The notes under the pieces were generated by a model. It saw nothing but the letters and a program-made list of their open reading frames with translations. It ran no database searches and had not been told where the DNA came from. From Eremomyces bilateralis CBS 781.70 (Eukaryota): DNA of 64,000 bases. Location of the stretch: assembly GCA_010015585.1 (NCBI GenBank), contig ML975169.1. One strand, given 5' to 3'. Both the position numbers and the translations under genes were made by a program. Shown here piece after piece: positions 1-64,000 of the stretch; position 1 is the first letter of the stretch; each line of letters begins with the position of its first letter.

Positions 1-218
1 CGAAAGAGAAGGACTGGTTGCTCTCTTGGTGGAGGTCTCATTACCATGAGTACCCACGTATGGCTGCAGCTGCCAGAGATTATTTGGCTATACCAGCATC
101 TGGGGTATCAGTCGAAAGACTGTTCAGTGGGGGAAGAGATCTCTTAGGAGTGCGGAGGAGCTCAATGAGTGCAGAGACTATGAGGCGTCTTATGATGCTG
201 CGAGATACATGGAAATAG
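1..218 (+). CDS. hAT transposase, C-terminal dimerisation domain (5'-truncated by window edge)
   Basis: WWRSHYHEYPRMAAAARDYLAIPASGVSVERLFSGGRDLLGVRRSSMSAET matches the hAT dimerisation signature WW...YP.L...A..YLAIPAS...ERLFS. Confidence 0.92.
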   Translation, partial: KEKDWLLSWWRSHYHEYPRMAAAARDYLAIPASGVSVERLFSGGRDLLGVRRSSMSAETMRRLMMLRDTWK

Positions 219-228
219 CTTCAGAGAT

Positions 229-358
229 TTACGAATAATTACGAATAATTACGAATAATGCGAATATTATTCGTACGAATATTAGTAAGCGGAAATTCTA
301 AATTTTATTCGTATTCGACTACGAATATTCGTACGAATATTCGTAATCGAATATTCGT
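229..358. repeat. Subterminal repeats of the hAT element (TACGAATA/TATTCGTA in both orientations)
   Basis: Three near-tandem TACGAATAAT units followed by several CGAATATTCG palindromic copies just inside the terminal repeat. Confidence 0.85.
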
Positions 359-637
359 GTCCAGCCCTAGTGGTGGTTGCCCTCTTGTCTTGCACATGCT
401 GAAATTTATCGGGTAAAATCTTCGAAGATAGAGATGCGAGCCGGATTGTCCTCCCGGCATTTGATGTCGGGAATATGGCGGGGAAGATGGAATGGTTCCA
501 CGACCTGACTGGACATCCTTACGGTCCCTGACGCGTCATATAGTATTATTCACCCTAACTTAATTATCGGTTTGTCTTTTAAGTTAATAAGCCCTTGAAC
601 ACGTAGACAGTCTCCTACCATCTTAAGCATTCTCATC

Positions 638-1731
638 ATGGATCCCAAAGACGTCGAGGTTCCCCCATTGAAAGACCTCACCATTGACAACATCACGGAG
701 AATGTACATGCCATCAACTCAAGATGCGAAGATCCGCGCTTCAAGTATATCCTCGAACGAATTGTCACACATCTACATGATTTTGCAAGGGAGATCAGAC
801 TCAGTTTCAGTGAGTGGGAGGAGGGGATTAAGTTTCTCATCGAAGTTGGGCAGATAAGTTCCGCAACTCGCAATGTATTTCTATGATCTTACTTTCATAA
901 TATCCTTCAGGAGGCTAATGCATGATTAGGAATATATTTTGCTGTCCGACGTGCTAGGACTATCAATCTTGGTCGACAGTATCGACCATCCTAAACCGCC
1001 GGCCTCAACGGATGGCACTGTACTAGGCCCTTTCCATACTCATGATGCAGAACTCGCAGCACACGGTGCCAATATCACCCACGATGCGGATGGCCAACCT
1101 TGCCTTATACTATGCACCGTGAAAGACATGGCCGGCAACCCCATCGAGGACGTGAAGATCGACATTTGGGAGACTGACTCTCACGGGTTCTACGATGTCC
1201 AGCGACCAGGTAGGATAGAGCCGGATGGGCGGGCGGTATTGCAGAGCGCTGCCGACGGGTCGTTTTGGTTCAAAGCGATAGTCCCTGTGCCATATACGAT
1301 ACCGGACGATGGGCCGGTTGGGAAGCTGTTGAAGATCATGAAGCGACATGCATATCGACCAAGCCATATGCATTTCATGTTTGAGAAGCCGGGATATGAC
1401 CATCTCGTCACGTATGGTGTCCTGATAGAGTATGATACGCGTATGCTGACATCTATGTAGGTCTCTATTCCTTCGAGGAGATCCGTACGAGACCTCTGAT
1501 GCTGTATTCGGCGTTAAGGAGTCCTTACTCACCGATCTGGGAACTGTCAATCCTGAACAAGAAAAGACTTACGACGTGAAGGAAGGAAGCAAACTGATCA
1601 AATACGATTTTGTTTTGGTCACTGAGCAGGAGACAAGAGAATTGCGAGAAAAGAATGCAATGCAGGCGATGCAAAATCTAGGGTTACGGATGAAGATCTA
1701 CCATGGTCTGCCCGTTCCTGATGTAGACTAA
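638..1731 (+). CDS. Intradiol ring-cleavage dioxygenase (hydroxyquinol/catechol 1,2-dioxygenase); 3 exons
   Basis: Motifs LHDFARE, EYILLSDVLG, TVLGPFH, DIWETD..GFYDVQ, PVPYTIPDDGPVG, RPSHMHF, DPYETSDAVFGVK. GT-AG introns ~875-929 and ~1412-1460 join the exons in frame to TAA at 1729-1731. Confidence 0.93.
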
Positions 1732-1776
1732 CTTAGGATCTATATTTCAAGCAATGATATTTACCTTATGTCTTTT

Positions 1777-3210
1777 TCAAAGTCTCTCATTGTCCTGACT
1801 TTTGCCCTCGAAATACTTCAACAACGTGTTTCTTTGCGGAGGCGGCCCTTTCGATTTCTTTGGCGTGCCTCCACTCTTCCCCTCTTCCGCCGGCGGTTTC
1901 TCCCCTATCTTCATCGTCTTAATCAACCCCTCAAACACATCCTTATCCACAATCCCCCCACTGGCCTCCTTATGCCCTCGTGCGAAATTCTCCCCCAGCC
2001 TCGTTCTCAACTTCTCGTCATCGGCCTGATTTGCGTATTCCTCCAACAACTCAATCACATTCGGCGGCCGATCCCAGCCGCGCGCAGACTTCGCAACCCG
2101 ACATGAGAAATTCACCTTCCCCTCCAAATACCCGTCGTTGGCCACCATTATGATCTCCAATTTCTTCGCCGCAAGGAATCCTGCCCACCTCGTCGCGATT
2201 ATGGGATGCACTTGGCAAGGAGATCGGATCCGCAACACCGCGACGCGTCCATCCCGGCCGAATTTCGGCGGCGCATGTGTGCAACGTTCCACTTCCAAGC
2301 GAATCTCTTCCCTCGCAGCGCGCAATCTCGAATTCTGAAGGAGCTTCTTCAACCCGGCTACCGGGTCGTCAGTATCGCACGCTTGACGCAAGGCGTCCCA
2401 CGCTGATGACACGTCATACTCTGCGGTTCTGCGCGGGGCGTTCAATGCGGACACCGCCTCGTTGAGGGCTTTCTTCGAGTACCGCTTCAGCGGATCCGCC
2501 ATGTTTGGAAAGGGGGGTTCCCATTTCAGGTTCGTTCCTAGATCGCCGTGAGTGCCAATGATCGCGAGCCAGTCGCACTTGGATTCGACATCACTGTGCA
2601 ACGCTTCGCAGATGAGATAGGTGAGTAATGACGAGGTGGCCACGGGGGGCGAGTCGCAGGCAGTAACGTATGCGGCGCCAGTAGGAAAGTCGGATGGTGT
2701 GGTCTGGTGGTGATCGATGACAAGGGCCGTATGTGGTCTCGAAAGAAGAGGGGGCCCTACACGAGATCCGTGGTCCAAGACGAAGATATAGGATGGCTCA
2801 TAGGCGGCAACTGCTGCTAGTTCCACCTCGCTAAAGACATTATTGCCTTTCGAAAGAAGGTGCACCGAGATTCGATCTTGAGGCAGTCCAAGGAGCACCA
2901 ATGTGGTATATAAGATTGCGCCGGAAGTTAAGCCATCCGCATCCTTGTCAGGGACAAGGAGGGTATTTTGCTTCGAATTTGCGCTGGATTACAATCATCA
3001 GTTCTGCATACGCTCGAGTTCTCAGACATTTAGACGGGAATACCAATCAAGAATGATTTTCTGCGCATGGTGGATTTGCTCTCTTGGCGCCGGCCATATA
3101 GCCTGCCCCTTCGCGTCTCGTTGCTGAGGAGTAAGATGGTATGCTGGAATATCATGTTTCAAGCGTTTATTCGATGCATTATCCCGGACAAGAGGCGCCG
3201 ACCGCTTCAT
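1777..3210 (-). CDS. DHH-family phosphoesterase (RecJ-like); 2 exons
   Basis: PDKDADG (motif I), VLDHG, VIDHH, GTHGDLG, NFSCR and RGHKEASGG motifs. The upstream exon starts MKRSAP at 3210, with an intron near 2987-3040. Confidence 0.85.
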
Positions 3211-3705
3211 CTCTAACCGATCTACCATCAACTTCAAGATGGACCTGAATTTACTCCAACTCTGAGTCCGTATCATAACATCCTAGGCTTATACTGGCAA
3301 CGTAAATAGGGGACCGATTTCAACTGGGATTTATTATCTCTCGGTGTAAGAACTCATGACCGTAACATCGTTGTTAGTTACGTCCAAAACATTCACGTAA
3401 GACATGCGATCAGATGAATGTTGAAGACACGATGACGTAGGCTAAGCTTTCACTAAATTAGCGCCCCCGATTGACATGGCTCCAGACTCCTCAGTCCACC
3501 GCTCCGCTTCACTCCCCACTGAACAAGAAACAACGCCGACGACAAGCTAGGATGAGACTCTAGAGATAACTACAGTCATGTTGAACAGGCATTGTACATT
3601 CGAGTAAGCAACTCGTAGCGGCGTGAAACCAAAGATAAATATGCACATGATATAGCTCCACCGCTGCATCTAAGCCAAAAGTAGGGAAATCGGGGTATCA
3701 ATGCA

Positions 3706-6150
3706 TCATTCCTTGGATGGATCATGTACGTCTTCGGATTCTGCGTCCTGAAAACCTCTCGCCTCGGGATCCTCGACCCCATATTCCTGAACTTCGGAAC
3801 CTCGCGTCTCCATCTCCTCGACGAGCTGTCTCCCTCCGCCCTCGACCATGAGCCGGATGGTCTCATCCGTCACGGCAACCCCTTCCTTATCCATCGCATT
3901 TAGCGTATCGGCTGCGTACTTGAGATTGCCGCTGATGACGTAGGACGAGGCCAGGGTATTCCACGTCGTGACGTTAGGGCTGATCCCATGCTTCCCCATC
4001 AACATGAGAATCCGCGACGTGGCCTCGAAGTGGCGATGCTTCATGAAGGCGCGGAGGAGGATGTTGTAGGTGAAAACGTCGGGCTCGTACGGGCGGGGGC
4101 GCTTTTTCATGGGCCTGTCCACGTGATCCGGGATGACCAGCATCTGCCGCAGCTTCTGGTCGGACGCGAGTGGGGATGGCTCGCTGGGATCGTCAACACC
4201 CGCGATCCACGAATGGGCCTGCTCGCGGCCACCGCGCCGTCGACGGGTCATATCGGCGAGGATCTCGAGGCAGAGGTGCACAGTTTCCTGGCGGCGTCCA
4301 AAGGCGAACAGGAACAGGTTGTAGAGGGATGACCTATCCAATACCGAGGAGAAGATCTTGCTGTCTAAGCACAGGCTCTTGAAGCGGTTGTAGAGCGGGA
4401 CCAGTTCCCGAGGCGAGGCCATGAATGGTTTGCGAGACATGTACGCGTGAAGAACCGTCTTGATCGCATTGGTGGTGGGGAATATCAGCGACCCGTGGCG
4501 CGGAATGGTGTCCGGATCGGTCGAATCCTCATACACCCCCAGCTCATGTAGAATCTGGTCATCAAACATGGAGCCGTAGGTTTGCAGTGTCCCTTCGAGA
4601 GACACTTTGTGGCCCTCGGATTTGGAATATAAATAGAACGCCCGGAGGATATGGTCGGCCAGCCCTGGCGTCGCGTGGTTCCTTTGCATCTGGATCGCAT
4701 GGTCAAGGATGGCGTGTTTCAGTTCATGATCTGTGGTCCTCTGAAGACCGTACAGCATGGTCGCAACGGTGTAATGGTCGGGTTTGATGCCGACCTGGTA
4801 GTAGAGATCGAACAGCGTCTTGGCGGTCTCGATATCGCGTGCGCGAAACGCGTTGTAGAGGAGAACGTTGTAGTGGATGACGTTGAGCTGCAGGCCGAGA
4901 TCGACCATTTCCGCTACTAATCGGGTGTTCTGTTGGTATCCATCGGCTTGCTTCATGCTCTTATGTAGAATCGTGGTGCAGACTTTTTCGATCACTGTTT
5001 TTCTTTGCCCCCATTTTGGCATTCCGGCTGCAATGCGTAGAACACCCATAGCATCGTTGTACCGGCCGATTCGACCAAAGGCCGTGACCAGATGCATGAG
5101 CGTCTCGAAATGAAGAGACGCCACACCCCCCGCCCGCGATATCACGCCGACGAGTTGTTGTAATTGAGCCTCGTCGCTGTGTGTGAAAAGGATATAGTAC
5201 ACCTTCGCATCGATGTAATACCATTTGGTCGACCAGGCAGAGAACACCTCCATCACCACGGAGAAGACATTGGAAGGAAGTTTCTGCTCGTAGTTGGGAT
5301 ACTGTTCGAAGGCCGACGTCAGGATAGCCTTGAGCGCATCGGAGATAGGGTTGAAACTCCCGGTGACCGGCATGCATCGCATACCGACCAGGGCCTCCAG
5401 TGCAACCCGAGGGTCGTTCATAAGAAGTTGGAGCATAGTATTCGGCCACATGTGATACCTGTGAGCGGCAGGAACTTCGAGCCATGCGTCGGAAATGCCA
5501 CGGCGGTCGTGTCCACGGCTGAGGAGGTGCTCGACCCACATCGCAGTGTCGGGAGCCAGGGAGATCTGATGGAAATTCTCGTTCAAAAGAGTGGATGGAA
5601 CTCTTCCGGGGGGGGAATAAACGGTCGGGGCGCTGGAATCTGGAGCGGCATGCTCTTTCGCAGCTGGATCGGGGAACAGATCCTTCTCCACACTCGGAGT
5701 CCATGCCACGACCTTTTGATCGGCTGATGTTTCCGACATCGGCTGCGACGGCTCGGTTCTGATCGGCCCGTATATTCGAGGGAAGTTCTGGAGCCACACG
5801 TCGCAGTCGATCGCGATCTGCTCCCATTCACAGGCGTCATCACGTTGCGGTTCGCCATCTTGAATCAGGACCGATGGCTCGCTACGCTGGCGACCCCCCC
5901 ACAAATGCTCTCCGATCCCCGTCCGCAAAATGGGCGTGTATGTAGTCGTAGATTCTCGGTCGTGATCCGATGGCGACGGCGGGTCATCTTCCCGCGCGTC
6001 GACCGCGTCCGCGGTCCGCGGTTTCGGCCCTTGTTGGAAGCTGCGGATATGCGAACGTCGGAGATGGAGGTCCGCCCACCCGGGACCGCGGGGAGATCCT
6101 CGGAGCAAGGGTCGCCATGAAGTCACCCGTATCATACGACTTCGTAGCAT
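3706..6150 (-). CDS. Pentatricopeptide repeat (PPR) protein, probably mitochondrial
   Basis: PPR motifs LNVIHYNVLLYNAFR, GIKPDHYTVATML, PDVFTYNILLRAF, GISPNVTTWNTL; Arg-rich N-terminus resembling a presequence. Confidence 0.88.
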   Translation of the reverse strand: MLRSRMIRVTSWRPLLRGSPRGPGWADLHLRRSHIRSFQQGPKPRTADAVDAREDDPPSPSDHDRESTTTYTPILRTGIGEHLWGGRQRSEPSVLIQDGEPQRDDACEWEQIAIDCDVWLQNFPRIYGPIRTEPSQPMSETSADQKVVAWTPSVEKDLFPDPAAKEHAAPDSSAPTVYSPPGRVPSTLLNENFHQISLAPDTAMWVEHLLSRGHDRRGISDAWLEVPAAHRYHMWPNTMLQLLMNDPRVALEALVGMRCMPVTGSFNPISDALKAILTSAFEQYPNYEQKLPSNVFSVVMEVFSAWSTKWYYIDAKVYYILFTHSDEAQLQQLVGVISRAGGVASLHFETLMHLVTAFGRIGRYNDAMGVLRIAAGMPKWGQRKTVIEKVCTTILHKSMKQADGYQQNTRLVAEMVDLGLQLNVIHYNVLLYNAFRARDIETAKTLFDLYYQVGIKPDHYTVATMLYGLQRTTDHELKHAILDHAIQMQRNHATPGLADHILRAFYLYSKSEGHKVSLEGTLQTYGSMFDDQILHELGVYEDSTDPDTIPRHGSLIFPTTNAIKTVLHAYMSRKPFMASPRELVPLYNRFKSLCLDSKIFSSVLDRSSLYNLFLFAFGRRQETVHLCLEILADMTRRRRGGREQAHSWIAGVDDPSEPSPLASDQKLRQMLVIPDHVDRPMKKRPRPYEPDVFTYNILLRAFMKHRHFEATSRILMLMGKHGISPNVTTWNTLASSYVISGNLKYAADTLNAMDKEGVAVTDETIRLMVEGGGRQLVEEMETRGSEVQEYGVEDPEARGFQDAESEDVHDPSKE

Positions 6151-6557
6151 TAATGGGACGGGAGATGTCGTTCATCGGGGCAGCGGTTGGGGAGGATATG
6201 CATCGGGGGTCGTCGGCGGTGGCGCGTGGGCTCGTGGAGGTTCATCGGAAATGATCCATGGTTATCGTGATGGGAGGAAATGGCAATGCTAGGTTCGTCG
6301 CTACGATGGACGGTAAGAAATAATAAAATGGATCAATGGAAGGGGGCGTGTTGAGGATGAGATTTGCAATACTGCGAGTCGACGACTTTAGCAGAAATTT
6401 GCGCATTGACCACATGAGACCTCGAATTCCCCTGCAGCCAACAAATGTCCACGATATCAATATATCATCCTCGAGCTGTCGGGTAACAAAATACTTAATA
6501 CCATCCATCCCACCCGAACGAAACACTTAATATCATCTATCCCATCCAACCGCCGTC

Positions 6558-7178
6558 ATGCCCTCCAACGCCTCCCTAAAAGCCGCCGCCGACGAGCGCA
6601 AAGCCCGCCTCGCCCAACTCAAGTCCCTCAAACGCAAACAACCCCCCACCGACGACGATACCTCCACCCAACCACCTGCAAAATCCCCCCGACCTTCCAC
6701 CTCCCCACCCCCTACCGTCACCACCACCTACCTCTCAGGCCGCAACTACGACGCCTCCGCGCGCGGCCCGAAACTCGGCTTCGAACACGACCCGTCGGCC
6801 GCGCACGCGACGCTCGAGCAGAAAGCGTCAGCGCTTGCGGAAGAAGCACGGGCAGAGGCGGCGCGGGAGGCAGCGAGCGCGGAGAAGGCGTTGGATTTGT
6901 TTACATTACGGCCGCGGAAACCGAATGCGGATTTGAAACGGGAGTTGGATCGGAAGATGGAGGTGTTGGATGTGCGAACGGAGAATGCGGTGGCGAGGTT
7001 AATACGGGAGAGGATGGAGGAGGGGAGGAAGAAGGGGGGGAAGAAGGGGGAGATGGAGTTGGCGGGGGGGGCGTTGGATGGGGTGGGGCTAGTGGAGGCG
7101 ATGCATGTGAGGGAGAGGGAAGAGCGGGAGGATGAGAGGAGGGAGAAGGAGTTGGACGATATGGATGATGCTGGATAG
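6558..7178 (+). CDS. cwf18: Pre-mRNA splicing factor Cwf18 (CCDC12 family)
   Basis: AAADERKARLAQLKSLKRKQ, YLSGRNYD and LDLFTLRPRKPNADLKRELDRKMEVL..RTENAVARLIRER are Cwf18-like motifs. Confidence 0.88.
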   Translation: MPSNASLKAAADERKARLAQLKSLKRKQPPTDDDTSTQPPAKSPRPSTSPPPTVTTTYLSGRNYDASARGPKLGFEHDPSAAHATLEQKASALAEEARAEAAREAASAEKALDLFTLRPRKPNADLKRELDRKMEVLDVRTENAVARLIRERMEEGRKKGGKKGEMELAGGALDGVGLVEAMHVREREEREDERREKELDDMDDAG

Positions 7179-7407
7179 TGTCCCGAATGTCCGGTTGGCA
7201 GGAAAGCATGGTCATCTCACGCAAAAACGCGTAGCCTTGATGTTTGGCGGAGGAATAAGGCCCGAAGGGGGTATCTCGATAAAGAAATGCTATCTACGCC
7301 CATTGTCGGCGTCTGAATGCCGAACGTGCAGCTGCCAATTTGCCGCCCACGATCTAAATATGTCTTTTGAAGCCTCAGAAATTCCCATGCAAACACCTAA
7401 CCAACAA

Positions 7408-8382
7408 TTAGTGCATTCCCCCGCGATTCATCGCCTGCGTTAGAGCAATCCGCCGACTGTACGGACTGAGGCTCCTTTCCTTCGGCGGAGGAGGTCTCGT
7501 GCCCTCTGGCTGTACCTGTCTTCCTGCTGGCTTATGGTACCGTTCCGGTGAATGCGCCTTATTGGTGCGTCGGACAGGACTTCTGGATAGACTCTCATCT
7601 CTTCGATCCCGCTCGGGCGCTTTCGGCCGGTGTCTCCCTCTCGACGCCGACCTCCGTCTGCGACTGTTACCCCTACTTCGCGAGCTGGAGCGGCGCCAAC
7701 TCCGGCGCTCCGAGTCACGCGACCTGCTTCGTCGTCGGCCACGGGAGTGCGGGCTGGTCGATGCGCGTCGTCGGCGTGTATTCCGGTCGTCGTGATGGGA
7801 CGACGGCGCAAGATCGTCGTCGGACGACATATGACCCGACGAGGAGCCACGTCTCCGTTTTCGATGCATGCGGTCGACGGAGGGGAACTTCGAGGGCCGC
7901 TGGGAGGTCATGTAATCGTCGGAGTCATGGCGGTTCGGCGAATGTGTCGGGGATCGAGATCGCGATTGGTTGGTGGAAATGGTGGAGACGGACGTCGCGG
8001 AGGATACGGACGGCGACCGCGATCGACGCTTTTCTTTGTGTGACTGTGGGCTACGAGATCGGTGTCGCGCTCTCTCCAACGCCTTCTGTGCAAGCTGTTC
8101 ATCCGCAACACCCTTCCTAAACCGCTATTAGTCATGGACGAGGCATCGATGATGGGAGGGCACATACTGCCGGAGACGCTCATTCGGCACGTCGCTCGAC
8201 AGCTTCGGGAGCAATTTCGGGTTCTGCAGTTGCTGAGTTCGCGATGGACGCGCTATGTACGGCCGATCGGCTGCCGATATGGTGCATTCATAGCTGTAAT
8301 GGCCGCGCTTCAGACATTTCTGGCATACGGTAGAGGGGGGAGCTTTCGATCTCGCGAACTGCGGTTGGCGGAATCGGTTCAT
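7408..8382 (-). CDS. Zinc-knuckle (CCHC) RS-rich protein, SREK1IP1-like; 2 exons
   Basis: CQKCLKRGHYSYEC and RPYIARPSRTQQL in exon 1. An intron near 8117-8168 joins to KGVADEQLA, the RS-rich tail and ERSLSPYSRRIALTQAMN. Confidence 0.85.
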
Positions 8383-9406
8383 TCAGTCGACTGTCGGCCA
8401 CCCCAGTAGGATTGACCTTAATCCCACGCGATCACGCTGGATGTTTGTTTGTTCAACGCCCACGGAGACCTGGTGACGATGGAGCCTCTGAGGCAGCTGC
8501 CAAGTGGGAACGAAGGGATAGGGAGATGGAGTGGTGGTTTGGATTGAAGGATGGGGTTGGGAAACAAGCCGTGGGTTAAATTGGACTGGCAAAACGAAGA
8601 GGGAGTCTTTATTCGGAGTGCACAAAGAAAGCGAAGTATTGTATATACTCAGTTCTGGCATTCAGATATTTACCACGTTCGAACTTCGAGGACTCCGACC
8701 AAAGACTGGGAGCATCAAGATGGAACCTTAACGTGATCAGTCAGCAAAGTGAGCAATCACGTGCGGAAAGGAGGGGAGTGGGAGTCACGTGCCGTTTGGA
8801 AGACGTCAATGAGGCCGGGAAAACTTTAATCCGAAGCTGTCACTGCCTCAGCGCCTGAGGCTCTTTTTCTCTCTCGCAGCGACTCTCCCTCCATCAGAAT
8901 CACAGACCATTGAAGTGTCTCGTAATTCCGTTCCACGAATTCCTATTCACCCCGATCCCTCTCACTGTGAGTCGGTGACCCAGACCTGTCAGACGGTTTG
9001 CCCGAATCATTTCTGTCCATTGTACAGTGAATCTGTTGAGTGGCTTTTGGCGTTGACCTTGGGACGGTACCGACCAGACACGCCCTGAGAGTGATCAGAC
9101 CCTTCACCCAACCAACCCTCCGAATTTCCTACGATTTGCACTCCAATGTTCTCTTTTTAAAAGTGCCTCGATAACCTCCGATCGGTCTATGACGGGATTT
9201 GCTTTCAAGATGTGCGGTGCTATGGATTTCGCTTTCATTTCCGTCGAGCTGCCTTTCGCTTGAGCTTCCGTTGCCGGTGCCCCCAAACTTCACCCTTTCA
9301 CTCCTTCCTCGTTTGCGGACCACTGCCAGATCTTGTCAGAGCTCTTTGACAGCATTAACATAGCGGTGTCCCCGAGATTCGATTACTTCGCTGGAAGCGT
9401 TCAAGA

Positions 9407-12054
9407 ATGGCTTCAAAAGCGGAGGGCAGTAACACCGTCAAGCCCTCATTTGCAAAGGTCAGCCCCAGACGACATTTTGGGTCTCAACGGCCTGGTGAGC
9501 TCACTCGTGTCGATGATCAGGTGGCTGCCTCGAATTATAAGCCCACAGGACCCAAGAAGATCGATACCACTATAGCTGCTACTCCGGTCGAGCAGACCGT
9601 TGGTCCATCCAATGCTGCCGGAAATCCATCGGTTCCTGCAACTTCGGAGATGCAGACCCCGACCATCGTGACTACAAAACCGCCAGTAGTATCAAAAGCT
9701 ACGCCGACTGTTGCCTCGAGTGCGACTGCAAAAGGGATCAAGATGCCGCAAGTTGGAGAACGACCGCTTCCTGATGGGATCAAGAACTCCATTGCGGATG
9801 ACAACAGCACCCAAGTTTCTTCCTCTGGGGGCTCGGCGAAGGTTCCTAGCCTGGATGGAAAAAGCACTACATCTGGTACTACATTCGCCATGGACGAGAA
9901 AGAATCCCTTCGACCAGACGACAGTGCAAGCTTGCGAGCCGTGGAGGAAGAGGATGCCTTCTCGCCCGCCGAGTCGGTAAACGCAGAATCACGCAATGGT
10001 TCGGATACCGGTGCACAAGCCTTTCGTGATCAGTTACATGAGATTGCTGTTATTGATCCAATGTCAAAGCGTTACCCTGGGGATGTACCAGCTCCTCCTC
10101 CGGTCAGTCATCCGGCCGGCAACCCAGGCGATGCTTTCAACAATCCTATGCAGGAGTACTCGCTTCCTGTGAGACCCGACACCAATCCTACGAATGGAAT
10201 GCCACAACCGGACGAAAAGCTGATCGAAGCACTTCAATCGTACCGAGATCGCGTCTGGGTTCTCAAACTTGAGCAAGACGTCTTAGACTTCATCAAGAAT
10301 CCGAGGTGAGTACCTACCTTGACTTATAAAAGAGTTCTCTAACACATTCGCAGTGAGCAACAGCTGGACTTGCCTCAGTGTAACTCATTCTATCGGATGC
10401 TTGCACATCGAATGGCAGACTATTACATGCTGAGGCATACGCTCGACCCATCCGGGAACGCTGTTCGCATCCATAAGACCGATTTTAATAGACTGTGGGT
10501 TTATCCTCCCTAAGGAGTCACAGAAAGTACTAATTCCTCTCCAGTCCGGCTCCTTTGTGCAGCTGGCCTGTCGTCTCTACGATTACACCGCCGCCTAGCC
10601 TTCCTGCAAGGACCATAATGCGTCGCAGCGATGATGGCAAAAATACCCCAAACACCGACGCAGCCGGCTCCAAGTCCAACAGCGAGGTTGGAGCCGACGG
10701 TACGAGCGAGGGGGGCGACGCCAAATCGAAGGGACAGCTGTCTCGAGAAGAACGCGAAGCGAAATACAAGGAGGCACGCATGCGCATCTTCGGCAGTTCC
10801 GAGGAGACGGAGAATGCTGACGGCGAGATCAACCCGGATAATGCCGACATTTCTCGATCCAGTTCCGTGGCCGGAAAGCGGAAGGCTGCGAATAAGAAGC
10901 AAAGAAACTATGACAATGACGGGTTTGAAGCCAGGTCTCAGTTCAATCCGTACTACGCCCCTCCTCCCACGTATATGGCGCCCGACAACAACTACTATGC
11001 TGGATATCCCGGCATGGGCAACAACACACCGTATCCGCCAAACGGTACCAATGCTATGGCCTCCAACGGATCCTTCCAACCCATGCCGCAATCTCCCACC
11101 GGTCTCGGCTGGCAGCAACCGCAGTTCATGGGCCCCCCTCAGAATGTAGGGAGTCCAATGTACACTGCACCGAGTGGGCAAATGTTCGACCTTTCAGCGG
11201 ATTTCCAACGTGGAATGCAGTCATTCCAGAACTCTGCGAGTTCTCCTCAGATGCCCCCACGATATCCGGTACACAATGGTCCAGCAAAATCGGGGTTCCC
11301 CATGCAGCAATATCCCCAGCAATGGCCTCAGTCCCCGGTTATGCCGAACATGCCGAATCCGTCACCCGGGATGGGCAACAATAACATGTCCTTCAACTTC
11401 CCTCCGGGCCCGAATATGGGCCATCCTCAACACTCCTATGGCATGCCTCCTGGATCTCCGTATTTCAATGGCAATGGCGCAAGAGTGCAGTCGGCAGGTT
11501 ATCCGCACAATCGGCAACAGTTCAACCCGCAGAGCCAGTCCTTCAACCCGCAGAGCCAGACGTTCATACCCGGATCTCAAAACCAGATGAACATGGGACC
11601 CATGCCCACGCATAACGGACCGATCGGACCCTACCCTCCCAACCGCAACATGACACCGTCCTCGACTCTCAACCACACAACTGCCCACAGCTCCATCACC
11701 CCGAACCGCGCACAACCGAACGGCCAGACCCCCCCGTCCACCAACTCTACCGCCACGGCGTCGGCAGGAAACAGCGCGACCAACAGCATGGGATCCCTCA
11801 CCCACCCACTCCCCCACCCGCCCCCAACCCAGAGCAGCATCTCCAAATGGGGCACCCCCTCCAGCCTCCCGCAGAAACCCCCTCCCCCCGCAACTATGCA
11901 GCCGGAGAAATTCATCGAGACCCACCGTGGCACCCCGCCGCACGCCATCCCCGGCATGCCACGGATGCCATCCGCGGCAGGGATGCTCGGGATCGCGCCG
12001 ATGGCGATGTTTACTGGGAACGGGATGTCGGGTCGGGGGACGGGTCAGAAATAG
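9407..12054 (+). CDS. R3H and SUZ domain RNA-binding protein (Rbs1/Encore-like); 3 exons
   Basis: DRVWVLKLEQD, then an exon encoding LPQCNSFYRMLAHRMADYYML (R3H), SREEREAKYKEARMRIFG (SUZ) and a low-complexity P/Q/N-rich tail. Confidence 0.88.
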
Positions 12055-13424
12055 GTGCGAGATTGCGCGACTGCGTGGGTTCTGAGTCTGGTACAGGGAG
12101 GGACATGGACAAGATCGGACGGATCCGATACGAAGTTATGACAATTGCAGGGCACTCGTCGAAAACCTTGTGATCATGGCGAACGGGGAGTTTGCCGGTA
12201 GGTGTATGGTCAGTCGGAAACCACGCCATAAACGTGTTTCCACACCCAGAAAACATAGACGCGCTCTTCGACACAGCATCGTCGTCGGCGCGGATTTTCG
12301 CGGATTTTCCGGGGCGTTTTGCATAGCTTATGGGCTGGGGCATGCGGTGGGATGGGGCGTTACGGATGGGTGCTTATGCTACGGCTTGATTAGACGGGTA
12401 ATCATAAATGGGAAAAACTGTCATTGAACGTCTTTGAGGTCTTTTTATTGGTGTCACTAGCTGAGATTTCGCCGTCCTGGTGGTGTGGATCCATACCACT
12501 GTAACTAATATCTATGTCCGGACCATCCTCCTATGTTGCTCCATCCACCATCGCGGCACCCGATCCAAGCTCCTTGTAAGATTCGGGTATGCCAACGCCT
12601 GCATTTAGCAAAGTTATTTATAGGAATTCCATCGCGCTCGAAACTGCTAACGTGGCGGTTTAATTCTTAAACGCTGCACTAACAAGAGCGCGAGAATGCC
12701 GAGGAAAGCTTCCCTGAGTTGTTTCTAGTCCTATTGGTACGACAGACGATGGATGGGCAGGATTAACAGTAAATACGATCACAATGGAAGTATTCAAGAG
12801 GGTAGAAAGACTGTATTCAGTTTCGAATCGACGCTGTTCCTTTATTCTATGAACATCAAGGTTTTAATTACATGCGCTTCGATCCCATGCAGCCTCCCAA
12901 TTGGACCTGCCCACTACATATACATACTCCTGAGCGCCGGTGCAAATGAGGGTATCAATTCCAATTCCATGGGATGGAAAGTGGACAAAAGGAGCCAATC
13001 TCGCCGCCCAACACGGAAGTCTTCGACGTAACCCCCGAAATCAGATTCGCTGACTCCCATCCTTGAGTCTCCCTGTGCTTGCACTCTATATAGTTCTTCA
13101 GCCGTCATGTAGGGGAAAGGTTTCTCATAACCCCGCTCGGTACAGGCGTCAATAGTGCAGCCATCACTCGTCTAAGAATACCAGCACCGGGCGAAAGTTC
13201 CGGTGCGAGCTCGATGAGCTGAGGACGTTTGTTGGAAGCGGTGATCGTGTCTGGATGGCGTACAGCAGGGCCGTAGAAAAAGAAAGGACCCTAGCGTCTT
13301 CTGCGAGATCTTCCAGGAGTCGGTAGACGCATGAAAGCCGCGGTATAGGTGACGTGCCATGATAGAGGCCAGTGAGTGCGTGGTAAGAAAACTCCATCTA
13401 TTCTTTGCGGGCAGCGCCAGTGAT

Positions 13425-14528
13425 TCACCACATATCTTGCGCGGTTTTCCTCCGCGACCTCGTATCCATCGATCCCGGGAACAATTCTCGCCCAGCATTC
13501 TTGCTCTTCTGCGGAAAGAGCTCCACTGCCGGGGTGTCTCTGTCTCGTTTCGCGGCACCTTTGAAGCTCACTTCCCCTTGGCCTTTGGCGCTGGTCCCGG
13601 CCTGACCTTTGACACTGATCTCACCCTGCCCACGGATCTGATAATCGTCCACCCGCTGGTCGGCAGCAACGCGTTCTTCCAAGGTTTTCCGGATGGTCTT
13701 GACCGCAGCCCGATGCTCCGGGCTGATGGGCGGGCCGTCGGAGCTCTGGCCCGTCTCGTCGACGGCGTCTGAGCGTCGGTGATTGGTCGGAGGCGGTCGT
13801 GATGGGTTTCGCGAGCGCGGACGCTTCAACGACGGCTCCGAAACCTTCTCGGGAAAGAGCTCGACGCCCGTATTCAAGCGAGCGATGATGTCGTCGGGCA
13901 TTGGCGGGTCCTCGTCGCGCGATCGCTTCTTGGAACGCGGCGTATCGTACAGAAGCCCCGTAGCGGGACTTCGGCTTCGCCGCTGTCGGGGTTGGTTTCT
14001 CGGGTCCTTCTCCGGGTGCAGGAGGTAGTATCTGCTCAGCTCGTGCGCACGCCGCTTCTTGACGTCGCCCGAGTTAGCTTGGCGGATCGTGAGCTCCGCG
14101 TCCGGGCGCTTGGAGAGGATCCGGGCGGGGCGCAACTGCGCGGCGTCGAAGCTGTGTGGGTCGATGGAATGGTGGGTGAGCGCCTCGAGGGCCGCACGGG
14201 CGTCCTCTTCGGCGAGGAACACGAGATTGGTGGAGGTGTCGTTCAGCCATTCAACCTTGTAGAGGAACTTCGCCGGGAGATACTGGTCGGCGTAGGCATG
14301 GATGTCTTCGGTGGAAAGGTCGTCTAGGCCGCGTAGGTGGATTTTCAGAGGAGACGGTGTGAGAGACTCAGCGGACGGCAAGATTGAGGTCGAGGTCGCA
14401 TGAGTCGGCTGAGGATGGCTGGGGAGAGGAGATTCGGTGGATTCTTCGAACGCGAGTTGTTCGATGGAGGGATCGATGGAGAGGTCGAGGTCGATGTCGA
14501 CGTCCATCAGCTCTTGCGGATCCGCCAT
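13425..14528 (-). CDS. Nuclear cap-binding protein subunit 3-like (NCBP3/DUF2414) RRM-like protein
   Basis: KIHLRGLDDLSTEDI..., KVEWLNDTSTNLVF, LTIRQA..DVKKRRAHELSRYYLLHP and repeated ELFP motifs. Confidence 0.8.
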   Translation of the reverse strand: MADPQELMDVDIDLDLSIDPSIEQLAFEESTESPLPSHPQPTHATSTSILPSAESLTPSPLKIHLRGLDDLSTEDIHAYADQYLPAKFLYKVEWLNDTSTNLVFLAEEDARAALEALTHHSIDPHSFDAAQLRPARILSKRPDAELTIRQANSGDVKKRRAHELSRYYLLHPEKDPRNQPRQRRSRSPATGLLYDTPRSKKRSRDEDPPMPDDIIARLNTGVELFPEKVSEPSLKRPRSRNPSRPPPTNHRRSDAVDETGQSSDGPPISPEHRAAVKTIRKTLEERVAADQRVDDYQIRGQGEISVKGQAGTSAKGQGEVSFKGAAKRDRDTPAVELFPQKSKNAGRELFPGSMDTRSRRKTAQDMW

Positions 14529-15097
14529 CTTGTTCAATGTTGCGCACTATTCGGAGTCTAATCGGTCGAAGGTGTGAGAACTGCGAGATAGGACGATCGG
14601 AGGTGAAGTTCTTGCAGTTTTGGTCTGAGGAGTCCGCCGGTAATTGCGGACCTGATAGCGGGGTGACAACAGTGGATGCCAAGACATGACGGGTGCGAAG
14701 CGGCGGAGCGGAATTTGTAGAGCGGAATTCGGAACATGGAGCGGTCAGAGTGACGACCTCTCGAGATGTGATGGGGGACTGATGAACGCGAAGGGAATAC
14801 GACTTTTGAAATTGAACGTTGAGATATCAGATATGCATATTCTAACTATGATTGTAAAGCCACATCACGCATGAAAATAAGGAAATATATGCCCTTCAGT
14901 GGACGTGCAGTCTGGATTCACCGACGGCCGGCGACGGGACCTTCCTGGCAAGGCTGACATATCTGCTTAGTTCATTGAGGATCACCACCCACTCGTCCAT
15001 TGACATGATCGAGTGGCTTATCAACAATGTCATAGTTCAACCGCAGTGTTGCCTTGGTTGGTTATAGAAATGAGTGTTGAAGGCAACGCCAAGCCAA

Positions 15098-16644
15098 ATG
15101 GACACGCAAGAAGGCCTGAGGCCAGCAGCGGCTGGACGAAGCAGCATCGACTCGGATTCCACTGATATATCAGAGCTAGTGATTGAGGAGCCTCCGGAGT
15201 CGCATGGCGGATTCCCTCCAAGAGACGGGATTGAGGCGTGGAAATTCCTGTTGGGTTGTTCTATAGTTGAAGCTTTTATCTGGGGTATGATACACCCATC
15301 CTCCCCGATCTCTCCGCTCGAACAAGGGACTAATGCGGTGATACCATATTAGCATTTGCCCTATCGTTCGGGATATTCGAGGCCTATTTTGGAACTCACC
15401 CGGCATATCAATCATCCTCATATATATCCACCATCGGAACCCTCTCCGTCGGCCTATCTTATCTAGGCCTTCCTCCCATCAACGCCTTAGCGCTCCGTTA
15501 CCCCCACCGCCAGCGTCAGCTCATGATCCTAGGCTGGCTACTCACCCTGTTCTCTCTTCTCTGCGCCTCCCAGGCCACCAAGGTATGGCACCTGGTGCTC
15601 TGGCAAGGTTTCGCGCTCGGCCTCGGCTGGGTCGTCTGCTATGCGCCGTTCCTGATCATGTTGAACGGGTGGTTCGACAAGCGGCGAGGCCTGGCGTACG
15701 GTATCGTGTTCGGCGCCTCGGGTCTAAGCGGGATGATTATTCCGTTCTTATTAGAGAAAGGTCTACGGGAACACGGCTATGAAGTCACGCTGCAGTACTT
15801 CGTCCTTGCCACCATCATCGTGACCGGTCCAGCATTACTGTTAATCAAGCCTCGAGTAACTTCTCAGAAACGGGAACTGCAGCAGGACGACACTTCGCCA
15901 TTCCTAGGACGTCCACACCGAAAGCCACAGGACATAAACACCGACAACTCTTACTATGGCTTCTTGCATTCCGTCCCCGCCCTCCTCTTCATGCTCTCCG
16001 TTCTTCTCCAAGGCCTCGCCGGCTTCCTCCCGGACATTTTCATCCCTTCTTATTCCGCTGCAATATCCCCACCCGGGAACTACGGAGATCTCCTCCTCGC
16101 ACTCCGCTCTTTGTTCCAAACCGTTGGACAAATCGGCATCGGCTATGCTTCCGACGTATTCCATCCGCTTCTTCCGCCATTCATCGATGTTGCGGTGTCG
16201 ACTGTGTCGGTTATCGGAATCTGGGGTCCCGCGAAGTCGACACCAGTGCTCGCCTTGTTTGCTTCTATATGGGGCGCATTTGCTGGGGGTTATAGTGTCG
16301 TGTGGTTTCGAGCTGTGGCTCTATTGGCCGAGTCTCGAATTTCGTCAGCAGAGAGGTCAAGACCGGAGGGTTGCTCACCGCAGACAGTGACAATGTACGG
16401 ATGGTGTAGTTTCCTACGCGGGGTCGCGATGATCGTCGGTGGTTATATAGGAGCTAATTTACTAGGGAAAGAATCCGATGTGGATCTAGAGAAATTCGGA
16501 CTGGGCAGATGGGATTGGGTGGTGCGGTTTTGTGCGATCGCGCTGTTTGCGAGTACGATTTGCGGGGGCCTGTGCTGGAAGTGGGACATCGTCGCACGAC
16601 GACGGCGGGCGAATCGATCGGCTCATACACTAGATGACCGGTAG
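15098..16644 (+). CDS. MFS monocarboxylate-porter family (Mch-like) transporter; 2 exons
   Basis: PPRDGIEAWKFLLGC..EAFIWG, intron ~15285-15351, WFDKRRGLAYGIVFGASGLSG and about 12 hydrophobic segments. Confidence 0.88.
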
Positions 16645-16958
16645 GGTCGCGAGAAGGATCTTGGAGAGGTTGAATTGCATAGGACTTCAATAACGCAAAC
16701 GAGCGATGAACCACACGCTTCGCGGAACAAATAAACCATCGTTTTTTGCAGTGCGTACCGTCAGCTCTTGAATTCATACCTGTATTGCAAAATTGCTACC
16801 CGCCGCCATTCACATCGAACACTGCCCTGCCAATTCTCTCACGTAAAAATAACTGAAGAACCCTTTTCCGTCGCGTCAAATGCATGGTCATTGCATTCGT
16901 GGACCAATTTCGCAAGCTTGCCTACACCAGTCAAATCAACCACTACTCCTGCAACACC

Positions 16959-19637
<2,679 letters not shown>

Positions 19638-20785
19638 CGTGTCCGAGTTTGAGCGCTGTTCTGCAGCTCACAACAGCTCGAACTCTGCCTGTGCCGCGGT
19701 CTTTCAGGTGGCCTTTACTCTAGAATAAGGAATTCGATTGCGACGACGAAGCACCACGGTGATCGGCGGGGAATGAGTGGTGTTGGGAAATGCGAGGTGT
19801 CAATGTGGAACTTTGGGAATCATATGATTAGGAGGAATCGTTGCTCATCAAATCCAAGGAAGAGCACGACAGGAAGTGCCAGCTATCTTGATGTTTGAAC
19901 GGTAACGGTATCGGCCACAGTGGAAGTTCCAGGTTGTGGACAGCGAGTGACTAGGTTCCTAATCGGGTTTAGCGCGTCACACTCCCGCCTTTATCTTGAC
20001 TTCCGCTTCCTCCCAATTTTCTTCTTCTCTCTTAACATTATCGCCAGCACAAATTCCATATTATTATCGACATCCTCCGATCTTTTCTGCGGAGGTTGTT
20101 TTCGTGCTGTGCGGAGAGTAATATTACTATCTCATTACTGGGCACCTGGACTGGAAGAGTCATTCCGACTCTTGGGATATTCTGGGAATCAGTAGAGGTA
20201 CATTTCGACTCTGAGGACTGTGTATTTGCTCTTGAAATCAATACTTCCTTCATATTCAATATCTGTCCGCATCTTGTTAATGATACTGTGGTGACTTCGC
20301 GTTATTAAGAGCTTGGTCGGCGCTGCAATGATCGCTTGGCTCGAACCGAGCAGGAGGAACTGAAGCAAGATGGTGGAGTCGACTCCGAAAGGATGATTCA
20401 TTCTCCCTAAATCCGAAGGGTGTCCACCCATGAACTTGAACTTGAACTCGAACCCAATCCCATCCTGTTTTGTCGCTACATACTGGCCACGCAAGCGAAG
20501 GGAAGCTATCCCCTAAGCCACGCCGCTTCTGCCCAGCAGAATCCCTCTTCATCCCCTCTCAACGCTGGCCTTACAAGCGAAGGGAGCCCGCTCCCTAAGC
20601 CTGCTCCATAAGCCGAGCCTCTTCTGACCAGCAGAATTCCTTCACCCCTTCACACCTCTCCTCCGACGCACCATTGGGCTGCCGATCTGCGGCCACCGTA
20701 GTTCTCCGTACGTCCCCCAGAACCGATGTATGGCGTCCGCCGACCGATCAAACCCGCAGGCCCGCATCTCCCGCCCAATTCCCCT

Positions 20786-21617
20786 TTAAAGCCTCCCCTC
20801 ATCCACCACGCCCCGTAGCAGCACCGCCCCGGGCCGCGCCATCCTCATCTTCCTCGCCAACGCGTCCCGCTCCCACCACCCCCACCCCCTCACCCTCTCC
20901 CTCCACCTCGTGCATACTGGGCAACAGCATGTGTTGTCCTCCCCTTTGGGCACGGATTGCCCCCCGAATAGGCCACATTTTTGATGGAACCATGTGTCCC
21001 CATCGGCAACATGGTGTCGTGGCTTCGGATGGTCACACGCAACCCACCTGACGTCGTGGTATCTGCCATCGCAGGCTACGCACAGCCTGTCGGATTCGTT
21101 AAGTAGGTTGACGTGCTCCCTCCGCTTTATGGGCCTGTCCGAGGGCGGCGCGCCTGCAGCAACTTCTTCTTCGTCGTCCTCGTCGTCCTCTCGTCCCCGT
21201 TTTTGTCTGCGCGACGTCGGTGACTGCTCGGGGTCGTCACGCCCTGCGTCTCGTCGACTGCGCATTGTTGGGGTTGATGGCGCGGCGCTGTCAGGCTTGC
21301 CTGCGACCCTTCCAGATCGTGGTGCGAGAGTAACTCATAGGGGGATCTGGATGTCGCATGTGGTATGCTTTTCCGATTGCCCGCGGTGTTATGCTCGGGT
21401 GGATGGCCTTGATCGTACGCCAGGCATCCGGGAGCACGACCCCTGGGAACATATCTTCAATCATGGATTCGTCGTCCTTAGAGATCCAGCCCTCAGGAGT
21501 GTCCTCCCTGACACATGGGGATGCTTCGGCGATGCTCTGTCTGGTGTCCAACATGGCGAGCGTGAGAGGGGGAGGAGGGGGTTTGTGATGGCCTGAAAGC
21601 CAGGAGGGGAGAAACAA
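20786..21617 (-). pseudogene. Orphan or degenerate ORF pair with a C-terminal PHD-finger-like Cys/His motif
   Basis: CVACD...WVACD...WFHQKC...CPVC in ORF 20786-21265. The upstream ORF 21291-21617 is in a different frame with no clean intron visible. Confidence 0.4.
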
Positions 21618-22887
21618 TCAACTGACGACTTCGCCGGCGAAGCCCTGTTGATGTGGAAAAGTAAAAGCGGAAACACGGGGAATGCTTGGTGGTCTGAGAG
21701 TACGCTTGTTGTGTGTATCTTGAGCTTTTGCTTGTCTAAAGAAAAACCAGGGAAAGGGAGAGGATGATTGCGAAGATATAGGCCTCGACTTCAACAGGTA
21801 AGAAACATTGCTCTATTGTGGACTTTGCGCTATTGAATTCCTATCCTATGAACCGTACATCGCTATAGAGTTTCTTATTTAGTTCCGCTATTGTTCATCT
21901 ATTGTTCTTCAATTGCTTCCTAGTCCTGCTATTGTTGCTCTGATGAATTAATGTAGTACATTACCTGAAGCCATGTGAATTGCTATCAAGGAGGGTCAGT
22001 TTATTGAGCTTATTGTTCAGTTCCTCTTAATGGTGGCCTTCATCAACATCACTCATCACTATCCGGGCATTCAATGACTAAGTCTCAAATGACCTGGCAC
22101 AACAGCAGTTCGCGGTTTAAATCGAACCGAATTCGAATAGAAGGCTAGCGATATCCTGCTTTCCGACGGTCCGGTAAACGGGGAATTGTTCAGTGATTTT
22201 TGTTCAGAGATAAATTCTGGCAGTTTCGAGGTTCAAGAATCGATGAGCATGAGCACAAATTCAAGGAAACCTTCAAGAAACTATTCCCAACAGAGACCAA
22301 CTTTGAATTCCAGCGGCATATATTTGGAATTCAGACGCTCATGAAGCTCAATAAAAGCCATCTCAATATAGATAAGTATCGGACTTCGAATATAATATGC
22401 GATATGAAAATGATGCTGACTTCAGCACGAATGACTCTATATTGACGGATTTAGGGTTTCAAGAGGAACCTTCAGCGACAGAAGGGAAAGGACAGATATA
22501 TATATATTAGATACTGTAGCAAACATACTTAACCTATGATTCCCATGAAAAGGATGCAGTAAACCTGATGATGACAATTGAAACTGTTGTGGCGATGATT
22601 GAACTGGTTTGATCCTGTCAGACTCTAATTAGTCCATTTAATCCCTTGGCGGTAGAAATTTTGAGGCCTGAGGCAGTCAGGCTGAACAAGAGCTTTGCAG
22701 AATCGCTTGGCAACTGTTTACATCGCGAACTCTCACTCCGTGATCAAGTTTAACACTGGTTGGAGTGGTTAGGTGTTGTTGTCTTCCAGGTCATGAACAA
22801 GCAGTTGCTGTTAGTTGATCCGCTTCTTCTCAAATCCATGTTTCCATCCTAGGCTTCTTTTTCCGCTCTGTCCCATCCACCGTCACT

Positions 22888-25323
22888 ATGGCTGACATTC
22901 GGGCGATTCCCACGGCTCGACCATATCGAAATTTCCTGACGCCTGCCCTGCATGACCGTTTCGTCAAAGCCGCAACCGTAACATGCGGCGTTTGCCTGCT
23001 CATTGGACCTCTGATGTCCCATACAGGCAAGTGGGAAGGTATTCTTTTCCAACCATCGTGCTAATAGCTTGCAGAGAGATCATGGTTTCTCGGTCCGATT
23101 CGCGCAATCTTTCGCGCAACGGTATTGTTCATCCCATGCCTCCTATTTTGGATAGCACGACTAGTGAACATGCACTGTAGGTCATGGAAAACGATTGGAA
23201 AGGATGTGTGCTCACGTAAATATAGATGGCTCCGAGCTATCAAACTCGCCCTTCCACACCTTTCTACATTACATATCGACAACGAAACGAGTCCAGACAT
23301 ATCTGTGGGTGGTAGCGGCAACCAGACTCTACGCCGAGATATACATGGCGTATGCAGGTTCCGAAGCCCGTTATAGTTGGGTGGAGGTAGGAAAGTACGT
23401 TTTATGCAAGCCGCTGGAATTAATGGATACTGATCGCAAAGCAGAGCCTGGGAGAGGAGCAAAGTCAACGAACGATACATCTTCATTGCGTTCATGTTTT
23501 CTTGGTTGGGGCTGGCCAAGTCGACATGGCATATCTACTGCGACCGAGACAAGCTGCCCATACCAATTATCAAATACAAACCGCAGTCCGAACCGAAAGA
23601 TTTGCGACCACCACCCTCTCCAGAGCCCTTTTCCTTCGCAAATCTGCGCGCAGCCGCATCGAAATCCTTACAGTCAGGGCTTTCGGAATCAGGGGTCCAG
23701 ATGCCTGGGTATTCGGTCTCTGTACGAAAGCATGTGCAAAGCGTGCTTTTGGATTCGCTCAGCATGACTAGTTTTACGGTCCTTAGCGGCACGTTCCTAT
23801 ATGCTACAGTGTTTCGCCAACCGCTGTGGTACATCCAACATCAATGTCTTCATTACTTTTACGGCGTGTTCTACACCCTTCAAAAGCAGTCAACTCCCGG
23901 TCCCTATCCAGGCCTCCTTGATCTGGTCGGTCGGTTTACGTACCAAGCGACATTATGCAATATCCTGCTGGAGTGTGCAAGTACAGCCTTCACTGCCTAT
24001 ACCGCACAAGGACCCACAAAGCGACAGAAACTGCTCTCGGAAGACTCGAAGGACCCGAATGGCAGTTTGATCCTCGGTCTGAAGGCACAAAAGGAGATGG
24101 TAAGGACAATGGCCTTCTGGGAACTTCTCGACCTCACCAAAACTCATGTGACCCGCCGAGGCACCATTTTCGAAGAAATCGATCGAGTGGGCGGTTCAAC
24201 ATGGAGTCAAATCCTCACTCTATGCTTGAAAGAGATGAGTGACGTCTCAGGGCGGATAGAGGCAACCAAAACACCGGCAGAACCCAAGGAGACGAACGGG
24301 ACCTCGAAACAGCCGGAGAGGCCGGTGATCAAGACATTACCCCGACTTACTCCGTCCATCAAAACGGACAACATCTTCTCACCGTCGCCCAAATCTAAAT
24401 CAAGGCAATTGGCCGGCGAGGTGGCCGGTTCATTTATTCACGAACCGCGGAAAACTCCATCAAAATGGCCCCACAATTTCTGGACACTGGTCAAAGAGGC
24501 CGTCGGATCGGTCATCCAGCTGCTTTCCGTTATCACCGAGTACATTCTGCGTTGGCCGATCGTCGGACTCCCATTCCGTACCTCGATGTCGCGACGTGCA
24601 GCATTCACCCTGCTCTCCCGACCCGAGTCGCCTAATTATCTTCTTTCCTGGATTCCTTTCATTTCTCCTACTCCCTGTACGCTAAGCGATGCGTCGAACA
24701 TCGCGGATGCCGCGACTACGCTAGCGGGCCTTCTCGAGGCCAGTCTCAGGGAGGATCGAGTGGGACTGGTGCAAAAGGACGTTCAGAGGGTCGTGTCTAC
24801 CCTGACCAAGACCATCGCGGACATCGAAGCATTTGTCAATGGGATGCGTCCCTGGCCATCTGACGCCGAACTTCTGTTCATAGACGACACGAACTCAGGG
24901 GATTGGCTAGCGACTTTGCAGACGACGAAGTACCAGGTCCTTCATGAAGGTGAAGTCGGCGAAGTCGTGCAAGCATTGAAAGCAGCGTTGACAAGTGTCC
25001 TCGGCTCCTTCGCGGAATATGCGAGCAGTGTCGGCCTGAGTGAGGCTGCATTGAAGAATGCCAAAGATGTACTGGCGGCTGGTGAAACCAAGCCTCGCAA
25101 ACCCGCTCGTCTTCCCGTCCCCGATCGAGAACAAAACATCGGACACAGTAGACCAGAGATGGAGCACGTGAACGGCAGGAGGCGCCCAATACCCAAGGCG
25201 CCAAGATTCCAACCCTACACCCCGGCCGAGCTTGAAGAACGACGCGCAGCCCGGGAGCCTCCAGCTGTAAAGATCATCCCATACACCGAGCAGGAGCTTG
25301 CGGAGAGAGGTGGGCGGCTATGA
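22888..25323 (+). CDS. NDC1: Nucleoporin Ndc1; multi-exon
   Basis: N-terminal RPYRNFLTPALHDRF, several transmembrane segments, LSEDSKDPNGSLILGLK, AFWEL...RR..IFEEIDRVGGSTWSQI, SLREDRVGLVQKDV. Confidence 0.85.
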
Positions 25324-25594
25324 CCTCCGGCCCATATGGTCCACCCTTATTGAATAATTTCGTGCATTGGAGGCATAGCCACGGCGTTTGGATGGTATGT
25401 TTCAGATCGGGAAAGCTGGAGTGGCTCTGAAATTGAACATGTACACTATGAGTTCGGATCGGCAGATTTCCGTCTTTCATGTATTGGAATGGGCGGGAAA
25501 AATCCTCACATTGGGTATAAATAAGCTATGCTATAAACGAAAGCCTCCAAATAAAATCGTAAGTTCATGAACTCGTTCCACGCATCAGCATCGC

Positions 25595-26491
25595 TCAATC
25601 CTTCAAACAGTCCTCCACGAATCCCACCAAATACGGCACAAATCTCTCCGGATCCTCCCAAAACGGCGCGTGCCCCAACCTCTCCATCCGATGACACTTC
25701 CCCCCCCACAGATTCCCCCACGCGCACCCATCCAGATACCCCAGATCCACAAACGGCTCCTCCCCCCCGTTCACCACCGCCGTCAGCCCCGTCCACTCCG
25801 CCACCGCCTTCCGCTGATCAATCCCCCGCCCTGCGTTGAACGCGTCGAACATCGTCGCCCGCGCCCGGCCGTCCGTGCGTCGCACCGCGTCGACTAGCCA
25901 TTCGCGGCGCGGCGGCCCGCACGTCTCATGGCCATACGCTTGGATTTCCTCCTCCGTGAGCTCCGCCTTCCCCGCGGCCGCCATGTGCGGATTCCCGCGC
26001 GTGAACGCCCGCACCGTCTGCTCGGCACCGAGCGCCGGGGGCGTGCCGACGAGCATTAGTCCCTTAAGGCGGGGACCGAGGAGCGGGATCAGCTCGATGG
26101 CGATGTGACCGCCGAGGGACCAGCCGAAGATGATGAGGTTTTGGACATGGATGCCGGGGTGGTTGAGGACGTCGAGGACGTCGCAGGCGTAGCCGGGCAT
26201 GGTGTAGGTAGTGGGGTCGGGGGAGTTGGTAGAGGCGCCGTGGCCGGGGAGATCGAGGAGGAGGAGGGAGCAGGGAAGGGGGGAGTGGAGGGTGGAGAGG
26301 AGGGGGGCGAAGATGCGGGAGTGGGAGGAGTTGCCGTGGAGGAGGAGGAGTGTGGTGTGGGAGGGGTCTTGGGGAGGGGTGAAGTTGGCGTAGACAGTGA
26401 TCTCGGCGCGGGAGGATCGTGGTTCAAGGGTAATGGTCCTTTGGAATGGGACGGTTGGTATTGTCCCGCTGATAGAGTCTTTATCCGACAT
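25595..26491 (-). CDS. Alpha/beta-fold hydrolase (intronless)
   Basis: LLHGNSS, LDLPGHGAS, nucleophile elbow GWSLGG, C-terminal GHAPFWEDP. Confidence 0.9.
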   Translation of the reverse strand: MSDKDSISGTIPTVPFQRTITLEPRSSRAEITVYANFTPPQDPSHTTLLLLHGNSSHSRIFAPLLSTLHSPLPCSLLLLDLPGHGASTNSPDPTTYTMPGYACDVLDVLNHPGIHVQNLIIFGWSLGGHIAIELIPLLGPRLKGLMLVGTPPALGAEQTVRAFTRGNPHMAAAGKAELTEEEIQAYGHETCGPPRREWLVDAVRRTDGRARATMFDAFNAGRGIDQRKAVAEWTGLTAVVNGGEEPFVDLGYLDGCAWGNLWGGKCHRMERLGHAPFWEDPERFVPYLVGFVEDCLKD

Positions 26492-26979
26492 TATGCCTTG
26501 CTCTTGCTTTTGATTGACTTTATCTAGTGAGATGGGTGCAAGTGAAGCTATTCACGCTGACTGGTATGTCTTCCAGCACTTCTAATTCCGTTGACTTGGA
26601 GTAATGTCAAGAATTCGGAAAATAGAAACTAAGGACTATAGAACTGTTGCCATTGAATGCAGTATTTTCTGAATGAGGGGTTGTTCGACTTCATTTGATA
26701 TCAAAGCATCGTCAGCACAACAGCATGCACGATGCAGATGCATCAACCAGGCCATAAGGCGGACAGGTGGTCCCAATTTTCGTCATTCCACTGAATCCCT
26801 CATGCTTCGACCAATCCCCGGCTCTCGAAAATGAACTTAGACATCAATCTCTAGAATTAATACGATAAGGTTATATTCACAATATGCATATCTGTCGCTG
26901 TATGAGCATGATATGCGAACCATAATGATGTTTCTTCATTCTTGTCAACCCCGCTTCCTAGTTATCCCTAAGACAACCC

Positions 26980-28097
26980 TCAATCATCCCCACTACGCTT
27001 CCTCAAATCATGCCTCTTTGACATTCCCGATAACTCCTCCTCCTCCTCCATCACTTCCGCCTGCTCCGCCAACTCCTCCAAATGCCTCTGCGCCGCCTGC
27101 GCCTGCTCCTTCGCCTCCAGCGCTGTCGACCTCCGCCCCTTTATCTCCTGCGCCTGCGCCTTCAACTCCCGCGCCGTCGTCTCCCGCCCCTCCAGCTCAG
27201 CCACCCACAGCGCCGCGCCGACAGCGTTGGTGAAGGAGAAGAAGATGCCGATGAATGGGAGCAGCTCGAGCAGGACGGCGGGGACGCCGAACGCGGTGTA
27301 CTGCGGGATGTGCTCGTCGATCCACTTCTCGCGCTGGCGGGCGTTCCAGCCTTTGAGTTGGAAGTAGCGCGCGTGGTGGGTGGGGCCGAGCTTGCGGGCC
27401 TGCATGACGATGAAGACGACGGTGCCGACGATGGGGATAAAGTTGAGGGGGAGGTAGAGGAAGTAGCGGAGGAGGGCTTGCGGGGTGAAGTTGGAAAAGG
27501 GCTTGGTGAGGAGCTTGCCGAGCTTGCCGACGGGGTCGGAGCTGTTGGTTTTGAGTTCGCGGCCGGGCTTGACGAGCGCGGTCATGTTGCGGGTGAGGAG
27601 GGTCTATATGGTATTAGCTAACTTCTTAGGCTCGAAGGTCGCGTAGGTAAATGCCTACTCCATCGAAGGTGTCGATCAAGGCATCGTCGAGGAACCAGGT
27701 CCTACTCAGGACCGTTGTGAGAGTCGATGCCTCACTGAGCGTAAGAAGAATGGTGGTCAGCACCGCAAGCGGACCGTTGAAAATCGTGAGAACGGCAGCT
27801 TGCGGAAGGTAGAGGAAGATGAAGCAGAAGGCCGTGACGCCGATTCCAAGGCTGATGGTTGGGGTAAGTTTGTCGAGAAGAGGCTTCCAGAGGCTACGGT
27901 GGGTCAGGAAATAGAATATGCCCTGCATTTCTGGTCAGTAAAGGCATTCTTATCATATCAGTATATGGGAAGAATCAAAGCCGAAAATCGCATACCCGAA
28001 TGGGATAGATATATGTGCCGCTCCCCACCGCTTTCTTCGCTTGGTGTTGGACATGCTGAGCCTCTTGGATGGCCGCTTGCTTGACCCGTTCCGACAT
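26980..28097 (-). CDS. EI24/Rrt8 (Lds) family membrane protein; 3 exons
   Basis: MSERVKQAA start, GTYIYP/QGIFYFLTHRSLWKPL, YLPQAAVL, DALIDTFD, LYLPLNFIPIVGT, HARYFQLKG, FSFTNAVGAALW. Confidence 0.85.
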
Positions 28098-28808
28098 GGT
28101 GATTCAATCAAGAAAATCACGAATTCCAGCGGCTGGTAAGTGATCGGTAGAAAGTTTGTTATGGAATTTTGAGCATATTTGTTATTTGTAGATGGTGATC
28201 AGTGTTATGATCTCCAATCCCTGGGATCTGATGGCATGAGACGTCATCGTGATGGACTTTGGGAAGCGGGACCAAACCACACCGAACCTCACCACCACTC
28301 TCAGCCTTGTAAACATCACCTCCCTCTGCACTCTAGACAGTCTAAGAAATAGTGGAATATACCACTTCTACGTCTATATAGCGTCAAAACACTTTAAAAA
28401 TGATCAATAAATGCCTGCGATTCTCATTAAGCGCTTCAATGTCTCGAAGCTCCTTCACGCCATTCAGTTGGTGCCACTGGTTGGTGTCAGATTGTCCCTA
28501 CACATGCATAAGATATCTGAGGAATATCTGAAACCATCGCGCAATGAAATTTTAAGGACACTAGCGCACCCGTGAACGTATTTCTTAGAATAAGGTCCTC
28601 TCGCCTTGCGTATCGCAGGCTTTTGACGACCGGTACGCCTGGGCGGAGCATGAGGATGTCCCTGAACGTGCCTGTGTTAGCATCGCCCACATACTTCCAG
28701 ACGCTCAACTATGCCCACGTGCATGCCTTTTCCTAGGTAGGACCTCACATATCATGTTCATCTTTCATCTTTCACTTATTCCCTGTGTTTCTCTTACTTC
28801 TAATCACA

Positions 28809-28962
28809 TATCGATTGAATCTCTCACTCTGCTATCACCTATCGGTTGAATCTCTCACTCTGCTATCACCTATCGGTTGAATCTCTCACTCTGCTATCAC
28901 CTATCGGTTGAGTCTCTCACTCTGCTATCACCTATCGGTTGAATCCCTCATTCTTCTATCAC
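28809..28962 (+). repeat. Tandem minisatellite, 31-bp unit x ~5 (TATCGGTTGAATCTCTCACTCTGCTATCACC)
   Basis: Copies start at ~28809, 28840, 28871, 28902 and 28933. Internal copies are nearly identical and the last is degenerate. Confidence 0.95.
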
Positions 28963-29025
28963 AATACAGTGGATCGTTCACACTAAAGCCACTGTTCTTA
29001 CTGATACTTAGTGGATTCATCAATT

Positions 29026-30035
29026 ATGGACCCAGAAGTCCCTCCTGTCGAAGCCGTTCAAAAGCTGCTCACCTTCTTCACCAAGACCATCACTAACGCT
29101 GTTGATAAGGGCGTTCGCGCCAATCAGAAACTGTGTAACAACGAGGTCGCCAATACTCTCAAGGCGCTTACTCATGACTTAATAACATCTGAACGCCAGC
29201 AGCGTGAGAGTCCCCAGGGCTCGACCGTTGAACAATCACTGGCGCAACTGAACGATTCTGTGAGAAGGATAGAAACGGAGGTACGGGAGATCCGGCAGAT
29301 CCGGCAGATCCAGGATTCTATTAAAGATACCCTCTCCAAGGTACCGAACCGGAGTGCACCCGGTGACAATATGGAGAACGAGGAGTGGAATTTTAGCAAT
29401 GAGGACCTGGATCTTGGTATAAGAACGCCTCACTGATGCTCGCTAGTTGCCCCAGCCCTAACCTACTTTTAGACAACTTCGAATCCCCAGCGCAGAATAA
29501 GTCGGCATTTCCATCGGAACAAGTCGAAGCCGGGCATCGCTCCAGCCCGACCAGTGTACTTGACCGCAGTAAATCTCTGCCCCGCGATAGCTCCACGTCT
29601 CTACCGGAGAACGACCTTGAATTAGGACGTCGACCCAGCCGCAAGGCAAAAGAGGGGAAAACTTATCACAACCTGTACCTGTCCCGGGAGTTCAACAAAT
29701 CTCTGAACGGGCGGATCATCAAGAACGGCGCGCGAAAGAGCGTCGGGTCAGCCAGGGTGAAAGACCCGAGCAGCTCGACGCAAAAGAAGGACGACGGATC
29801 CACGAAACCCCTCATGACGAGCCCGGAGATCTTCGTGACGCCGAGGAAGTCCAGTCCCCAGCCTCAGCGATTGAACTCGACCAAACGCACGCGCACGCGC
29901 ACGCCCGACAGCATGGCGTCGGAGGATATGATCTCACCGGGCCCGAAGTTGAAGGAGAAGAAGCGGAGGCGAACGGACTCGGGTGAGAGGAAGGGGCTCC
30001 TGAGTGAATTCCAGGGCGTGTCTAGTGGACTGTGA
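29026..30035 (+). CDS. Hypothetical orphan protein (N-terminal coiled coil, basic Ser/Pro-rich C-terminus); two abutting ORFs
   Basis: ORFs 29011-29436 and 29436-30035 abut. Heptad-like VEQSLAQLNDSVRRIETEVREIRQI and NLS-like KEKKRRR. No family recognised. Confidence 0.45.
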
Positions 30036-31583
30036 ATGAGAGACGTGTGTGCCCGGGACATTACTCGGGAGTCCCCTTATGAAGGGTCGAGGCAGGGGAA
30101 ATGGGACGGTCTGGGATTGTGGTGTAGAGTAGTGTATTGTTATGGCCATGATAGGCAGCTTCGTGGAGGAGACCTGAGATTCACGAAGGTCATTCTGAAC
30201 TTTGTATCATCGTCGTCTCAACTGGTCGAGCTGGCCATGGGATGGGAGACAGACGCCAGGGAGTCCCGATGACAGAGTTCTGGACTGAGTCTGTACGCAA
30301 TTATCTGGTGTCATTGGTCAATTGCTGGTCAAGGTTTGGGCCCTAAGGCTTGGAGATCCGTGAAACCAATAGAGTCCTGGTCGTGATTGGTCAATAACAT
30401 CCGGACCGGTCCTTCCTTCCACCCACTAACTGATATCGTTCCAGAAACTGTATTGTACTTGCCATGAATGTAATGTTATCCATCCATCTTCTGTATAACT
30501 GTTAGCCCTGATGCGATATGACACGCCTCGTCGTGGGAAGCGCCCGAAAATGCAGGAGGAGAGCCAAGTCTCAGACCGAGACGGTTTGGGGGCGTTTTCC
30601 CAGCTGGAGAGGCGCCGGACAGGGGCCCAATCCGCTCTAGCGCACGGCATGCTGAGTTGGCAGCCGAACGGGATGAGCGAGCAGCTTCATCCTGCGTCCA
30701 GCGCAAAAGGGCAACCTGCCTCTTGATTTCGTGTCGCATATGCCATTGACCCGTCGACGTTGCCGCTGGAGCATCATCGTGCGTATCGGCACACCGTGCG
30801 GTCATTTTCGCCGCTTTCTTCCCGTTCTCTCTGCTAGACGGTCGCTGCACGCGACCCCGGAACGTCCTCCGACATCCTCCTCTGCGACGCGCCTTTCGTG
30901 GATAATGTACAGGACATGCCGTCATTTGGCTTCGAGAATCTCCTGCTCCTCCGCATCTGCTCCATCTGCTCTAGCTGACGGTCGCCGATTCCTGCATTAT
31001 TTCGCGTGTGGCGGTGCGAGCGTCGACCCTGCAGGCCTCGCCAACATCTAGCAGCACGAGCGAGTGGTGAAGCTCCAGTTCTGCGGTTGGGAAACGAGGA
31101 TCACGACAGTCCAACCCGTCGCAAACCTCCGCAAATCGATTGCGCACTGGAAATTTCGCGCGTACAGAACACCAATCGTTCACTTCATGACCAGACCGAC
31201 CTCAAACCACGGTTTGCGAATCAATTGTGCGTTGTCCTCTCCTTAAAGCTCCACCTTAAAGCCATTCCCAGCCTCCTCAAAATCCCCAATTGCACCCCTG
31301 GTTCCTACTCCTCTGCACTACGCCCCTACAGCCACGACAATAATTTCCCCAACCACCTCAAGATCTCGCCGCGCTGGATTTTGATCGACCACGCCATGGA
31401 TCGACTCTGTTTGTTTTTGCTATTCACTAACACTATCTCTCCAGGCATTTCCTCATTCCCTGTCTCTCACGTTCCATCGTTGTACATGCCCTCCCATCCT
31501 AGATTCCTCTCGACATAGCGTCATTGAGGTCACACTGAAGGCTCGACCGAATTTTCCACCCCATTGCTAGGTTCGCGGTCACA

Positions 31584-34172
31584 TTGTCATCTCCGCGAGC
31601 CGCCGAATTCCTCACGTTGTTCAGCCCAACTTCCCGAGCTGTTCACGAGACCAACGACCGACACGTTTACGATCCCAACCCTCCCCATCAACGCCAGCAG
31701 GCAGGCCAATCTGCCCTCTCCCCGAACCACCGACACTCTCGAGTATCCAGCTCCTCCGGTAGCGTTTCTGTCGCCCTCCGTGGAACTCCCGCCCCCGAAG
31801 AGCGCCACAACCCTCGCCCTCGTTCGGTTTCCGTGAGCTCTCCTCCACTGCAAGCTCCTCCACCTCGAGCTCCTCCCACCGTCCGATTCGCGGATCCGGC
31901 GTCGAGCTCCGAACCTGGCCAGTGGGCTCTTCCCTCGGAAGCACGTCCGCGCCAGGTTCCTCGCACCTCCCGTCGCACCGCGTCGGCGATCCGGTGGGCT
32001 CTCGAAGTCGCGCTCCGTGGCCCACATCCTTTCACGTCGGTGGTTGAAGAGGAGGAAGCTTCCATGTCCGACATTCTTGCCGGTTCCGCAGGCAATGTTG
32101 GCCGAACTTCGAACGGCGGCCAACGGTCGTCTGCAGGGCACGGGCCTGTTCCGGTGCAAGGTGCGAGAGAACGAGGCCAATCCATGCCCGTGCCGCAGGC
32201 ACAGCGGGATCGTGGAATCACACCGCCGACGGAGATAATGCGGAGAAGGCAGGAACGCGAACGACAAAAAGTAGGGGCCGGGCAAGGCGGACTTGCTGCT
32301 GGCGTTGCTCAAGGTCAGTCTCCAACACCCGGACATGGCCCTGGAAAGGGCTCAGGCTTATATTCACCAGGACAAGGTGATAGAACCCGAATAGATCCTG
32401 CACTCCTGCCACAATCAGGACGGCGAGAGGAGGGATTTGTGGCCGCAGCTGCAGCCGCCTCTGCCCTAGGAAGAGAAGAAAGACCAGACCCATTGCACGT
32501 TCCCTCGGCTGTGGAGGACCGTCCTCCACCAGCTAGACAACGTCGCTCCTCACAACCGCAAACCTCCACACAACCACTTCCACATCAGCCTCCACCCCCG
32601 CAACAGACAACCCCATCAGCAGCCGCTCAGCCTCGTATCCCTCGATATCCAGGAGGTGCCGAAGTACCCCAATCAATACCCACTCCGGCTAGCCGGCTGA
32701 GAGACCCGAATGTCTCAACATTCCCCCATGCCTTTGAAAGATGGGAGCAGCTCTCCTCTCAATGGGAAGGGCAGACGCGATACTGGATCCGACGGCTGGA
32801 GAACAATTCCGACGAGCTGCGAAACGAGCCTCTCAATGTGGGGATCGCGCGGCAGATGCAGGATCTTACCGCTGCCGGTGCGAACTTATTCCACGCGGTG
32901 GTCGAGCTCCAACGACTGCGCGCCAGCTCCGAACGGAAATTCCAACGCTGGTTCACAGACGTTCGGGGCGAGTTGGAGCGGAACGAGGAAGTTCAAGCGC
33001 AGCAGCAGGTTGCGTTGGACCGCGAGCGTCGAGCTCGCCAGGAGCAAAACGCCATCGCTGCACGAGCGGAGGAGCAACGAGCCAACGTGGACAAAATGAA
33101 TGGGGAGCTCAAACGGGAGCTCAACATTGCCAAGGAGGAAGCGCGTCGGGCATGGGAAGAGCTCGGAAGGCGGGAGCAGGAAGAACGGGACCGGTGCAGC
33201 GAGATACGCGAAGGGCGGCCGGTCAACATCTGCGGCATCCAGATCTTCCCGACCAGTCAGATCATGCGGCAAGCGAGCCTTCGACGGGGCCAGGAAGGCG
33301 ACGACTACTCGATGGACCCAGGCCAGGAATACATGGAAGCCGAATACGTGTACAACGAAGGGGCCTCACCCACCGACACCGACCCGTTCGTGGAAGCCGG
33401 AAAACGACCGGCCCCACCGCCAGGGACCTTTTCCGCCGGCGTCTATCAACCGCAGGGCATCCAACCCTACGCGCCCGGCAGCACCCCCGCGTCCGGATCC
33501 ACCTCTCAAACCATCGTCCCCGCTCCGCAACCCCCTCCTCCCAGCTCCACTACCTCCCCTCCCACCGGCGCGACTTCCACCTCCTCCCAACCACCCTTCT
33601 ACACCCACCGCGACACCTACCCCACCACAGGCGCCTCCTCCGCCCCCTCCGACGTCCCTTCCTATATTGGCACCACCTCCGACGACCTTTCCGATGCCTC
33701 CGACGGCGGCGACCGCCACGACGAACCCACCGCTGATGACTATCTTTACGACGAGCACGGCCGCCTCCTCGTCGACGCCCACGGCCGCCCCCTCCCCGAC
33801 CGCCGCGGCCTGCGCGTCAGCACCGTCTCCGACGACCTCTCCGACGATGACGAGGATGACGTGCTTCGCGACGCGCAGCGTGAGCATGCACATCGCGCTC
33901 GCTACGGTAGCAGTGGGGCCGTACCCGGTAATTCCGGCGAACTCGCAGTGCCGACGACGCAGGGGTACGCGACGGCGCCGCCCAGCGCGTATGGGCGGCA
34001 GGCTGGCGGAGGCGCGCAGCAACAACAGCAGGCGGAGCAGCCGGATTATGAGGGGAGCGGGTATGAAGGGTGGGAGCGGGTGCAGCATCATTATCCGACG
34101 CGGTTGAGCGATGTGCCGGAGGAGGAGGACGAGCGGAGTCGGGCGAGTGGGCCGCGGAGTCTGGATATTTGA
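31584..34172 (+). CDS. Large conserved-looking fungal hypothetical protein with central coiled coil; true start uncertain
   Basis: 862-codon open frame with an ordered block FPHAFERWEQLSSQWEG...AGANLFHAVVELQRLRASSERKFQRWF...EEARRAWEELGRREQEER and C-terminal HHYPTRLSDVPEEEDERSR. A possible upstream exon starts at ATG 31396. Confidence 0.8.
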   Translation: MSSPRAAEFLTLFSPTSRAVHETNDRHVYDPNPPHQRQQAGQSALSPNHRHSRVSSSSGSVSVALRGTPAPEERHNPRPRSVSVSSPPLQAPPPRAPPTVRFADPASSSEPGQWALPSEARPRQVPRTSRRTASAIRWALEVALRGPHPFTSVVEEEEASMSDILAGSAGNVGRTSNGGQRSSAGHGPVPVQGARERGQSMPVPQAQRDRGITPPTEIMRRRQERERQKVGAGQGGLAAGVAQGQSPTPGHGPGKGSGLYSPGQGDRTRIDPALLPQSGRREEGFVAAAAAASALGREERPDPLHVPSAVEDRPPPARQRRSSQPQTSTQPLPHQPPPPQQTTPSAAAQPRIPRYPGGAEVPQSIPTPASRLRDPNVSTFPHAFERWEQLSSQWEGQTRYWIRRLENNSDELRNEPLNVGIARQMQDLTAAGANLFHAVVELQRLRASSERKFQRWFTDVRGELERNEEVQAQQQVALDRERRARQEQNAIAARAEEQRANVDKMNGELKRELNIAKEEARRAWEELGRREQEERDRCSEIREGRPVNICGIQIFPTSQIMRQASLRRGQEGDDYSMDPGQEYMEAEYVYNEGASPTDTDPFVEAGKRPAPPPGTFSAGVYQPQGIQPYAPGSTPASGSTSQTIVPAPQPPPPSSTTSPPTGATSTSSQPPFYTHRDTYPTTGASSAPSDVPSYIGTTSDDLSDASDGGDRHDEPTADDYLYDEHGRLLVDAHGRPLPDRRGLRVSTVSDDLSDDDEDDVLRDAQREHAHRARYGSSGAVPGNSGELAVPTTQGYATAPPSAYGRQAGGGAQQQQQAEQPDYEGSGYEGWERVQHHYPTRLSDVPEEEDERSRASGPRSLDI

Positions 34173-35959
34173 GATCGAGGGATGGAGGGAGGGAGAAGAC
34201 GAATATTTGTTTTGATGGGTTGAGGGCGTGGGTGGAGGAGAGAATACATTGCGCGAACTAACTTTACATGGGATGGGATGACGAGGTTTTTCGTGTCCCG
34301 TTTACCAGAGCATCTTTGTCATTTTTCTTCTTTTCCCCTTCCGCGTCGGTCGACCGGTGTCAACACTTCTCCCTCCCTACCCGCTTCTTGTGATCGATCC
34401 CTCTCCTTCGACGCGACATATTTCCACCCCTCTATTTTTTTTTCTCTTGTCACTGGCGGGTTTCGTTCCATCAGCACCTTCTCGCATTCCGCACAGCCCA
34501 TGGCGTTTCGTGGGTTTGCGTTGTCGTATCCAGGGTGAGCGGGAGGGACGGCGAGCATCGTGACATTTTCCCTCTCTTCCCATTCCTCGATCTTTTCCGA
34601 AGGGAGGTTTTTGAAGTGCGACGGAAGGACCATGTAATACGTGTAATTTGTGTATGTGTCGAACGCGCCGGGACGGATGGGATGGGCACGGGGTTTAATC
34701 GCAGTGTCGACGTCGTCACTGCTCGCGACATACATGACGGAGGGGATTCCTTCTGGGTACTACACAGTACCACCAGTTTCGGAAGGAGGCCGACGGTACT
34801 ACAGGAGGCATCTCGGTGCCACTTCACGGTGTATCATAGCTACAGAGGACAGTACCTACCGTACATTACCGTACAGGACCATCCATCCTTTGTCGGTGGA
34901 ACGGCAAAGGCATTTCGAAAACCTGATATTCCTCGAAGTCACAATAGTCCCAAGTTCAGGATCCAGCCACGCAAATGGTGTGACCGCACGGCCAGCGCCG
35001 TAATCTAACGCCCATGAAATCCGGGAATATCAGGCTCGCCACAGACAAGCCGCGCTTCAATCCCTCGTGAGTCGTGACAAGTCATGGGCAAGTCGTGGCG
35101 CGGTCACGCCAACGTCACACGAACCCAAATCCTTGGCCTCATGGCCTGAGGCTGCATCCTGGAAAATGGCGGGCGCTGATTGGTTCCGATCGGTCAGCGT
35201 CCGCTCCACGCTCACCCCACGGCAGGGCGAGCGTCAGTCGAGATATATCGCGAAAACCACACGGCGGCAGGGCGTGCGGATCCGAGGGGTCAGGTTCTGT
35301 TTTCGGTAGTGATGAAGGGTTGTTTAAATAGCAGCTGTCAAGTATGCGTAGTTGGGTTCGCTTTTATTATCATAGCACTTTAGCAAGCCATCGTGAACCA
35401 ATCCACGCCGAACTCTACCGTCACCAGATCAAAAGCTCAATTATCGCGAAAAAAGCGATATCATAGTCGTAGGATTATCCTCTCGCATATTACAATGCCG
35501 GCCCTTCCAATCCATCAAATCAACCAAGCCGTCCACAAGGCACCCAAATCCTTCGCTCCATGGCTCCTCCTCTTCATCGGCAAGCAGTCCACTCCACTCA
35601 CCCCTACCCCTGAACGGGACCAGTCCTTCGACGATGAATGAACGAGTGAATGCTAATAGATACTACAGGGAGCGGCGCCGTCTACACCGCGTACAACCTC
35701 AAAACCGAGATGAAGTCCCTCGACGGCGCACGGGAGCGCCTCTACGCACGGAAAACGCAGCGGGAAATGGAGTTGCGGAGGATGGGCGGCGTCGACCTTG
35801 AGGAGGTACAATAAACGAACACCTGGAATCGTTGCTTCGAAAATCATGAAAGGAGCGTGTAGACCGAGGTTGGAGTTAACTTGGCGTTTATTCCCTGGCG
35901 TTTATTTTTTGAAACGGCAAAACACCGAGGACCATATCTCACAGTCAACGGGGACCGGT

Positions 35960-36601
35960 TCATTTCATACTCGGCGCCTTCCCGGACGGATCATCTTTGA
36001 TCGTCACATACCCCTCCTGTTCCCTCACCCGCTGCAACCACGCCTTCACATTCCCCCCGACCGCAAACCCCACCAGCTCCGCGAACTGGGTATACGCGAA
36101 CAGCGCGATGTCCGCGATCGTGTACATCTCCTCGACGAAGAACGTCTTCCCCTCCAGATGCGCCTCCATGGTGTCCAACGCGGCCTGCCCCCGCGTCTGT
36201 AGCCGCTCGCGCGTCTCAGCGCTCACGTTCTCCAGGCCGATCCAGTGGGTCGCGAACCGGAGCCCGGCGACGTACTGCTCGTGGCTGAACTGCTCGAAGA
36301 ACATCCAGCGCAGCACCTGAGTGACGCCGAGGTGGGTTGAGGGGAGGTAGGGCGTGTCTTTGGCAAGGTAGTAGAGGATGGCGCTGCTTTCGGGGAGGAC
36401 GGTGTGGGTAGCGTCGTCGAGGATGATGAGGGGGATGCGGCCGTTGGGGTTGAGTGCGAGATAGGCGGGGAGGCGAGTCTCGGCGGGGGTAGTGAGGAGG
36501 TCAAGGTCGGTGGTGTGGTAGGGGAGGCGGAGGTGGGAGAGGAGGAGGTGGACTTTGTAGCCGTTACCTGAGGGGATATTGGAGTCGTAGAGATGGAGCA
36601 T
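35960..36601 (-). CDS. Glutathione S-transferase (intronless)
   Basis: MLHLYD..SGNGYKV, YLALNPNGRIP, LPESSAILYYLA, WMFFEQFSHE, YTIADIALFAYT. Confidence 0.92.
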   Translation of the reverse strand: MLHLYDSNIPSGNGYKVHLLLSHLRLPYHTTDLDLLTTPAETRLPAYLALNPNGRIPLIILDDATHTVLPESSAILYYLAKDTPYLPSTHLGVTQVLRWMFFEQFSHEQYVAGLRFATHWIGLENVSAETRERLQTRGQAALDTMEAHLEGKTFFVEEMYTIADIALFAYTQFAELVGFAVGGNVKAWLQRVREQEGYVTIKDDPSGKAPSMK

Positions 36602-38245
36602 GGTGGCTTGCGGGATTCGGGATTCAGGGGATAGCTCGCAGGAAAGGACAAAGCTGTCGATTGAACAACAGACGGACTCAAATTGGAATTGGAACGGTTG
36701 GATATCTAGTACTCGGATGAAAGAGAGAAATGGAAATGGAGGTCTCGCGGTCGGAGAGCCGATCGCGTTGTACTTGTCTATGCCGCCAGGCCTGCCACGC
36801 CCTAGAGTAAGAGTACCTATCATGGCATTTCGAATTGTCCTATTCCATGTAAACCCTGACTTAGCATGTAGTAGGTAGTATGTAAGTAGTAGGTGCAACT
36901 GTCCAACACCACAACAACCCACTGTTCTGTCAGCGCTAGATCCTACAGTGCATTTTATTCCTATTTTCGTGAGACAGGTAACTATGTAGTAGAGTCTATT
37001 AGAGACTAACTGGAGAGGTTTTGCAACCTCGAAAACCATTTTACAACTCGATTTACAACTCCACAGAAAAAGCGGTTAATATCTCTATATACGGTTAGCG
37101 TATAAACCGAAATTTAAGCCTGAGGCAACAAGGCAACAAAAAGTTGTAAAAATTAATTTTAAGGCATCAACATTGTGGCTAAAGGCATCAAAATCTTTAG
37201 TTCCGGCCAATCAAACTTCACAAAAGTTTGTTAGCGCATTTACAACTGTGGATCATCAAAATTTACACCGTAAACTCCATTAGGACTGTGATGGATCAGA
37301 GGTCTGCAGACCTCTGAATTCAGGGCATAACTAACGCCTCGCACACTTTAGATAGATTCCTCCTTCATAGCAACAATTCAATGTTTGCCTCACGATTGGA
37401 GATTCCCTACAGTGAGACCCTTACAAAGATGCTGCGACACTGATCTCTCTCACTGGTTAATCAATAATAGGAATTCAGATCCTTTCAGTTCACAGCCGAC
37501 ATAAGCACCACCTTGATACTCCGTATGCCATTATCTCATTCGCAGTACTTCCTTAGCATTATCACTCTGTTCATTTAAAATGTTCTAAAAGTTAGGCCAA
37601 TGATGGCACCTCTTCTACGGTGGAAAAGCGCATCGGATCGACTTCAAAGACCGCCATGCAACAGTATCAGTACCAGTGAAAGTATTTCCAAAGTACCCGC
37701 AGAGTGCGATGATATCTATTCAAAATATTAAATACCGTACCTACGTACAGGATTTTTATTTTTTCGTGGTATGTAGCCCCGATAAATGCTAAACACGAAA
37801 ATATTGTGTACCTCTTGACAATACGATTCGAACCCCTGGTGCTGCCAGCTCAAGCCTCGTGTAGTTCACCGGAGAGGGGCTGCGACCAATATGTTCACAA
37901 CATCGTCAATTGCAGGACCAGTTTTGCTTGAGAAAACTGGCAAGTCGAGGGTGGACGGAATGGACAAGAGATTGCCAGCCTTGCGAGACAGTTAAAGAGC
38001 ATGGAAGACCCGTCATTGACAAATCAGGTTTGCTGGATTTCAATGACCGCCTCGCCCCGTTTCGTTTCGAGACTCTGTTGTCGATAGGGTCCCCTTTACC
38101 GTGATTGTCGGTATCACTTCGTTCATTTCATGTTAAGGATGGAATCAATGCAAGGGGAGACTGGAATCCCTTGCCGCATTGGGTGAAGATAGGTCGGCAT
38201 ATCTAGGAAGAAGGTCCTCTCGCCATACGCAGAAGCCAATGTCTC

Positions 38246-38766
38246 GTGCTCACATTCTTGCGGAAGATTTTCAAATACATGCCCTTCGAAGGAGAGAAGA
38301 GTATCCGATTGCTCGAGATCGTTCACGATGACGGAAAGCCATTGACAAGGTACCGAGCCTGCTCTCCTCGCGACAGACAGTTCGAGGCGAGATCTCACGC
38401 TTGGGTAGGAAATTCAACTCTACCATGCGGCGGGCATCCCGATTTATACTGCGTGTTCATACACATAGTAATGCTTTTTGAGGGCCATCGAATTCGACAT
38501 ACCTCACTACCAAATTCGGAAACGGTGGATATCCAAATCGACGATCACGCGTGCAAAATATTCGAGAACTAGCCACGACGTTGGACAATGTAGTGCCCAA
38601 GGCTCTCGAAACCGCCCAATTCATCTGGGTCGATCAGATCTGCACATGTTTCAAGCGTTCCAGTATCAAGCACCTTAGAAATCCAAGGTCTTTAATCCTT
38701 CATCTTGAGGAGCCAGATCAGGATCCCGTTAAAAGCAAAGAAAATATTTTGCCGATACGTGAGTGA
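38246..38766 (+). pseudogene. HET (heterokaryon incompatibility, HET-6-like) domain relic
   Basis: FKYMPF..KSIRLLEI, FEARSHAW (cf. YEALSYAWG), IQIDDHACKIFEN, then a frameshift to LATTL..., FIWVDQIC. The frame is broken by a stop at ~38570. Confidence 0.7.
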
Positions 38767-40562
38767 CCGGTTTGTTTTAGTCATGTGAATATGCGACAGT
38801 CATGGCCTAGCTACTGCCAGAATGGGCTGCAGTGGATGACTTCACTTCACTTGATATACCAACTAGGCTTCCAGTTCATATCTTAGCTTCTTGAATCTAT
38901 CTTTGACCGTTCTGCAATTTTTCTTCACCGCCAATACTACCGCGACCGTTTCTCCAAATGGCCACTCCTCCCCGATGTTAAGCTTCCTTGCACTTGAATA
39001 CCTAATCCTCCCCTACACTAGTAAGAAGAATCCCTCTATTACCACAAAAGCGCCCCGACTCCTCTGCACATATCCTCCGTGTCTAAGATAGGTCTCCTCG
39101 AAAGCTGTCCGGGGAACGCGTGATACTGCTCAGGGAAGACGCGAGTTGGACATCTCCTTCCGGCCAACCCGAGGTGTCAGCCAGACATAGCATGGTTTGT
39201 GACATGGATCCAAATCCTTACCTATGATGTTGGGAGCTAACAAAATCTTGTCTATCTTCATAGTACGAGGGGAACACATTCCTCTGAGATGGCGATAGAG
39301 AGGATTTGGGAAGTACAGGCACATAATACTCAGTAAAGGATCAAAACGTGCTCTGGGACTCTTCCTCCAGTGGCCTGGGCCGTGCTATAGTCTGTTTCAG
39401 ATCCTAAAATAGCCTGTCAGAGCGCAATAATAACCACAAGGCCGCGGAGGTAATGGAGCGTGAAATTTGGGATGCATACTAGTCATGAACCTGGGAGAAG
39501 TCGAGGACTTCGCAGTAAGAGTCCAGCATCTGAGGAGCGAGGTTTTACTCTGCCATCCTCATGTAACAAAATATGCAATTCACTGGTTCTATTTTACAAG
39601 AGGCTGTTAAGTCGTAACGTTACTGACTTACTTTCCGGAAAAGTAAGCATTCGGTACAATTCTGTGTGACTTTTAACTCTTGTCTGCATGTATATAATTT
39701 CCTAGATACATTCGGACTAGGATGTCCTGACTGTCTTGGTTTCCGAATACGGTAATAACATAACGTCGCAAAATCCCATCGCAATTGTTAAGCGGCTTGG
39801 CAAGTCACGGCATTCTATGTAAGTAAGGAGTAAATGTGGTCCTTTTCACTAGTTACCTGGAAAATAGAACTCAACAAAGTCAAGCAGCCTATTGAAGTCT
39901 CCTCCATTCAACCATTTGATATCTCCCCCAGTTTGCCTCTTCGTACCTTCGTACCTTCGTATTCGCCGACAACCGACGCATACTTGGGTTTGGGGCCACA
40001 GTTTTGCAAGCCATTGCATCCGCTATCGCATGTATCTAACAACACCTCCCGTTTGTCAGGTCCTAAGTCGGCCAATGCGTAACATAGTAAGAATGCTAAA
40101 GGTCTTAGCTATTGGCTAAATCCCTAGATATTTTCGAAAACCTGGATTCCATAATCTGTACGTGCAAACCTTACAGTGGCATCCATACCGATATCTATGC
40201 TTCCCGCCCCGTCGTAGTTACAACGAGTTCAATTTTTGCCAGGTAAATGCTTGGGATAAATGGGAACATTTCTGAGAATGGAAGGTCAACTGTAATCCCT
40301 TCTCTGAGACTCCGGGGATGCAAATATGTACTGATTTAGAGTTTGAGGAAGCCTCGGTCAATCGAAACATCGTATCTCAATGTCTTCATGAGTCGTGCGT
40401 CGAGAGGATAGCCCCTTGGATGGGTGAAGCAAGCAATATAAAAAGCCGAAGCCTCTTGAAAATGATTGAAAGTCAATAGAGTCGGACTACAACGCCATCA
40501 AGACTTGAAACTAGCCGTCCAGTTTCCATTAGCTATTCTCCTCTTCATAGTTACTAGTTAGT

Positions 40563-42072
40563 ATGCGGTTCTCCCTCGCTCTTTTGGCAATTCGCCTCTC
40601 CCTCGCTGCTCCTGCGCCGCAGCAGTCACCACCAGTGCCCGCTGGAGACGGGAAAAACTATATCGTTACACTGAAGCCTGGAAACTCCGTCGAAGGGGTC
40701 AGCTTCGATATAGTCAATCCTCTTTACACCTACAACTTTGAAAAGTTCCAAGGAATTGTAGCGCCATTGACTGCTGATGAAGCAGCAAAGATATCCGCAG
40801 ACCCTCGAGTAAGCAGTATCGCCTTCTTGAGACCACTGTAGACGTCTAACCCACCTATTAAAGGTTGCCAGTGTTCACCTCGGGGGTGAGGTCGAGGATC
40901 CGTTTGTCGGCATACCCCTGGTGGTGCCTGAATCTAAGGAGAACCGGGAATTTCGCGAAAGCGTTTCTTCTCAAGTCTCCTCTGGAGAGATTGGTTTAGC
41001 ACCCATCGTGCAGGTCGACGCTCCTTGGGGCCTTGCTCGAATCAGTAGTAGAGAAACTGGCGGTACTGATTACACTTACGATTCCTCTGGCGGGGAGGGA
41101 ACATGCACATATATTGTTGATTCCGGTATTCAGGCAAGTCACGAAGACTTTGGCGGCAGAGCCACATTGCTTGCCGATATCTCTCCCGAGCCTGGCAGTG
41201 GCGGAGTAGATACACAGGGCCACGGTACCCATTGCGCTGGTACTACTGGTGGCACCGTCTACGGTGTTGCGAAAGAGACTCGCATTTTCGGTATCAAGTT
41301 CTGCTATGAACTTGGTTGTCCAGGAGCTTCTTTACCGGCTGGCATTCAGGAGGCCATCAACCATTATCAAGCCAATCGAGATTCACTCTGTCGGAATGGA
41401 GGTGTCGTCAGTTTGTCCCTCGGCATTTCCAATTACGGCTGGGAGGAAGAATACGGATACAATAATCCCGAGTTCGATGCAGTCAATGCCGCTGTAGAGC
41501 AAGGCTACAATGCTGGTAAGTAAAGGAGACCACGGTACCAAACCAACTAACCTTGGGTATAGGATTATTCATTGCCGCCGCTGCAGGTAATGCGAACCTT
41601 TCCGCGGAGTACTTCGGTCCAGCCGCATCACCGTACGCATGCACGGTGTCAGCATCGGATATTCAAGATGTGAGGCCAGTTTGGGCGAACTGGGGTCCAC
41701 CCGTCGATGTTTTCGCGCCTGGTGTCCAGGTTTTGTCTACTTGGATTGGGCCCAATAATAACGAAACCGTGAGTTCTTCTGCGACATATAGCTGCATATG
41801 CTATGATTCCTTTGGTGCTGACAATCGAACTATAGGCAATTTTCGATGGAACATCAATGGCCACTCCTCACATCGCCGGTTTGGCCGCGTATCTCCTTGG
41901 GATAACCCCTGGGTTGGCTCCAGGAGCACTTTGTGAAAGGATCAAGTCGCTTGCGACAAAGGATGTTGTCGAATTGGGCGATATTGACCGATTTCCCACC
42001 ACAAGGGATGTCGCTTACAATGGTAAGATCATCAAGTCCTTGACATTCGGGGACACAATTCGGCTGACATGA
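40563..42072 (+). CDS. Secreted subtilisin-like serine protease (S8, proteinase K type) with I9 propeptide; 4 exons
   Basis: Signal peptide MRFSLALLAIRLSLAAP, YIVTLK propeptide, APWGLARIS, catalytic YIVDSG, HGTHCAG, AAAGN, GTSMATPHIAG. Confidence 0.95.
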
Positions 42073-43006
42073 TTCTGTTGAACAGGATTGGAGCAAGAAT
42101 AGAGAGATATGAATACCATAGACAGCCATTCCCATCCACATCCGTTTTCATTTCCAATAAAAACGAAGTCAACGGCAGTAAAGGGAATCTTACCTAAGGA
42201 CGAAAAATAAACCTTTAGTAGTCTGGATTGATGTGGCAGCCCTTTTCATAGTTGTACTCTCTTGTTAGGCATGGTCTAAACCTGGAGAGGTCAGTGGACA
42301 TGCTCAGATATGGATACCATAAATCATGTAGCCAGTACCATAGCACAAATCAAAAGGCTTTGTGGAACCCTCGATTCGAGTTAGCGAATATTAACTTGGC
42401 CTGGTCTGCCATAAGCTCGACCTGGGAAACTCTCTCGACTCTCACGCAGTGGATCGATCGAGTATGCATCTAACGTATCGATATTGGAGTAAGTGCCGCA
42501 GAAAGCTGAGGATTGAACCTCAAGTTTGTGAGGATTTGGCTCTGGACAACGGAAATATTTTGATTCGCACAGGTTTAGTAGCACTTATTAGTACCACTTC
42601 AATATCTCCCAAGGGAAACGGAAATATTCAGTCCACAAGGTTTTTTAGCATTCTATTAATTGTATAGATAACTAAGTTATAGATTCTTCCTTTAATACTT
42701 CTAGATAAGGTAGCTGATGATCGTGACCGTCCTTGCCAATTACTTCCCTCCCGAACTCACCGGAAGCACCCCATCCAAATCATCACTCAAGAAAGTATCA
42801 CCCCAAGACTGAAACAGACTCCCCTTTCTACTTGGCCATCATGGTCATTCTAAGAGGGAACAACTTTCCCCGTGGGCCAACATCTGCTCCCAACCCTAGG
42901 GCATGGGACGGCTCCGGTTATGCAAGATTGGGGCGGGATATATGTTGGCAGCGCGGGTAGTCACATTAGGTACTGTTGTTCGGCACAGTCGAGCCATTTC
43001 GTCCGC

Positions 43007-44787
43007 TTATTTGGCACTGTCCGGCCGTACAACCGTAACTCCCGCCTCCTCATCGTCTGTTTGAACGCTTGGCAAATCCTGCTTTTCCTCGACCCTCTTC
43101 AGCCCCTTATCCCTGATGAATACCATCAACGCTAAACAGCACCCCATCGCGCCCGCCCACAAATAGAACACAGATCTCGCTGCCGCAACATAGGCGTTGA
43201 GAACATGAATCTTCTGGTCTTCTGGGAGGCCAGATATGTCCGGCATTTCGAACACGGACTGCTTAATACTCTCAGCCATGTCCACCGGGATGCTCATGGG
43301 GATGTTCGACACCAGCGTGCTGGAGAAGATGGCCGATGCGATGGCCAGCCCGGCTGAGCCGCCGAGCGCGCGGATGAAGTTCCTCGCACTGATGACGATT
43401 GCCCGATCCTCCTTTGGACTATGGGCCTGTGCGGCCACCAAAGCTGTTTGAGATTAGCCGTCCGTTCAAGAGCACCACCCGTGGCTTGTGGCTGACTTAC
43501 TCGGTTGGAAGACCAGCCCGACTCCAACACCCTCTATGACGAGGATGAAGACGATGGCGACGACTGGCAAGGTGCGGTTGAACAGGCAGTGCAACCCAGT
43601 GGCTATGGTCCAGCAAATGTAGCCCAGCCATATGACCTCGCCGTATCTATTCATGCGTGAGATGTACTGGCCAGAGAGTGCAGAGGCAATGGCCTGCGGT
43701 ATGACGATTGGGATGAGAAGAGCTGCCGATGTGAGCAGGCCCATCTGTCGAGCGCTCTGGTAGTATATTGGCAAGTAGTAGAGCACACTGTAGAAGACGA
43801 TGCCGATGAGGAAGTTCTGGGTAAGCATTGCTGCCAGGGCTTTGTTCTTCCAGAGCCTTACTTGACCTTATCAGCGCAGCCTCATGGTATCGTATTATTG
43901 GCACTCACGAGGAAACATGGGCAGTCGGGCAAACTTCCACTCATTCACGACGAACATCGCCAGTAACAGCGAGCCGATTGTCAGCATGGAGATGACCATT
44001 GGACTTGACGTCTGAAACTGCGTCCCAATCCCAGAAATTGGAATCAGAAGCACAATAGTGCCACCTGAACTCAACAGGATCCCCGCCCAGTCGATCTTCT
44101 TTAGCTTCGTCAAAACCGGCTCCGGGGGAATGGTCTGAGGTGGCAGCAGGAAGTACAGGAGCACAGCTACTAGGATGGCCAGTGGCGCGATGAACCAGAA
44201 GGTTGCTCGCCATGTAGAATTTCGAGTGAAAGCTGCCGCGACGAAGGGGCCGATAGTGTTACCTAGCCCAACACAGGAGCCGAGAATGCCCTGGTATCTT
44301 CATGCACACTCAGTTAGTACGGTACGCTGGAGAAATCATATAGGCATACTGACTTTCCACGTTGTTCCAGTGTCGTAACATCAGACACAATCATCATGAC
44401 CAACGCCATAATACCCCCGTTGGCAAGACCCGAAATACCCCTGAAGGCATACAGCTGTACCCCCGTCTGGGCAAACCCGCATAGCAGGTCGCCGAGCCCC
44501 AACAAACAAAGACATGAGATGAGGATGACCTTCCTACCCAGAATGTCCGACGCCCGGCCATAGAGCACCTGGAATGCCGTGTTGGCGATGAGAGACGATG
44601 TTCCGGCCCAGACGATGGTCGAAGAACTGTTCAGCTCTCTGCCAATGGTGGGCAGCGCCACGGCAATGGAGTTCTGGTCGATGTAGGTGATGAGGAGAGC
44701 TGAAGCCAGGGCGGCAAACACCACCATCAACCGGCTCCCTGTCAGGATGTTGGTTTGGTCATGGAGGGCATGCTTCTCCTCTGCCAT
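43007..44787 (-). CDS. MFS drug:H+ antiporter (DHA2, 14-TMS type); multi-exon
   Basis: LHDQTNIL..SRLMVVF, IDQNSIAVALPTI, LYGRASDILGRK, MMIVSDVTTLEQRGKYQG, KKIDWAG, YYLPIYYQ, RNFIRALGG. Confidence 0.9.
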
Positions 44788-44963
44788 GGCTGCGTCTTTG
44801 TCAGCTGGTTCAGCCTATCTGCTGCTAAGTGAGCAGCCAAAGAACCAGGTAGGTTATAAGAAAGGAAAGGCATATCTTGCAATGTTGCTCGGCACTGTAA
44901 TCGGAGCCACGAAGGACCGTCCTGGGCCATCCCAAATCCACAGTGGTGACTTACATGCCGTGT

Positions 44964-44980
44964 GCCGGCCGGCCGGCCGG
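44964..44980. promoter_or_regulatory. (CCGG)4 tract in the divergent MFS/amidohydrolase-1 promoter; candidate Zn2Cys6 site
   Basis: GCCGGCCGGCCGGCCGG; the same tract recurs at 56117 and a shorter one at 46071. Confidence 0.55.
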
Positions 44981-45128
44981 AGACTACCATCCTCAGCGGA
45001 GCAATTCTGAGAGCCTGGACATGGAGTTTACAATAGCACAACAGATAAGGAAGCCAACCCGGATTCAGGGAAGAATCTACGGGGTTCAAGCGATTCTACG
45101 AACCGACGCACCTCGACTACCGCCCAGC

Positions 45129-45875
45129 ATGACTAGCCTCAAGATCCAAGATCACCCTCAATACCAAGCCTCCATCGCCGCCGGCTTCGGCCACCGCCTC
45201 GGCTGGGGCTCCCGGCCGGCGCTCCTCCTCATCGACGTCTGCGTCGCCTACTACCAACCCGGCTCCCCGCTAGACATCACCCACAACCCCTCTGGCGCCG
45301 CCAGCGCACCCTCCATGTGCCGGCTCGTAGCAGCGGCGCGTGCAAGTGGCGTCCCCGTCGTGTGGGCGCAGGTACGGTACAACCACCCGCGGCTGCGCGA
45401 CGGGGGCGTTCAGGCGGCAAAGACGAAGACGATCCGTGCGTGGCAGGACGGCGACCCGCGCGGCCTGGATGCGCTGATGCCTGGGCTGGAACCGGCTGAG
45501 GGCGAGACGACGGTGCTGAAGCGGAACCCATCGGCGTTCTTTGGCACGACGTTGGCGACGGAGTTGCGGCTGCTAGGGGTCGATACGCTGGCAGTGTGTG
45601 GGGTGAGCACGAGTGGATGTGTGAGGGCGACGGCGATGGATGCCATGTGCTATGGTTTTCGGCCGATGGTGAGTAGGGGTTGTGGTGACGATCCCGAGTG
45701 ACTGGTTTGTGATAGATGCTGACTGTTGCTTGTTTGATAGGTGGTCAAGGAGGCGTGTGGGGACCGGTCGGAGATGATACAGCAACAGAACTTGTTTGAC
45801 ATGGACGCGTCGATTGGGGATGTTGTGGAAGAGGCTGAAGCGATAGCGCAGCTGGGGAGGTCGTGGAGTTTGTGA
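45129..45875 (+). CDS. Isochorismatase-fold cysteine amidohydrolase 1 (maleamate/N-carbamoylsarcosine amidase-like); 2 exons
   Basis: GFGHRLGWGSRPALLLIDVC, LKRNPSAFFGT, GVSTSGCVRATAMDA give an intact Asp-Lys-Cys triad. Intron 45669-45740 leads to EACGDRS. Confidence 0.92.
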
Positions 45876-46070
45876 TCGTAGGCCAATCACAACATTGAGA
45901 TTTCACATCATTGCTGCTCCATTCTATAGTACAACACATTCTAATATTCTTGGCCTCTGGAACGATGGTATTGTTAATTGTGCCCATATCTCCAAGTGTC
46001 TACGTATGTACGTACTTCCAGGTTCCAACAGCCCGTAGCATGGCTGGGTCCGGGGTCCCTGAGAAACATG

Positions 46071-46084
46071 GCGCCGGCCGGCGC
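46071..46084. promoter_or_regulatory. Palindromic GCGCCGGCCGGCGC upstream of the NCS1 permease
   Basis: Perfect 14-bp palindrome containing CCGG twice, ~370 bp upstream of ATG 46451. Confidence 0.45.
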
Positions 46085-46450
46085 TAGGAAATAAGTGGAA
46101 CTGGGCCCTGCCGGAATGGAGATGGTGCCAGGACCCCGGCCAGTCTAGTTTCCCTATCTATTGGGTCCAGATACAGAACAGACTATCTTTCACAAACCTC
46201 CAAGACAGCCACACCTCGCCGAGATGATACCGCGTACACCTATCGACTATCTACCAAATGGCTGGACTGCTCGTCCTCACATCTTCACGGTGGTCAGACT
46301 CGTGTATAAACACGAGCACGACCGACCGTGGCTCGGGCAATTCGGCAGCCGACATTGTTGAATCTGCTTGTCATAGCTGCCACTACTTGCAACATTCACT
46401 CTACTTCGCTGGGTCCTAAACAGACAGACCACCGTACAGAAGTTAACACC

Positions 46451-48106
46451 ATGTCCGACACGACTGAGAAGCACCAGGCGAAGAGCGTCGGTGCCGTCCG
46501 CGATGTCGAGACCGGCTCGTTTCTAGATGGCACGGTTGAGTCAATCGGGATGGACGATGTTCAGGCGCCCAAGGTCGGGGGTTCCATCTGGAAGTTGCTC
46601 TCCAGCGTGGGCGTAGAGATGCGCGGTGCCGAGCCTGTACCGGTTGAGAAGCGGACCGACACTCAGTTCGCCAACGTCTTCTACATCTTTGCGACGTCCA
46701 TGACGAGCTTGCTGCCGTGAGTGACATACGTTTGACTATGATATTGGAATCGACGACTGACAGAGACTAGAATCGGTATCGGCTCAGCTACTACCCTTGG
46801 CTTTGGTATGTCACTGAAGGCTGCGGCATGCATGATTGTCTTCTTGCAGTTCTTCTTTGGCCTACCGACCGCTTACATCGTGACGATTGCTCCGTTGACG
46901 GGCATGAGACAGATGATTCAGTCCCGATACTGCTTTGGGTACGTGCTCATCCCACCCCTCTTTCATTGTCATCCCCGGGGAGTGTCCATGTAGCTCACAC
47001 TTCTCAGGAAATACTGCAATTTCTTAACCTCTGTCATCGTCACTCTTACCGTCGGCGGCTTCGCCGTCACTGGCAGTATCAATGGGGGCCAGTGTCTCGC
47101 TGCTGTCAAGCCCGGCACCCTTCCCGTTGAGGGCGCCATATCCATCATCATGGTCATTTCCCTCGTTATAGGCTTCATGGGCTACCGTGTCATGCATCTT
47201 TTCACCCGCTGGGCATGGATCCCGAGCTTGCTGGCCATTTTCATTCTCGTTGGCGCTGCCGGCGACCAACTCTACCAGCAAGGCGCTCCTCGTGCTCATA
47301 GTGCCAAGGACTACATGGGCATGGTCGCCTTCGCTGCTGGCAACATGGTGACCTGGAGCAACGTGGCGGGAGACTATGCGTGCTATATGCCCCCCACAGC
47401 GCCGCGCTTTCGCATCGCCATGTACTGCCTGTTCGGAATCGCGCTGCCCTTCTCGCTTCTCATGACCCTCGGCGCGGCCATTGGAGGCGCTGTACCCAGC
47501 ATCCCCGCCTGGGCGGCCGCCTATGAACTGCACGGCATCGGCGGCGTCATCGGCACCATCCTCACCGGGCGACTGGGCGACTTCGGACGCTTCATCCTTG
47601 TCATGTTGGGTATGTCGGTCCTAGCGACCTGCGCGCGAGACGTTTATACCATATCTTTCAACATCCCGGCGTTCGCACCTATTGCGCGCAAGGTGCCGCG
47701 TGTGGTCCTCGCGATTCTGGCCACGGCCGCCATCATCGGAATCGCCATTCCCGCATCTAAGTCCTTCGTCAGCTCTGTGACGGCCTTCCTCAGCATCATC
47801 GGGTACTACGCCGGCGCGTCCGTGACGTGCTTCCTGACCGAGTGGCTGTACTTCCGCAAGGCCGACCCGGCGAGCTTCGATCCGGCAATCTGGGACGACG
47901 GGCGGGCGCTGCCGACGGGGCTGAGCGCGCTGGCGTCGGTGCTGATTGCCTGGGGCTTTATTATTCCTTCCATGAAGACGACATGGTACACGGGGCCGAT
48001 TGCGGAGAAGACAGGCGATCTTGGGTTCGAGTTTGCAGTGGTGATTGCGCTATTGGCGTATATTCCTATCCGGACGGCGGAGATCAAGATCAGGGGCCGG
48101 CTCTGA
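46451..48106 (+). CDS. NCS1 purine-cytosine permease family transporter (Fcy2/Tpn1-like); 3 exons
   Basis: GVEMRGAEPVP, TGMRQMIQSRYCFG, WSNVAGDYACYMP, FLSIIGYY, WDDGRALPTG, WYTGPIA..GDLGFE. Confidence 0.9.
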
Positions 48107-48462
48107 GGCGTGGAATTGGGAGTAGCGGAAGTGTCCAAGTTCTAAGTAATAGATTTAATTTTGTGGTAACTAGTAGATGGATGGATGGCTAATAATAGAT
48201 GCGTGGACTGCATTATTCCTTGACAGAATTGCCTGCCGGTTGTTGTAAATATGCCGGTCTCTGGAGGCCCACGATATCCACCAATGCTCTGTATTCCCTT
48301 GAATGGTAGTGGGGCTCAACGCGTACATTTATAATAAATCTTGGGTTCTCTCTCTCTCATATATATTTGAAGTCAATATATTCCTCGAGCCTCTATACCG
48401 ACGCCTTCAAAAATCTTTCGAACGATAATTCGACTCAAAGATATTGCCAAGGACCAGCCAGC

Positions 48463-49711
48463 ATGGCATCGCAAGCAGGGCAGATTCGCCAGCCCCTCCA
48501 ACCGTCCATCCGTCCCATCCTAGACCCTGAATACGTAACCCTCCACGACTCACTCGTCCAATACGTCGAGCCTTTAGAATCGAAGCCATGGGACCCTGAA
48601 AATCGCAACAAGCCTTCGGCATTGGCACACGCACAGCCAAAGCTCGTCGACGTCGGCCAGTGCTTCGACAAGGTCCTCGGAAACGTGCAGCTCCGCGTGT
48701 TCGTGCCGGAGGGCGAGGCGCCGGCCAAAGGATGGCCGTGCATGGTGTGGTATCACGGCGGCGGATGGGTGAATGGTGGTTTGGGGAGTGATAATGGCTT
48801 CTTGAGCCATGTTTGTCGATGTGAGTCTGGACATGAGAGACGGCTAGAGAGAACACAATGGATTAACTAGTCCCCAGATACGCGATGCATGGCCATCTCT
48901 GTCAATTATCGCCATGCACCCGAAGATGTGTACCCAGCTGCCCTAGAAGACTCGTTCTGGGGTTTTCAGTGGATAAGAAATAATGCAGCTACGCTCTCCA
49001 TCGACATTTCACGCCTGGTCCTGGGAGGATGTTCAGCGTACGTCAAACCATCTTCTATCTCTCTCATGACCCAATGGCTGATCCTCAGTCATAGCGGCGG
49101 CAATCTTGCTGCAGTCATGTCCCTCAAGGCTGGCCTTGCGAAGCTATCTCCAGCACCCGTATTCCAGCTCCTCATCTGCCCCGTAATAGACTGTACGGCG
49201 ACGGTGAACACGGCGTGGGCAACTACGCAACACTCGCCGTTCCTCACTCCCGGGCGCATGACCTGGTACCAGGACCGGTACCTCCCGAATCCATCGGACC
49301 GGGCCAATTGGGACGTCTCGCCGTGCTTCGCGCCGCCAGAGACGCTGGCATTGAGCCCTAAGACATTCGTCGCCATTGCCGAGTGCGACTTGCTCGCGCC
49401 CGAGGGGCTTAGGTATGCTGAGCTTTTGCGCAAAGCAGGCGTTGAGGTCGAGACAAAGACCTACAAAGGCGCTACGCACTCGATTCTTGTTCTAGCTGGG
49501 TGAGTTCACATTACCTGCGTCATAACTAGGCACATCTGCGTATGAACGCTGCGGTATGCTAGGATCTTTTCATTTTGCTGACCACTGCCCGGCAAATAGA
49601 ATCCACCAAATTGGACAGCAGTTGGTGCATGACGCCTGTGCTGTGATCGCTCGGGAGCTGGGCACTGAGTACGACCCGTCAACCTCGCCAATTCTCTCCC
49701 AGAGCGGGTGA
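48463..49711 (+). CDS. HSL-family alpha/beta hydrolase (esterase/amidase); 4 exons
   Basis: YHGGGWV oxyanion motif, SVNYRHAPE, GCSA|GGNLAA nucleophile split by an intron, AECDLL and YKGATH. Confidence 0.9.
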
Positions 49712-50088
49712 GGCCATCTCACTATTTGTGCCGGTACTGGTAGTGTTATCTGATATGGAGCCCGATTGCTGGGGTCGTGGAGACTGGCGTGGGTTCCGGC
49801 ACGATATGGGCCGGGGTTATGGGGTAGAGTAGTGAGATAAGCTGCCGGAACCGGCACATCGGCCTCGAGTTGCATCGTGTAGGTAATTGCGCGCAACAGG
49901 CAAAAATTACCAGAATGCCCTAGACTAACAGACGAATAGAGTTTCGAAGTACACCCTGGACGGCAATTGATATCAATAAATCATGAGTTGTGAGTTAAGA
50001 GAGGGAAAAATCGAGTCCCAAGCTGTGCTATCATAGATGTGTTCAAGGTAAATTATCCGAATCATCTCAGCCTCAGTGGCAGTAAACG

Positions 50089-50808
50089 ATGTCCTCGGCT
50101 ATCAACCCTTCATTCCATCCAGCGTACGCAAAAGAATGCGGTGACCCGTCCCGAACGAAGCGCCTCGGCTTCGGAGCATGCCCGGCCATCTTGTTTGTCG
50201 ACGTCTGCGAAGCCTATTTCGCCCCGTCGTCACCACTGTGTCTAAGTCCCGAGACAGTCGAGCGGTCCTCGACAACCATCGCCGCCCTCCTGCGAGCCGC
50301 CCGCAAGACTGGCATCACGAATAAGGCCGGGGAGCCGGACGACCTCCCCATCATCTACGCCCAGACGCTATATACTCACCCCGATCTTCGCGATGCCGGC
50401 CTCCAAGCCCAGAAGACTGGCCACGCCTCCTTATTCTCCAGCCGAAATCCCGAGCGTCTCAGCGGTGTACCTCACAACCGGCCCGCCCTACAACCGGCGC
50501 CGAGTGACCTAGTTCTGGCAAAGAAATACCCCTCACCATTCTTCGGTACGAACTTGGCCACGCAGCTGACGGCCTTGGGGGTAGACACCCTCGTGATCGC
50601 TGGGTATATGACGAGCGGATCCGTCAGAGCCGCAGCGCTGGACGCGATGCAGGCTGGTTTCCGGGCCATGGTGGTGGCTGATGGGTGCGGTGATCGCGGC
50701 GAAGAGACGCACTGGGCGAATCTCATGGATGTCGGCGCCAAGTATGGTGATGTAGTAACACTGGAAGAGGCGGATGCTGGATTGAAGGCTGGATGGGGGC
50801 GGTCATGA
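50089..50808 (+). CDS. Isochorismatase-fold protein 2 (nucleophile position Ser instead of Cys), intronless
   Basis: RLGFGACPAILFVDVC, KKYPSPFFGTNL, GYMTSGSVRAAALDA, CGDRG, DVGAKYGDVV. Confidence 0.9.
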   Translation: MSSAINPSFHPAYAKECGDPSRTKRLGFGACPAILFVDVCEAYFAPSSPLCLSPETVERSSTTIAALLRAARKTGITNKAGEPDDLPIIYAQTLYTHPDLRDAGLQAQKTGHASLFSSRNPERLSGVPHNRPALQPAPSDLVLAKKYPSPFFGTNLATQLTALGVDTLVIAGYMTSGSVRAAALDAMQAGFRAMVVADGCGDRGEETHWANLMDVGAKYGDVVTLEEADAGLKAGWGRS

Positions 50809-50877
50809 TCCCCGTACATAGCTGCAGAGTGATAATGACCAGCCATTGAAGCTTCCTAGTTTCCATGTTTTTCCCAA

Positions 50878-53381
50878 TCATGGTCGCCATCCAGTCCAGC
50901 CTAGGTTGACATAACCTTGTACAATATCGGCAAAGTCGTTATCAAACGGTTCTCGGAGAAGTGCGGCTGTGGTCGATTCGGGGGAAGGCAGCGTCCCGAA
51001 GCCGTCTTCATGGTAGCCAGCAAATGCTTCAGAGCCGTCAATGGTCTGTTGACTAGGATGTGCGGTCCTACTATCCACCGCTGTATGGTTATGAAGGTAC
51101 GTCCCGTGCGCGGCCGCATCGCTGAGAAGACGCAAATTATCGGTGTAGTTATGTGGTCCCTGGAAGCCATCATGGGCTGGCTGTTGAGTTGTATCATTGA
51201 CTTCTCCGTACATATTTGCCGTCGATCCATGGCGTCTGGGAGCCGTCTCATGGTGAATATTGTGATCCATCTCTGGCGGCTGCTCGTTTCTCTGGGCCTG
51301 CGGCGATCGAGTGGCATCGGGTGAGTGGCCGACCGATGCAGAAAGGAGTGCCTCATGCGTTGAGACCTCATTCAGCAACGGGCTGCCCTGAGAAGGTGGC
51401 CGATTGATGACTTTGCGGAGGATGTCCACCCACTCCGAAGCCGTCGGCCACTTGTCCTCAAACGTGGAGAGCACCTCGAGCGACCGGTGAACTATCTTGG
51501 CCGCCGAGGAGGCGACGCTGGGGCAGAGCCGCGGCCACTTGTACACGTAGCAGGCCAGGGAGCCGCAGATATAGGTACAAAAGGCCAGCATAGCGGGGAA
51601 TCCGTCATCGGCGGAGCGCAGGCAGAACCACACATCGATGGCCTCATAAAGGTCGGCAACGTTGGTGAAGAGCTCATGGGACATTTGCTCCCAGAATTTT
51701 GCCAGCGCCGGGTCGGATCGGCTTGGTGACGGGAGCAGCTGAGCGACGATGCTCTTGAGGTAGGTCCGTCGGAGAACAATGTTGTTTAGCCGCGTGATAG
51801 TTATTATGGACAGGTATGCAAGGTCGACGTGCTCGGCCTTGTAGCCCCTTAGGTTCCAGGCAGACCACCTATGCTGCACCGGGATGTTATCCTCCCAGTC
51901 CCGGAGAGTTTCCGAGATCCGCTGGTAGTGGCAGTTCGGCTCCCACGGGTTCGAGTCCAAGGTAGGCGAGTCGTGAGTATCGCCGTAGGCATCTCGTGCA
52001 ATCATACCCCAAAGGTCGTGCGCTTGGATGAGGGTCGCAAAGAGAGACCTGGTAGGAAGTGAGGTCAGAGAGCGTTTGCGCTGCGCTGGTGATGTTCCCT
52101 CTAGTGCAGCCCGCTCAGGGGGCACTCGGCCAAATGCAAAGTCATTCTCCTCACCGGGTAGAAGCGTGGTGATGTCTGATTTGGCAAACGAAACGGGCAG
52201 ATGTTGTTGTGTGTATAGGTTGTCGTGGTTCTGGATGACCCAAAATGTTCTCCTCGCGCGCTCTTTGTTGACAACTTCGTCTGCGGATGCCCCCTGTGGG
52301 AGAATATATGTTTCTTCACGATGGAGGCGTAGTAACCCAGCCATTCTGACGGCAATTCCCATGTTGATGGCGCTCCTCTCGCGGTCAGCTCTGCCCCAGT
52401 CCGCCATGCCAAGTAAGAAGAATGCCTGTGTGTTCTCTAGACTGGGCTTCCACATCTCATCGGCGATCATGACATGGGCAATGTCAATGAAGAACTCAGA
52501 TGCTCCTTGGCTGCTACCGAACCGTTGGCAGAGCTCCGGGGCAAAACGAGCCGAGATGCCGAGCATGCTCAAAAGAAGAAAGGCATTGACGGAGTCCCTG
52601 TCGTTCGTCATCTGCTCTAGGAAGAGAGCTTTGGGGATGAAGCCTATCCCGCGGTTAGCACTGTGTCGGGTTAGAAGTTTGCTCGCCTGTGCACATACCG
52701 ACTTGAAGGCAAGTTGTCAAGAAGACACGGCAGCCTTGCATTAGCTCTTCGTGGGGTGGAAGTAGGTTCCAGATATCGGTGGCAGAGTAGATCTCCACTT
52801 TCCGAGCTACAGATGGCGAGAGTAGGTTCTGAACCCTAGTGATGGAGTCACTGTTCGTGCTGTAAGTCCCAAGGTCGCCACGCCAAACTTTCGGTGATGG
52901 AATACCTTGTGAAGGTCATTGGCGCCTCATTCGATCTGAAAAAGGGCTCATCAGCGTTGTCGCCAGACATGAAGAGTACTAACCATACACTGTCGATCCA
53001 TTGCTTACCATAGACCCCGGTTCTTGAGGACTTGTGCGTTTGATACGAAACTAGCGACGTAAGCCTTTAATAGGAAATAGCATGTCTGTAAATAAAGAAT
53101 ATCTTACCTTTCTATCCACAGTATCACCTCTGACAGCAAGAGCGCTTGTTGTCTGTCATCAGTCTACTACCTTCTTGAAGGTGTACAATACTCACCACGA
53201 CTTGGTATCTTCTGGCCCTGCTCGACGACATGGAATACAGGGAATGCGGCCTTCATGCTGCACACATTTCATCCGCAGACGACGGCATCTGTATGGAATG
53301 AGTAATGATCGTTAGAGTATGGGGACAAGGTAAGAACCTCCTACAGGCAACCGCCGACCTCTTTGGGCGCGGCATCTCCAT
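50878..53381 (-). CDS. Zn(II)2Cys6 transcription factor with fungal-specific TF middle domain; multi-exon
   Basis: Spliced N-terminus RSAVACRRCRRLRMKCVQHEGRIPCIPCRRAG...C; PSLENTQAFFLL, MGIAVRMAGLLRLHRE, ERARRTFW. Confidence 0.9.
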
Positions 53382-54137
53382 TTCCTGGGACGGGGTGAGC
53401 TGACTGTTACCAGTTGGACGGTCCATGTGTGCTTGTATCAATGGAACGTTTGCCTTGTGCTACAAAGAGGACTGTGAATATGTGGACTGAACTCGGAAGT
53501 CGTTCGAAGTTTGGCAGCCCCGGACCGGTGCCTGCACTCAACACCACTACTAGAGATTGGACTTTTGCAAGACCTGTCGCAAGATGCCCCTGTTGGTTTC
53601 TACTGCCCTAACATCCCTTTCACTGCCTATTACCCCTAGGCTAAGCCTATTTCGGACTGCTTAGTCTCTTCCCATGTATTTAGTTATCTTCAACTGTTTG
53701 GCCAGCTAGATCTCCTTTTGGGAGAGACAATGGGAATCGTCAAGACCAACTTGCGTTGTGACTCTGCAGCAACTGAGCTTAAGCAGCGAACGTGGTTAAT
53801 CATCACCCACGCGAAATGCGACAAGACCTCCCTCAATACACTCTCTATGTCAGTATTCTAGGCCTTATCTGACTCGACACTATTTAACACTCCACCGTGA
53901 GCGGGTCAGAGTTGTGTGGGCCTATGGTAGCATGGTTTAGATAGTGGGTCTTTGTCAACCTGGTTGGCTATGATAGGCCATTACCATATTAGCACCCTTC
54001 TTATCTCCTCCCTCCTAGGGTAGGGAACCCATCAACAATAACAATCTGGGGAGAATTATGGACACCCTACTACGTAGTACTCCGTACAGCTGGTTCTTTG
54101 CTAGATGCTGGTATTCTGGCCCTACAACCTCCAGTGC

Positions 54138-55897
54138 CTACGCTGATCCTTGTCCCAGCGCCGGAAGTCCCATCGCCGCCAGCTTGGTGTTCACCTCATC
54201 TAGATGGTCCATGAAATGGCCTTGGAGATTGTCCCAGAACTCGCCTTCATACCCGGGGATTTCTGTGATAATTCAAGTCAGAGGGTTTGTGGCCAAGTAA
54301 TTGAATTGAGGGATTTTGGCTTACGCTTGATGGTCGGGTTCCTCTCCAAGGCAAACTTGGTCAGACTAAAGTGGTTGTTTAGGTGGAACATGAAGCCTAT
54401 TCACAAAAGTTAACATTGGCATCCGTGTACCATTCGTAGAGACAACGAATCACTCACTTAAAGCATCCTTGCCGGCGACCTCATGTTCCAACTGCTTCGT
54501 CGTCGCTTCTTTCCACGCCCCGTAGGCATCCCCATGTGGCATGTACGAATTCTCGCAGCTCAGACAGCCCTCCTGCACGTCACGCACAGACCCGTGGTAC
54601 TCGCCATAGATCATGCCGAGCATCTCGGTCGACATGTTGCGATGGTAGTAGGGCGGCCGGTACGTGTCGAGCGCCGTGATATGCTTGGCCGTGTACACGG
54701 CGAATTCTGACAGCGCCACCTTGGGCGTCTTGGACTTGGCGATGAGGACGGTGTAGATGGTCGGGTCGCACTGCTCCTTCATCGCGCAGGCGAGCGGCAC
54801 GAACTTCTCCATGGCGTACTTGAAGGGCACGTAGCTGCCGTGCCATGCCACCACGTCAAAGGGTGTGTGGTTCTGCTTGTACGCGAAGAGCTGGCCCGCG
54901 AGTTTGTATGTGACTATCAACGGCATTAGTTTTCAGATTGGGATACTTCGGGTGCAGATTTCTTACTCTCCCACTTGGACTGGTCCATGTCAAATGAAGC
55001 TACGGGGTACTCGAAGTCGCGAGGATGCGCCAGGCCATTAGAGCCGATTACACCGAGGTCGGGAAGCTCGAAATGGGAGCCAAACACCTCGTGCACATAT
55101 CCTCTCGAGGGACCGTCAGGTAGCGACACCTTCCACCGAAGTCCAGCCTGGATGACACACAGCTCACCCGGCCTGACCATAAGCCTACCTAGCTCAGTCT
55201 GGATTTCGAGTCGGCCGACCTGCGGCAAGATCAAGAAGTCGCCGTCGTTATTGCAGAACGCCTTCTTCTCCATCGAAGCGTTGCACGAGTACAGGTGCAT
55301 TGCCAAGCCCTCTTTTAGCGTCGGATCGCCCCAGCCGCCTATCGTCTTGAGTCCGTGGATGAAAGTCACCTGGTCCTCCTCCTCGGGGTACTCTAGGGGA
55401 CCCCATTCGTATGTGAGAGGGGTAAACTGGACGTTCGGGTTCTGCGGGGAGAAGCATGCTTCAAGCTGGGGCTGGTCAGCCAAGATGCTCTCGCGGGAAG
55501 TGAGGGCGTATTGGACTTAAATCGGGGCTTGCTGGCATGGGTCGGGGCCGCGCGTGTGCAACGGCGGGCCGTATGCGGTACATCCAGACATGTTGGAGTG
55601 TGTCGCGGTACGATGCAAATGGAGTCCCGTTAAGCTGTTCTGAGTATAGGTCATATGGGCATCGCTGCGGCACGTTCCGTCCAGGCTCTGGAAGGGCATC
55701 TGGTCTTTCATGGCGTAAGTCAAATCCGGTTCTGCGAATGGTTCTTCAACTCACACAGCTTCTGAGGAGAAGTAGTTACCAAAGCCGAGCTGGTATCTGT
55801 ACGGGTCATTCTCTTTCGGCGGAGTTGTTCGCGACCCAGCGGCAGATGCACCGAAGGTCTTGGGTACCGATGGCGTCAAGATGGAGGCGTCACCCAT
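54138..55897 (-). CDS. Homogentisate 1,2-dioxygenase-like (HgmA-fold) ring-cleavage dioxygenase, divergent; multi-exon
   Basis: DPYRYQLGFGNYFSSEA, PQRCPYDLYSEQLNGT, WMYRIRP, NNDGDFLILPQ, FELPDLGVIGSNGLAHPRDF, PFDVVAWHG, RPPYYHRN..E and PHG iron-ligand motifs. Confidence 0.92.
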
Positions 55898-56116
55898 TTT
55901 GGCTATGACACAAAGCTCAACAAGCAAGAATCAGAAAGAAGACTGCTGCTCAAAAGATGTCTTGAATTTGTGCGTGTCAAACCCCTCAAATCTAGCTTTT
56001 ATCTGATCAAAATCCAAGCACGTGGCGGCCGCGACAGAAAGGTAGCTTGTCCTGCGCTCACTTACATGACAATTGTCACCATGTGTTGATTGATGGTTTA
56101 TGCCCGCTCGTATCCT

Positions 56117-56135
56117 GCCGGCCGGCCGGCCGGCC
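56117..56135. promoter_or_regulatory. (CCGG)4 tract in the divergent dioxygenase/P450 promoter; candidate Zn2Cys6 site
   Basis: GCCGGCCGGCCGGCCGGCC, with the same core as 44964-44980. Confidence 0.55.
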
Positions 56136-56492
56136 CCATCGGCTTGGACGGGCCCAATGCTCTGATTCTGTCCTATCTACAACGTAATAATACACGCAGC
56201 AGCGGCAAGCAACTCCCCTATCAGACTCCACTCTGCTCTGGCGGCCCGGACCGGGACGTGCACGCCGATAGACCGAGAGGCGGCGAGATGATGGGCCTCA
56301 ATGGTCCCTACATGTCGATTTCATGTCGACCTAGCCCCGAGATCACGGATAATCGGAGGAATCTGAAGGAGCGAGTAGCGAATCAATGTTATCATATCTC
56401 TAAGTTCGCGGCTCTATAGCATCTACTTTCTGTCTCACTTCCGAGATGCCTCCTCACAAACACTTTAACTGCACAATTAGCGGTTCGACACC

Positions 56493-58469
56493 ATGGCTAT
56501 TACTTTGAGTAACGATCAACTTCCCGCCTTTGCTCAATCGCCTATACGAGTGGGTGCAATACTCCTCGTGCTAGGTGTTGTTCTTTACCAGATCCTAAAG
56601 AGGTCTTTCAAGAGATACCCATGTCCCCTACCGCCGTCACCACCGGCAGAGCCGCTCTTGGGCCATTTCCGAACATTGCCCCCCGAGAATGCGCACCTCA
56701 AGCACATGGAATATGCCAAACGATTCAGTGGGTGACATTTGGAAACATTTATCATACGGCGGCTAAGACCAACCCAGATTCGGACATTGTTTACTTCAAT
56801 GTTTTGGGCAACCACACCATTGTCTTGAATAGCCAGAAGGTTGCCAATGAAATCCTCGACAAGCGAGGCGCCAACTATCAGGACCGGCCTGGCTTCGTCC
56901 TCTTTGATGTCATGGGATGGGGTCTCACCCTGACCTTTATGCCGTATGGCCCGCGCTTCAAGCTTCACCGCTCGGCGCTGCAGCATGGCTTCACCAAGAC
57001 GGCTATCGTCAATTATCGGCCCATCCAAGAAGACGAGGCGAGACAGGCCATAGCCCGGATTCTGAAGCGACCCACGGAGTGGGATTTCTCTCTACGGAGG
57101 TAATCAAAGCCCATATTATGGCAACCGGCACGGAGTAATAACACTGTCTAGGTTCGCATCTGCCATCGTCTTGCGCATCGGGTTTGGCGTCACTGTGCGG
57201 TCTGACGATGACCCGTACATCAAGATTGCCATCGACGCAAACATGGCGACGGCAAAGGGTGGAAACCCGGGAGCTGCCCTCGTTGACTACATGCCCCCGT
57301 GTAAGCAGGTCACGGCGAAGCCGCCCCAGTCGATCAGCACCTCTGACTAGAACGTCGCAGTCCGCTTCATTCCCGAGTTTCTCAATTTCTCGGGCACTCT
57401 ACAGCACGCCCGAAAATGGCGATGGGCCATCAAAAACCTCCATGATATCCCCTTTGCAGCTATTAAGAAGGAGTTTGTGAGTTGGTCGCGAGATGCACAC
57501 AGAAGAGCTGGTTTGACCCAAGGTCTAGGACGAGGGAACTGCGAACCCATCATTTGCTTACTCACTCCTGAGCAAATACACGCAAAATGAGGAGAAGGGA
57601 ATCCCCAATCAGCTTGAAATGAAGGACATCCAAGGAGCTTCCGGATCCGTGTTCATCGCTGGATCAAACACCGTAAGTACACGGTCCATACATTTAGCAA
57701 CGTGTGAACTAATCGACGCCCAGACTTTGGCCACGACAACCGTTGCCCTTCTCAACATCATGCGAAACCCTGAGGTATTCATGAAGGCGAGGGCGGAACT
57801 CGACCGCGTGGTTGGTGAAGACCGACTCCCAAGCCTGGCCGACCGCCCCAACCTGAGGTATCTTGACTATGTGGTTGAAGAGACCACTCGATGGCGGCCG
57901 CTATCACCTATCGGTATCCCGCATAAGTCCCTGAAAGATGACACCTACAATGGGATGTTCATCCCGGCAGGGTAGGTGAACAGCCGATGGTGTGGTGGTG
58001 ATGAGTCCCCGACTGACGCTTGCTATGACAGAACATTCGTCTACTACAACACGTACGCCATGAGCCGCGACGAGAATGTTTACAAGAACCCTGAAATCTT
58101 CAACCCTGATAGATACACGCCAAAGGAAGAGGGCGGCGATGGGGAGCCCTTCCTCGTCGGTCCATTCGGATTCGGCCGCAGGTAAGACAACATCGACCGC
58201 GCCAATACGGTTTTCTCCTTACTAACATCAGCATTAGGATCTGTGTTGGACGGCATCTCGCCCAGGCGTCCGTATGGATCGCTGTTGCAACTATGATTGC
58301 AACGACGGACATCTCGAAGCCTGTAAGTCCAGACGGAAGGCCGATTGATCAGCCGATCGTGTTTAGCACCGGGTTGTCGAGCCATCCTGGAAAGTTTGAT
58401 GTCAATTTCCAGCCGAGGTCTGAGAAAGCTACTAGGCTGCTTGCTCAGGCTGTCGGTGATGCCCAATGA
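56493..58469 (+). CDS. Cytochrome P450 monooxygenase (OrdA/CYP64-like clan by appearance); multi-exon
   Basis: N-terminal TM helix, PPSPP hinge, AGSNT I-helix, EETTRW (ExxR), FNPDRY and the FGFGRRICVG heme motif split by an intron. Confidence 0.95.
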
Positions 58470-58858
58470 GCTCATGATTTGGTGATGTTGATGCAGGGTA
58501 GGGAATGAGAAGTGAATCGGCGCTGGAGAAGTCAGAGAATATTCCTGCGACCGCCGGCCTTGGGTACATGCTCATATATTGGCAGAAAAGGTGTAAATAA
58601 ACAGTTGAAGTCAGTCGATACGAATAGAACGTGAAGTGCAAGCTCTCCCATCGATGTCTGCCATTGAACCCAACTGTGGAAGTGACTTGCGCAAATTCAT
58701 AACTGTCTTCTGCATCCCAACTAGGCATGCCTGCAGCATAAGAGCAGCGAGGCTTTAAGCCCGATTCGTAGTCGCCTATTGAAACCCGGATGGCCTGCAT
58801 ATGCTAATGTCTCAGAGCTTCAAGTCGCTCAGGGGACGATCAATACGGTCTCCCGCTC

Positions 58859-59554
58859 GTGTGTCTGAATTTCCCACCACACACCCCTCCGCTTCTCCGA
58901 GACGGGGGGCTCTCGGCCCTCCGACTCTTAACCCTCAATCTCGACGCGGACTTCAGTGACGAAGAGTTCAAATGGTCTTCTTTGCCCTCCCGTCGGTCCG
59001 TTGAGCAATTGCTCCCACGTTTCCTTGAGCTCATCCCTCAGCTGGAAAGGCTGGGATTCAGCTGTCCAGATCTGATCCTAGACTCGTACTGGTTACTAGA
59101 AGAGCTCGCCACAGTCCATTTTCCCTGTTTGAAAGCGATCAACTTGTGGCGTCTAGTTATGGGGCCGGAGACTTTATTATCGATGCTACGCACCTACCGG
59201 GCCACGCTGCGCGAACTTGATCTATATGAGTGTTCCCTCGGCGATCCAGATGCTGATAACGACGATGGTGGTGGTGATGGTGACGGTGACGGTGATGAAG
59301 AAGCTGACCCAAACATATGGCGGTCCCTGTTACACGGTCTGTTAGACCTCAAATTGGAATGTCTTTCCGTTTCCCGACCGTTGCTGCAGATGGTGGGCGA
59401 CGTTCGATTCCGGTCGGTTAAAGGGGAGGAGTATCAAGAGCTGGCAGGGGAAACCCCCGAAGCCGTCCAAGAGGAGATCAACCGGGTCGACGCCATTCTT
59501 GTAGGTCGGAGGGCGGGGGAAGGACCATGGTCACCGCAACCTGATGAGAGCTAG
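58859..59554 (+). pseudogene. Leu-rich (RNI/LRR, F-box-associated-like) C-terminal fragment without a clear start
   Basis: LSALRLLTLNL, IPQLERLGFS, FPCLKAINLW, TLRELDLYEC repeats. No ATG-initiated N-terminus and little room after the P450 stop. Confidence 0.5.
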
Positions 59555-59958
59555 TGACGGGGTGTTACGTCGAGGGGTAGACCTCATTGGGGACGAGTAT
59601 TTGACAGGATCGTACAAGAGGTACCAGCAGTCTCAACAGAAGAAGATATCAATTCATAACTCGCGCTAGTTGAGAGTAACTTTATTGGGTTCATAAGAAG
59701 TCGAATCACGATGCATTATTGGCCTCCTATTCCTCCAGACCTCCCATACTCCTAGATAGATCAATCAATCACATATTCATACTTCTACAAAATGATGATC
59801 CAAGGTCTGTAGAGCTTGTAAAAAGAGGGAGAGAACAAGAGACGAAAGGCACCATCTCCTCCATGTATCTGCCGGTTGCCATCTCTTGCTCCAGCGCTGT
59901 AATACAGACGACAGTCCATTGTCGAGAATCGCTGTGTCAACTATATTAGTTAATAGCT

Positions 59959-60801
59959 CTACAGCATAAGCATGGCGGTTCCAATCACTCCAAAAAGCAC
60001 GATTGGTAGAAAGAAAGAATCCCTCCAAAGATATGCCCCAGTTATCGCCGCGCTTCCTGTCGCAGGAGGGCCGTCCGGTGTCCCCGTCGTGACTACGGAT
60101 TGCGTCGCTGAAGTCGTTTCACCTGTTGTAGAGATTCCAACTTTTGTAGGCGTAGGTAGCTGCGCTGATATGCTACTTATACGAACATCGTCCAGTGCAA
60201 CGGCACACGGGTTGGCGGGGCCACCCACCGCGTCGCCAAAATGCGGGCAGCCTGTCAAGTTGGCCTCGATTCCAAAGACACCAGCCGCGATCGGACACTC
60301 GCCACCCCCTTGGATAGCTGGAGGAATGCCAGAGCCCGTAGTAGTAAAGTTAGAGCGGCCCTCACCAAAGACATAGCCTGCGCTAATTCTGAATCGATTG
60401 CCTTCATCCGTGCAGTTGGTGGCCAGTTTCAGCTCCCAGGCCAGCGTCCAAGTGGTAACAGGGTCTCGCCAGTTTCCGTCGATCCTAGTGGAGTTAACGA
60501 TGATAAACGGGTCCGATGGCGGCGGGCTGGGGTTTGCTAGAGAAGGCCCCCCCGCCCCCGCCCTGCCGAAGTCCTTCAGGCCAATGTCGTTGTGTAGCTC
60601 CCAGCTAAATGTGAACCCAAAGTCCCAAGCCACTTTTGCATTTTGAATCGCGAATATAAGCGGGAACGGCGACTGATAGAGGTATGTTGTGTTCGGTCGC
60701 GGAAGCACTATGTCAACTTCGATATCGGTAGGGAAAGTGACCATGTCTTGAGCTAGTGCGACGGTCACTAGTAGTGCCGCAGAAAAGAATAAAGACTTCA
60801 T
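59959..60801 (-). CDS. Secreted, probably GPI-anchored Cys-containing protein (DUF7136-like)
   Basis: Signal peptide MKSLFFSAALLVTVALA, EVDIVLPRPNTTY..FPLIFAIQN, ANPCAV, Thr-rich stalk and hydrophobic C-terminus. Confidence 0.75.
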   Translation of the reverse strand: MKSLFFSAALLVTVALAQDMVTFPTDIEVDIVLPRPNTTYLYQSPFPLIFAIQNAKVAWDFGFTFSWELHNDIGLKDFGRAGAGGPSLANPSPPPSDPFIIVNSTRIDGNWRDPVTTWTLAWELKLATNCTDEGNRFRISAGYVFGEGRSNFTTTGSGIPPAIQGGGECPIAAGVFGIEANLTGCPHFGDAVGGPANPCAVALDDVRISSISAQLPTPTKVGISTTGETTSATQSVVTTGTPDGPPATGSAAITGAYLWRDSFFLPIVLFGVIGTAMLML

Positions 60802-62022
60802 GTTTGATTTGGGTTGAATTCCAGGGATCACGACCGAGGGGAAATGTAATGTATCGAGTCAAACTGCACGGCTTGGGATAGATATCTGAGGAGGGGGCGA
60901 TAAGTGGCCTTATGGCCTGGCGATAAGCAAAGTTATTATATTTTCCCTGTGCAACAATTGGCAGTCCGTCCTTTACATACTTGGTTGATGGCAGCGGTGG
61001 TCCGCACTGCTAATTACTGGGGTAACACTTACGAGGCACCCTCGATTCTTACGGTGGAAGCCGAGAGGTCAGGAGTAGCGTAATATAATTTGCTAGTCCG
61101 TGCATCATATCGTGCTAGGATAATTGGATCGTAAGTTCGTAACAAATAGCCAGGGGAAATTGGGAATGAGGGCAAGTCGGATCCTCCGGCTCGCTCCATA
61201 TCATGTCCTTCGTAGCATAAGCTACCGGATTGAAACTTTCAAGTTGGTCCAAGTAGGTTCATTGTCGCGTGGTGCGTAGGGTTGTGTACTCGCGTCTCGT
61301 GTGCGCAAAGGATGGCACTTGGGTAACTAAGCTAACTGCCTCGTAGCACATGTATGCTAGAAGGCGGAGCGGTGTTTGGAAAGCTTTGATTTGCTAACTA
61401 TTATCAAGCGTGAACGAAAGAAAGAAGAGGTAAAAAGAGGGAGATAATAATAGACTAGGAGATAATACTTAACGGTAACTGTGGTGGTAGGAAGTTATGG
61501 TAATGCTGGCTGGTGATTCGTTTCTCCACACAGAGAAATCGTGATATTGCTGGGCTGGGACCTTCGTTCCTTCACATATTACGGAACTCCACATCACCCA
61601 AGAGTGTTATTAGTCCGGCAAGGCAAGAGTTAGTGTCAGTCTGTCGGAGGTTAACAAGGTAAACTACTTCTGACCGAATATAAGCGTCTCACGTCTCACT
61701 ACCTCAGTTAGGTAACCTATTGCTTCCGTGACTGATTGACATGCCTAAACAATTAACAACATATGAGCCTATGAAATGGTCTCACATCCAGCATGTGCAT
61801 TCACTTATATGGAATAATGATGCACATATTCCCCTCCGCCTGCGAAGAAGCATCACATCGTATCCGGCATCTAGTCAGAGCCTGACCAATGCTTCGGAAA
61901 TTACTCAAAGGCTTGATCATCACTGTTACGATGAACCGTTCGCTACTCGATGACTGAGACCACAACTCGGTAGAGGTGCTATTTTTGAATTTGAACCAAA
62001 TACCAGAAACACGCCACTACTA

Positions 62023-62850
62023 CTAACCAGCCCAAGCATCCGTATACGGCCCATACAGAGTATGCATGGCAGCCTCTATCCACGCCGCCCTCCCACTCTC
62101 CGCTTTGAAGTATTCATGCAGATACAACCATTCACTCCTCCCTGCCCTCCGACTTTTATCGAAAGCGAACATTCCGAGAACCACTCCCAAGTCTCGATCC
62201 ACCACCCATCGCCGCGTCGGGATCGGGTACCGGAACAGCGACAGGCCCTGCTCGCAGTGCTGCGTCATGGTCACTCCGTTCTCGTTGCGCACACATTGTG
62301 CCGCCGCGAGCACTCCGCTCCCGTCTCCGGACTGGATGCCCTCGGCATAGCTGTTCGCGATCGCGATGAGCTGCACCCGTGTCAAGGCCGGTGCCGGGTA
62401 CGGCGTGCTCCACACGGCGGGGGCTTCCGCAGGGAATCGCTCCGGTGCGAACAGCATGTGGCTTCCTGGTAGGGCATTGACGATCTCGATCTCATCGATC
62501 GCGCCCGTGGCGTTGTCCAGCGCCATGCGGATGCTAAGGATGGCGCGCTGGCGACCCGCTTCGGTCGGGACGCGCATCGACGCGATCTGACAGGCGTCGA
62601 CGTCCACAGCGGAGATCTGCCAGGGAACGGCGAAGTTGGTCAGGTTGGCATATGACGTTTGAGCCAAGGACACGACCTGATTGTTCTGTGTGATTTTGGC
62701 TGATGACGAGAGGGGCGTGGAGAGCGTGTTCCGCTGAGCGACAGCGGAATTGAAGAAGTCAGTGACGGCGGATTCAAGCTGGGGCCGGGTGCAGGCGCAA
62801 AGAGCGGAGGGGAGAACGGAAAAGGGGAGGGAGGCGAGATAAGGCCTCAT
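62023..62850 (-). CDS. Secreted hypothetical protein (intronless)
   Basis: Signal peptide MRPYLASLPFSVLPSALC, CTRPQL, LIAIANSYAEG, CVRNENG motif; 275-codon ORF. Confidence 0.75.
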   Translation of the reverse strand: MRPYLASLPFSVLPSALCACTRPQLESAVTDFFNSAVAQRNTLSTPLSSSAKITQNNQVVSLAQTSYANLTNFAVPWQISAVDVDACQIASMRVPTEAGRQRAILSIRMALDNATGAIDEIEIVNALPGSHMLFAPERFPAEAPAVWSTPYPAPALTRVQLIAIANSYAEGIQSGDGSGVLAAAQCVRNENGVTMTQHCEQGLSLFRYPIPTRRWVVDRDLGVVLGMFAFDKSRRAGRSEWLYLHEYFKAESGRAAWIEAAMHTLYGPYTDAWAG

Positions 62851-63456
62851 TCTGAAGGTATGATGTTGTCCCACGTCTTAGTGTTCACTTCTTTTGAGTC
62901 GCTCGACGGTGCGACTGGTCAAGTAGAGACAGTAATCGAAGGAGCCATCATTTGGTAGATTCACTCATGTTATTATATAGATCCCTCTAAGTCCGATCCG
63001 AACTTCTCGCTCTGTTGCAAATTATTGCGGTCTATGTCATGTAGACATGCATTTATGGGCAAATCGGGTCGTGTTTCGCGGAATACTTGCGCAATATGCG
63101 TGGTCAGGGTTTAATCAATCCGTAGCAAATTCCAAGAAATTATAGCAACGTAAATGGCCTGCTTGCAAGCATCCTCTGACTTTGAACATTTCTAGTGACA
63201 TCCTAGAGATAATAGTTAGCAAAACTTATAACTAGTTATAGACTCACGCTTCAACCGGTATTTATTAGTTCGGGTTAGAGAGTGATTAACTAACCTTAGT
63301 TGCAAAACTTTAACTCGCATATGGATATGGTAATGTTTCACGGTGCCGGAATGCACTACGATGGAATTAGATTTTCTTCGTGTCCCTATTCGCATTACTT
63401 ATACCTGCGGCAAAGCTTTCGCTGCTTAATTAACTACCATCCTTTCTTCGCTAACT

Positions 63457-63580
63457 ATGTCGCTCACCACTAACTACTATAACGAGCCCAGCAAGTTCGC
63501 CATGTCACTCACCACAACTACCATAACAACAAGCCCGACGAGTTCGCCTTGTTGCTCACCACAACTACCACAATAATCGG
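63457..63580 (+). repeat. Three degenerate ~45-47 bp tandem copies (..CTCACCACAACTAC..AGTTCGCC) leading into a Thr-rich ORF fragment
   Basis: ATGTCGCTCACCACTAACTAC / ATGTCACTCACCACAACTAC / TTGTTGCTCACCACAACTAC. Confidence 0.6.
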
Positions 63581-64000
63581 ACGCACAGCGGAGACACCAC
63601 TACCACTCGCCCTGACGACACCATTTGTACAGGCACCAAACTCTGCTGACATCTTCTCCATTAGAAGCATTATCTCGACTTTCGGGTGGTCCCGCAATTA
63701 CTCAACCACCACCACCGTCGTTTGTAGCCTTAGGCTCCTATATATTATACCTTGGTCTGCGACAGAAATCTTGTGTGATGACTAAGTAATAAACCTCCGG
63801 TTTCCGACACATTGGTACCGTACGGCAGGGGTACTTTTGCAACAGCATAGAGTGCTTAAGTATAGACAGCCGGTCCGTCTCGCAGTCTTTCGTTCATTGA
63901 AGAGCACTTCGAAATCTTCCGAAATTTCTCCCAGGCCTCTAGCGATATCTCCACTGACGCAGGATAAGTGAAACGATGCCGGTATATCACATCTACTGCT

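Follow-up and report, generated by a model that had tools for sequence, protein, structure and literature searches.

The eight genes at positions 43007-58469 of the stretch analyzed here (the window, 64,000 nucleotides of contig ML975169.1 from Eremomyces bilateralis CBS 781.70) form a real, conserved cluster that encodes an MFS transporter, two isochorismatase-fold proteins (ISO1 and ISO2), an NCS1 permease, an HSL-type hydrolase, a Zn2Cys6 factor (TF), an HGD-like dioxygenase, and a cytochrome P450. Judging from the protein families involved, the cluster may well be a conserved, probably co-regulated catabolic unit for a nitrogen-containing aromatic or heteroaromatic compound, a reading for which belief and doubt are evenly balanced. 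All eight families, at the positions given by a first-pass annotation of the same DNA, were recovered by Pfam scans that covered, in the region 39.8-64 kb, 145 stop-to-stop open reading frame (ORF) pieces no shorter than 70 aa (a further 125 ORF pieces of the window were also domain scanned). Its end points proved exact and both fall in stop codons, 43007 on the first base of the MFS one and 58469 on the last base of the P450 one. Gene models were refined using scripts and spliced transcript contigs, which cover all eight genes, giving the following features:

43007-44787, minus strand: MFS transporter (DHA2/TRI12-like, "tetracycline-efflux" type), at least four exons; Pfam MFS_1 and TRI12 in four ORF pieces (match span 43010-44814, minus)
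45129-45875, plus strand: ISO1, predicted isochorismatase-fold cysteine amidohydrolase (CSHase/NicF-like), 224 aa, one intron (45669-45740); Pfam Isochorismatase, 88 bits (45.2-45.7 kb, plus)
46451-48106, plus strand: NCS1 (purine-cytosine/Fcy-type) permease, ~510 aa, two introns; Pfam Transp_cyt_pur (46742-48103, plus)
48463-49711, plus strand: family-IV HSL-type (Abhydrolase_3) serine hydrolase, three introns; Pfam Abhydrolase_3, 150.6 bits (48310-49500, plus)
50089-50808, plus strand: ISO2, isochorismatase fold without catalytic cysteine (TSGSVR), 239 aa, no intron; Pfam Isochorismatase, 90.7 bits (50086-50805, plus)
50878-53381, minus strand: Zn2Cys6/Fungal_trans transcription factor, convergent with ISO2; Pfam Fungal_trans (50881-52716, minus)
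54138-55897, minus strand: HGD-family dioxygenase, "KEQ" subfamily, five introns in orthologs; Pfam HgmA_N, 203 bits, and HgmA_C, 82 bits (54453-55745, minus)
55466-55520, minus strand: dioxygenase intron 2, with a defective donor (TTAAGT in place of GT...), retained in the transcript contig
56493-58469, plus strand: microsomal-type cytochrome P450, intact, 531 aa, seven introns; Pfam p450 (56513-57972, plus)

All eight genes recur inside 16 kb of a metagenome contig (L001), where the MFS-ISO1-NCS1 block is inverted relative to the window and the flanks differ, carrying spermidine synthase and FMO genes. Orthologs in L001 are 59-86% identical per exon for the MFS (at 6004-7797), 67% for ISO1, 41-52% for NCS1, and 55-60% for the hydrolase. 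A second contig (L002, 3.2 kb) carries hydrolase-ISO2-TF, and the TF orthologs of both contigs occupy the same position, adjoining ISO2. The unrelated flanks and the three-gene inversion indicate that the unit has been kept while its surroundings change. By accession or locus tag, the P450 and HGD genes are consecutive in nine of nine named genomes checked. ISO2 is second only to the P450 in the constancy of its linkage to the dioxygenase; it shares a contig with the dioxygenase gene in nine named species besides E. bilateralis, as well as on a 17-kb contig (P0012/P0160), and lies 2-6 genes away in the eight species with accessions or tags for both. Species with this linkage span three ascomycete classes, that is, Dothideomycetes, Sordariomycetes, and Eurotiomycetes; in Thozetella, the P450-HGD pair is retained and the ISO2-like gene is on a separate contig. 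Because all eight genes recur together, rearranged, in the unrelated contig L001, and the linkages in named genomes agree, chance adjacency is ruled out, and the earlier claim of a syntenic unit is supported. The cluster also appears to be undescribed, as had been proposed, with literature searches turning up no publication on it.

The cluster genes are probably co-regulated. The palindrome CCGGCCGG marks three promoter regions common to the window and L001, those of NCS1, ISO1/MFS, and HGD/P450:

44965-44980: three overlapping copies of CCGGCCGG in the divergent MFS/ISO1 promoter; one copy in the orthologous L001 spacer
46074-46081: one copy of CCGGCCGG, 377 bases upstream of the NCS1 start codon; the L001 copy is also upstream of NCS1
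56118-56133: three overlapping copies of CCGGCCGG in the divergent HGD/P450 promoter; one copy in the orthologous L001 spacer

The window holds 10 matches to the palindrome, a count reached in none of 100 shuffles, compared to 1.4 expected, with eight copies inside the cluster and two outside; L001 holds three compared to 0.3 expected. Copies share the flank TG-CCGGCCGG. The exact palindrome is absent upstream of the hydrolase, ISO2, and TF genes and from the 3.2 kb of L002.

The first-pass annotation had read both isochorismatase-fold proteins as amidohydrolases, and the solved structures closest to both do fit this type, being N-carbamoylsarcosine amidase (CSHase), 3ot4/3uao, and 4l07/4l08. 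We take 3ot4/3uao to be the maleamate amidase NicF and 4l07/4l08 to be the maleamate amidase Ami. ISO1 matches N-carbamoylsarcosine amidohydrolase best (2.5e-22 and 3.5e-21), followed by 3ot4/3uao (6e-19), and its Asp, Lys, and Cys (TSGCVR, likewise in the L001 ortholog) align with those of the solved relatives as a complete triad. ISO2, which is identical to P0121, also has N-carbamoylsarcosine amidohydrolase as its best solved relative (1.9e-29), with a serine aligned to the relative's cysteine. The nucleophile position is without cysteine in all 22 members of its clade (S in 10, A in 5, N in 4, and G in 3), so that ISO2 cannot be a NicF/RutB-type cysteine amidase; Asp38 and Lys145 are invariant across the same 22 proteins. 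As judged by these residues, ISO1 alone of the two is complete as a NicF/CSHase-like amidase. ISO2 is its cysteine-less paralogue and a regular companion of the factor and the dioxygenase, with a non-covalent hydrolase or a ligand-binding pseudo-enzyme as candidate roles. A Rut-like pyrimidine route, suggested earlier as an alternative, fails, since the RutB model gives 36.5 and 33.9 bits compared to a cut-off of 378.

The permease is of the Fcy type, as first proposed: besides its Pfam domain, it matches the NCBIfam ncs1 subfamily (82.8 bits compared to a cut-off of 353, with a single exon scored), and its nearest Atlas clusters are purine-cytosine permeases. Its gene model is consistent with a transcript piece starting at 47007. 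To our knowledge, every characterized NCS1 substrate is an N-heterocycle. The best NCBIfam matches of the MFS protein are tetracycline-efflux MFS models, all far under cut-off. The hydrolase bears the motifs HGGGW and GCSAGG, and its introns (48821-48877, 49038-49094, and 49499-49598) appear as GT..AG joints in transcripts. An intron near 53.3 kb interrupts the Cys-rich Zn2Cys6 motif of the TF. All seven P450 introns are seen as transcript joints, and the spliced ORF (public model P0235) contains the haem motif FGFGRRICVG; its best solved relatives are CYP1B1, CYP17, CYP1A2, CYP2A, and cinnamate 4-hydroxylase.

For the dioxygenase (public model P0001), the earlier assignment as HGD-like stands at the level of the family, with both HgmA domains found, but the protein belongs by phylogeny to a separate "KEQ" subfamily, apart from RDQ-type enzymes, and in this genome one splice donor of its gene is defective. 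The KEQ clade comprises 30 of the 121 tree rows with a support of 100 and takes in each of the 13 rows whose contig is known to carry an ISO gene as well. Conserved in the dioxygenase are the Fe ligands His/Glu/His and the lid tyrosine (GEY), which in HGD is described as binding the homogentisate carboxylate (PMC11634970). Retention of this tyrosine suggests a substrate that may bear a carboxylate or carbonyl side chain; plain 2,5-dihydroxypyridine has none.

The nearest characterized precedent for the cluster is the mhdA-omeA-MFS methoxyhydroquinone module of Aspergillus niger, in which methoxyhydroquinone is opened to a methyl ester by the HGD-like MhdA, whose gene adjoins the esterase gene omeA and an MFS gene (NRRL3_10111, 10110, and 10109; PMC8336404). 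Phanerochaete PcMHQD1/2 are described as performing the same cleavage (PMC11634970), and HGD-family enzymes can open hydroquinones without a carboxymethyl group, as these two sources report. On this precedent, a substituted hydroquinone cleaved to an ester or amide is as likely a substrate as 2,5-dihydroxypyridine. The first-pass annotation had missed the methoxyhydroquinone precedent.

From family membership, we infer a pathway in which the NCS1 permease, perhaps with the MFS protein, would take up the compound and the P450 would hydroxylate it to a para-diol (hydroquinone-type) intermediate. A neofunctionalized HGD-family Fe(II) dioxygenase would then cleave the ring beside one hydroxyl, turning the heteroatom-bearing carbon into an ester- or amide-type carbonyl, as in methoxyhydroquinone dioxygenase, and the HSL-type hydrolase and the ISO1 cysteine amidase would cut the ester or amide bonds to give ammonia and a maleyl-type acid. 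The Zn2Cys6 factor would activate the genes, probably via the TG-CCGGCCGG element. Two candidate substrate classes appear compatible with all enzymes: (a) a pyridone or hydroxypyridine, via 2,5-dihydroxypyridine in a maleamate-like route, and (b) an amino-, amido-, or carbamate-substituted phenol (for example, an aminophenol or benzoxazolinone), via aminohydroquinone. No cluster gene was found for handling a maleate- or maleylacetate-type end product.

A sub-case of this reading, possible but doubtful, is a convergent copy of the bacterial maleamate pathway, in which NCS1 would import a hydroxypyridine or pyridone, the P450 would form 2,5-dihydroxypyridine, the HGD-fold enzyme would yield N-formylmaleamate, the hydrolase would deformylate it, and ISO1 would deamidate maleamate. 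The full triad of ISO1 and its matches to 3ot4/3uao and 4l07/4l08 are consistent with this, as are the presence of exactly two candidate C-N hydrolases alongside an N-heterocycle-type permease and the ring cleavage without a carboxymethyl group discussed above. Many ISO2-clade metagenome proteins are named "maleamate amidohydrolase" by their sources, an Amdase-family (maleate-isomerase-like) gene adjoins the bacterial relatives in 3 of 13 loci inspected, and one bacterial locus (L061) resembles a nic cluster. Against it, both ISO proteins match CSHase at least as well as NicF, the cluster contains no maleate isomerase gene, the carboxylate-binding lid tyrosine is conserved, and ISO2 is left unexplained. 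The hydrolase, proposed earlier as a NicD-like deformylase, has 47 matches among solved structures, all carboxylesterases or lipases and none named formamidase or deformylase, so that it looks like an ordinary family-IV carboxylesterase. Moreover, hxn, described as the sole fungal pyridine pathway in print, opens its ring hydrolytically and with no dioxygenase (PMC9304392), in contrast to the opening by a dioxygenase proposed here. The first-pass reading is partly supported: its conserved unit, its Fcy-type permease, and ISO1 stand, ISO2 as a cysteine amidase and the Rut route fall, and the deformylase is unsupported.

It is unlikely that the cluster serves a nitrogen-free, lignin- or plant-derived substituted hydroquinone in a pathway of the mhdA-omeA type, where the P450 would make or demethylate the hydroquinone, the HGD-like enzyme would form an ester, and the HSL-type esterase would hydrolyze it. 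Taken together, the HGD-like dioxygenase, the carboxylesterase-type hydrolase, and the tetracycline-efflux-type MFS do mirror NRRL3_10111, 10110, and 10109 (PMC8336404), and ISO2 is missing the amidase nucleophile. However, the isochorismatase-fold proteins and NCS1 would then have to act in side reactions or on another substrate, even though all three are members of the conserved unit and ISO2 is so constant a partner of the dioxygenase. The dioxygenase also sits in a different clade from the RDQ-type enzymes, of which MhdA may be one.

A P450 gene adjoining an HGD gene recalls the phenylacetate route, and the sources annotate the dioxygenase as homogentisate 1,2-dioxygenase; its Fe ligands and lid tyrosine are all conserved. 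A peripheral route into homogentisate catabolism (phenylacetate or tyrosine type), with a PhacA/PhacB-like P450 and a second HmgA copy, is nevertheless improbable. The position of human His292, which hydrogen-bonds the ring hydroxyl according to a preprint (10.64898/2026.06.02.729205), is Gln in the dioxygenase, and the lid and the FPPRW stretch differ as well. The KEQ clade is separate and linked to ISO genes, and none of 57 P450 relatives is named phenylacetate hydroxylase. Fumarylacetoacetate hydrolase (FAH), maleylacetoacetate isomerase (MAI), and HPPD, which the first-pass annotation had noted as missing from the cluster, are not found within the 64 kb: no fumarylacetoacetase or HPPD domain occurs among the 145 and 125 ORF pieces, and the window's only GST (35963-37075) scores 32.9 bits compared to a cut-off of 171 for the maiA model. 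Finally, a biosynthetic (secondary-metabolite) cluster, or neighbors without shared function, is highly improbable. Biosynthetic clusters often include a P450, an MFS "exporter," and a Zn2Cys6 factor, but PKS, NRPS, terpene synthase, or prenyltransferase domains were not seen among the ORF pieces scanned, either from the window or from the L001 flanks, and mere adjacency is excluded by the recurrence described above.

Returning to the proposed catabolic unit, the dioxygenase may be non-functional in E. bilateralis CBS 781.70. Four of its introns (55705-55754, 54914-54966, 54396-54456, and 54263-54324) are spliced out in the transcript contig. Intron 2 begins with TT, not GT; in the L001 ortholog, the intron at this codon boundary reads GTATGG...CAG. 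Across 54967-55704, transcript record 4 follows the genome without a break, yet it splices both flanking introns, and the form that retains intron 2 reaches a stop after 123 codons, giving a truncated product. With this splice donor broken, the pathway may be crippled in this genome.

The eight genes between 43007 and 58469 form a cluster that is real and conserved. We scanned with Pfam 145 stop-to-stop open reading frame (ORF) pieces of at least 70 amino acids from 39.8-64 kb, together with 125 of the 152 pieces with 95 or more amino acids from the first 40 kb, where the shortest and some nested pieces were left out. All eight families named in the first-pass annotation were found in the right part, including a homogentisate dioxygenase (HGD) family enzyme and two isochorismatase-fold proteins (ISO1 and ISO2), and the proposed borders proved exact, 43007 being the stop codon of the MFS gene and 58469 that of the P450 gene.

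Genes of the cluster in order along the window, with Pfam families in brackets
43010-44814, minus strand: MFS transporter (MFS_1/TRI12)
Second in order, plus strand: ISO1 (Isochorismatase)
Third in order, plus strand: NCS1 permease (Transp_cyt_pur)
Fourth in order, plus strand: hydrolase (Abhydrolase_3)
Fifth in order, plus strand: ISO2 (Isochorismatase)
Sixth in order, minus strand: transcription factor, TF (Fungal_trans)
Seventh in order, minus strand: dioxygenase (HgmA_N and HgmA_C)
Eighth in order, plus strand: P450 (p450)

The Zn2Cys6 motif of the TF is interrupted by an intron near 53.3 kb. Upstream of the cluster lie the housekeeping genes Sec24, Ndc1, PPR, cwf18 and NCBP3, plus GST and subtilase genes, and downstream lies a DUF7136 gene. 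The earlier remark that fumarylacetoacetate hydrolase, maleylacetoacetate isomerase and HPPD are absent nearby also held, none being seen among the 270 ORF pieces of the 64-kb window: Pfam found no fumarylacetoacetase or HPPD domain in these pieces, and the GST at 35963-37075 reached 32.9 bits with the maiA model, against a cut-off of 171. This GST ORF (minus strand, 371 residues, GST_N_2/GST_C_2, with a long N-terminal extension) matches GSH-dependent disulfide oxidoreductases and maiA weakly, all far under cut-off, and probably lies outside the cluster, because it has no counterpart in the metagenome locus L001. An NCBIfam scan of ten exon pieces gave no family at its cut-off.

Recurrence of the genes in other fungi had been set beforehand as a test, and they do recur, both in L001 and in named genomes. 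Using an alignment of 22 ISO2-clade proteins as the query, we kept 79 metagenome loci and compared the exon pieces of the window with all of them by tblastn. In L001, a 20.7-kb stretch of a 151,828-base contig, all eight genes fit inside 16 kb, in the order NCS1(-), ISO1(-), MFS(+), hydrolase(+), ISO2(+), TF(-), HGD(-) and P450(+), so that the MFS-ISO1-NCS1 block is inverted as one unit relative to the window; identity between the two copies ranges from ∼35% (parts of NCS1 and the TF) up to 92%. The flanks of L001 are a spermidine synthase gene and an FMO-like gene, and the subtilase, GST and DUF7136 genes of the window are not in it. The FMO-like flavin monooxygenase gene (18463-20310 of L001, minus strand) directly adjoins the P450 gene and has no counterpart beside the window cluster; it could be accessory to that copy or unrelated. 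A shorter locus, L002 (3.2 kb), carries the hydrolase, ISO2 and TF genes. The remaining 77 of the 79 loci hold an isochorismatase relative only, save for a weak MFS match in one of them (L020), and none contains an HGD, P450, NCS1 or Abhydrolase_3 relative of the window genes.

Among public genomes, the P450 and the dioxygenase have consecutive accessions or locus tags in all nine checked (E. bilateralis, Thozetella sp., Pleurostoma richardsiae, Xylariomycetidae sp. FL2044, Podospora conica, Microdochium trichocladiopsis, Rhinocladiella similis, Meristemomyces frigidus and Cladophialophora chaetospira). ISO2 and the dioxygenase are spaced two genes apart in Exophiala spinifera, Podospora aff. 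communis, Microdochium and Rhinocladiella, three in P. conica, four in Xylariomycetidae and Meristemomyces, and six in Pleurostoma; Thozetella departs from this, with its ISO2-like gene on a separate contig. The carriers belong to the Dothideomycetes, Sordariomycetes and Eurotiomycetes. The window dioxygenase, from a Dothideomycete, is 80-86% identical to Sordariomycete and Eurotiomycete ones and only 70% identical to that of the fellow Dothideomycete Meristemomyces, which branches outside the others, a pattern of sequence identity that hints at horizontal spread of the cluster. There is also a second pairing, in which a more distant dioxygenase of the same KEQ type (58-65% identical) and a likewise more distant ISO protein are encoded on one contig (public proteins P0172, P0176, P0178, P0179 and P0181 with P0015, P0018 and P0023), in Mollisia scopiformis, Mytilinidion resinicola and a second locus of Pleurostoma. 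The ISO protein of this pairing bears the source name "N-carbamoylsarcosine amidase" and likewise has no cysteine, and the presence of the pairing in these three hosts makes the link between the dioxygenase and a cysteine-less ISO look older than the cluster.

The dioxygenase belongs to the HGD family, with both family domains present on three exon pieces (HgmA_N, 203.3, 62.8 and 41.1 bits; HgmA_C, 82.3 bits) and HGD 9pz4 as the best solved match (3.4e-137). With the NCBIfam equivalog TIGR01015 (cut-off, 510.75), two separate exon pieces score 193.7 and 140.9 bits. The Fe(II) ligands are kept: YYHRN, STEM and MPHG align with human His335, Glu341 and His371 (numbering as used in part of preprint 10.64898/2026.06.02.729205). 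At the position of human His292, which according to the same account hydrogen-bonds a ring hydroxyl, the window protein and 29 rows carrying the KEQ mark have glutamine. This glutamine alone is no proof of a new substrate, because many other fungal paralogues (RDQ, KDQ) carry it. The lid tyrosine is kept (GEYHGS aligns with human GHYEAK); it is described in a section of review PMC11634970 as binding the homogentisate carboxylate. Its retention in the sequence is a hint that the substrate has a carbonyl or carboxylate beside its ring, a group absent from plain 2,5-dihydroxypyridine. The human FPPRW stretch is YTAKH in the window enzyme, and the lid reads GEYHGSVRDVQEGCLSCEN. Glutamate at the position of human His365 was considered as a mark of new function and rejected, since the same glutamate occurs in basidiomycete and yeast homologues with an unchanged His292.

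In a FastTree phylogeny of 121 HGD-like proteins, in which co-location with an ISO gene was assessed for labelled rows, all 13 rows with a known ISO on the same contig fall within one 30-row clade (local support, 100), whose mark is KEQ in place of the FDH of human HGD. The window dioxygenase sits inside a 15-row subclade (local support, 99), and the KEQ clade is separate from the RDQ clade, to which other ascomycete paralogues belong. The cluster comes with a third HGD subfamily that has constant and different partner genes in at least 12 ascomycetes, including black yeasts. Black yeasts are known for their use of unusual aromatic compounds.

The two isochorismatase-fold proteins match the same enzymes and differ at the catalytic position. 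ISO1 has a complete Asp-Lys-Cys triad (LLIDV, LKRNPSAF and TSGCVR align with CSHase and 3ot4), and its matches are N-carbamoylsarcosine amidases (2.5e-22 and 3.5e-21) and 3ot4/3uao (6e-19), which we take to be the maleamate amidase NicF. ISO2 matches them at 1.9e-29 and 7.2e-22 with serine at the nucleophile position, and across the 22 clade members this position is serine in 10, alanine in 5, asparagine in 4, glycine in 3 and cysteine in none, while Asp38, Lys145 and the N-terminal ECGDPSRT motif are conserved. Since it has no cysteine there, ISO2 cannot act as a covalent cysteine amidase, and the initial assignment of this protein as a second amidase falls for all 22 clade members. ISO2 is a natural case of an amidase paralogue conserved despite loss of its nucleophile. 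A complex prediction for ISO2 with the 612-residue exon of the TF, run without an alignment, gave no verdict on binding (score, 0.00). Among bacterial ISO relatives (13 loci, 70 ORFs scanned), contexts were mixed (CoA-transferase/aconitase, hydantoinase, AMP-ligase and nic-like), with an Amdase-family, maleate-isomerase-like neighbour in 3 of the 13 loci inspected; one of the metagenome loci, L061, resembles a nicotinate-type cluster. The P450 is of the membrane-anchored microsomal type, with CYP1B1, CYP17, CYP1A2, CYP2A and cinnamate 4-hydroxylase as its best solved relatives, and none of its 57 listed relatives is named phenylacetate hydroxylase; the hydrolase exon matched esterases only among solved structures, and the NCS1 exon matched only generic purine-cytosine permease clusters in the Atlas search.

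Three promoter regions of the cluster share a palindrome, CCGGCCGG, present in 10 copies in the window compared to 1.4 expected, a number reached in none of 100 shuffles.

Copies of the palindrome in the window
Three overlapping copies: MFS/ISO1 divergent promoter
One copy: 5' part of the ISO1 coding sequence
One copy: 377 bases upstream of NCS1
Three copies: HGD/P450 divergent promoter
Two copies: outside the cluster

L001 has three copies (0.3 expected), each in one of three matching intergenic regions. The copies mostly have TG in front. Upstream of the hydrolase, ISO2 and TF genes the exact palindrome is absent and looser CCGG-N1-2-CCGG forms occur, and L002 has no copy. CGG/CCG palindromes are of the type bound by Zn2Cys6 factors, and we regard this one as a candidate site of the cluster's own factor; its distribution speaks indirectly for the co-regulation of five genes or more. 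The TG-preceded palindrome and the Zn2Cys6 protein make a candidate pair of cis-element and factor.

The best-supported reading is that of a catabolic cluster. The N-heterocycle-type permease would take up the compound, and the P450 would convert it to a para-diol. The HGD-family enzyme would then open the ring beside a hydroxyl, turning the heteroatom-bearing carbon into an ester- or amide-type carbonyl, and the esterase-type hydrolase and the cysteine amidase ISO1 would cut the ester- or amide-type bonds, freeing ammonia. Two substrate classes fit: pyridones or hydroxypyridines passing through 2,5-dihydroxypyridine, as first proposed, and amino-, amido- or carbamate-substituted phenols passing through aminohydroquinone, whose cleavage would yield an amide of maleyl type that resembles maleamate in shape. 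The maleamate-like interpretation of the first-pass annotation is therefore supported in part: the conserved cluster stands, and the amidase role of ISO2 and the pyrimidine alternative do not.

That alternative, a Rut-like route, is dismissed by the RutB model, which gives 36.5 bits for ISO1 and 33.9 for ISO2 against a cut-off of 377.95, and by Pfam, which showed no other Rut-type family in the cluster. The A. nidulans hxn nicotinate regulon (PMC9304392, PMC5746545 and PMC8478523) is likewise a fungal clustered N-heterocycle pathway with its own TF and transporters. Unlike the present cluster, where the dioxygenase is the only candidate ring opener, it has a ring that is reduced and then hydrolytically opened, and as far as these accounts describe it, it shares no enzyme family with the cluster, whose Pfam hits include no MoCo hydroxylase, FAD monooxygenase, cyclic imidase or amidase-signature enzyme. 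The fungal tyrosine/homogentisate cluster (hppD, hmgA, fahA and maiA) has the same dioxygenase fold and iron ligands. However, its partner genes are absent from the window, one substrate-contact residue and the lid differ, and the present enzyme falls in a distinct clade with a different, constant neighbour set.

With the bacterial maleamate pathway (NicX/Hpo, NicD, NicF/Ami and NicE; nic, pic and nicotine clusters) the cluster shares an Asp-Lys-Cys amidase of the NicF/CSHase type (ISO1), and its alpha/beta hydrolase could serve as the deformylase after oxidative cleavage of a para-diol. In contrast to that pathway, the putative ring-cleaving enzyme here has the HGD fold and not that of NicX, the hydroxylase is a P450, and the hydrolase belongs to family IV (Abhydrolase_3), whereas the loci of the bacterial relatives have Abhydrolase_1 (L061). 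The cluster also has an extra, cysteine-less paralogue and no maleate isomerase, Pfam having found no Asp/Glu-racemase or Amdase-family gene in it.

The methoxyhydroquinone module of Aspergillus niger offers the nearest characterised parallel. In the portion of Lubbers et al. 2021 (PMC8336404) that concerns these genes, the HGD-like enzyme MhdA cleaves methoxyhydroquinone and so yields the methyl ester 4-hydroxy-6-methoxy-6-oxohexa-2,4-dienoate. Once reduced, this ester is hydrolysed by OmeA, which is encoded beside MhdA, and the gene of a tetracycline-resistance-type MFS transporter follows; PcMHQD1/2 of Phanerochaete chrysosporium carry out the same reaction as MhdA, as summarized in a review (PMC11634970). 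Both loci place an HGD-family Fe(II) dioxygenase outside the tyrosine pathway beside a carboxylesterase-type hydrolase and a tetracycline-efflux/DHA2-type MFS transporter, and in both a heteroatom-substituted hydroquinone would be cleaved and the product then opened by the hydrolase. The differences are that the hydroxylase there is the FAD enzyme VhyA and here a P450, that the present cluster also contains an NCS1 permease, a Zn2Cys6 factor of its own and two isochorismatase-fold proteins, and that its dioxygenase lies in the separate KEQ clade, in a tree built without MhdA. The cluster can be described as an HGD-like dioxygenase/hydrolase/MFS module extended by a P450, two isochorismatase-fold proteins, NCS1 and a dedicated factor.

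According to the portion of a 2026 curated database that deals with ring opening (PMC13094099), fungal aromatic catabolism runs through eight central ring-opening intermediates, just two of which, homogentisate and methoxyhydroquinone, are handled by HGD-family enzymes; in the relevant part of PMC9304392, hxn of A. nidulans is the only eukaryotic pyridine-ring pathway in print, opening the ring hydrolytically and without a dioxygenase. A full-text search of openly accessible papers returned no publication that brings homogentisate dioxygenase together with isochorismatase, maleamate, N-carbamoylsarcosine, hydroxypyridine or benzoxazolinone in fungi, and no paper on a characterised cluster of this kind, in agreement with its original description as undescribed. 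Going by the published literature, the cluster is uncharacterised. Taken to its full extent, it would represent a ninth central fungal ring-cleavage pathway and the first eukaryotic dioxygenase opening of a nitrogen-containing aromatic ring (of pyridone or aminohydroquinone type), with an HGD recruited to the role of NicX, ISO2 acting as a new kind of ring-fission-product hydrolase or as the ligand sensor of the TF, and the near-identity of the dioxygenases across three ascomycete classes reflecting horizontal spread of the whole cluster; we think it unlikely that this combination holds in all its parts. The cluster is a testable entry to a new catabolic route and may reveal the way in which fungi obtain nitrogen from N-aromatics of plant or xenobiotic origin.

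Gene models could be drawn from a public sequencing run, X1, which was labelled "RNA?" by guess and which we treated as transcript-derived because GT..AG or CT..AC joints mark the exon borders in its contigs. It covers all 30 bins of 42800-58800; 15 of its 27 joints and 8 of its 40 contig pieces were listed. The P450 gene has seven introns and an intact 531-residue frame including the haem motif, three introns split the hydrolase gene, whose product shows the motifs HGGGW and GCSAGG, ISO1 has 224 residues and a single intron (45669-45740), and NCS1 has ∼510 residues and two introns. A search with the largest dioxygenase exon returned the public protein P0001 of E. bilateralis CBS 781.70, letter-identical to the window gene except for one splice choice and encoded on a common 396,544-base contig with ISO2 (P0121) and the P450 (P0235).

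That splice choice marks a lesion. Four dioxygenase introns are spliced out in transcript record 4, which is colinear with the genome over 54967-55704, so the stretch 55466-55520 (minus strand, intron 2) is retained. The L001 ortholog has an intron GTATGG...CAG at the identical codon boundary (PD|LEACFS); its window counterpart starts TTAAGT, with TT in place of GT, so that a T stands where the donor G should be. The retained form ends after 123 codons, and in silico removal of 55466-55520 restores the full 492-residue frame with the family's PDLEACFS. P0001 instead uses a cryptic GTCCAA...GAAG intron, by which PDLEACFS becomes PDLTCFS. A minor in-frame splice form may exist among the 12 of 27 joints outside those listed. 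On balance we favour loss of dioxygenase function in this strain, so that the cluster copy in this genome may be crippled by the splice-donor change, which would be recent because the remaining frame is intact.

A few further observations concern the window itself. Transcript record 3 spans the hydrolase gene, ISO2 and the convergent TF gene, and it shows the hydrolase intron 49499-49598 and a spliced intron at 49879-49939 (plus strand) between the hydrolase stop and the ISO2 start. The latter could be a UTR intron or reflect hydrolase/ISO2 read-through, a multi-gene contig being no proof of a single transcript. An 877-residue open frame at 31539-34169 (plus strand), which has no Pfam match, falls where the window is richest in GC (0.63); the opposite strand also has long open frames, and this one may encode a low-complexity protein or be an artefact of base composition. 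An exon of an intradiol ring-cleavage dioxygenase (930-1457, plus strand; Dioxygenase_C, 87.7 bits, and Dioxygenase_N) is found 42 kb away from the cluster, at the far left of the window, where it adjoins a DHH-family gene.

Follow-up and report, generated by a model that had tools for sequence, protein, structure and literature searches.

A probable fungal ring-cleaving dioxygenase of the homogentisate dioxygenase fold with an altered substrate pocket, encoded in a conserved gene cluster of Eremomyces bilateralis

In a stretch of 64,000 nucleotides of the Eremomyces bilateralis CBS 781.70 contig ML975169.1 (the window), a gene of the homogentisate dioxygenase (HGD) family encodes a protein, P0001, which probably works as a ring-cleaving non-heme Fe(II) dioxygenase of the HGD fold. 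To judge from its sequence, it would belong to a paralog lineage confined to fungi that has lost recognition of homogentisate and that opens a different para-diol to an amide or ester. Retention of the iron site, change of the substrate pocket and a conserved cluster that also encodes a P450 and enzymes predicted to split amides or esters together make a different, possibly N-bearing, hydroquinone-like substrate the most likely explanation.

Results

The six exons of the dioxygenase gene (Table 1), spliced at GT-AG borders, give P0001 letter for letter, and P0001 is identical to a deposited E. bilateralis protein. Contigs of X1, the sole sequencing run used, whose nature as RNA is a guess and whose depths were not used for ranking genes, are spliced at the predicted borders for four of the five introns, with intron 2 retained unspliced in one listed contig piece. 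Pfam finds both the HgmA_N and the HgmA_C domain on the exon ORFs, and phmmer aligns P0001 to human HGD (1ey2) with an E-value of 6.4e-31, so that at the level of sequence the likeness to HGD is homology and not chance. The AF2 model (pLDDT 92.8) matches 1ey2 and 4aq6 in Foldseek with target-normalised TM-scores of 0.93-0.94 at 35-39% identity. The ESM Atlas gave only generic 'homogentisate 1,2-dioxygenase' and 'P450' clusters, and a scan of prokaryotic genomes with P0001 gave 27 pattern matches, none of them a relative.

Table 1. Features of the dioxygenase gene and its cluster in the window, with orthologous positions at two further loci, L001 and L002
Feature	Position	Strand	Details	Ortholog at L001; L002
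HGD-family (HmgA-like) dioxygenase gene	54138..55897	-	six exons, 491 aa	
Dioxygenase exons	55897-55755, 55704-55517, 55458-54967, 54913-54458, 54396-54325, 54262-54138	-	stop included	
Active-site stretch	54534..54773	-	Q322, H365, E371, Y380, H381, S383, C391, C394, E395, H401	
Codon Q322	54773-54771	-	human H292	
Codon H365	54644-54642	-	Fe ligand	
Codon E371	54626-54624	-	Fe ligand	
Codon Y380	54599-54597	-	human Y350	
Codon H381	54596-54594	-		
Codon S383	54590-54588	-	human K353	
Codon C391	54566-54564	-		
Codon C394	54557-54555	-		
Codon E395	54554-54552	-	human H365	
Codon H401	54536-54534	-	Fe ligand	
Cytochrome P450 gene	56493..58470 (ends approximate)	+	Pfam p450 on two exon ORFs	
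Zn2Cys6-type transcription factor gene	50878..53312	-	Pfam Fungal_trans; main ORF 50878-52716, upstream exons approximate	12405-15149
Isochorismatase-family protein iso1 (P0121, 239 aa)	50089..50808	+	Pfam Isochorismatase	
HSL-type alpha/beta hydrolase (Abhydrolase_3)	48463..49503	+	Pfam Abhydrolase_3, 6.9e-44	16580-17787
NCS1-family (purine/cytosine-type) permease	46310..48106	+	Pfam Transp_cyt_pur	
Isochorismatase-family hydrolase iso2	45021..45875 (ends approximate)	+	Pfam; 44% identical to iso1	20164-20947; 687-1429
MFS transporter gene	43007..44814	-	four exon ORFs; Pfam MFS_1 on three ORFs	18137-19930; 16-429

A sequence-only reading had drawn attention to positions 54530-54790, which lie within exon 4 (54913-54458, minus strand), as encoding an enzyme with retained Fe-ligand motifs (YYHRN, TE, PHG) and exchanged substrate contacts (His to Gln in EQCDPTIY, His to Glu in GCLSCE, and an altered GEYHGS), and alignment to 1ey2 bears out both observations. 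H365, E371 and H401 of P0001 align with the human ligands H335, E341 and H371 (YYHRNMSTE paired with human YYHRNCMSE, and MPHG with TPHG); both histidines are found in all 105 aligned relatives and the glutamate in 104. Around this triad, human FDHADPSIF pairs with KEQCDPTIY, replacing His292 by Gln; GHYEAK pairs with GEYHGS, retaining Tyr350 and replacing Lys353 by Ser; and GGGSLH pairs with EGCLSCE, replacing His365 by Glu. The 19 canonical-type rows in the alignment all have His at human positions 292 and 365, and all but one, which has E, have K or R at 353. In HGD, His292 is described as hydrogen-bonding the distal hydroxyl of the substrate and His365 as relaying protons via Glu341, according to the accessible parts of two sources (bioRxiv 10.64898/2026.06.02.729205, PMC4019311). 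The equivalent of Tyr380 is said, in the available text of a review (PMC11634970), to bind the homogentisate carboxylate, and with this residue retained in P0001 the substrate may yet bear an acidic side chain.

With relatives aligned by MAFFT (faster settings), phylogenetic comparison with HmgA places P0001 in a separate fungal clade. Proteins with Gln at position 322 form a large fungal Q-superclade (support 99-100) apart from the canonical H...K...H enzymes, with four subclades and 117 of the 120 listed matches to P0001. Among these 120, position 322 is H in two and L in one of the remainder, while at position 395 there are 104 with E, 14 with Q and one each with V and D. The exchanges of His for Gln and Glu are thus clade-wide and not peculiar to this gene. 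Since Gln is common to the whole Q-superclade, and Glu to the clade that probably contains the methoxyhydroquinone dioxygenase MhdA, the two exchanges alone cannot mark the specificity of the gene; the probable MhdA clade and every other non-canonical fungal clade likewise have Glu or Gln at 395. Specific to the subclade of P0001 are H381, C391 and C394, and the signature Q-[C/L]-Y-H-S-C-C-E is shared by every row of a nine-row core clade around P0001 (support 100) and is also kept at L001 and L002.

P0001 matches the TIGR01015 hmgA equivalog model over its full length (E 1.5e-135) with 452.2 bits, which is under the equivalog cut-off of 510.75 bits. For comparison, scores are 454-486 for four further members of the Q-superclade, 538.5-704 for canonical-type proteins and 544-571 for proteins of the H/E clade. 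A clade-A protein, orthologous to P0001, occurs together with a canonical-type HmgA in both Exophiala oligosperma and Knufia peltigerae; Pleurostoma has a clade-A and an H/E-clade protein, and Pleurostoma, Halenospora, Mollisia and Coleophoma have a member of the H...R...E clade together with a clade-A or clade-A-related protein. Another locus, L003, was considered as clade A and rejected, as it carries an H...E-type paralog. The literature searched held no biochemical data or assigned substrate for any Q-superclade member. Automatic annotation labels all members of the lineage "homogentisate 1,2-dioxygenase", and these blanket labels make fungal tyrosine-catabolic capacity look larger than it is and hide an uncharacterised ring-cleavage route.

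The dioxygenase gene is part of a compact cluster of seven genes that is kept across fungal classes, as seen in the DNA of L001 and L002 and in accession and locus-tag numbering. L001 holds genes for the P450, dioxygenase, transcription factor, iso1, Abhydrolase_3 protein, MFS transporter and iso2, and L002 those for the MFS transporter, iso2, dioxygenase and P450. Cluster proteins are 80-86% identical between Dothideomycetes, Eurotiomycetes and Sordariomycetes; no description of the cluster was found in the literature searched. The P450 and dioxygenase genes are divergent, with a shared upstream region of about 600 bp, and also adjoin each other in L001 and L002; alignment of this intergenic region between the window and L001 gave no evident conserved block. 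The PDB matches of the P450 are CYP1/2/17-like, and X1 contigs (RNA by guess) contain seven GT..AG joints of its gene between 56727 and 58236. The transcription factor gene has its ortholog in L001 at a matching position and in matching orientation.

In PDB comparison iso1 and iso2 are most like N-carbamoylsarcosine amidohydrolase (CSHase) and NicF-type structures. The best matches of iso1 are N-carbamoylsarcosine amidohydrolase 26st, followed by 3ot4/3uao and 4l07/4l08, which we take to be maleamate amidases and which iso1 and iso2 match with E-values of 1e-15 to 7e-22; the automatic JGI name 'maleamate amidohydrolase' is attached to 12 of 80 listed iso1 matches. The Asp, Lys and Cys positions are retained in iso2 (STSGCVRA). 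In iso1 Ser takes the place of the canonical catalytic Cys (TSGSVRA), and this Cys is missing across the fungal iso1 clade yet present in prokaryotic relatives, so that iso1 is perhaps not an amidase at all. It is the hydrolase linked most tightly to the dioxygenase: in all seven species with both numbers, the accession or locus-tag number of the iso1 ortholog differs by 1-6 from that of the clade-A dioxygenase. The iso1 homolog listed for Thozetella is on a different contig from the dioxygenase, and the matches listed include no iso1 homolog from Microdochium.

The Abhydrolase_3 protein is a candidate esterase or formamidase; it matches the PDB carboxylesterases Est8 and EST2, scores under the cut-offs of the NCBIfam LipP1/HSL models, and its introns 48820>48878 and 49037>49095 are seen in X1 contigs (RNA by guess). 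The NCS1 permease scores under the cut-off of TIGR00800 ncs1 and is missing from L001 in the interval from the hydrolase to the MFS gene, being confined to the cluster of the window. Neither the ORFs scanned in the window nor L001 include hppD, fahA or maiA. Linkage of hmgA to genes of the tyrosine pathway is common, not obligatory.

Discussion

The earlier proposal that this enzyme acts on a substrate other than homogentisate gains indirect support from the equivalog score of P0001, its placement in a fungal clade apart from the H...K...H enzymes, the occurrence of orthologs beside canonical-type HmgA in two species, and a conserved cluster without tyrosine-pathway genes. For the accompanying suggestion of a ring nitrogen or a lost acetate group the support is circumstantial, namely the loss of the basic residue at 353 and the amidase-like nature of two hydrolases. 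In the mechanism that we propose, the P450 would convert a phenolic or pyridone-type precursor by hydroxylation into a para-diol, which the dioxygenase would bind via its phenolate on Fe(II), cutting the bond beside that hydroxyl as in HGD and MhdA. By the logic of MhdA, the cut would fall beside a heteroatom-bearing position, and the resulting amide, N-formyl amide or ester could be hydrolysed by the alpha/beta hydrolase and the Cys-amidase iso2. Gene neighbourhood and analogy lead us to favour, as a plausible class of substrate, N-bearing analogues of hydroquinone, 2,5-dihydroxypyridine or an aminohydroquinone for example. Several observations weigh against this overall reading: the retained Tyr380, the missing Cys of iso1, a cluster without maleate isomerase or maleylacetate reductase, the iso1 findings in Thozetella and Microdochium, the contig piece with unspliced intron 2, and the absence from L001 of the NCS1 permease, which hints at an N-heterocycle. 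The conserved seven-gene cluster puts the substrate of the clade within direct experimental reach.

A more specific version, which we offer tentatively and consider rather unlikely, is a fungal 'maleamate-type' pathway acting on N-heteroaromatic or amino-aromatic rings, with an HGD-fold enzyme in place of the unrelated bacterial NicX. The P450 would produce 2,5-dihydroxypyridine (or aminohydroquinone), and ring opening by the clade-A dioxygenase would give an amide or N-formyl amide. Formate and ammonia would then be released by the HSL-type hydrolase together with the Cys-amidase iso2, while the Cys-less iso1 would have acquired a function other than that of an amidase; the cluster may have spread between the classes by horizontal transfer. 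For fungi, cleavage of pyridine or aminophenol by a dioxygenase would be a first, provided that the substrate is indeed an N-bearing ring; nicotinate breakdown in Aspergillus nidulans is reportedly non-dioxygenolytic.

Alternatively, P0001 could be an alkoxy-hydroquinone (methoxyhydroquinone-type) dioxygenase like MhdA, with the Abhydrolase_3 protein in the role of the esterase OmeA and the isochorismatase-family proteins unrelated or accessory. MhdA and PcMHQD1/2 are described as HGD-family enzymes for methoxyhydroquinone, a co-induced esterase gene is reported to adjoin the MhdA gene (PMC8336404, accessible part), Glu395 is common to P0001 and the probable MhdA clade, and an HSL-type esterase is kept in the window and L001. 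However, P0001 lies outside the H...R...E clade (Aspergillus, Penicillium, Fusarium, Pleosporales) that matches the published taxon list of MhdA, and the four genera noted above have a member of that clade besides their clade-A or clade-A-related protein. The conserved partners of P0001 are moreover two amidase-like genes and a P450, and the cluster in the window has no vanillate-hydroxylase-type FAD monooxygenase, so that we regard this explanation as improbable, though worth keeping in view. Much less probable is a genuine homogentisate 1,2-dioxygenase with a drifted second shell, in which Gln and Glu would assume the hydrogen-bonding roles of the histidines. The full-length TIGR01015 match and the retained iron triad and Tyr380 would agree with this, and a replacement enzyme in Dothideomycetes is conceivable since hmgA orthologs or xenologs are reported, in the available text of Greene et al. 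(PMC3914699), from only one Dothideomycete. The score under the equivalog cut-off, the constancy of His292 and His365 in canonical-type rows with a basic residue at 353 in all but one, the close orthologs beside canonical-type HmgA and the lack of hppD, fahA and maiA in the window cluster and L001 all argue against it.

The same neighbourhood could belong to a secondary-metabolite biosynthetic cluster, with P0001 a tailoring or ring-opening enzyme that is not catabolic. Fungal biosynthetic clusters typically have as accessories a P450, an MFS transporter, hydrolases and a Zn2Cys6 regulator of their own, and the distribution across classes is patchy. Domains of a PKS, NRPS, terpene synthase or prenyltransferase, however, are absent from the ORFs scanned at 40.8-62.9 kb. 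Nor is such a core domain found in the 7.7 kb of L001 past the P450, which contain an FMO-like gene and then housekeeping genes, and we consider a biosynthetic role very improbable. The reading that we prefer is that of a catabolic-type ring-cleaving dioxygenase for a non-homogentisate para-diol.

The canonical HGDs (human 1ey2/1eyb; Pseudomonas putida HmgA 3zds/4aq2/4aq6) have in common with P0001 the two-domain fold and the His/Glu/His ligands, and the same chemistry, O2-dependent cleavage beside the Fe-bound phenolate, would be expected. In contrast to them, P0001 has Gln for His292, Glu for His365 and Ser for Lys353, scores under the equivalog cut-off and lacks tyrosine-pathway neighbours. 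The bacterial maleamate pathway of nicotinate and nicotine degradation is described as comprising the 2,5-dihydroxypyridine dioxygenase NicX/Hpo, the deformylase NicD/Nfo and the maleamate amidase NicF/Ami (PMC6346535, accessible part), and resembles the present cluster in gene content, with an Fe(II) dioxygenase for para-dihydroxy rings, an alpha/beta hydrolase and an isochorismatase-family amidase. It differs in that P0001 has the HGD and not the NicX fold, in that the cluster is without maleate isomerase, and in that iso1 lacks the Cys. The resemblance is an analogy of working and not membership: P0001 has HgmA domains only, without homology to the NicX family, so that P0001 could act on 2,5-dihydroxypyridine only as an analogous replacement. 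The available text of a paper on the A. oryzae nicotine transcriptome makes no mention of homogentisate dioxygenase.

HGD-fold enzymes with substrates other than homogentisate were known before, and the sequence-only reading went too far in presenting such a specificity as new, since it has been published for A. niger MhdA (PMC8336404) and for PcMHQD1 and PcMHQD2 of Phanerochaete chrysosporium, which are described as HGD-family methoxyhydroquinone dioxygenases (Kato et al. 2024, via the accessible part of the review PMC11634970). Like P0001, PcMHQD1/2 and PDB entry 9pz4 are HGD-like and keep the Fe triad with altered lid or pocket residues, as far as the accessible sources describe them. Both large exons have their best PDB match (E 7e-36 and 9.2e-64) in the 9pz4 protein ('homogentisate 1,2-dioxygenase', 496 aa; nearest library representative from the polypore Obba rivulosa), which, unlike P0001, has His at 292 (DHMDPS), Gln at 365 and another lid. 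No paper describing its structure was found in the literature searched. The closest parallel in arrangement is MhdA (NRRL3_10111), characterised as a methoxyhydroquinone 1,2-dioxygenase with the neighbouring esterase OmeA, whose family is given as 'carboxylesterase' (Lubbers et al. 2021, PMC8336404, accessible part). MhdA is described there as cutting beside the methoxy-bearing carbon, giving a methyl ester that the neighbouring esterase hydrolyses. P0001 resembles it in its HGD-family fold, as a fungal paralog that in two relatives stands beside canonical HmgA, in its probable use of a non-homogentisate hydroquinone, in a candidate hydrolase for the ring-fission product encoded nearby, and in Glu for human His365, to the extent that the MhdA clade, presumed from matching taxon lists, is correctly assigned. 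It differs in its place in the Q-superclade, with Gln for His292, Ser for Arg/Lys at 353 and Cys391/Cys394, and in the partners of its gene, which are a P450 and two isochorismatase-family proteins and not a vanillate hydroxylase pathway. Should the substrate prove to be an N-bearing ring, this cluster would also be the second case, after MhdA/OmeA, of an HGD-fold enzyme cleaving beside a heteroatom to give a hydrolysable acyl derivative.

Gene model and active site

The segment at 54530-54790, in which a sequence-only reading had seen an HmgA-like dioxygenase with intact iron ligands and a substituted pocket, lies within exon 4 of a minus-strand gene, and alignment of its product, P0001, to human HGD bears out every motif named. 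The Fe ligands are kept as H365, E371 and H401 (human 335, 341 and 371) and Tyr350 as Tyr380, while human His292, Glu351, Lys353 and His365 are replaced by Gln322, His381, Ser383 and Glu395, with all active-site codons within 54534-54773. In HGD, according to two papers, His292 is the hydrogen-bond partner of the substrate distal hydroxyl, and His365 hydrogen-bonds to Glu341 and takes part in proton transfer (bioRxiv 10.64898/2026.06.02.729205; PMC4019311). The protein carries the Pfam domains HgmA_N and HgmA_C, and its AlphaFold2 model (mean pLDDT 92.8, from an alignment of 105 relatives) matches the human and Pseudomonas putida HGD structures at a target-normalised TM of 0.93-0.94.

Splicing of the six exons reproduces the deposited 491-aa protein letter for letter. 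The window is fungal in character, with short GT-AG introns and genes for a Zn2Cys6 regulator and P450s, and E. bilateralis belongs to the Dothideomycetes. In contigs of X1, the only public run with the locus and tentatively taken to be RNA, four of the five dioxygenase introns are skipped at exactly the predicted borders among the joints listed, and introns of the adjoining P450 and hydrolase genes are likewise joined across. One X1 piece (54967-55704) reads through predicted intron 2 (55459-55516, with an in-frame stop), the other four introns being those skipped; intron retention and unspliced precursor are both candidate explanations. A single contig of X1, 4915 letters long, covers 54967-56727, reaching from the dioxygenase gene across 600 bp of intergenic DNA into the beginning of the divergent P450, so that either transcripts overlap or the run contains some DNA.

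Features of the window, with the eight cluster genes (43.0 to 58.5 kb) in order
Feature	Coordinates	Strand	Remarks
MFS transporter		-	first
iso2, isochorismatase family		+	second
NCS1 permease (purine/cytosine-type)	46310-48106	+	third
Abhydrolase_3 hydrolase		+	fourth
iso1, isochorismatase family	50089-50808	+	fifth
Zn2Cys6 regulator		-	sixth
Dioxygenase (P0001)	55897-55755, 55704-55517, 55458-54967, 54913-54458, 54396-54325, 54262-54138	-	seventh; six spliced exons
P450		+	last; divergent from dioxygenase
Intradiol ring-cleavage dioxygenase exon ORF	930-1460	+	Dioxygenase_C, part of Dioxygenase_N; far end of window, unlinked to cluster
371-aa ORF, glutathione transferase	35960-37075	-	GST_N_2/GST_C_2; 7 kb outside cluster
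877-aa open frame	31539-34172	+	most GC-rich part of window (0.63); long ORFs overlap on both strands; no Pfam match

Phylogenetic position

The histidine substitutions are not peculiar to this gene. Of the 120 exon-4 homologs listed, 117 have Gln at position 322; at position 395, 104 have Glu and 14 have Gln. In a search of 1.84 billion representatives, 379 relatives reached E <= 1e-30, and the majority of the full-length ones have the canonical DH.DPS and G.SLH motifs. Trees (FastTree, 130 rows; IQ-TREE quick, 105 rows) give three tiers: canonical H...K/R...H proteins of bacteria, animals, protists and fungi; a highly conserved clade of ascomycete proteins carrying His322/Arg383/Glu395, together with basidiomycete relatives; and a superclade with Gln at the human 292 site (the Q-superclade; support 99-100, four subclades). 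P0001 belongs to a nine-row core clade (support 100) whose members all have Q322, C/L323, Y380, H381, S383, C391, C394 and E395. Because the swaps are widespread and this signature is invariant, it is His381 and two cysteines, rather than two lost histidines, that distinguish the gene.

P0001 is probably no longer an HmgA. It scores 452.2 bits against TIGR01015 (cut-off 510.75) and four other Q-superclade proteins score 454-486, compared with 544-571 for tier-2 and 538.5-704 for canonical-type proteins. Exophiala oligosperma and Knufia peltigerae, which have proteins in the 90% cluster of the Exophiala spinifera ortholog, both also have a canonical-type protein (DHPDPS, GGASLH), and Pleurostoma richardsiae has one tier-2 protein and one of clade A, the tight Q-superclade subclade holding P0001. 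A scan of ORFs in the window found no hppD, fahA or maiA. A 2014 survey reports a single Dothideomycete with hmgA orthologs or xenologs (PMC3914699).

Clade-A proteins (P0001 versus P0003-P0009) are 80-86% identical across Dothideomycetes, Eurotiomycetes (Chaetothyriales) and Sordariomycetes, and they occur patchily among species. From this identity and patchiness the cluster could have spread by horizontal transfer, a reading weakened by the similar conservation of the adjoining H...E clade (65-85% identity to P0218 among 119 other matches listed).

A conserved gene cluster

The cluster recurs at two other loci. On a 151.8-kb contig (L001), where the dioxygenase is 70% identical in its best segment and 91% in exon 4, are the divergent P450, dioxygenase, regulator, iso1, Abhydrolase_3, MFS and iso2 genes; this otherwise syntenic locus lacks the NCS1 gene (site 17787-18137), and past the P450 come an FMO-like monooxygenase gene (5624-7474) and housekeeping genes. 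On the 5.3-kb L002 are MFS, iso2, dioxygenase and P450 genes. The EQCDP, GEYHGSVR and GCLSCE motifs are kept at both loci. Judged by accession or locus-tag number, every one of the seven species with both numbers has an iso1 ortholog near its clade-A gene: one number away in Clohesyomyces aquaticus, two in Exophiala spinifera, Podospora aff. communis and Rhinocladiella similis, four in Xylariomycetidae sp. FL2044 and Meristemomyces frigidus, and six in Pleurostoma richardsiae. Further pairs lie on equal-sized contigs in Podospora conica and on a 17,106-bp contig; in Thozetella the listed iso1 homolog is on a different contig from the dioxygenase, and for Microdochium there is no iso1 homolog among the matches listed.

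Both isochorismatase-family proteins best match N-carbamoylsarcosine amidohydrolase, followed by 3ot4/3uao and 4l07/4l08, which we take to be maleamate amidases from the breakdown of nicotinate and nicotine; 12 of 80 iso1 homologs bear the JGI pipeline name "maleamate amidohydrolase". In iso2 the Cys position is kept (STSGCVRA), as in prokaryotic relatives of iso1 (TSGCVRA). Across iso1 and its homologs P0122-P0173, all fungal proteins have Ser, Ala, Asn, Gly, Asp, Glu or other residues in place of the canonical catalytic Cys; iso1 may be a pseudo-enzyme or perform non-amidase chemistry. The fungal iso1 proteins have a conserved Cys two residues past the catalytic Asp (DVC.AY), and of the two isochorismatase-family proteins iso1 has the tighter linkage to the dioxygenase.

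Proposed function

The fold, metal site, clade, cluster and splicing are established by the analysis; the mechanism built on them is a proposal. In it the P450 would produce a para-diol, which the dioxygenase would bind via a phenolate on Fe(II), splitting the adjacent bond as HGD does. By analogy with MhdA and OmeA of A. niger, a heteroatom would sit on the carbon beside the cleaved bond, and the ring-fission product would therefore be an acyl derivative split by the cluster hydrolases. Given the amidase-like partners, a nitrogen-bearing ring is the most economical guess, candidate substrates being 2,5-dihydroxypyridine, which would yield N-formylmaleamate, and aminohydroquinone, which would yield a maleylacetamide-type amide. 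A substrate lacking the acetate group would be consistent with the absence of a basic residue at position 353. Against the mechanism count the retained Tyr380, an iso1 without its nucleophile, and a cluster with no isomerase or reductase for later steps. On balance, a dioxygenase that acts on a para-diol other than homogentisate and supplies a hydrolytic lower pathway is somewhat favoured; a nitrogen in the substrate is a tentative suggestion, and 2,5-dihydroxypyridine specifically would be an unlikely choice.

Comparison with known HGD-family enzymes

Members of the HGD family with substrates other than homogentisate have already been described (PMC8336404, PMC11634970). A. niger MhdA cleaves methoxyhydroquinone, yielding a methyl ester, and the later steps require the adjoining esterase gene, omeA (PMC8336404); P. 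chrysosporium PcMHQD1/2 prefer methoxyhydroquinone, according to a review (PMC11634970); and a 2025 comparative study notes that Pezizomycotina have several ancient clades of HGD type (PMC12420386). Our tier 2 spans Aspergillus sections Nigri, Flavi, Fumigati and Nidulantes, Penicillium rubens/chrysogenum, Talaromyces, Fusarium graminearum and Pleosporales. By the paper's text and supplementary Fig. S4, this is the taxon set of the MhdA clade, and the ~490 aa of tier-2 proteins fit the 55.5 kDa stated there for MhdA (PMC8336404); from these taxon lists and sizes we infer that tier 2 is the MhdA clade. On that reading the Q-superclade is without any characterised member, and our literature searches turned up no publication about either this superclade or the gene cluster. 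Among solved structures, 9pz4 is nearest in sequence; it resembles a polypore protein and keeps His at 292.

What appears to be new here is clade A, together with the Cys/His signature that marks it and the conserved P450-amidase cluster around it. The conclusion of the sequence-only reading that the altered pocket points to another substrate is reasonable; its novelty falls away, since the idea that the HGD fold can take on a new specificity is already in print. The function of clade A is directly testable, and a non-homogentisate specificity of the HGD fold would place it beside published enzymes of the same kind.
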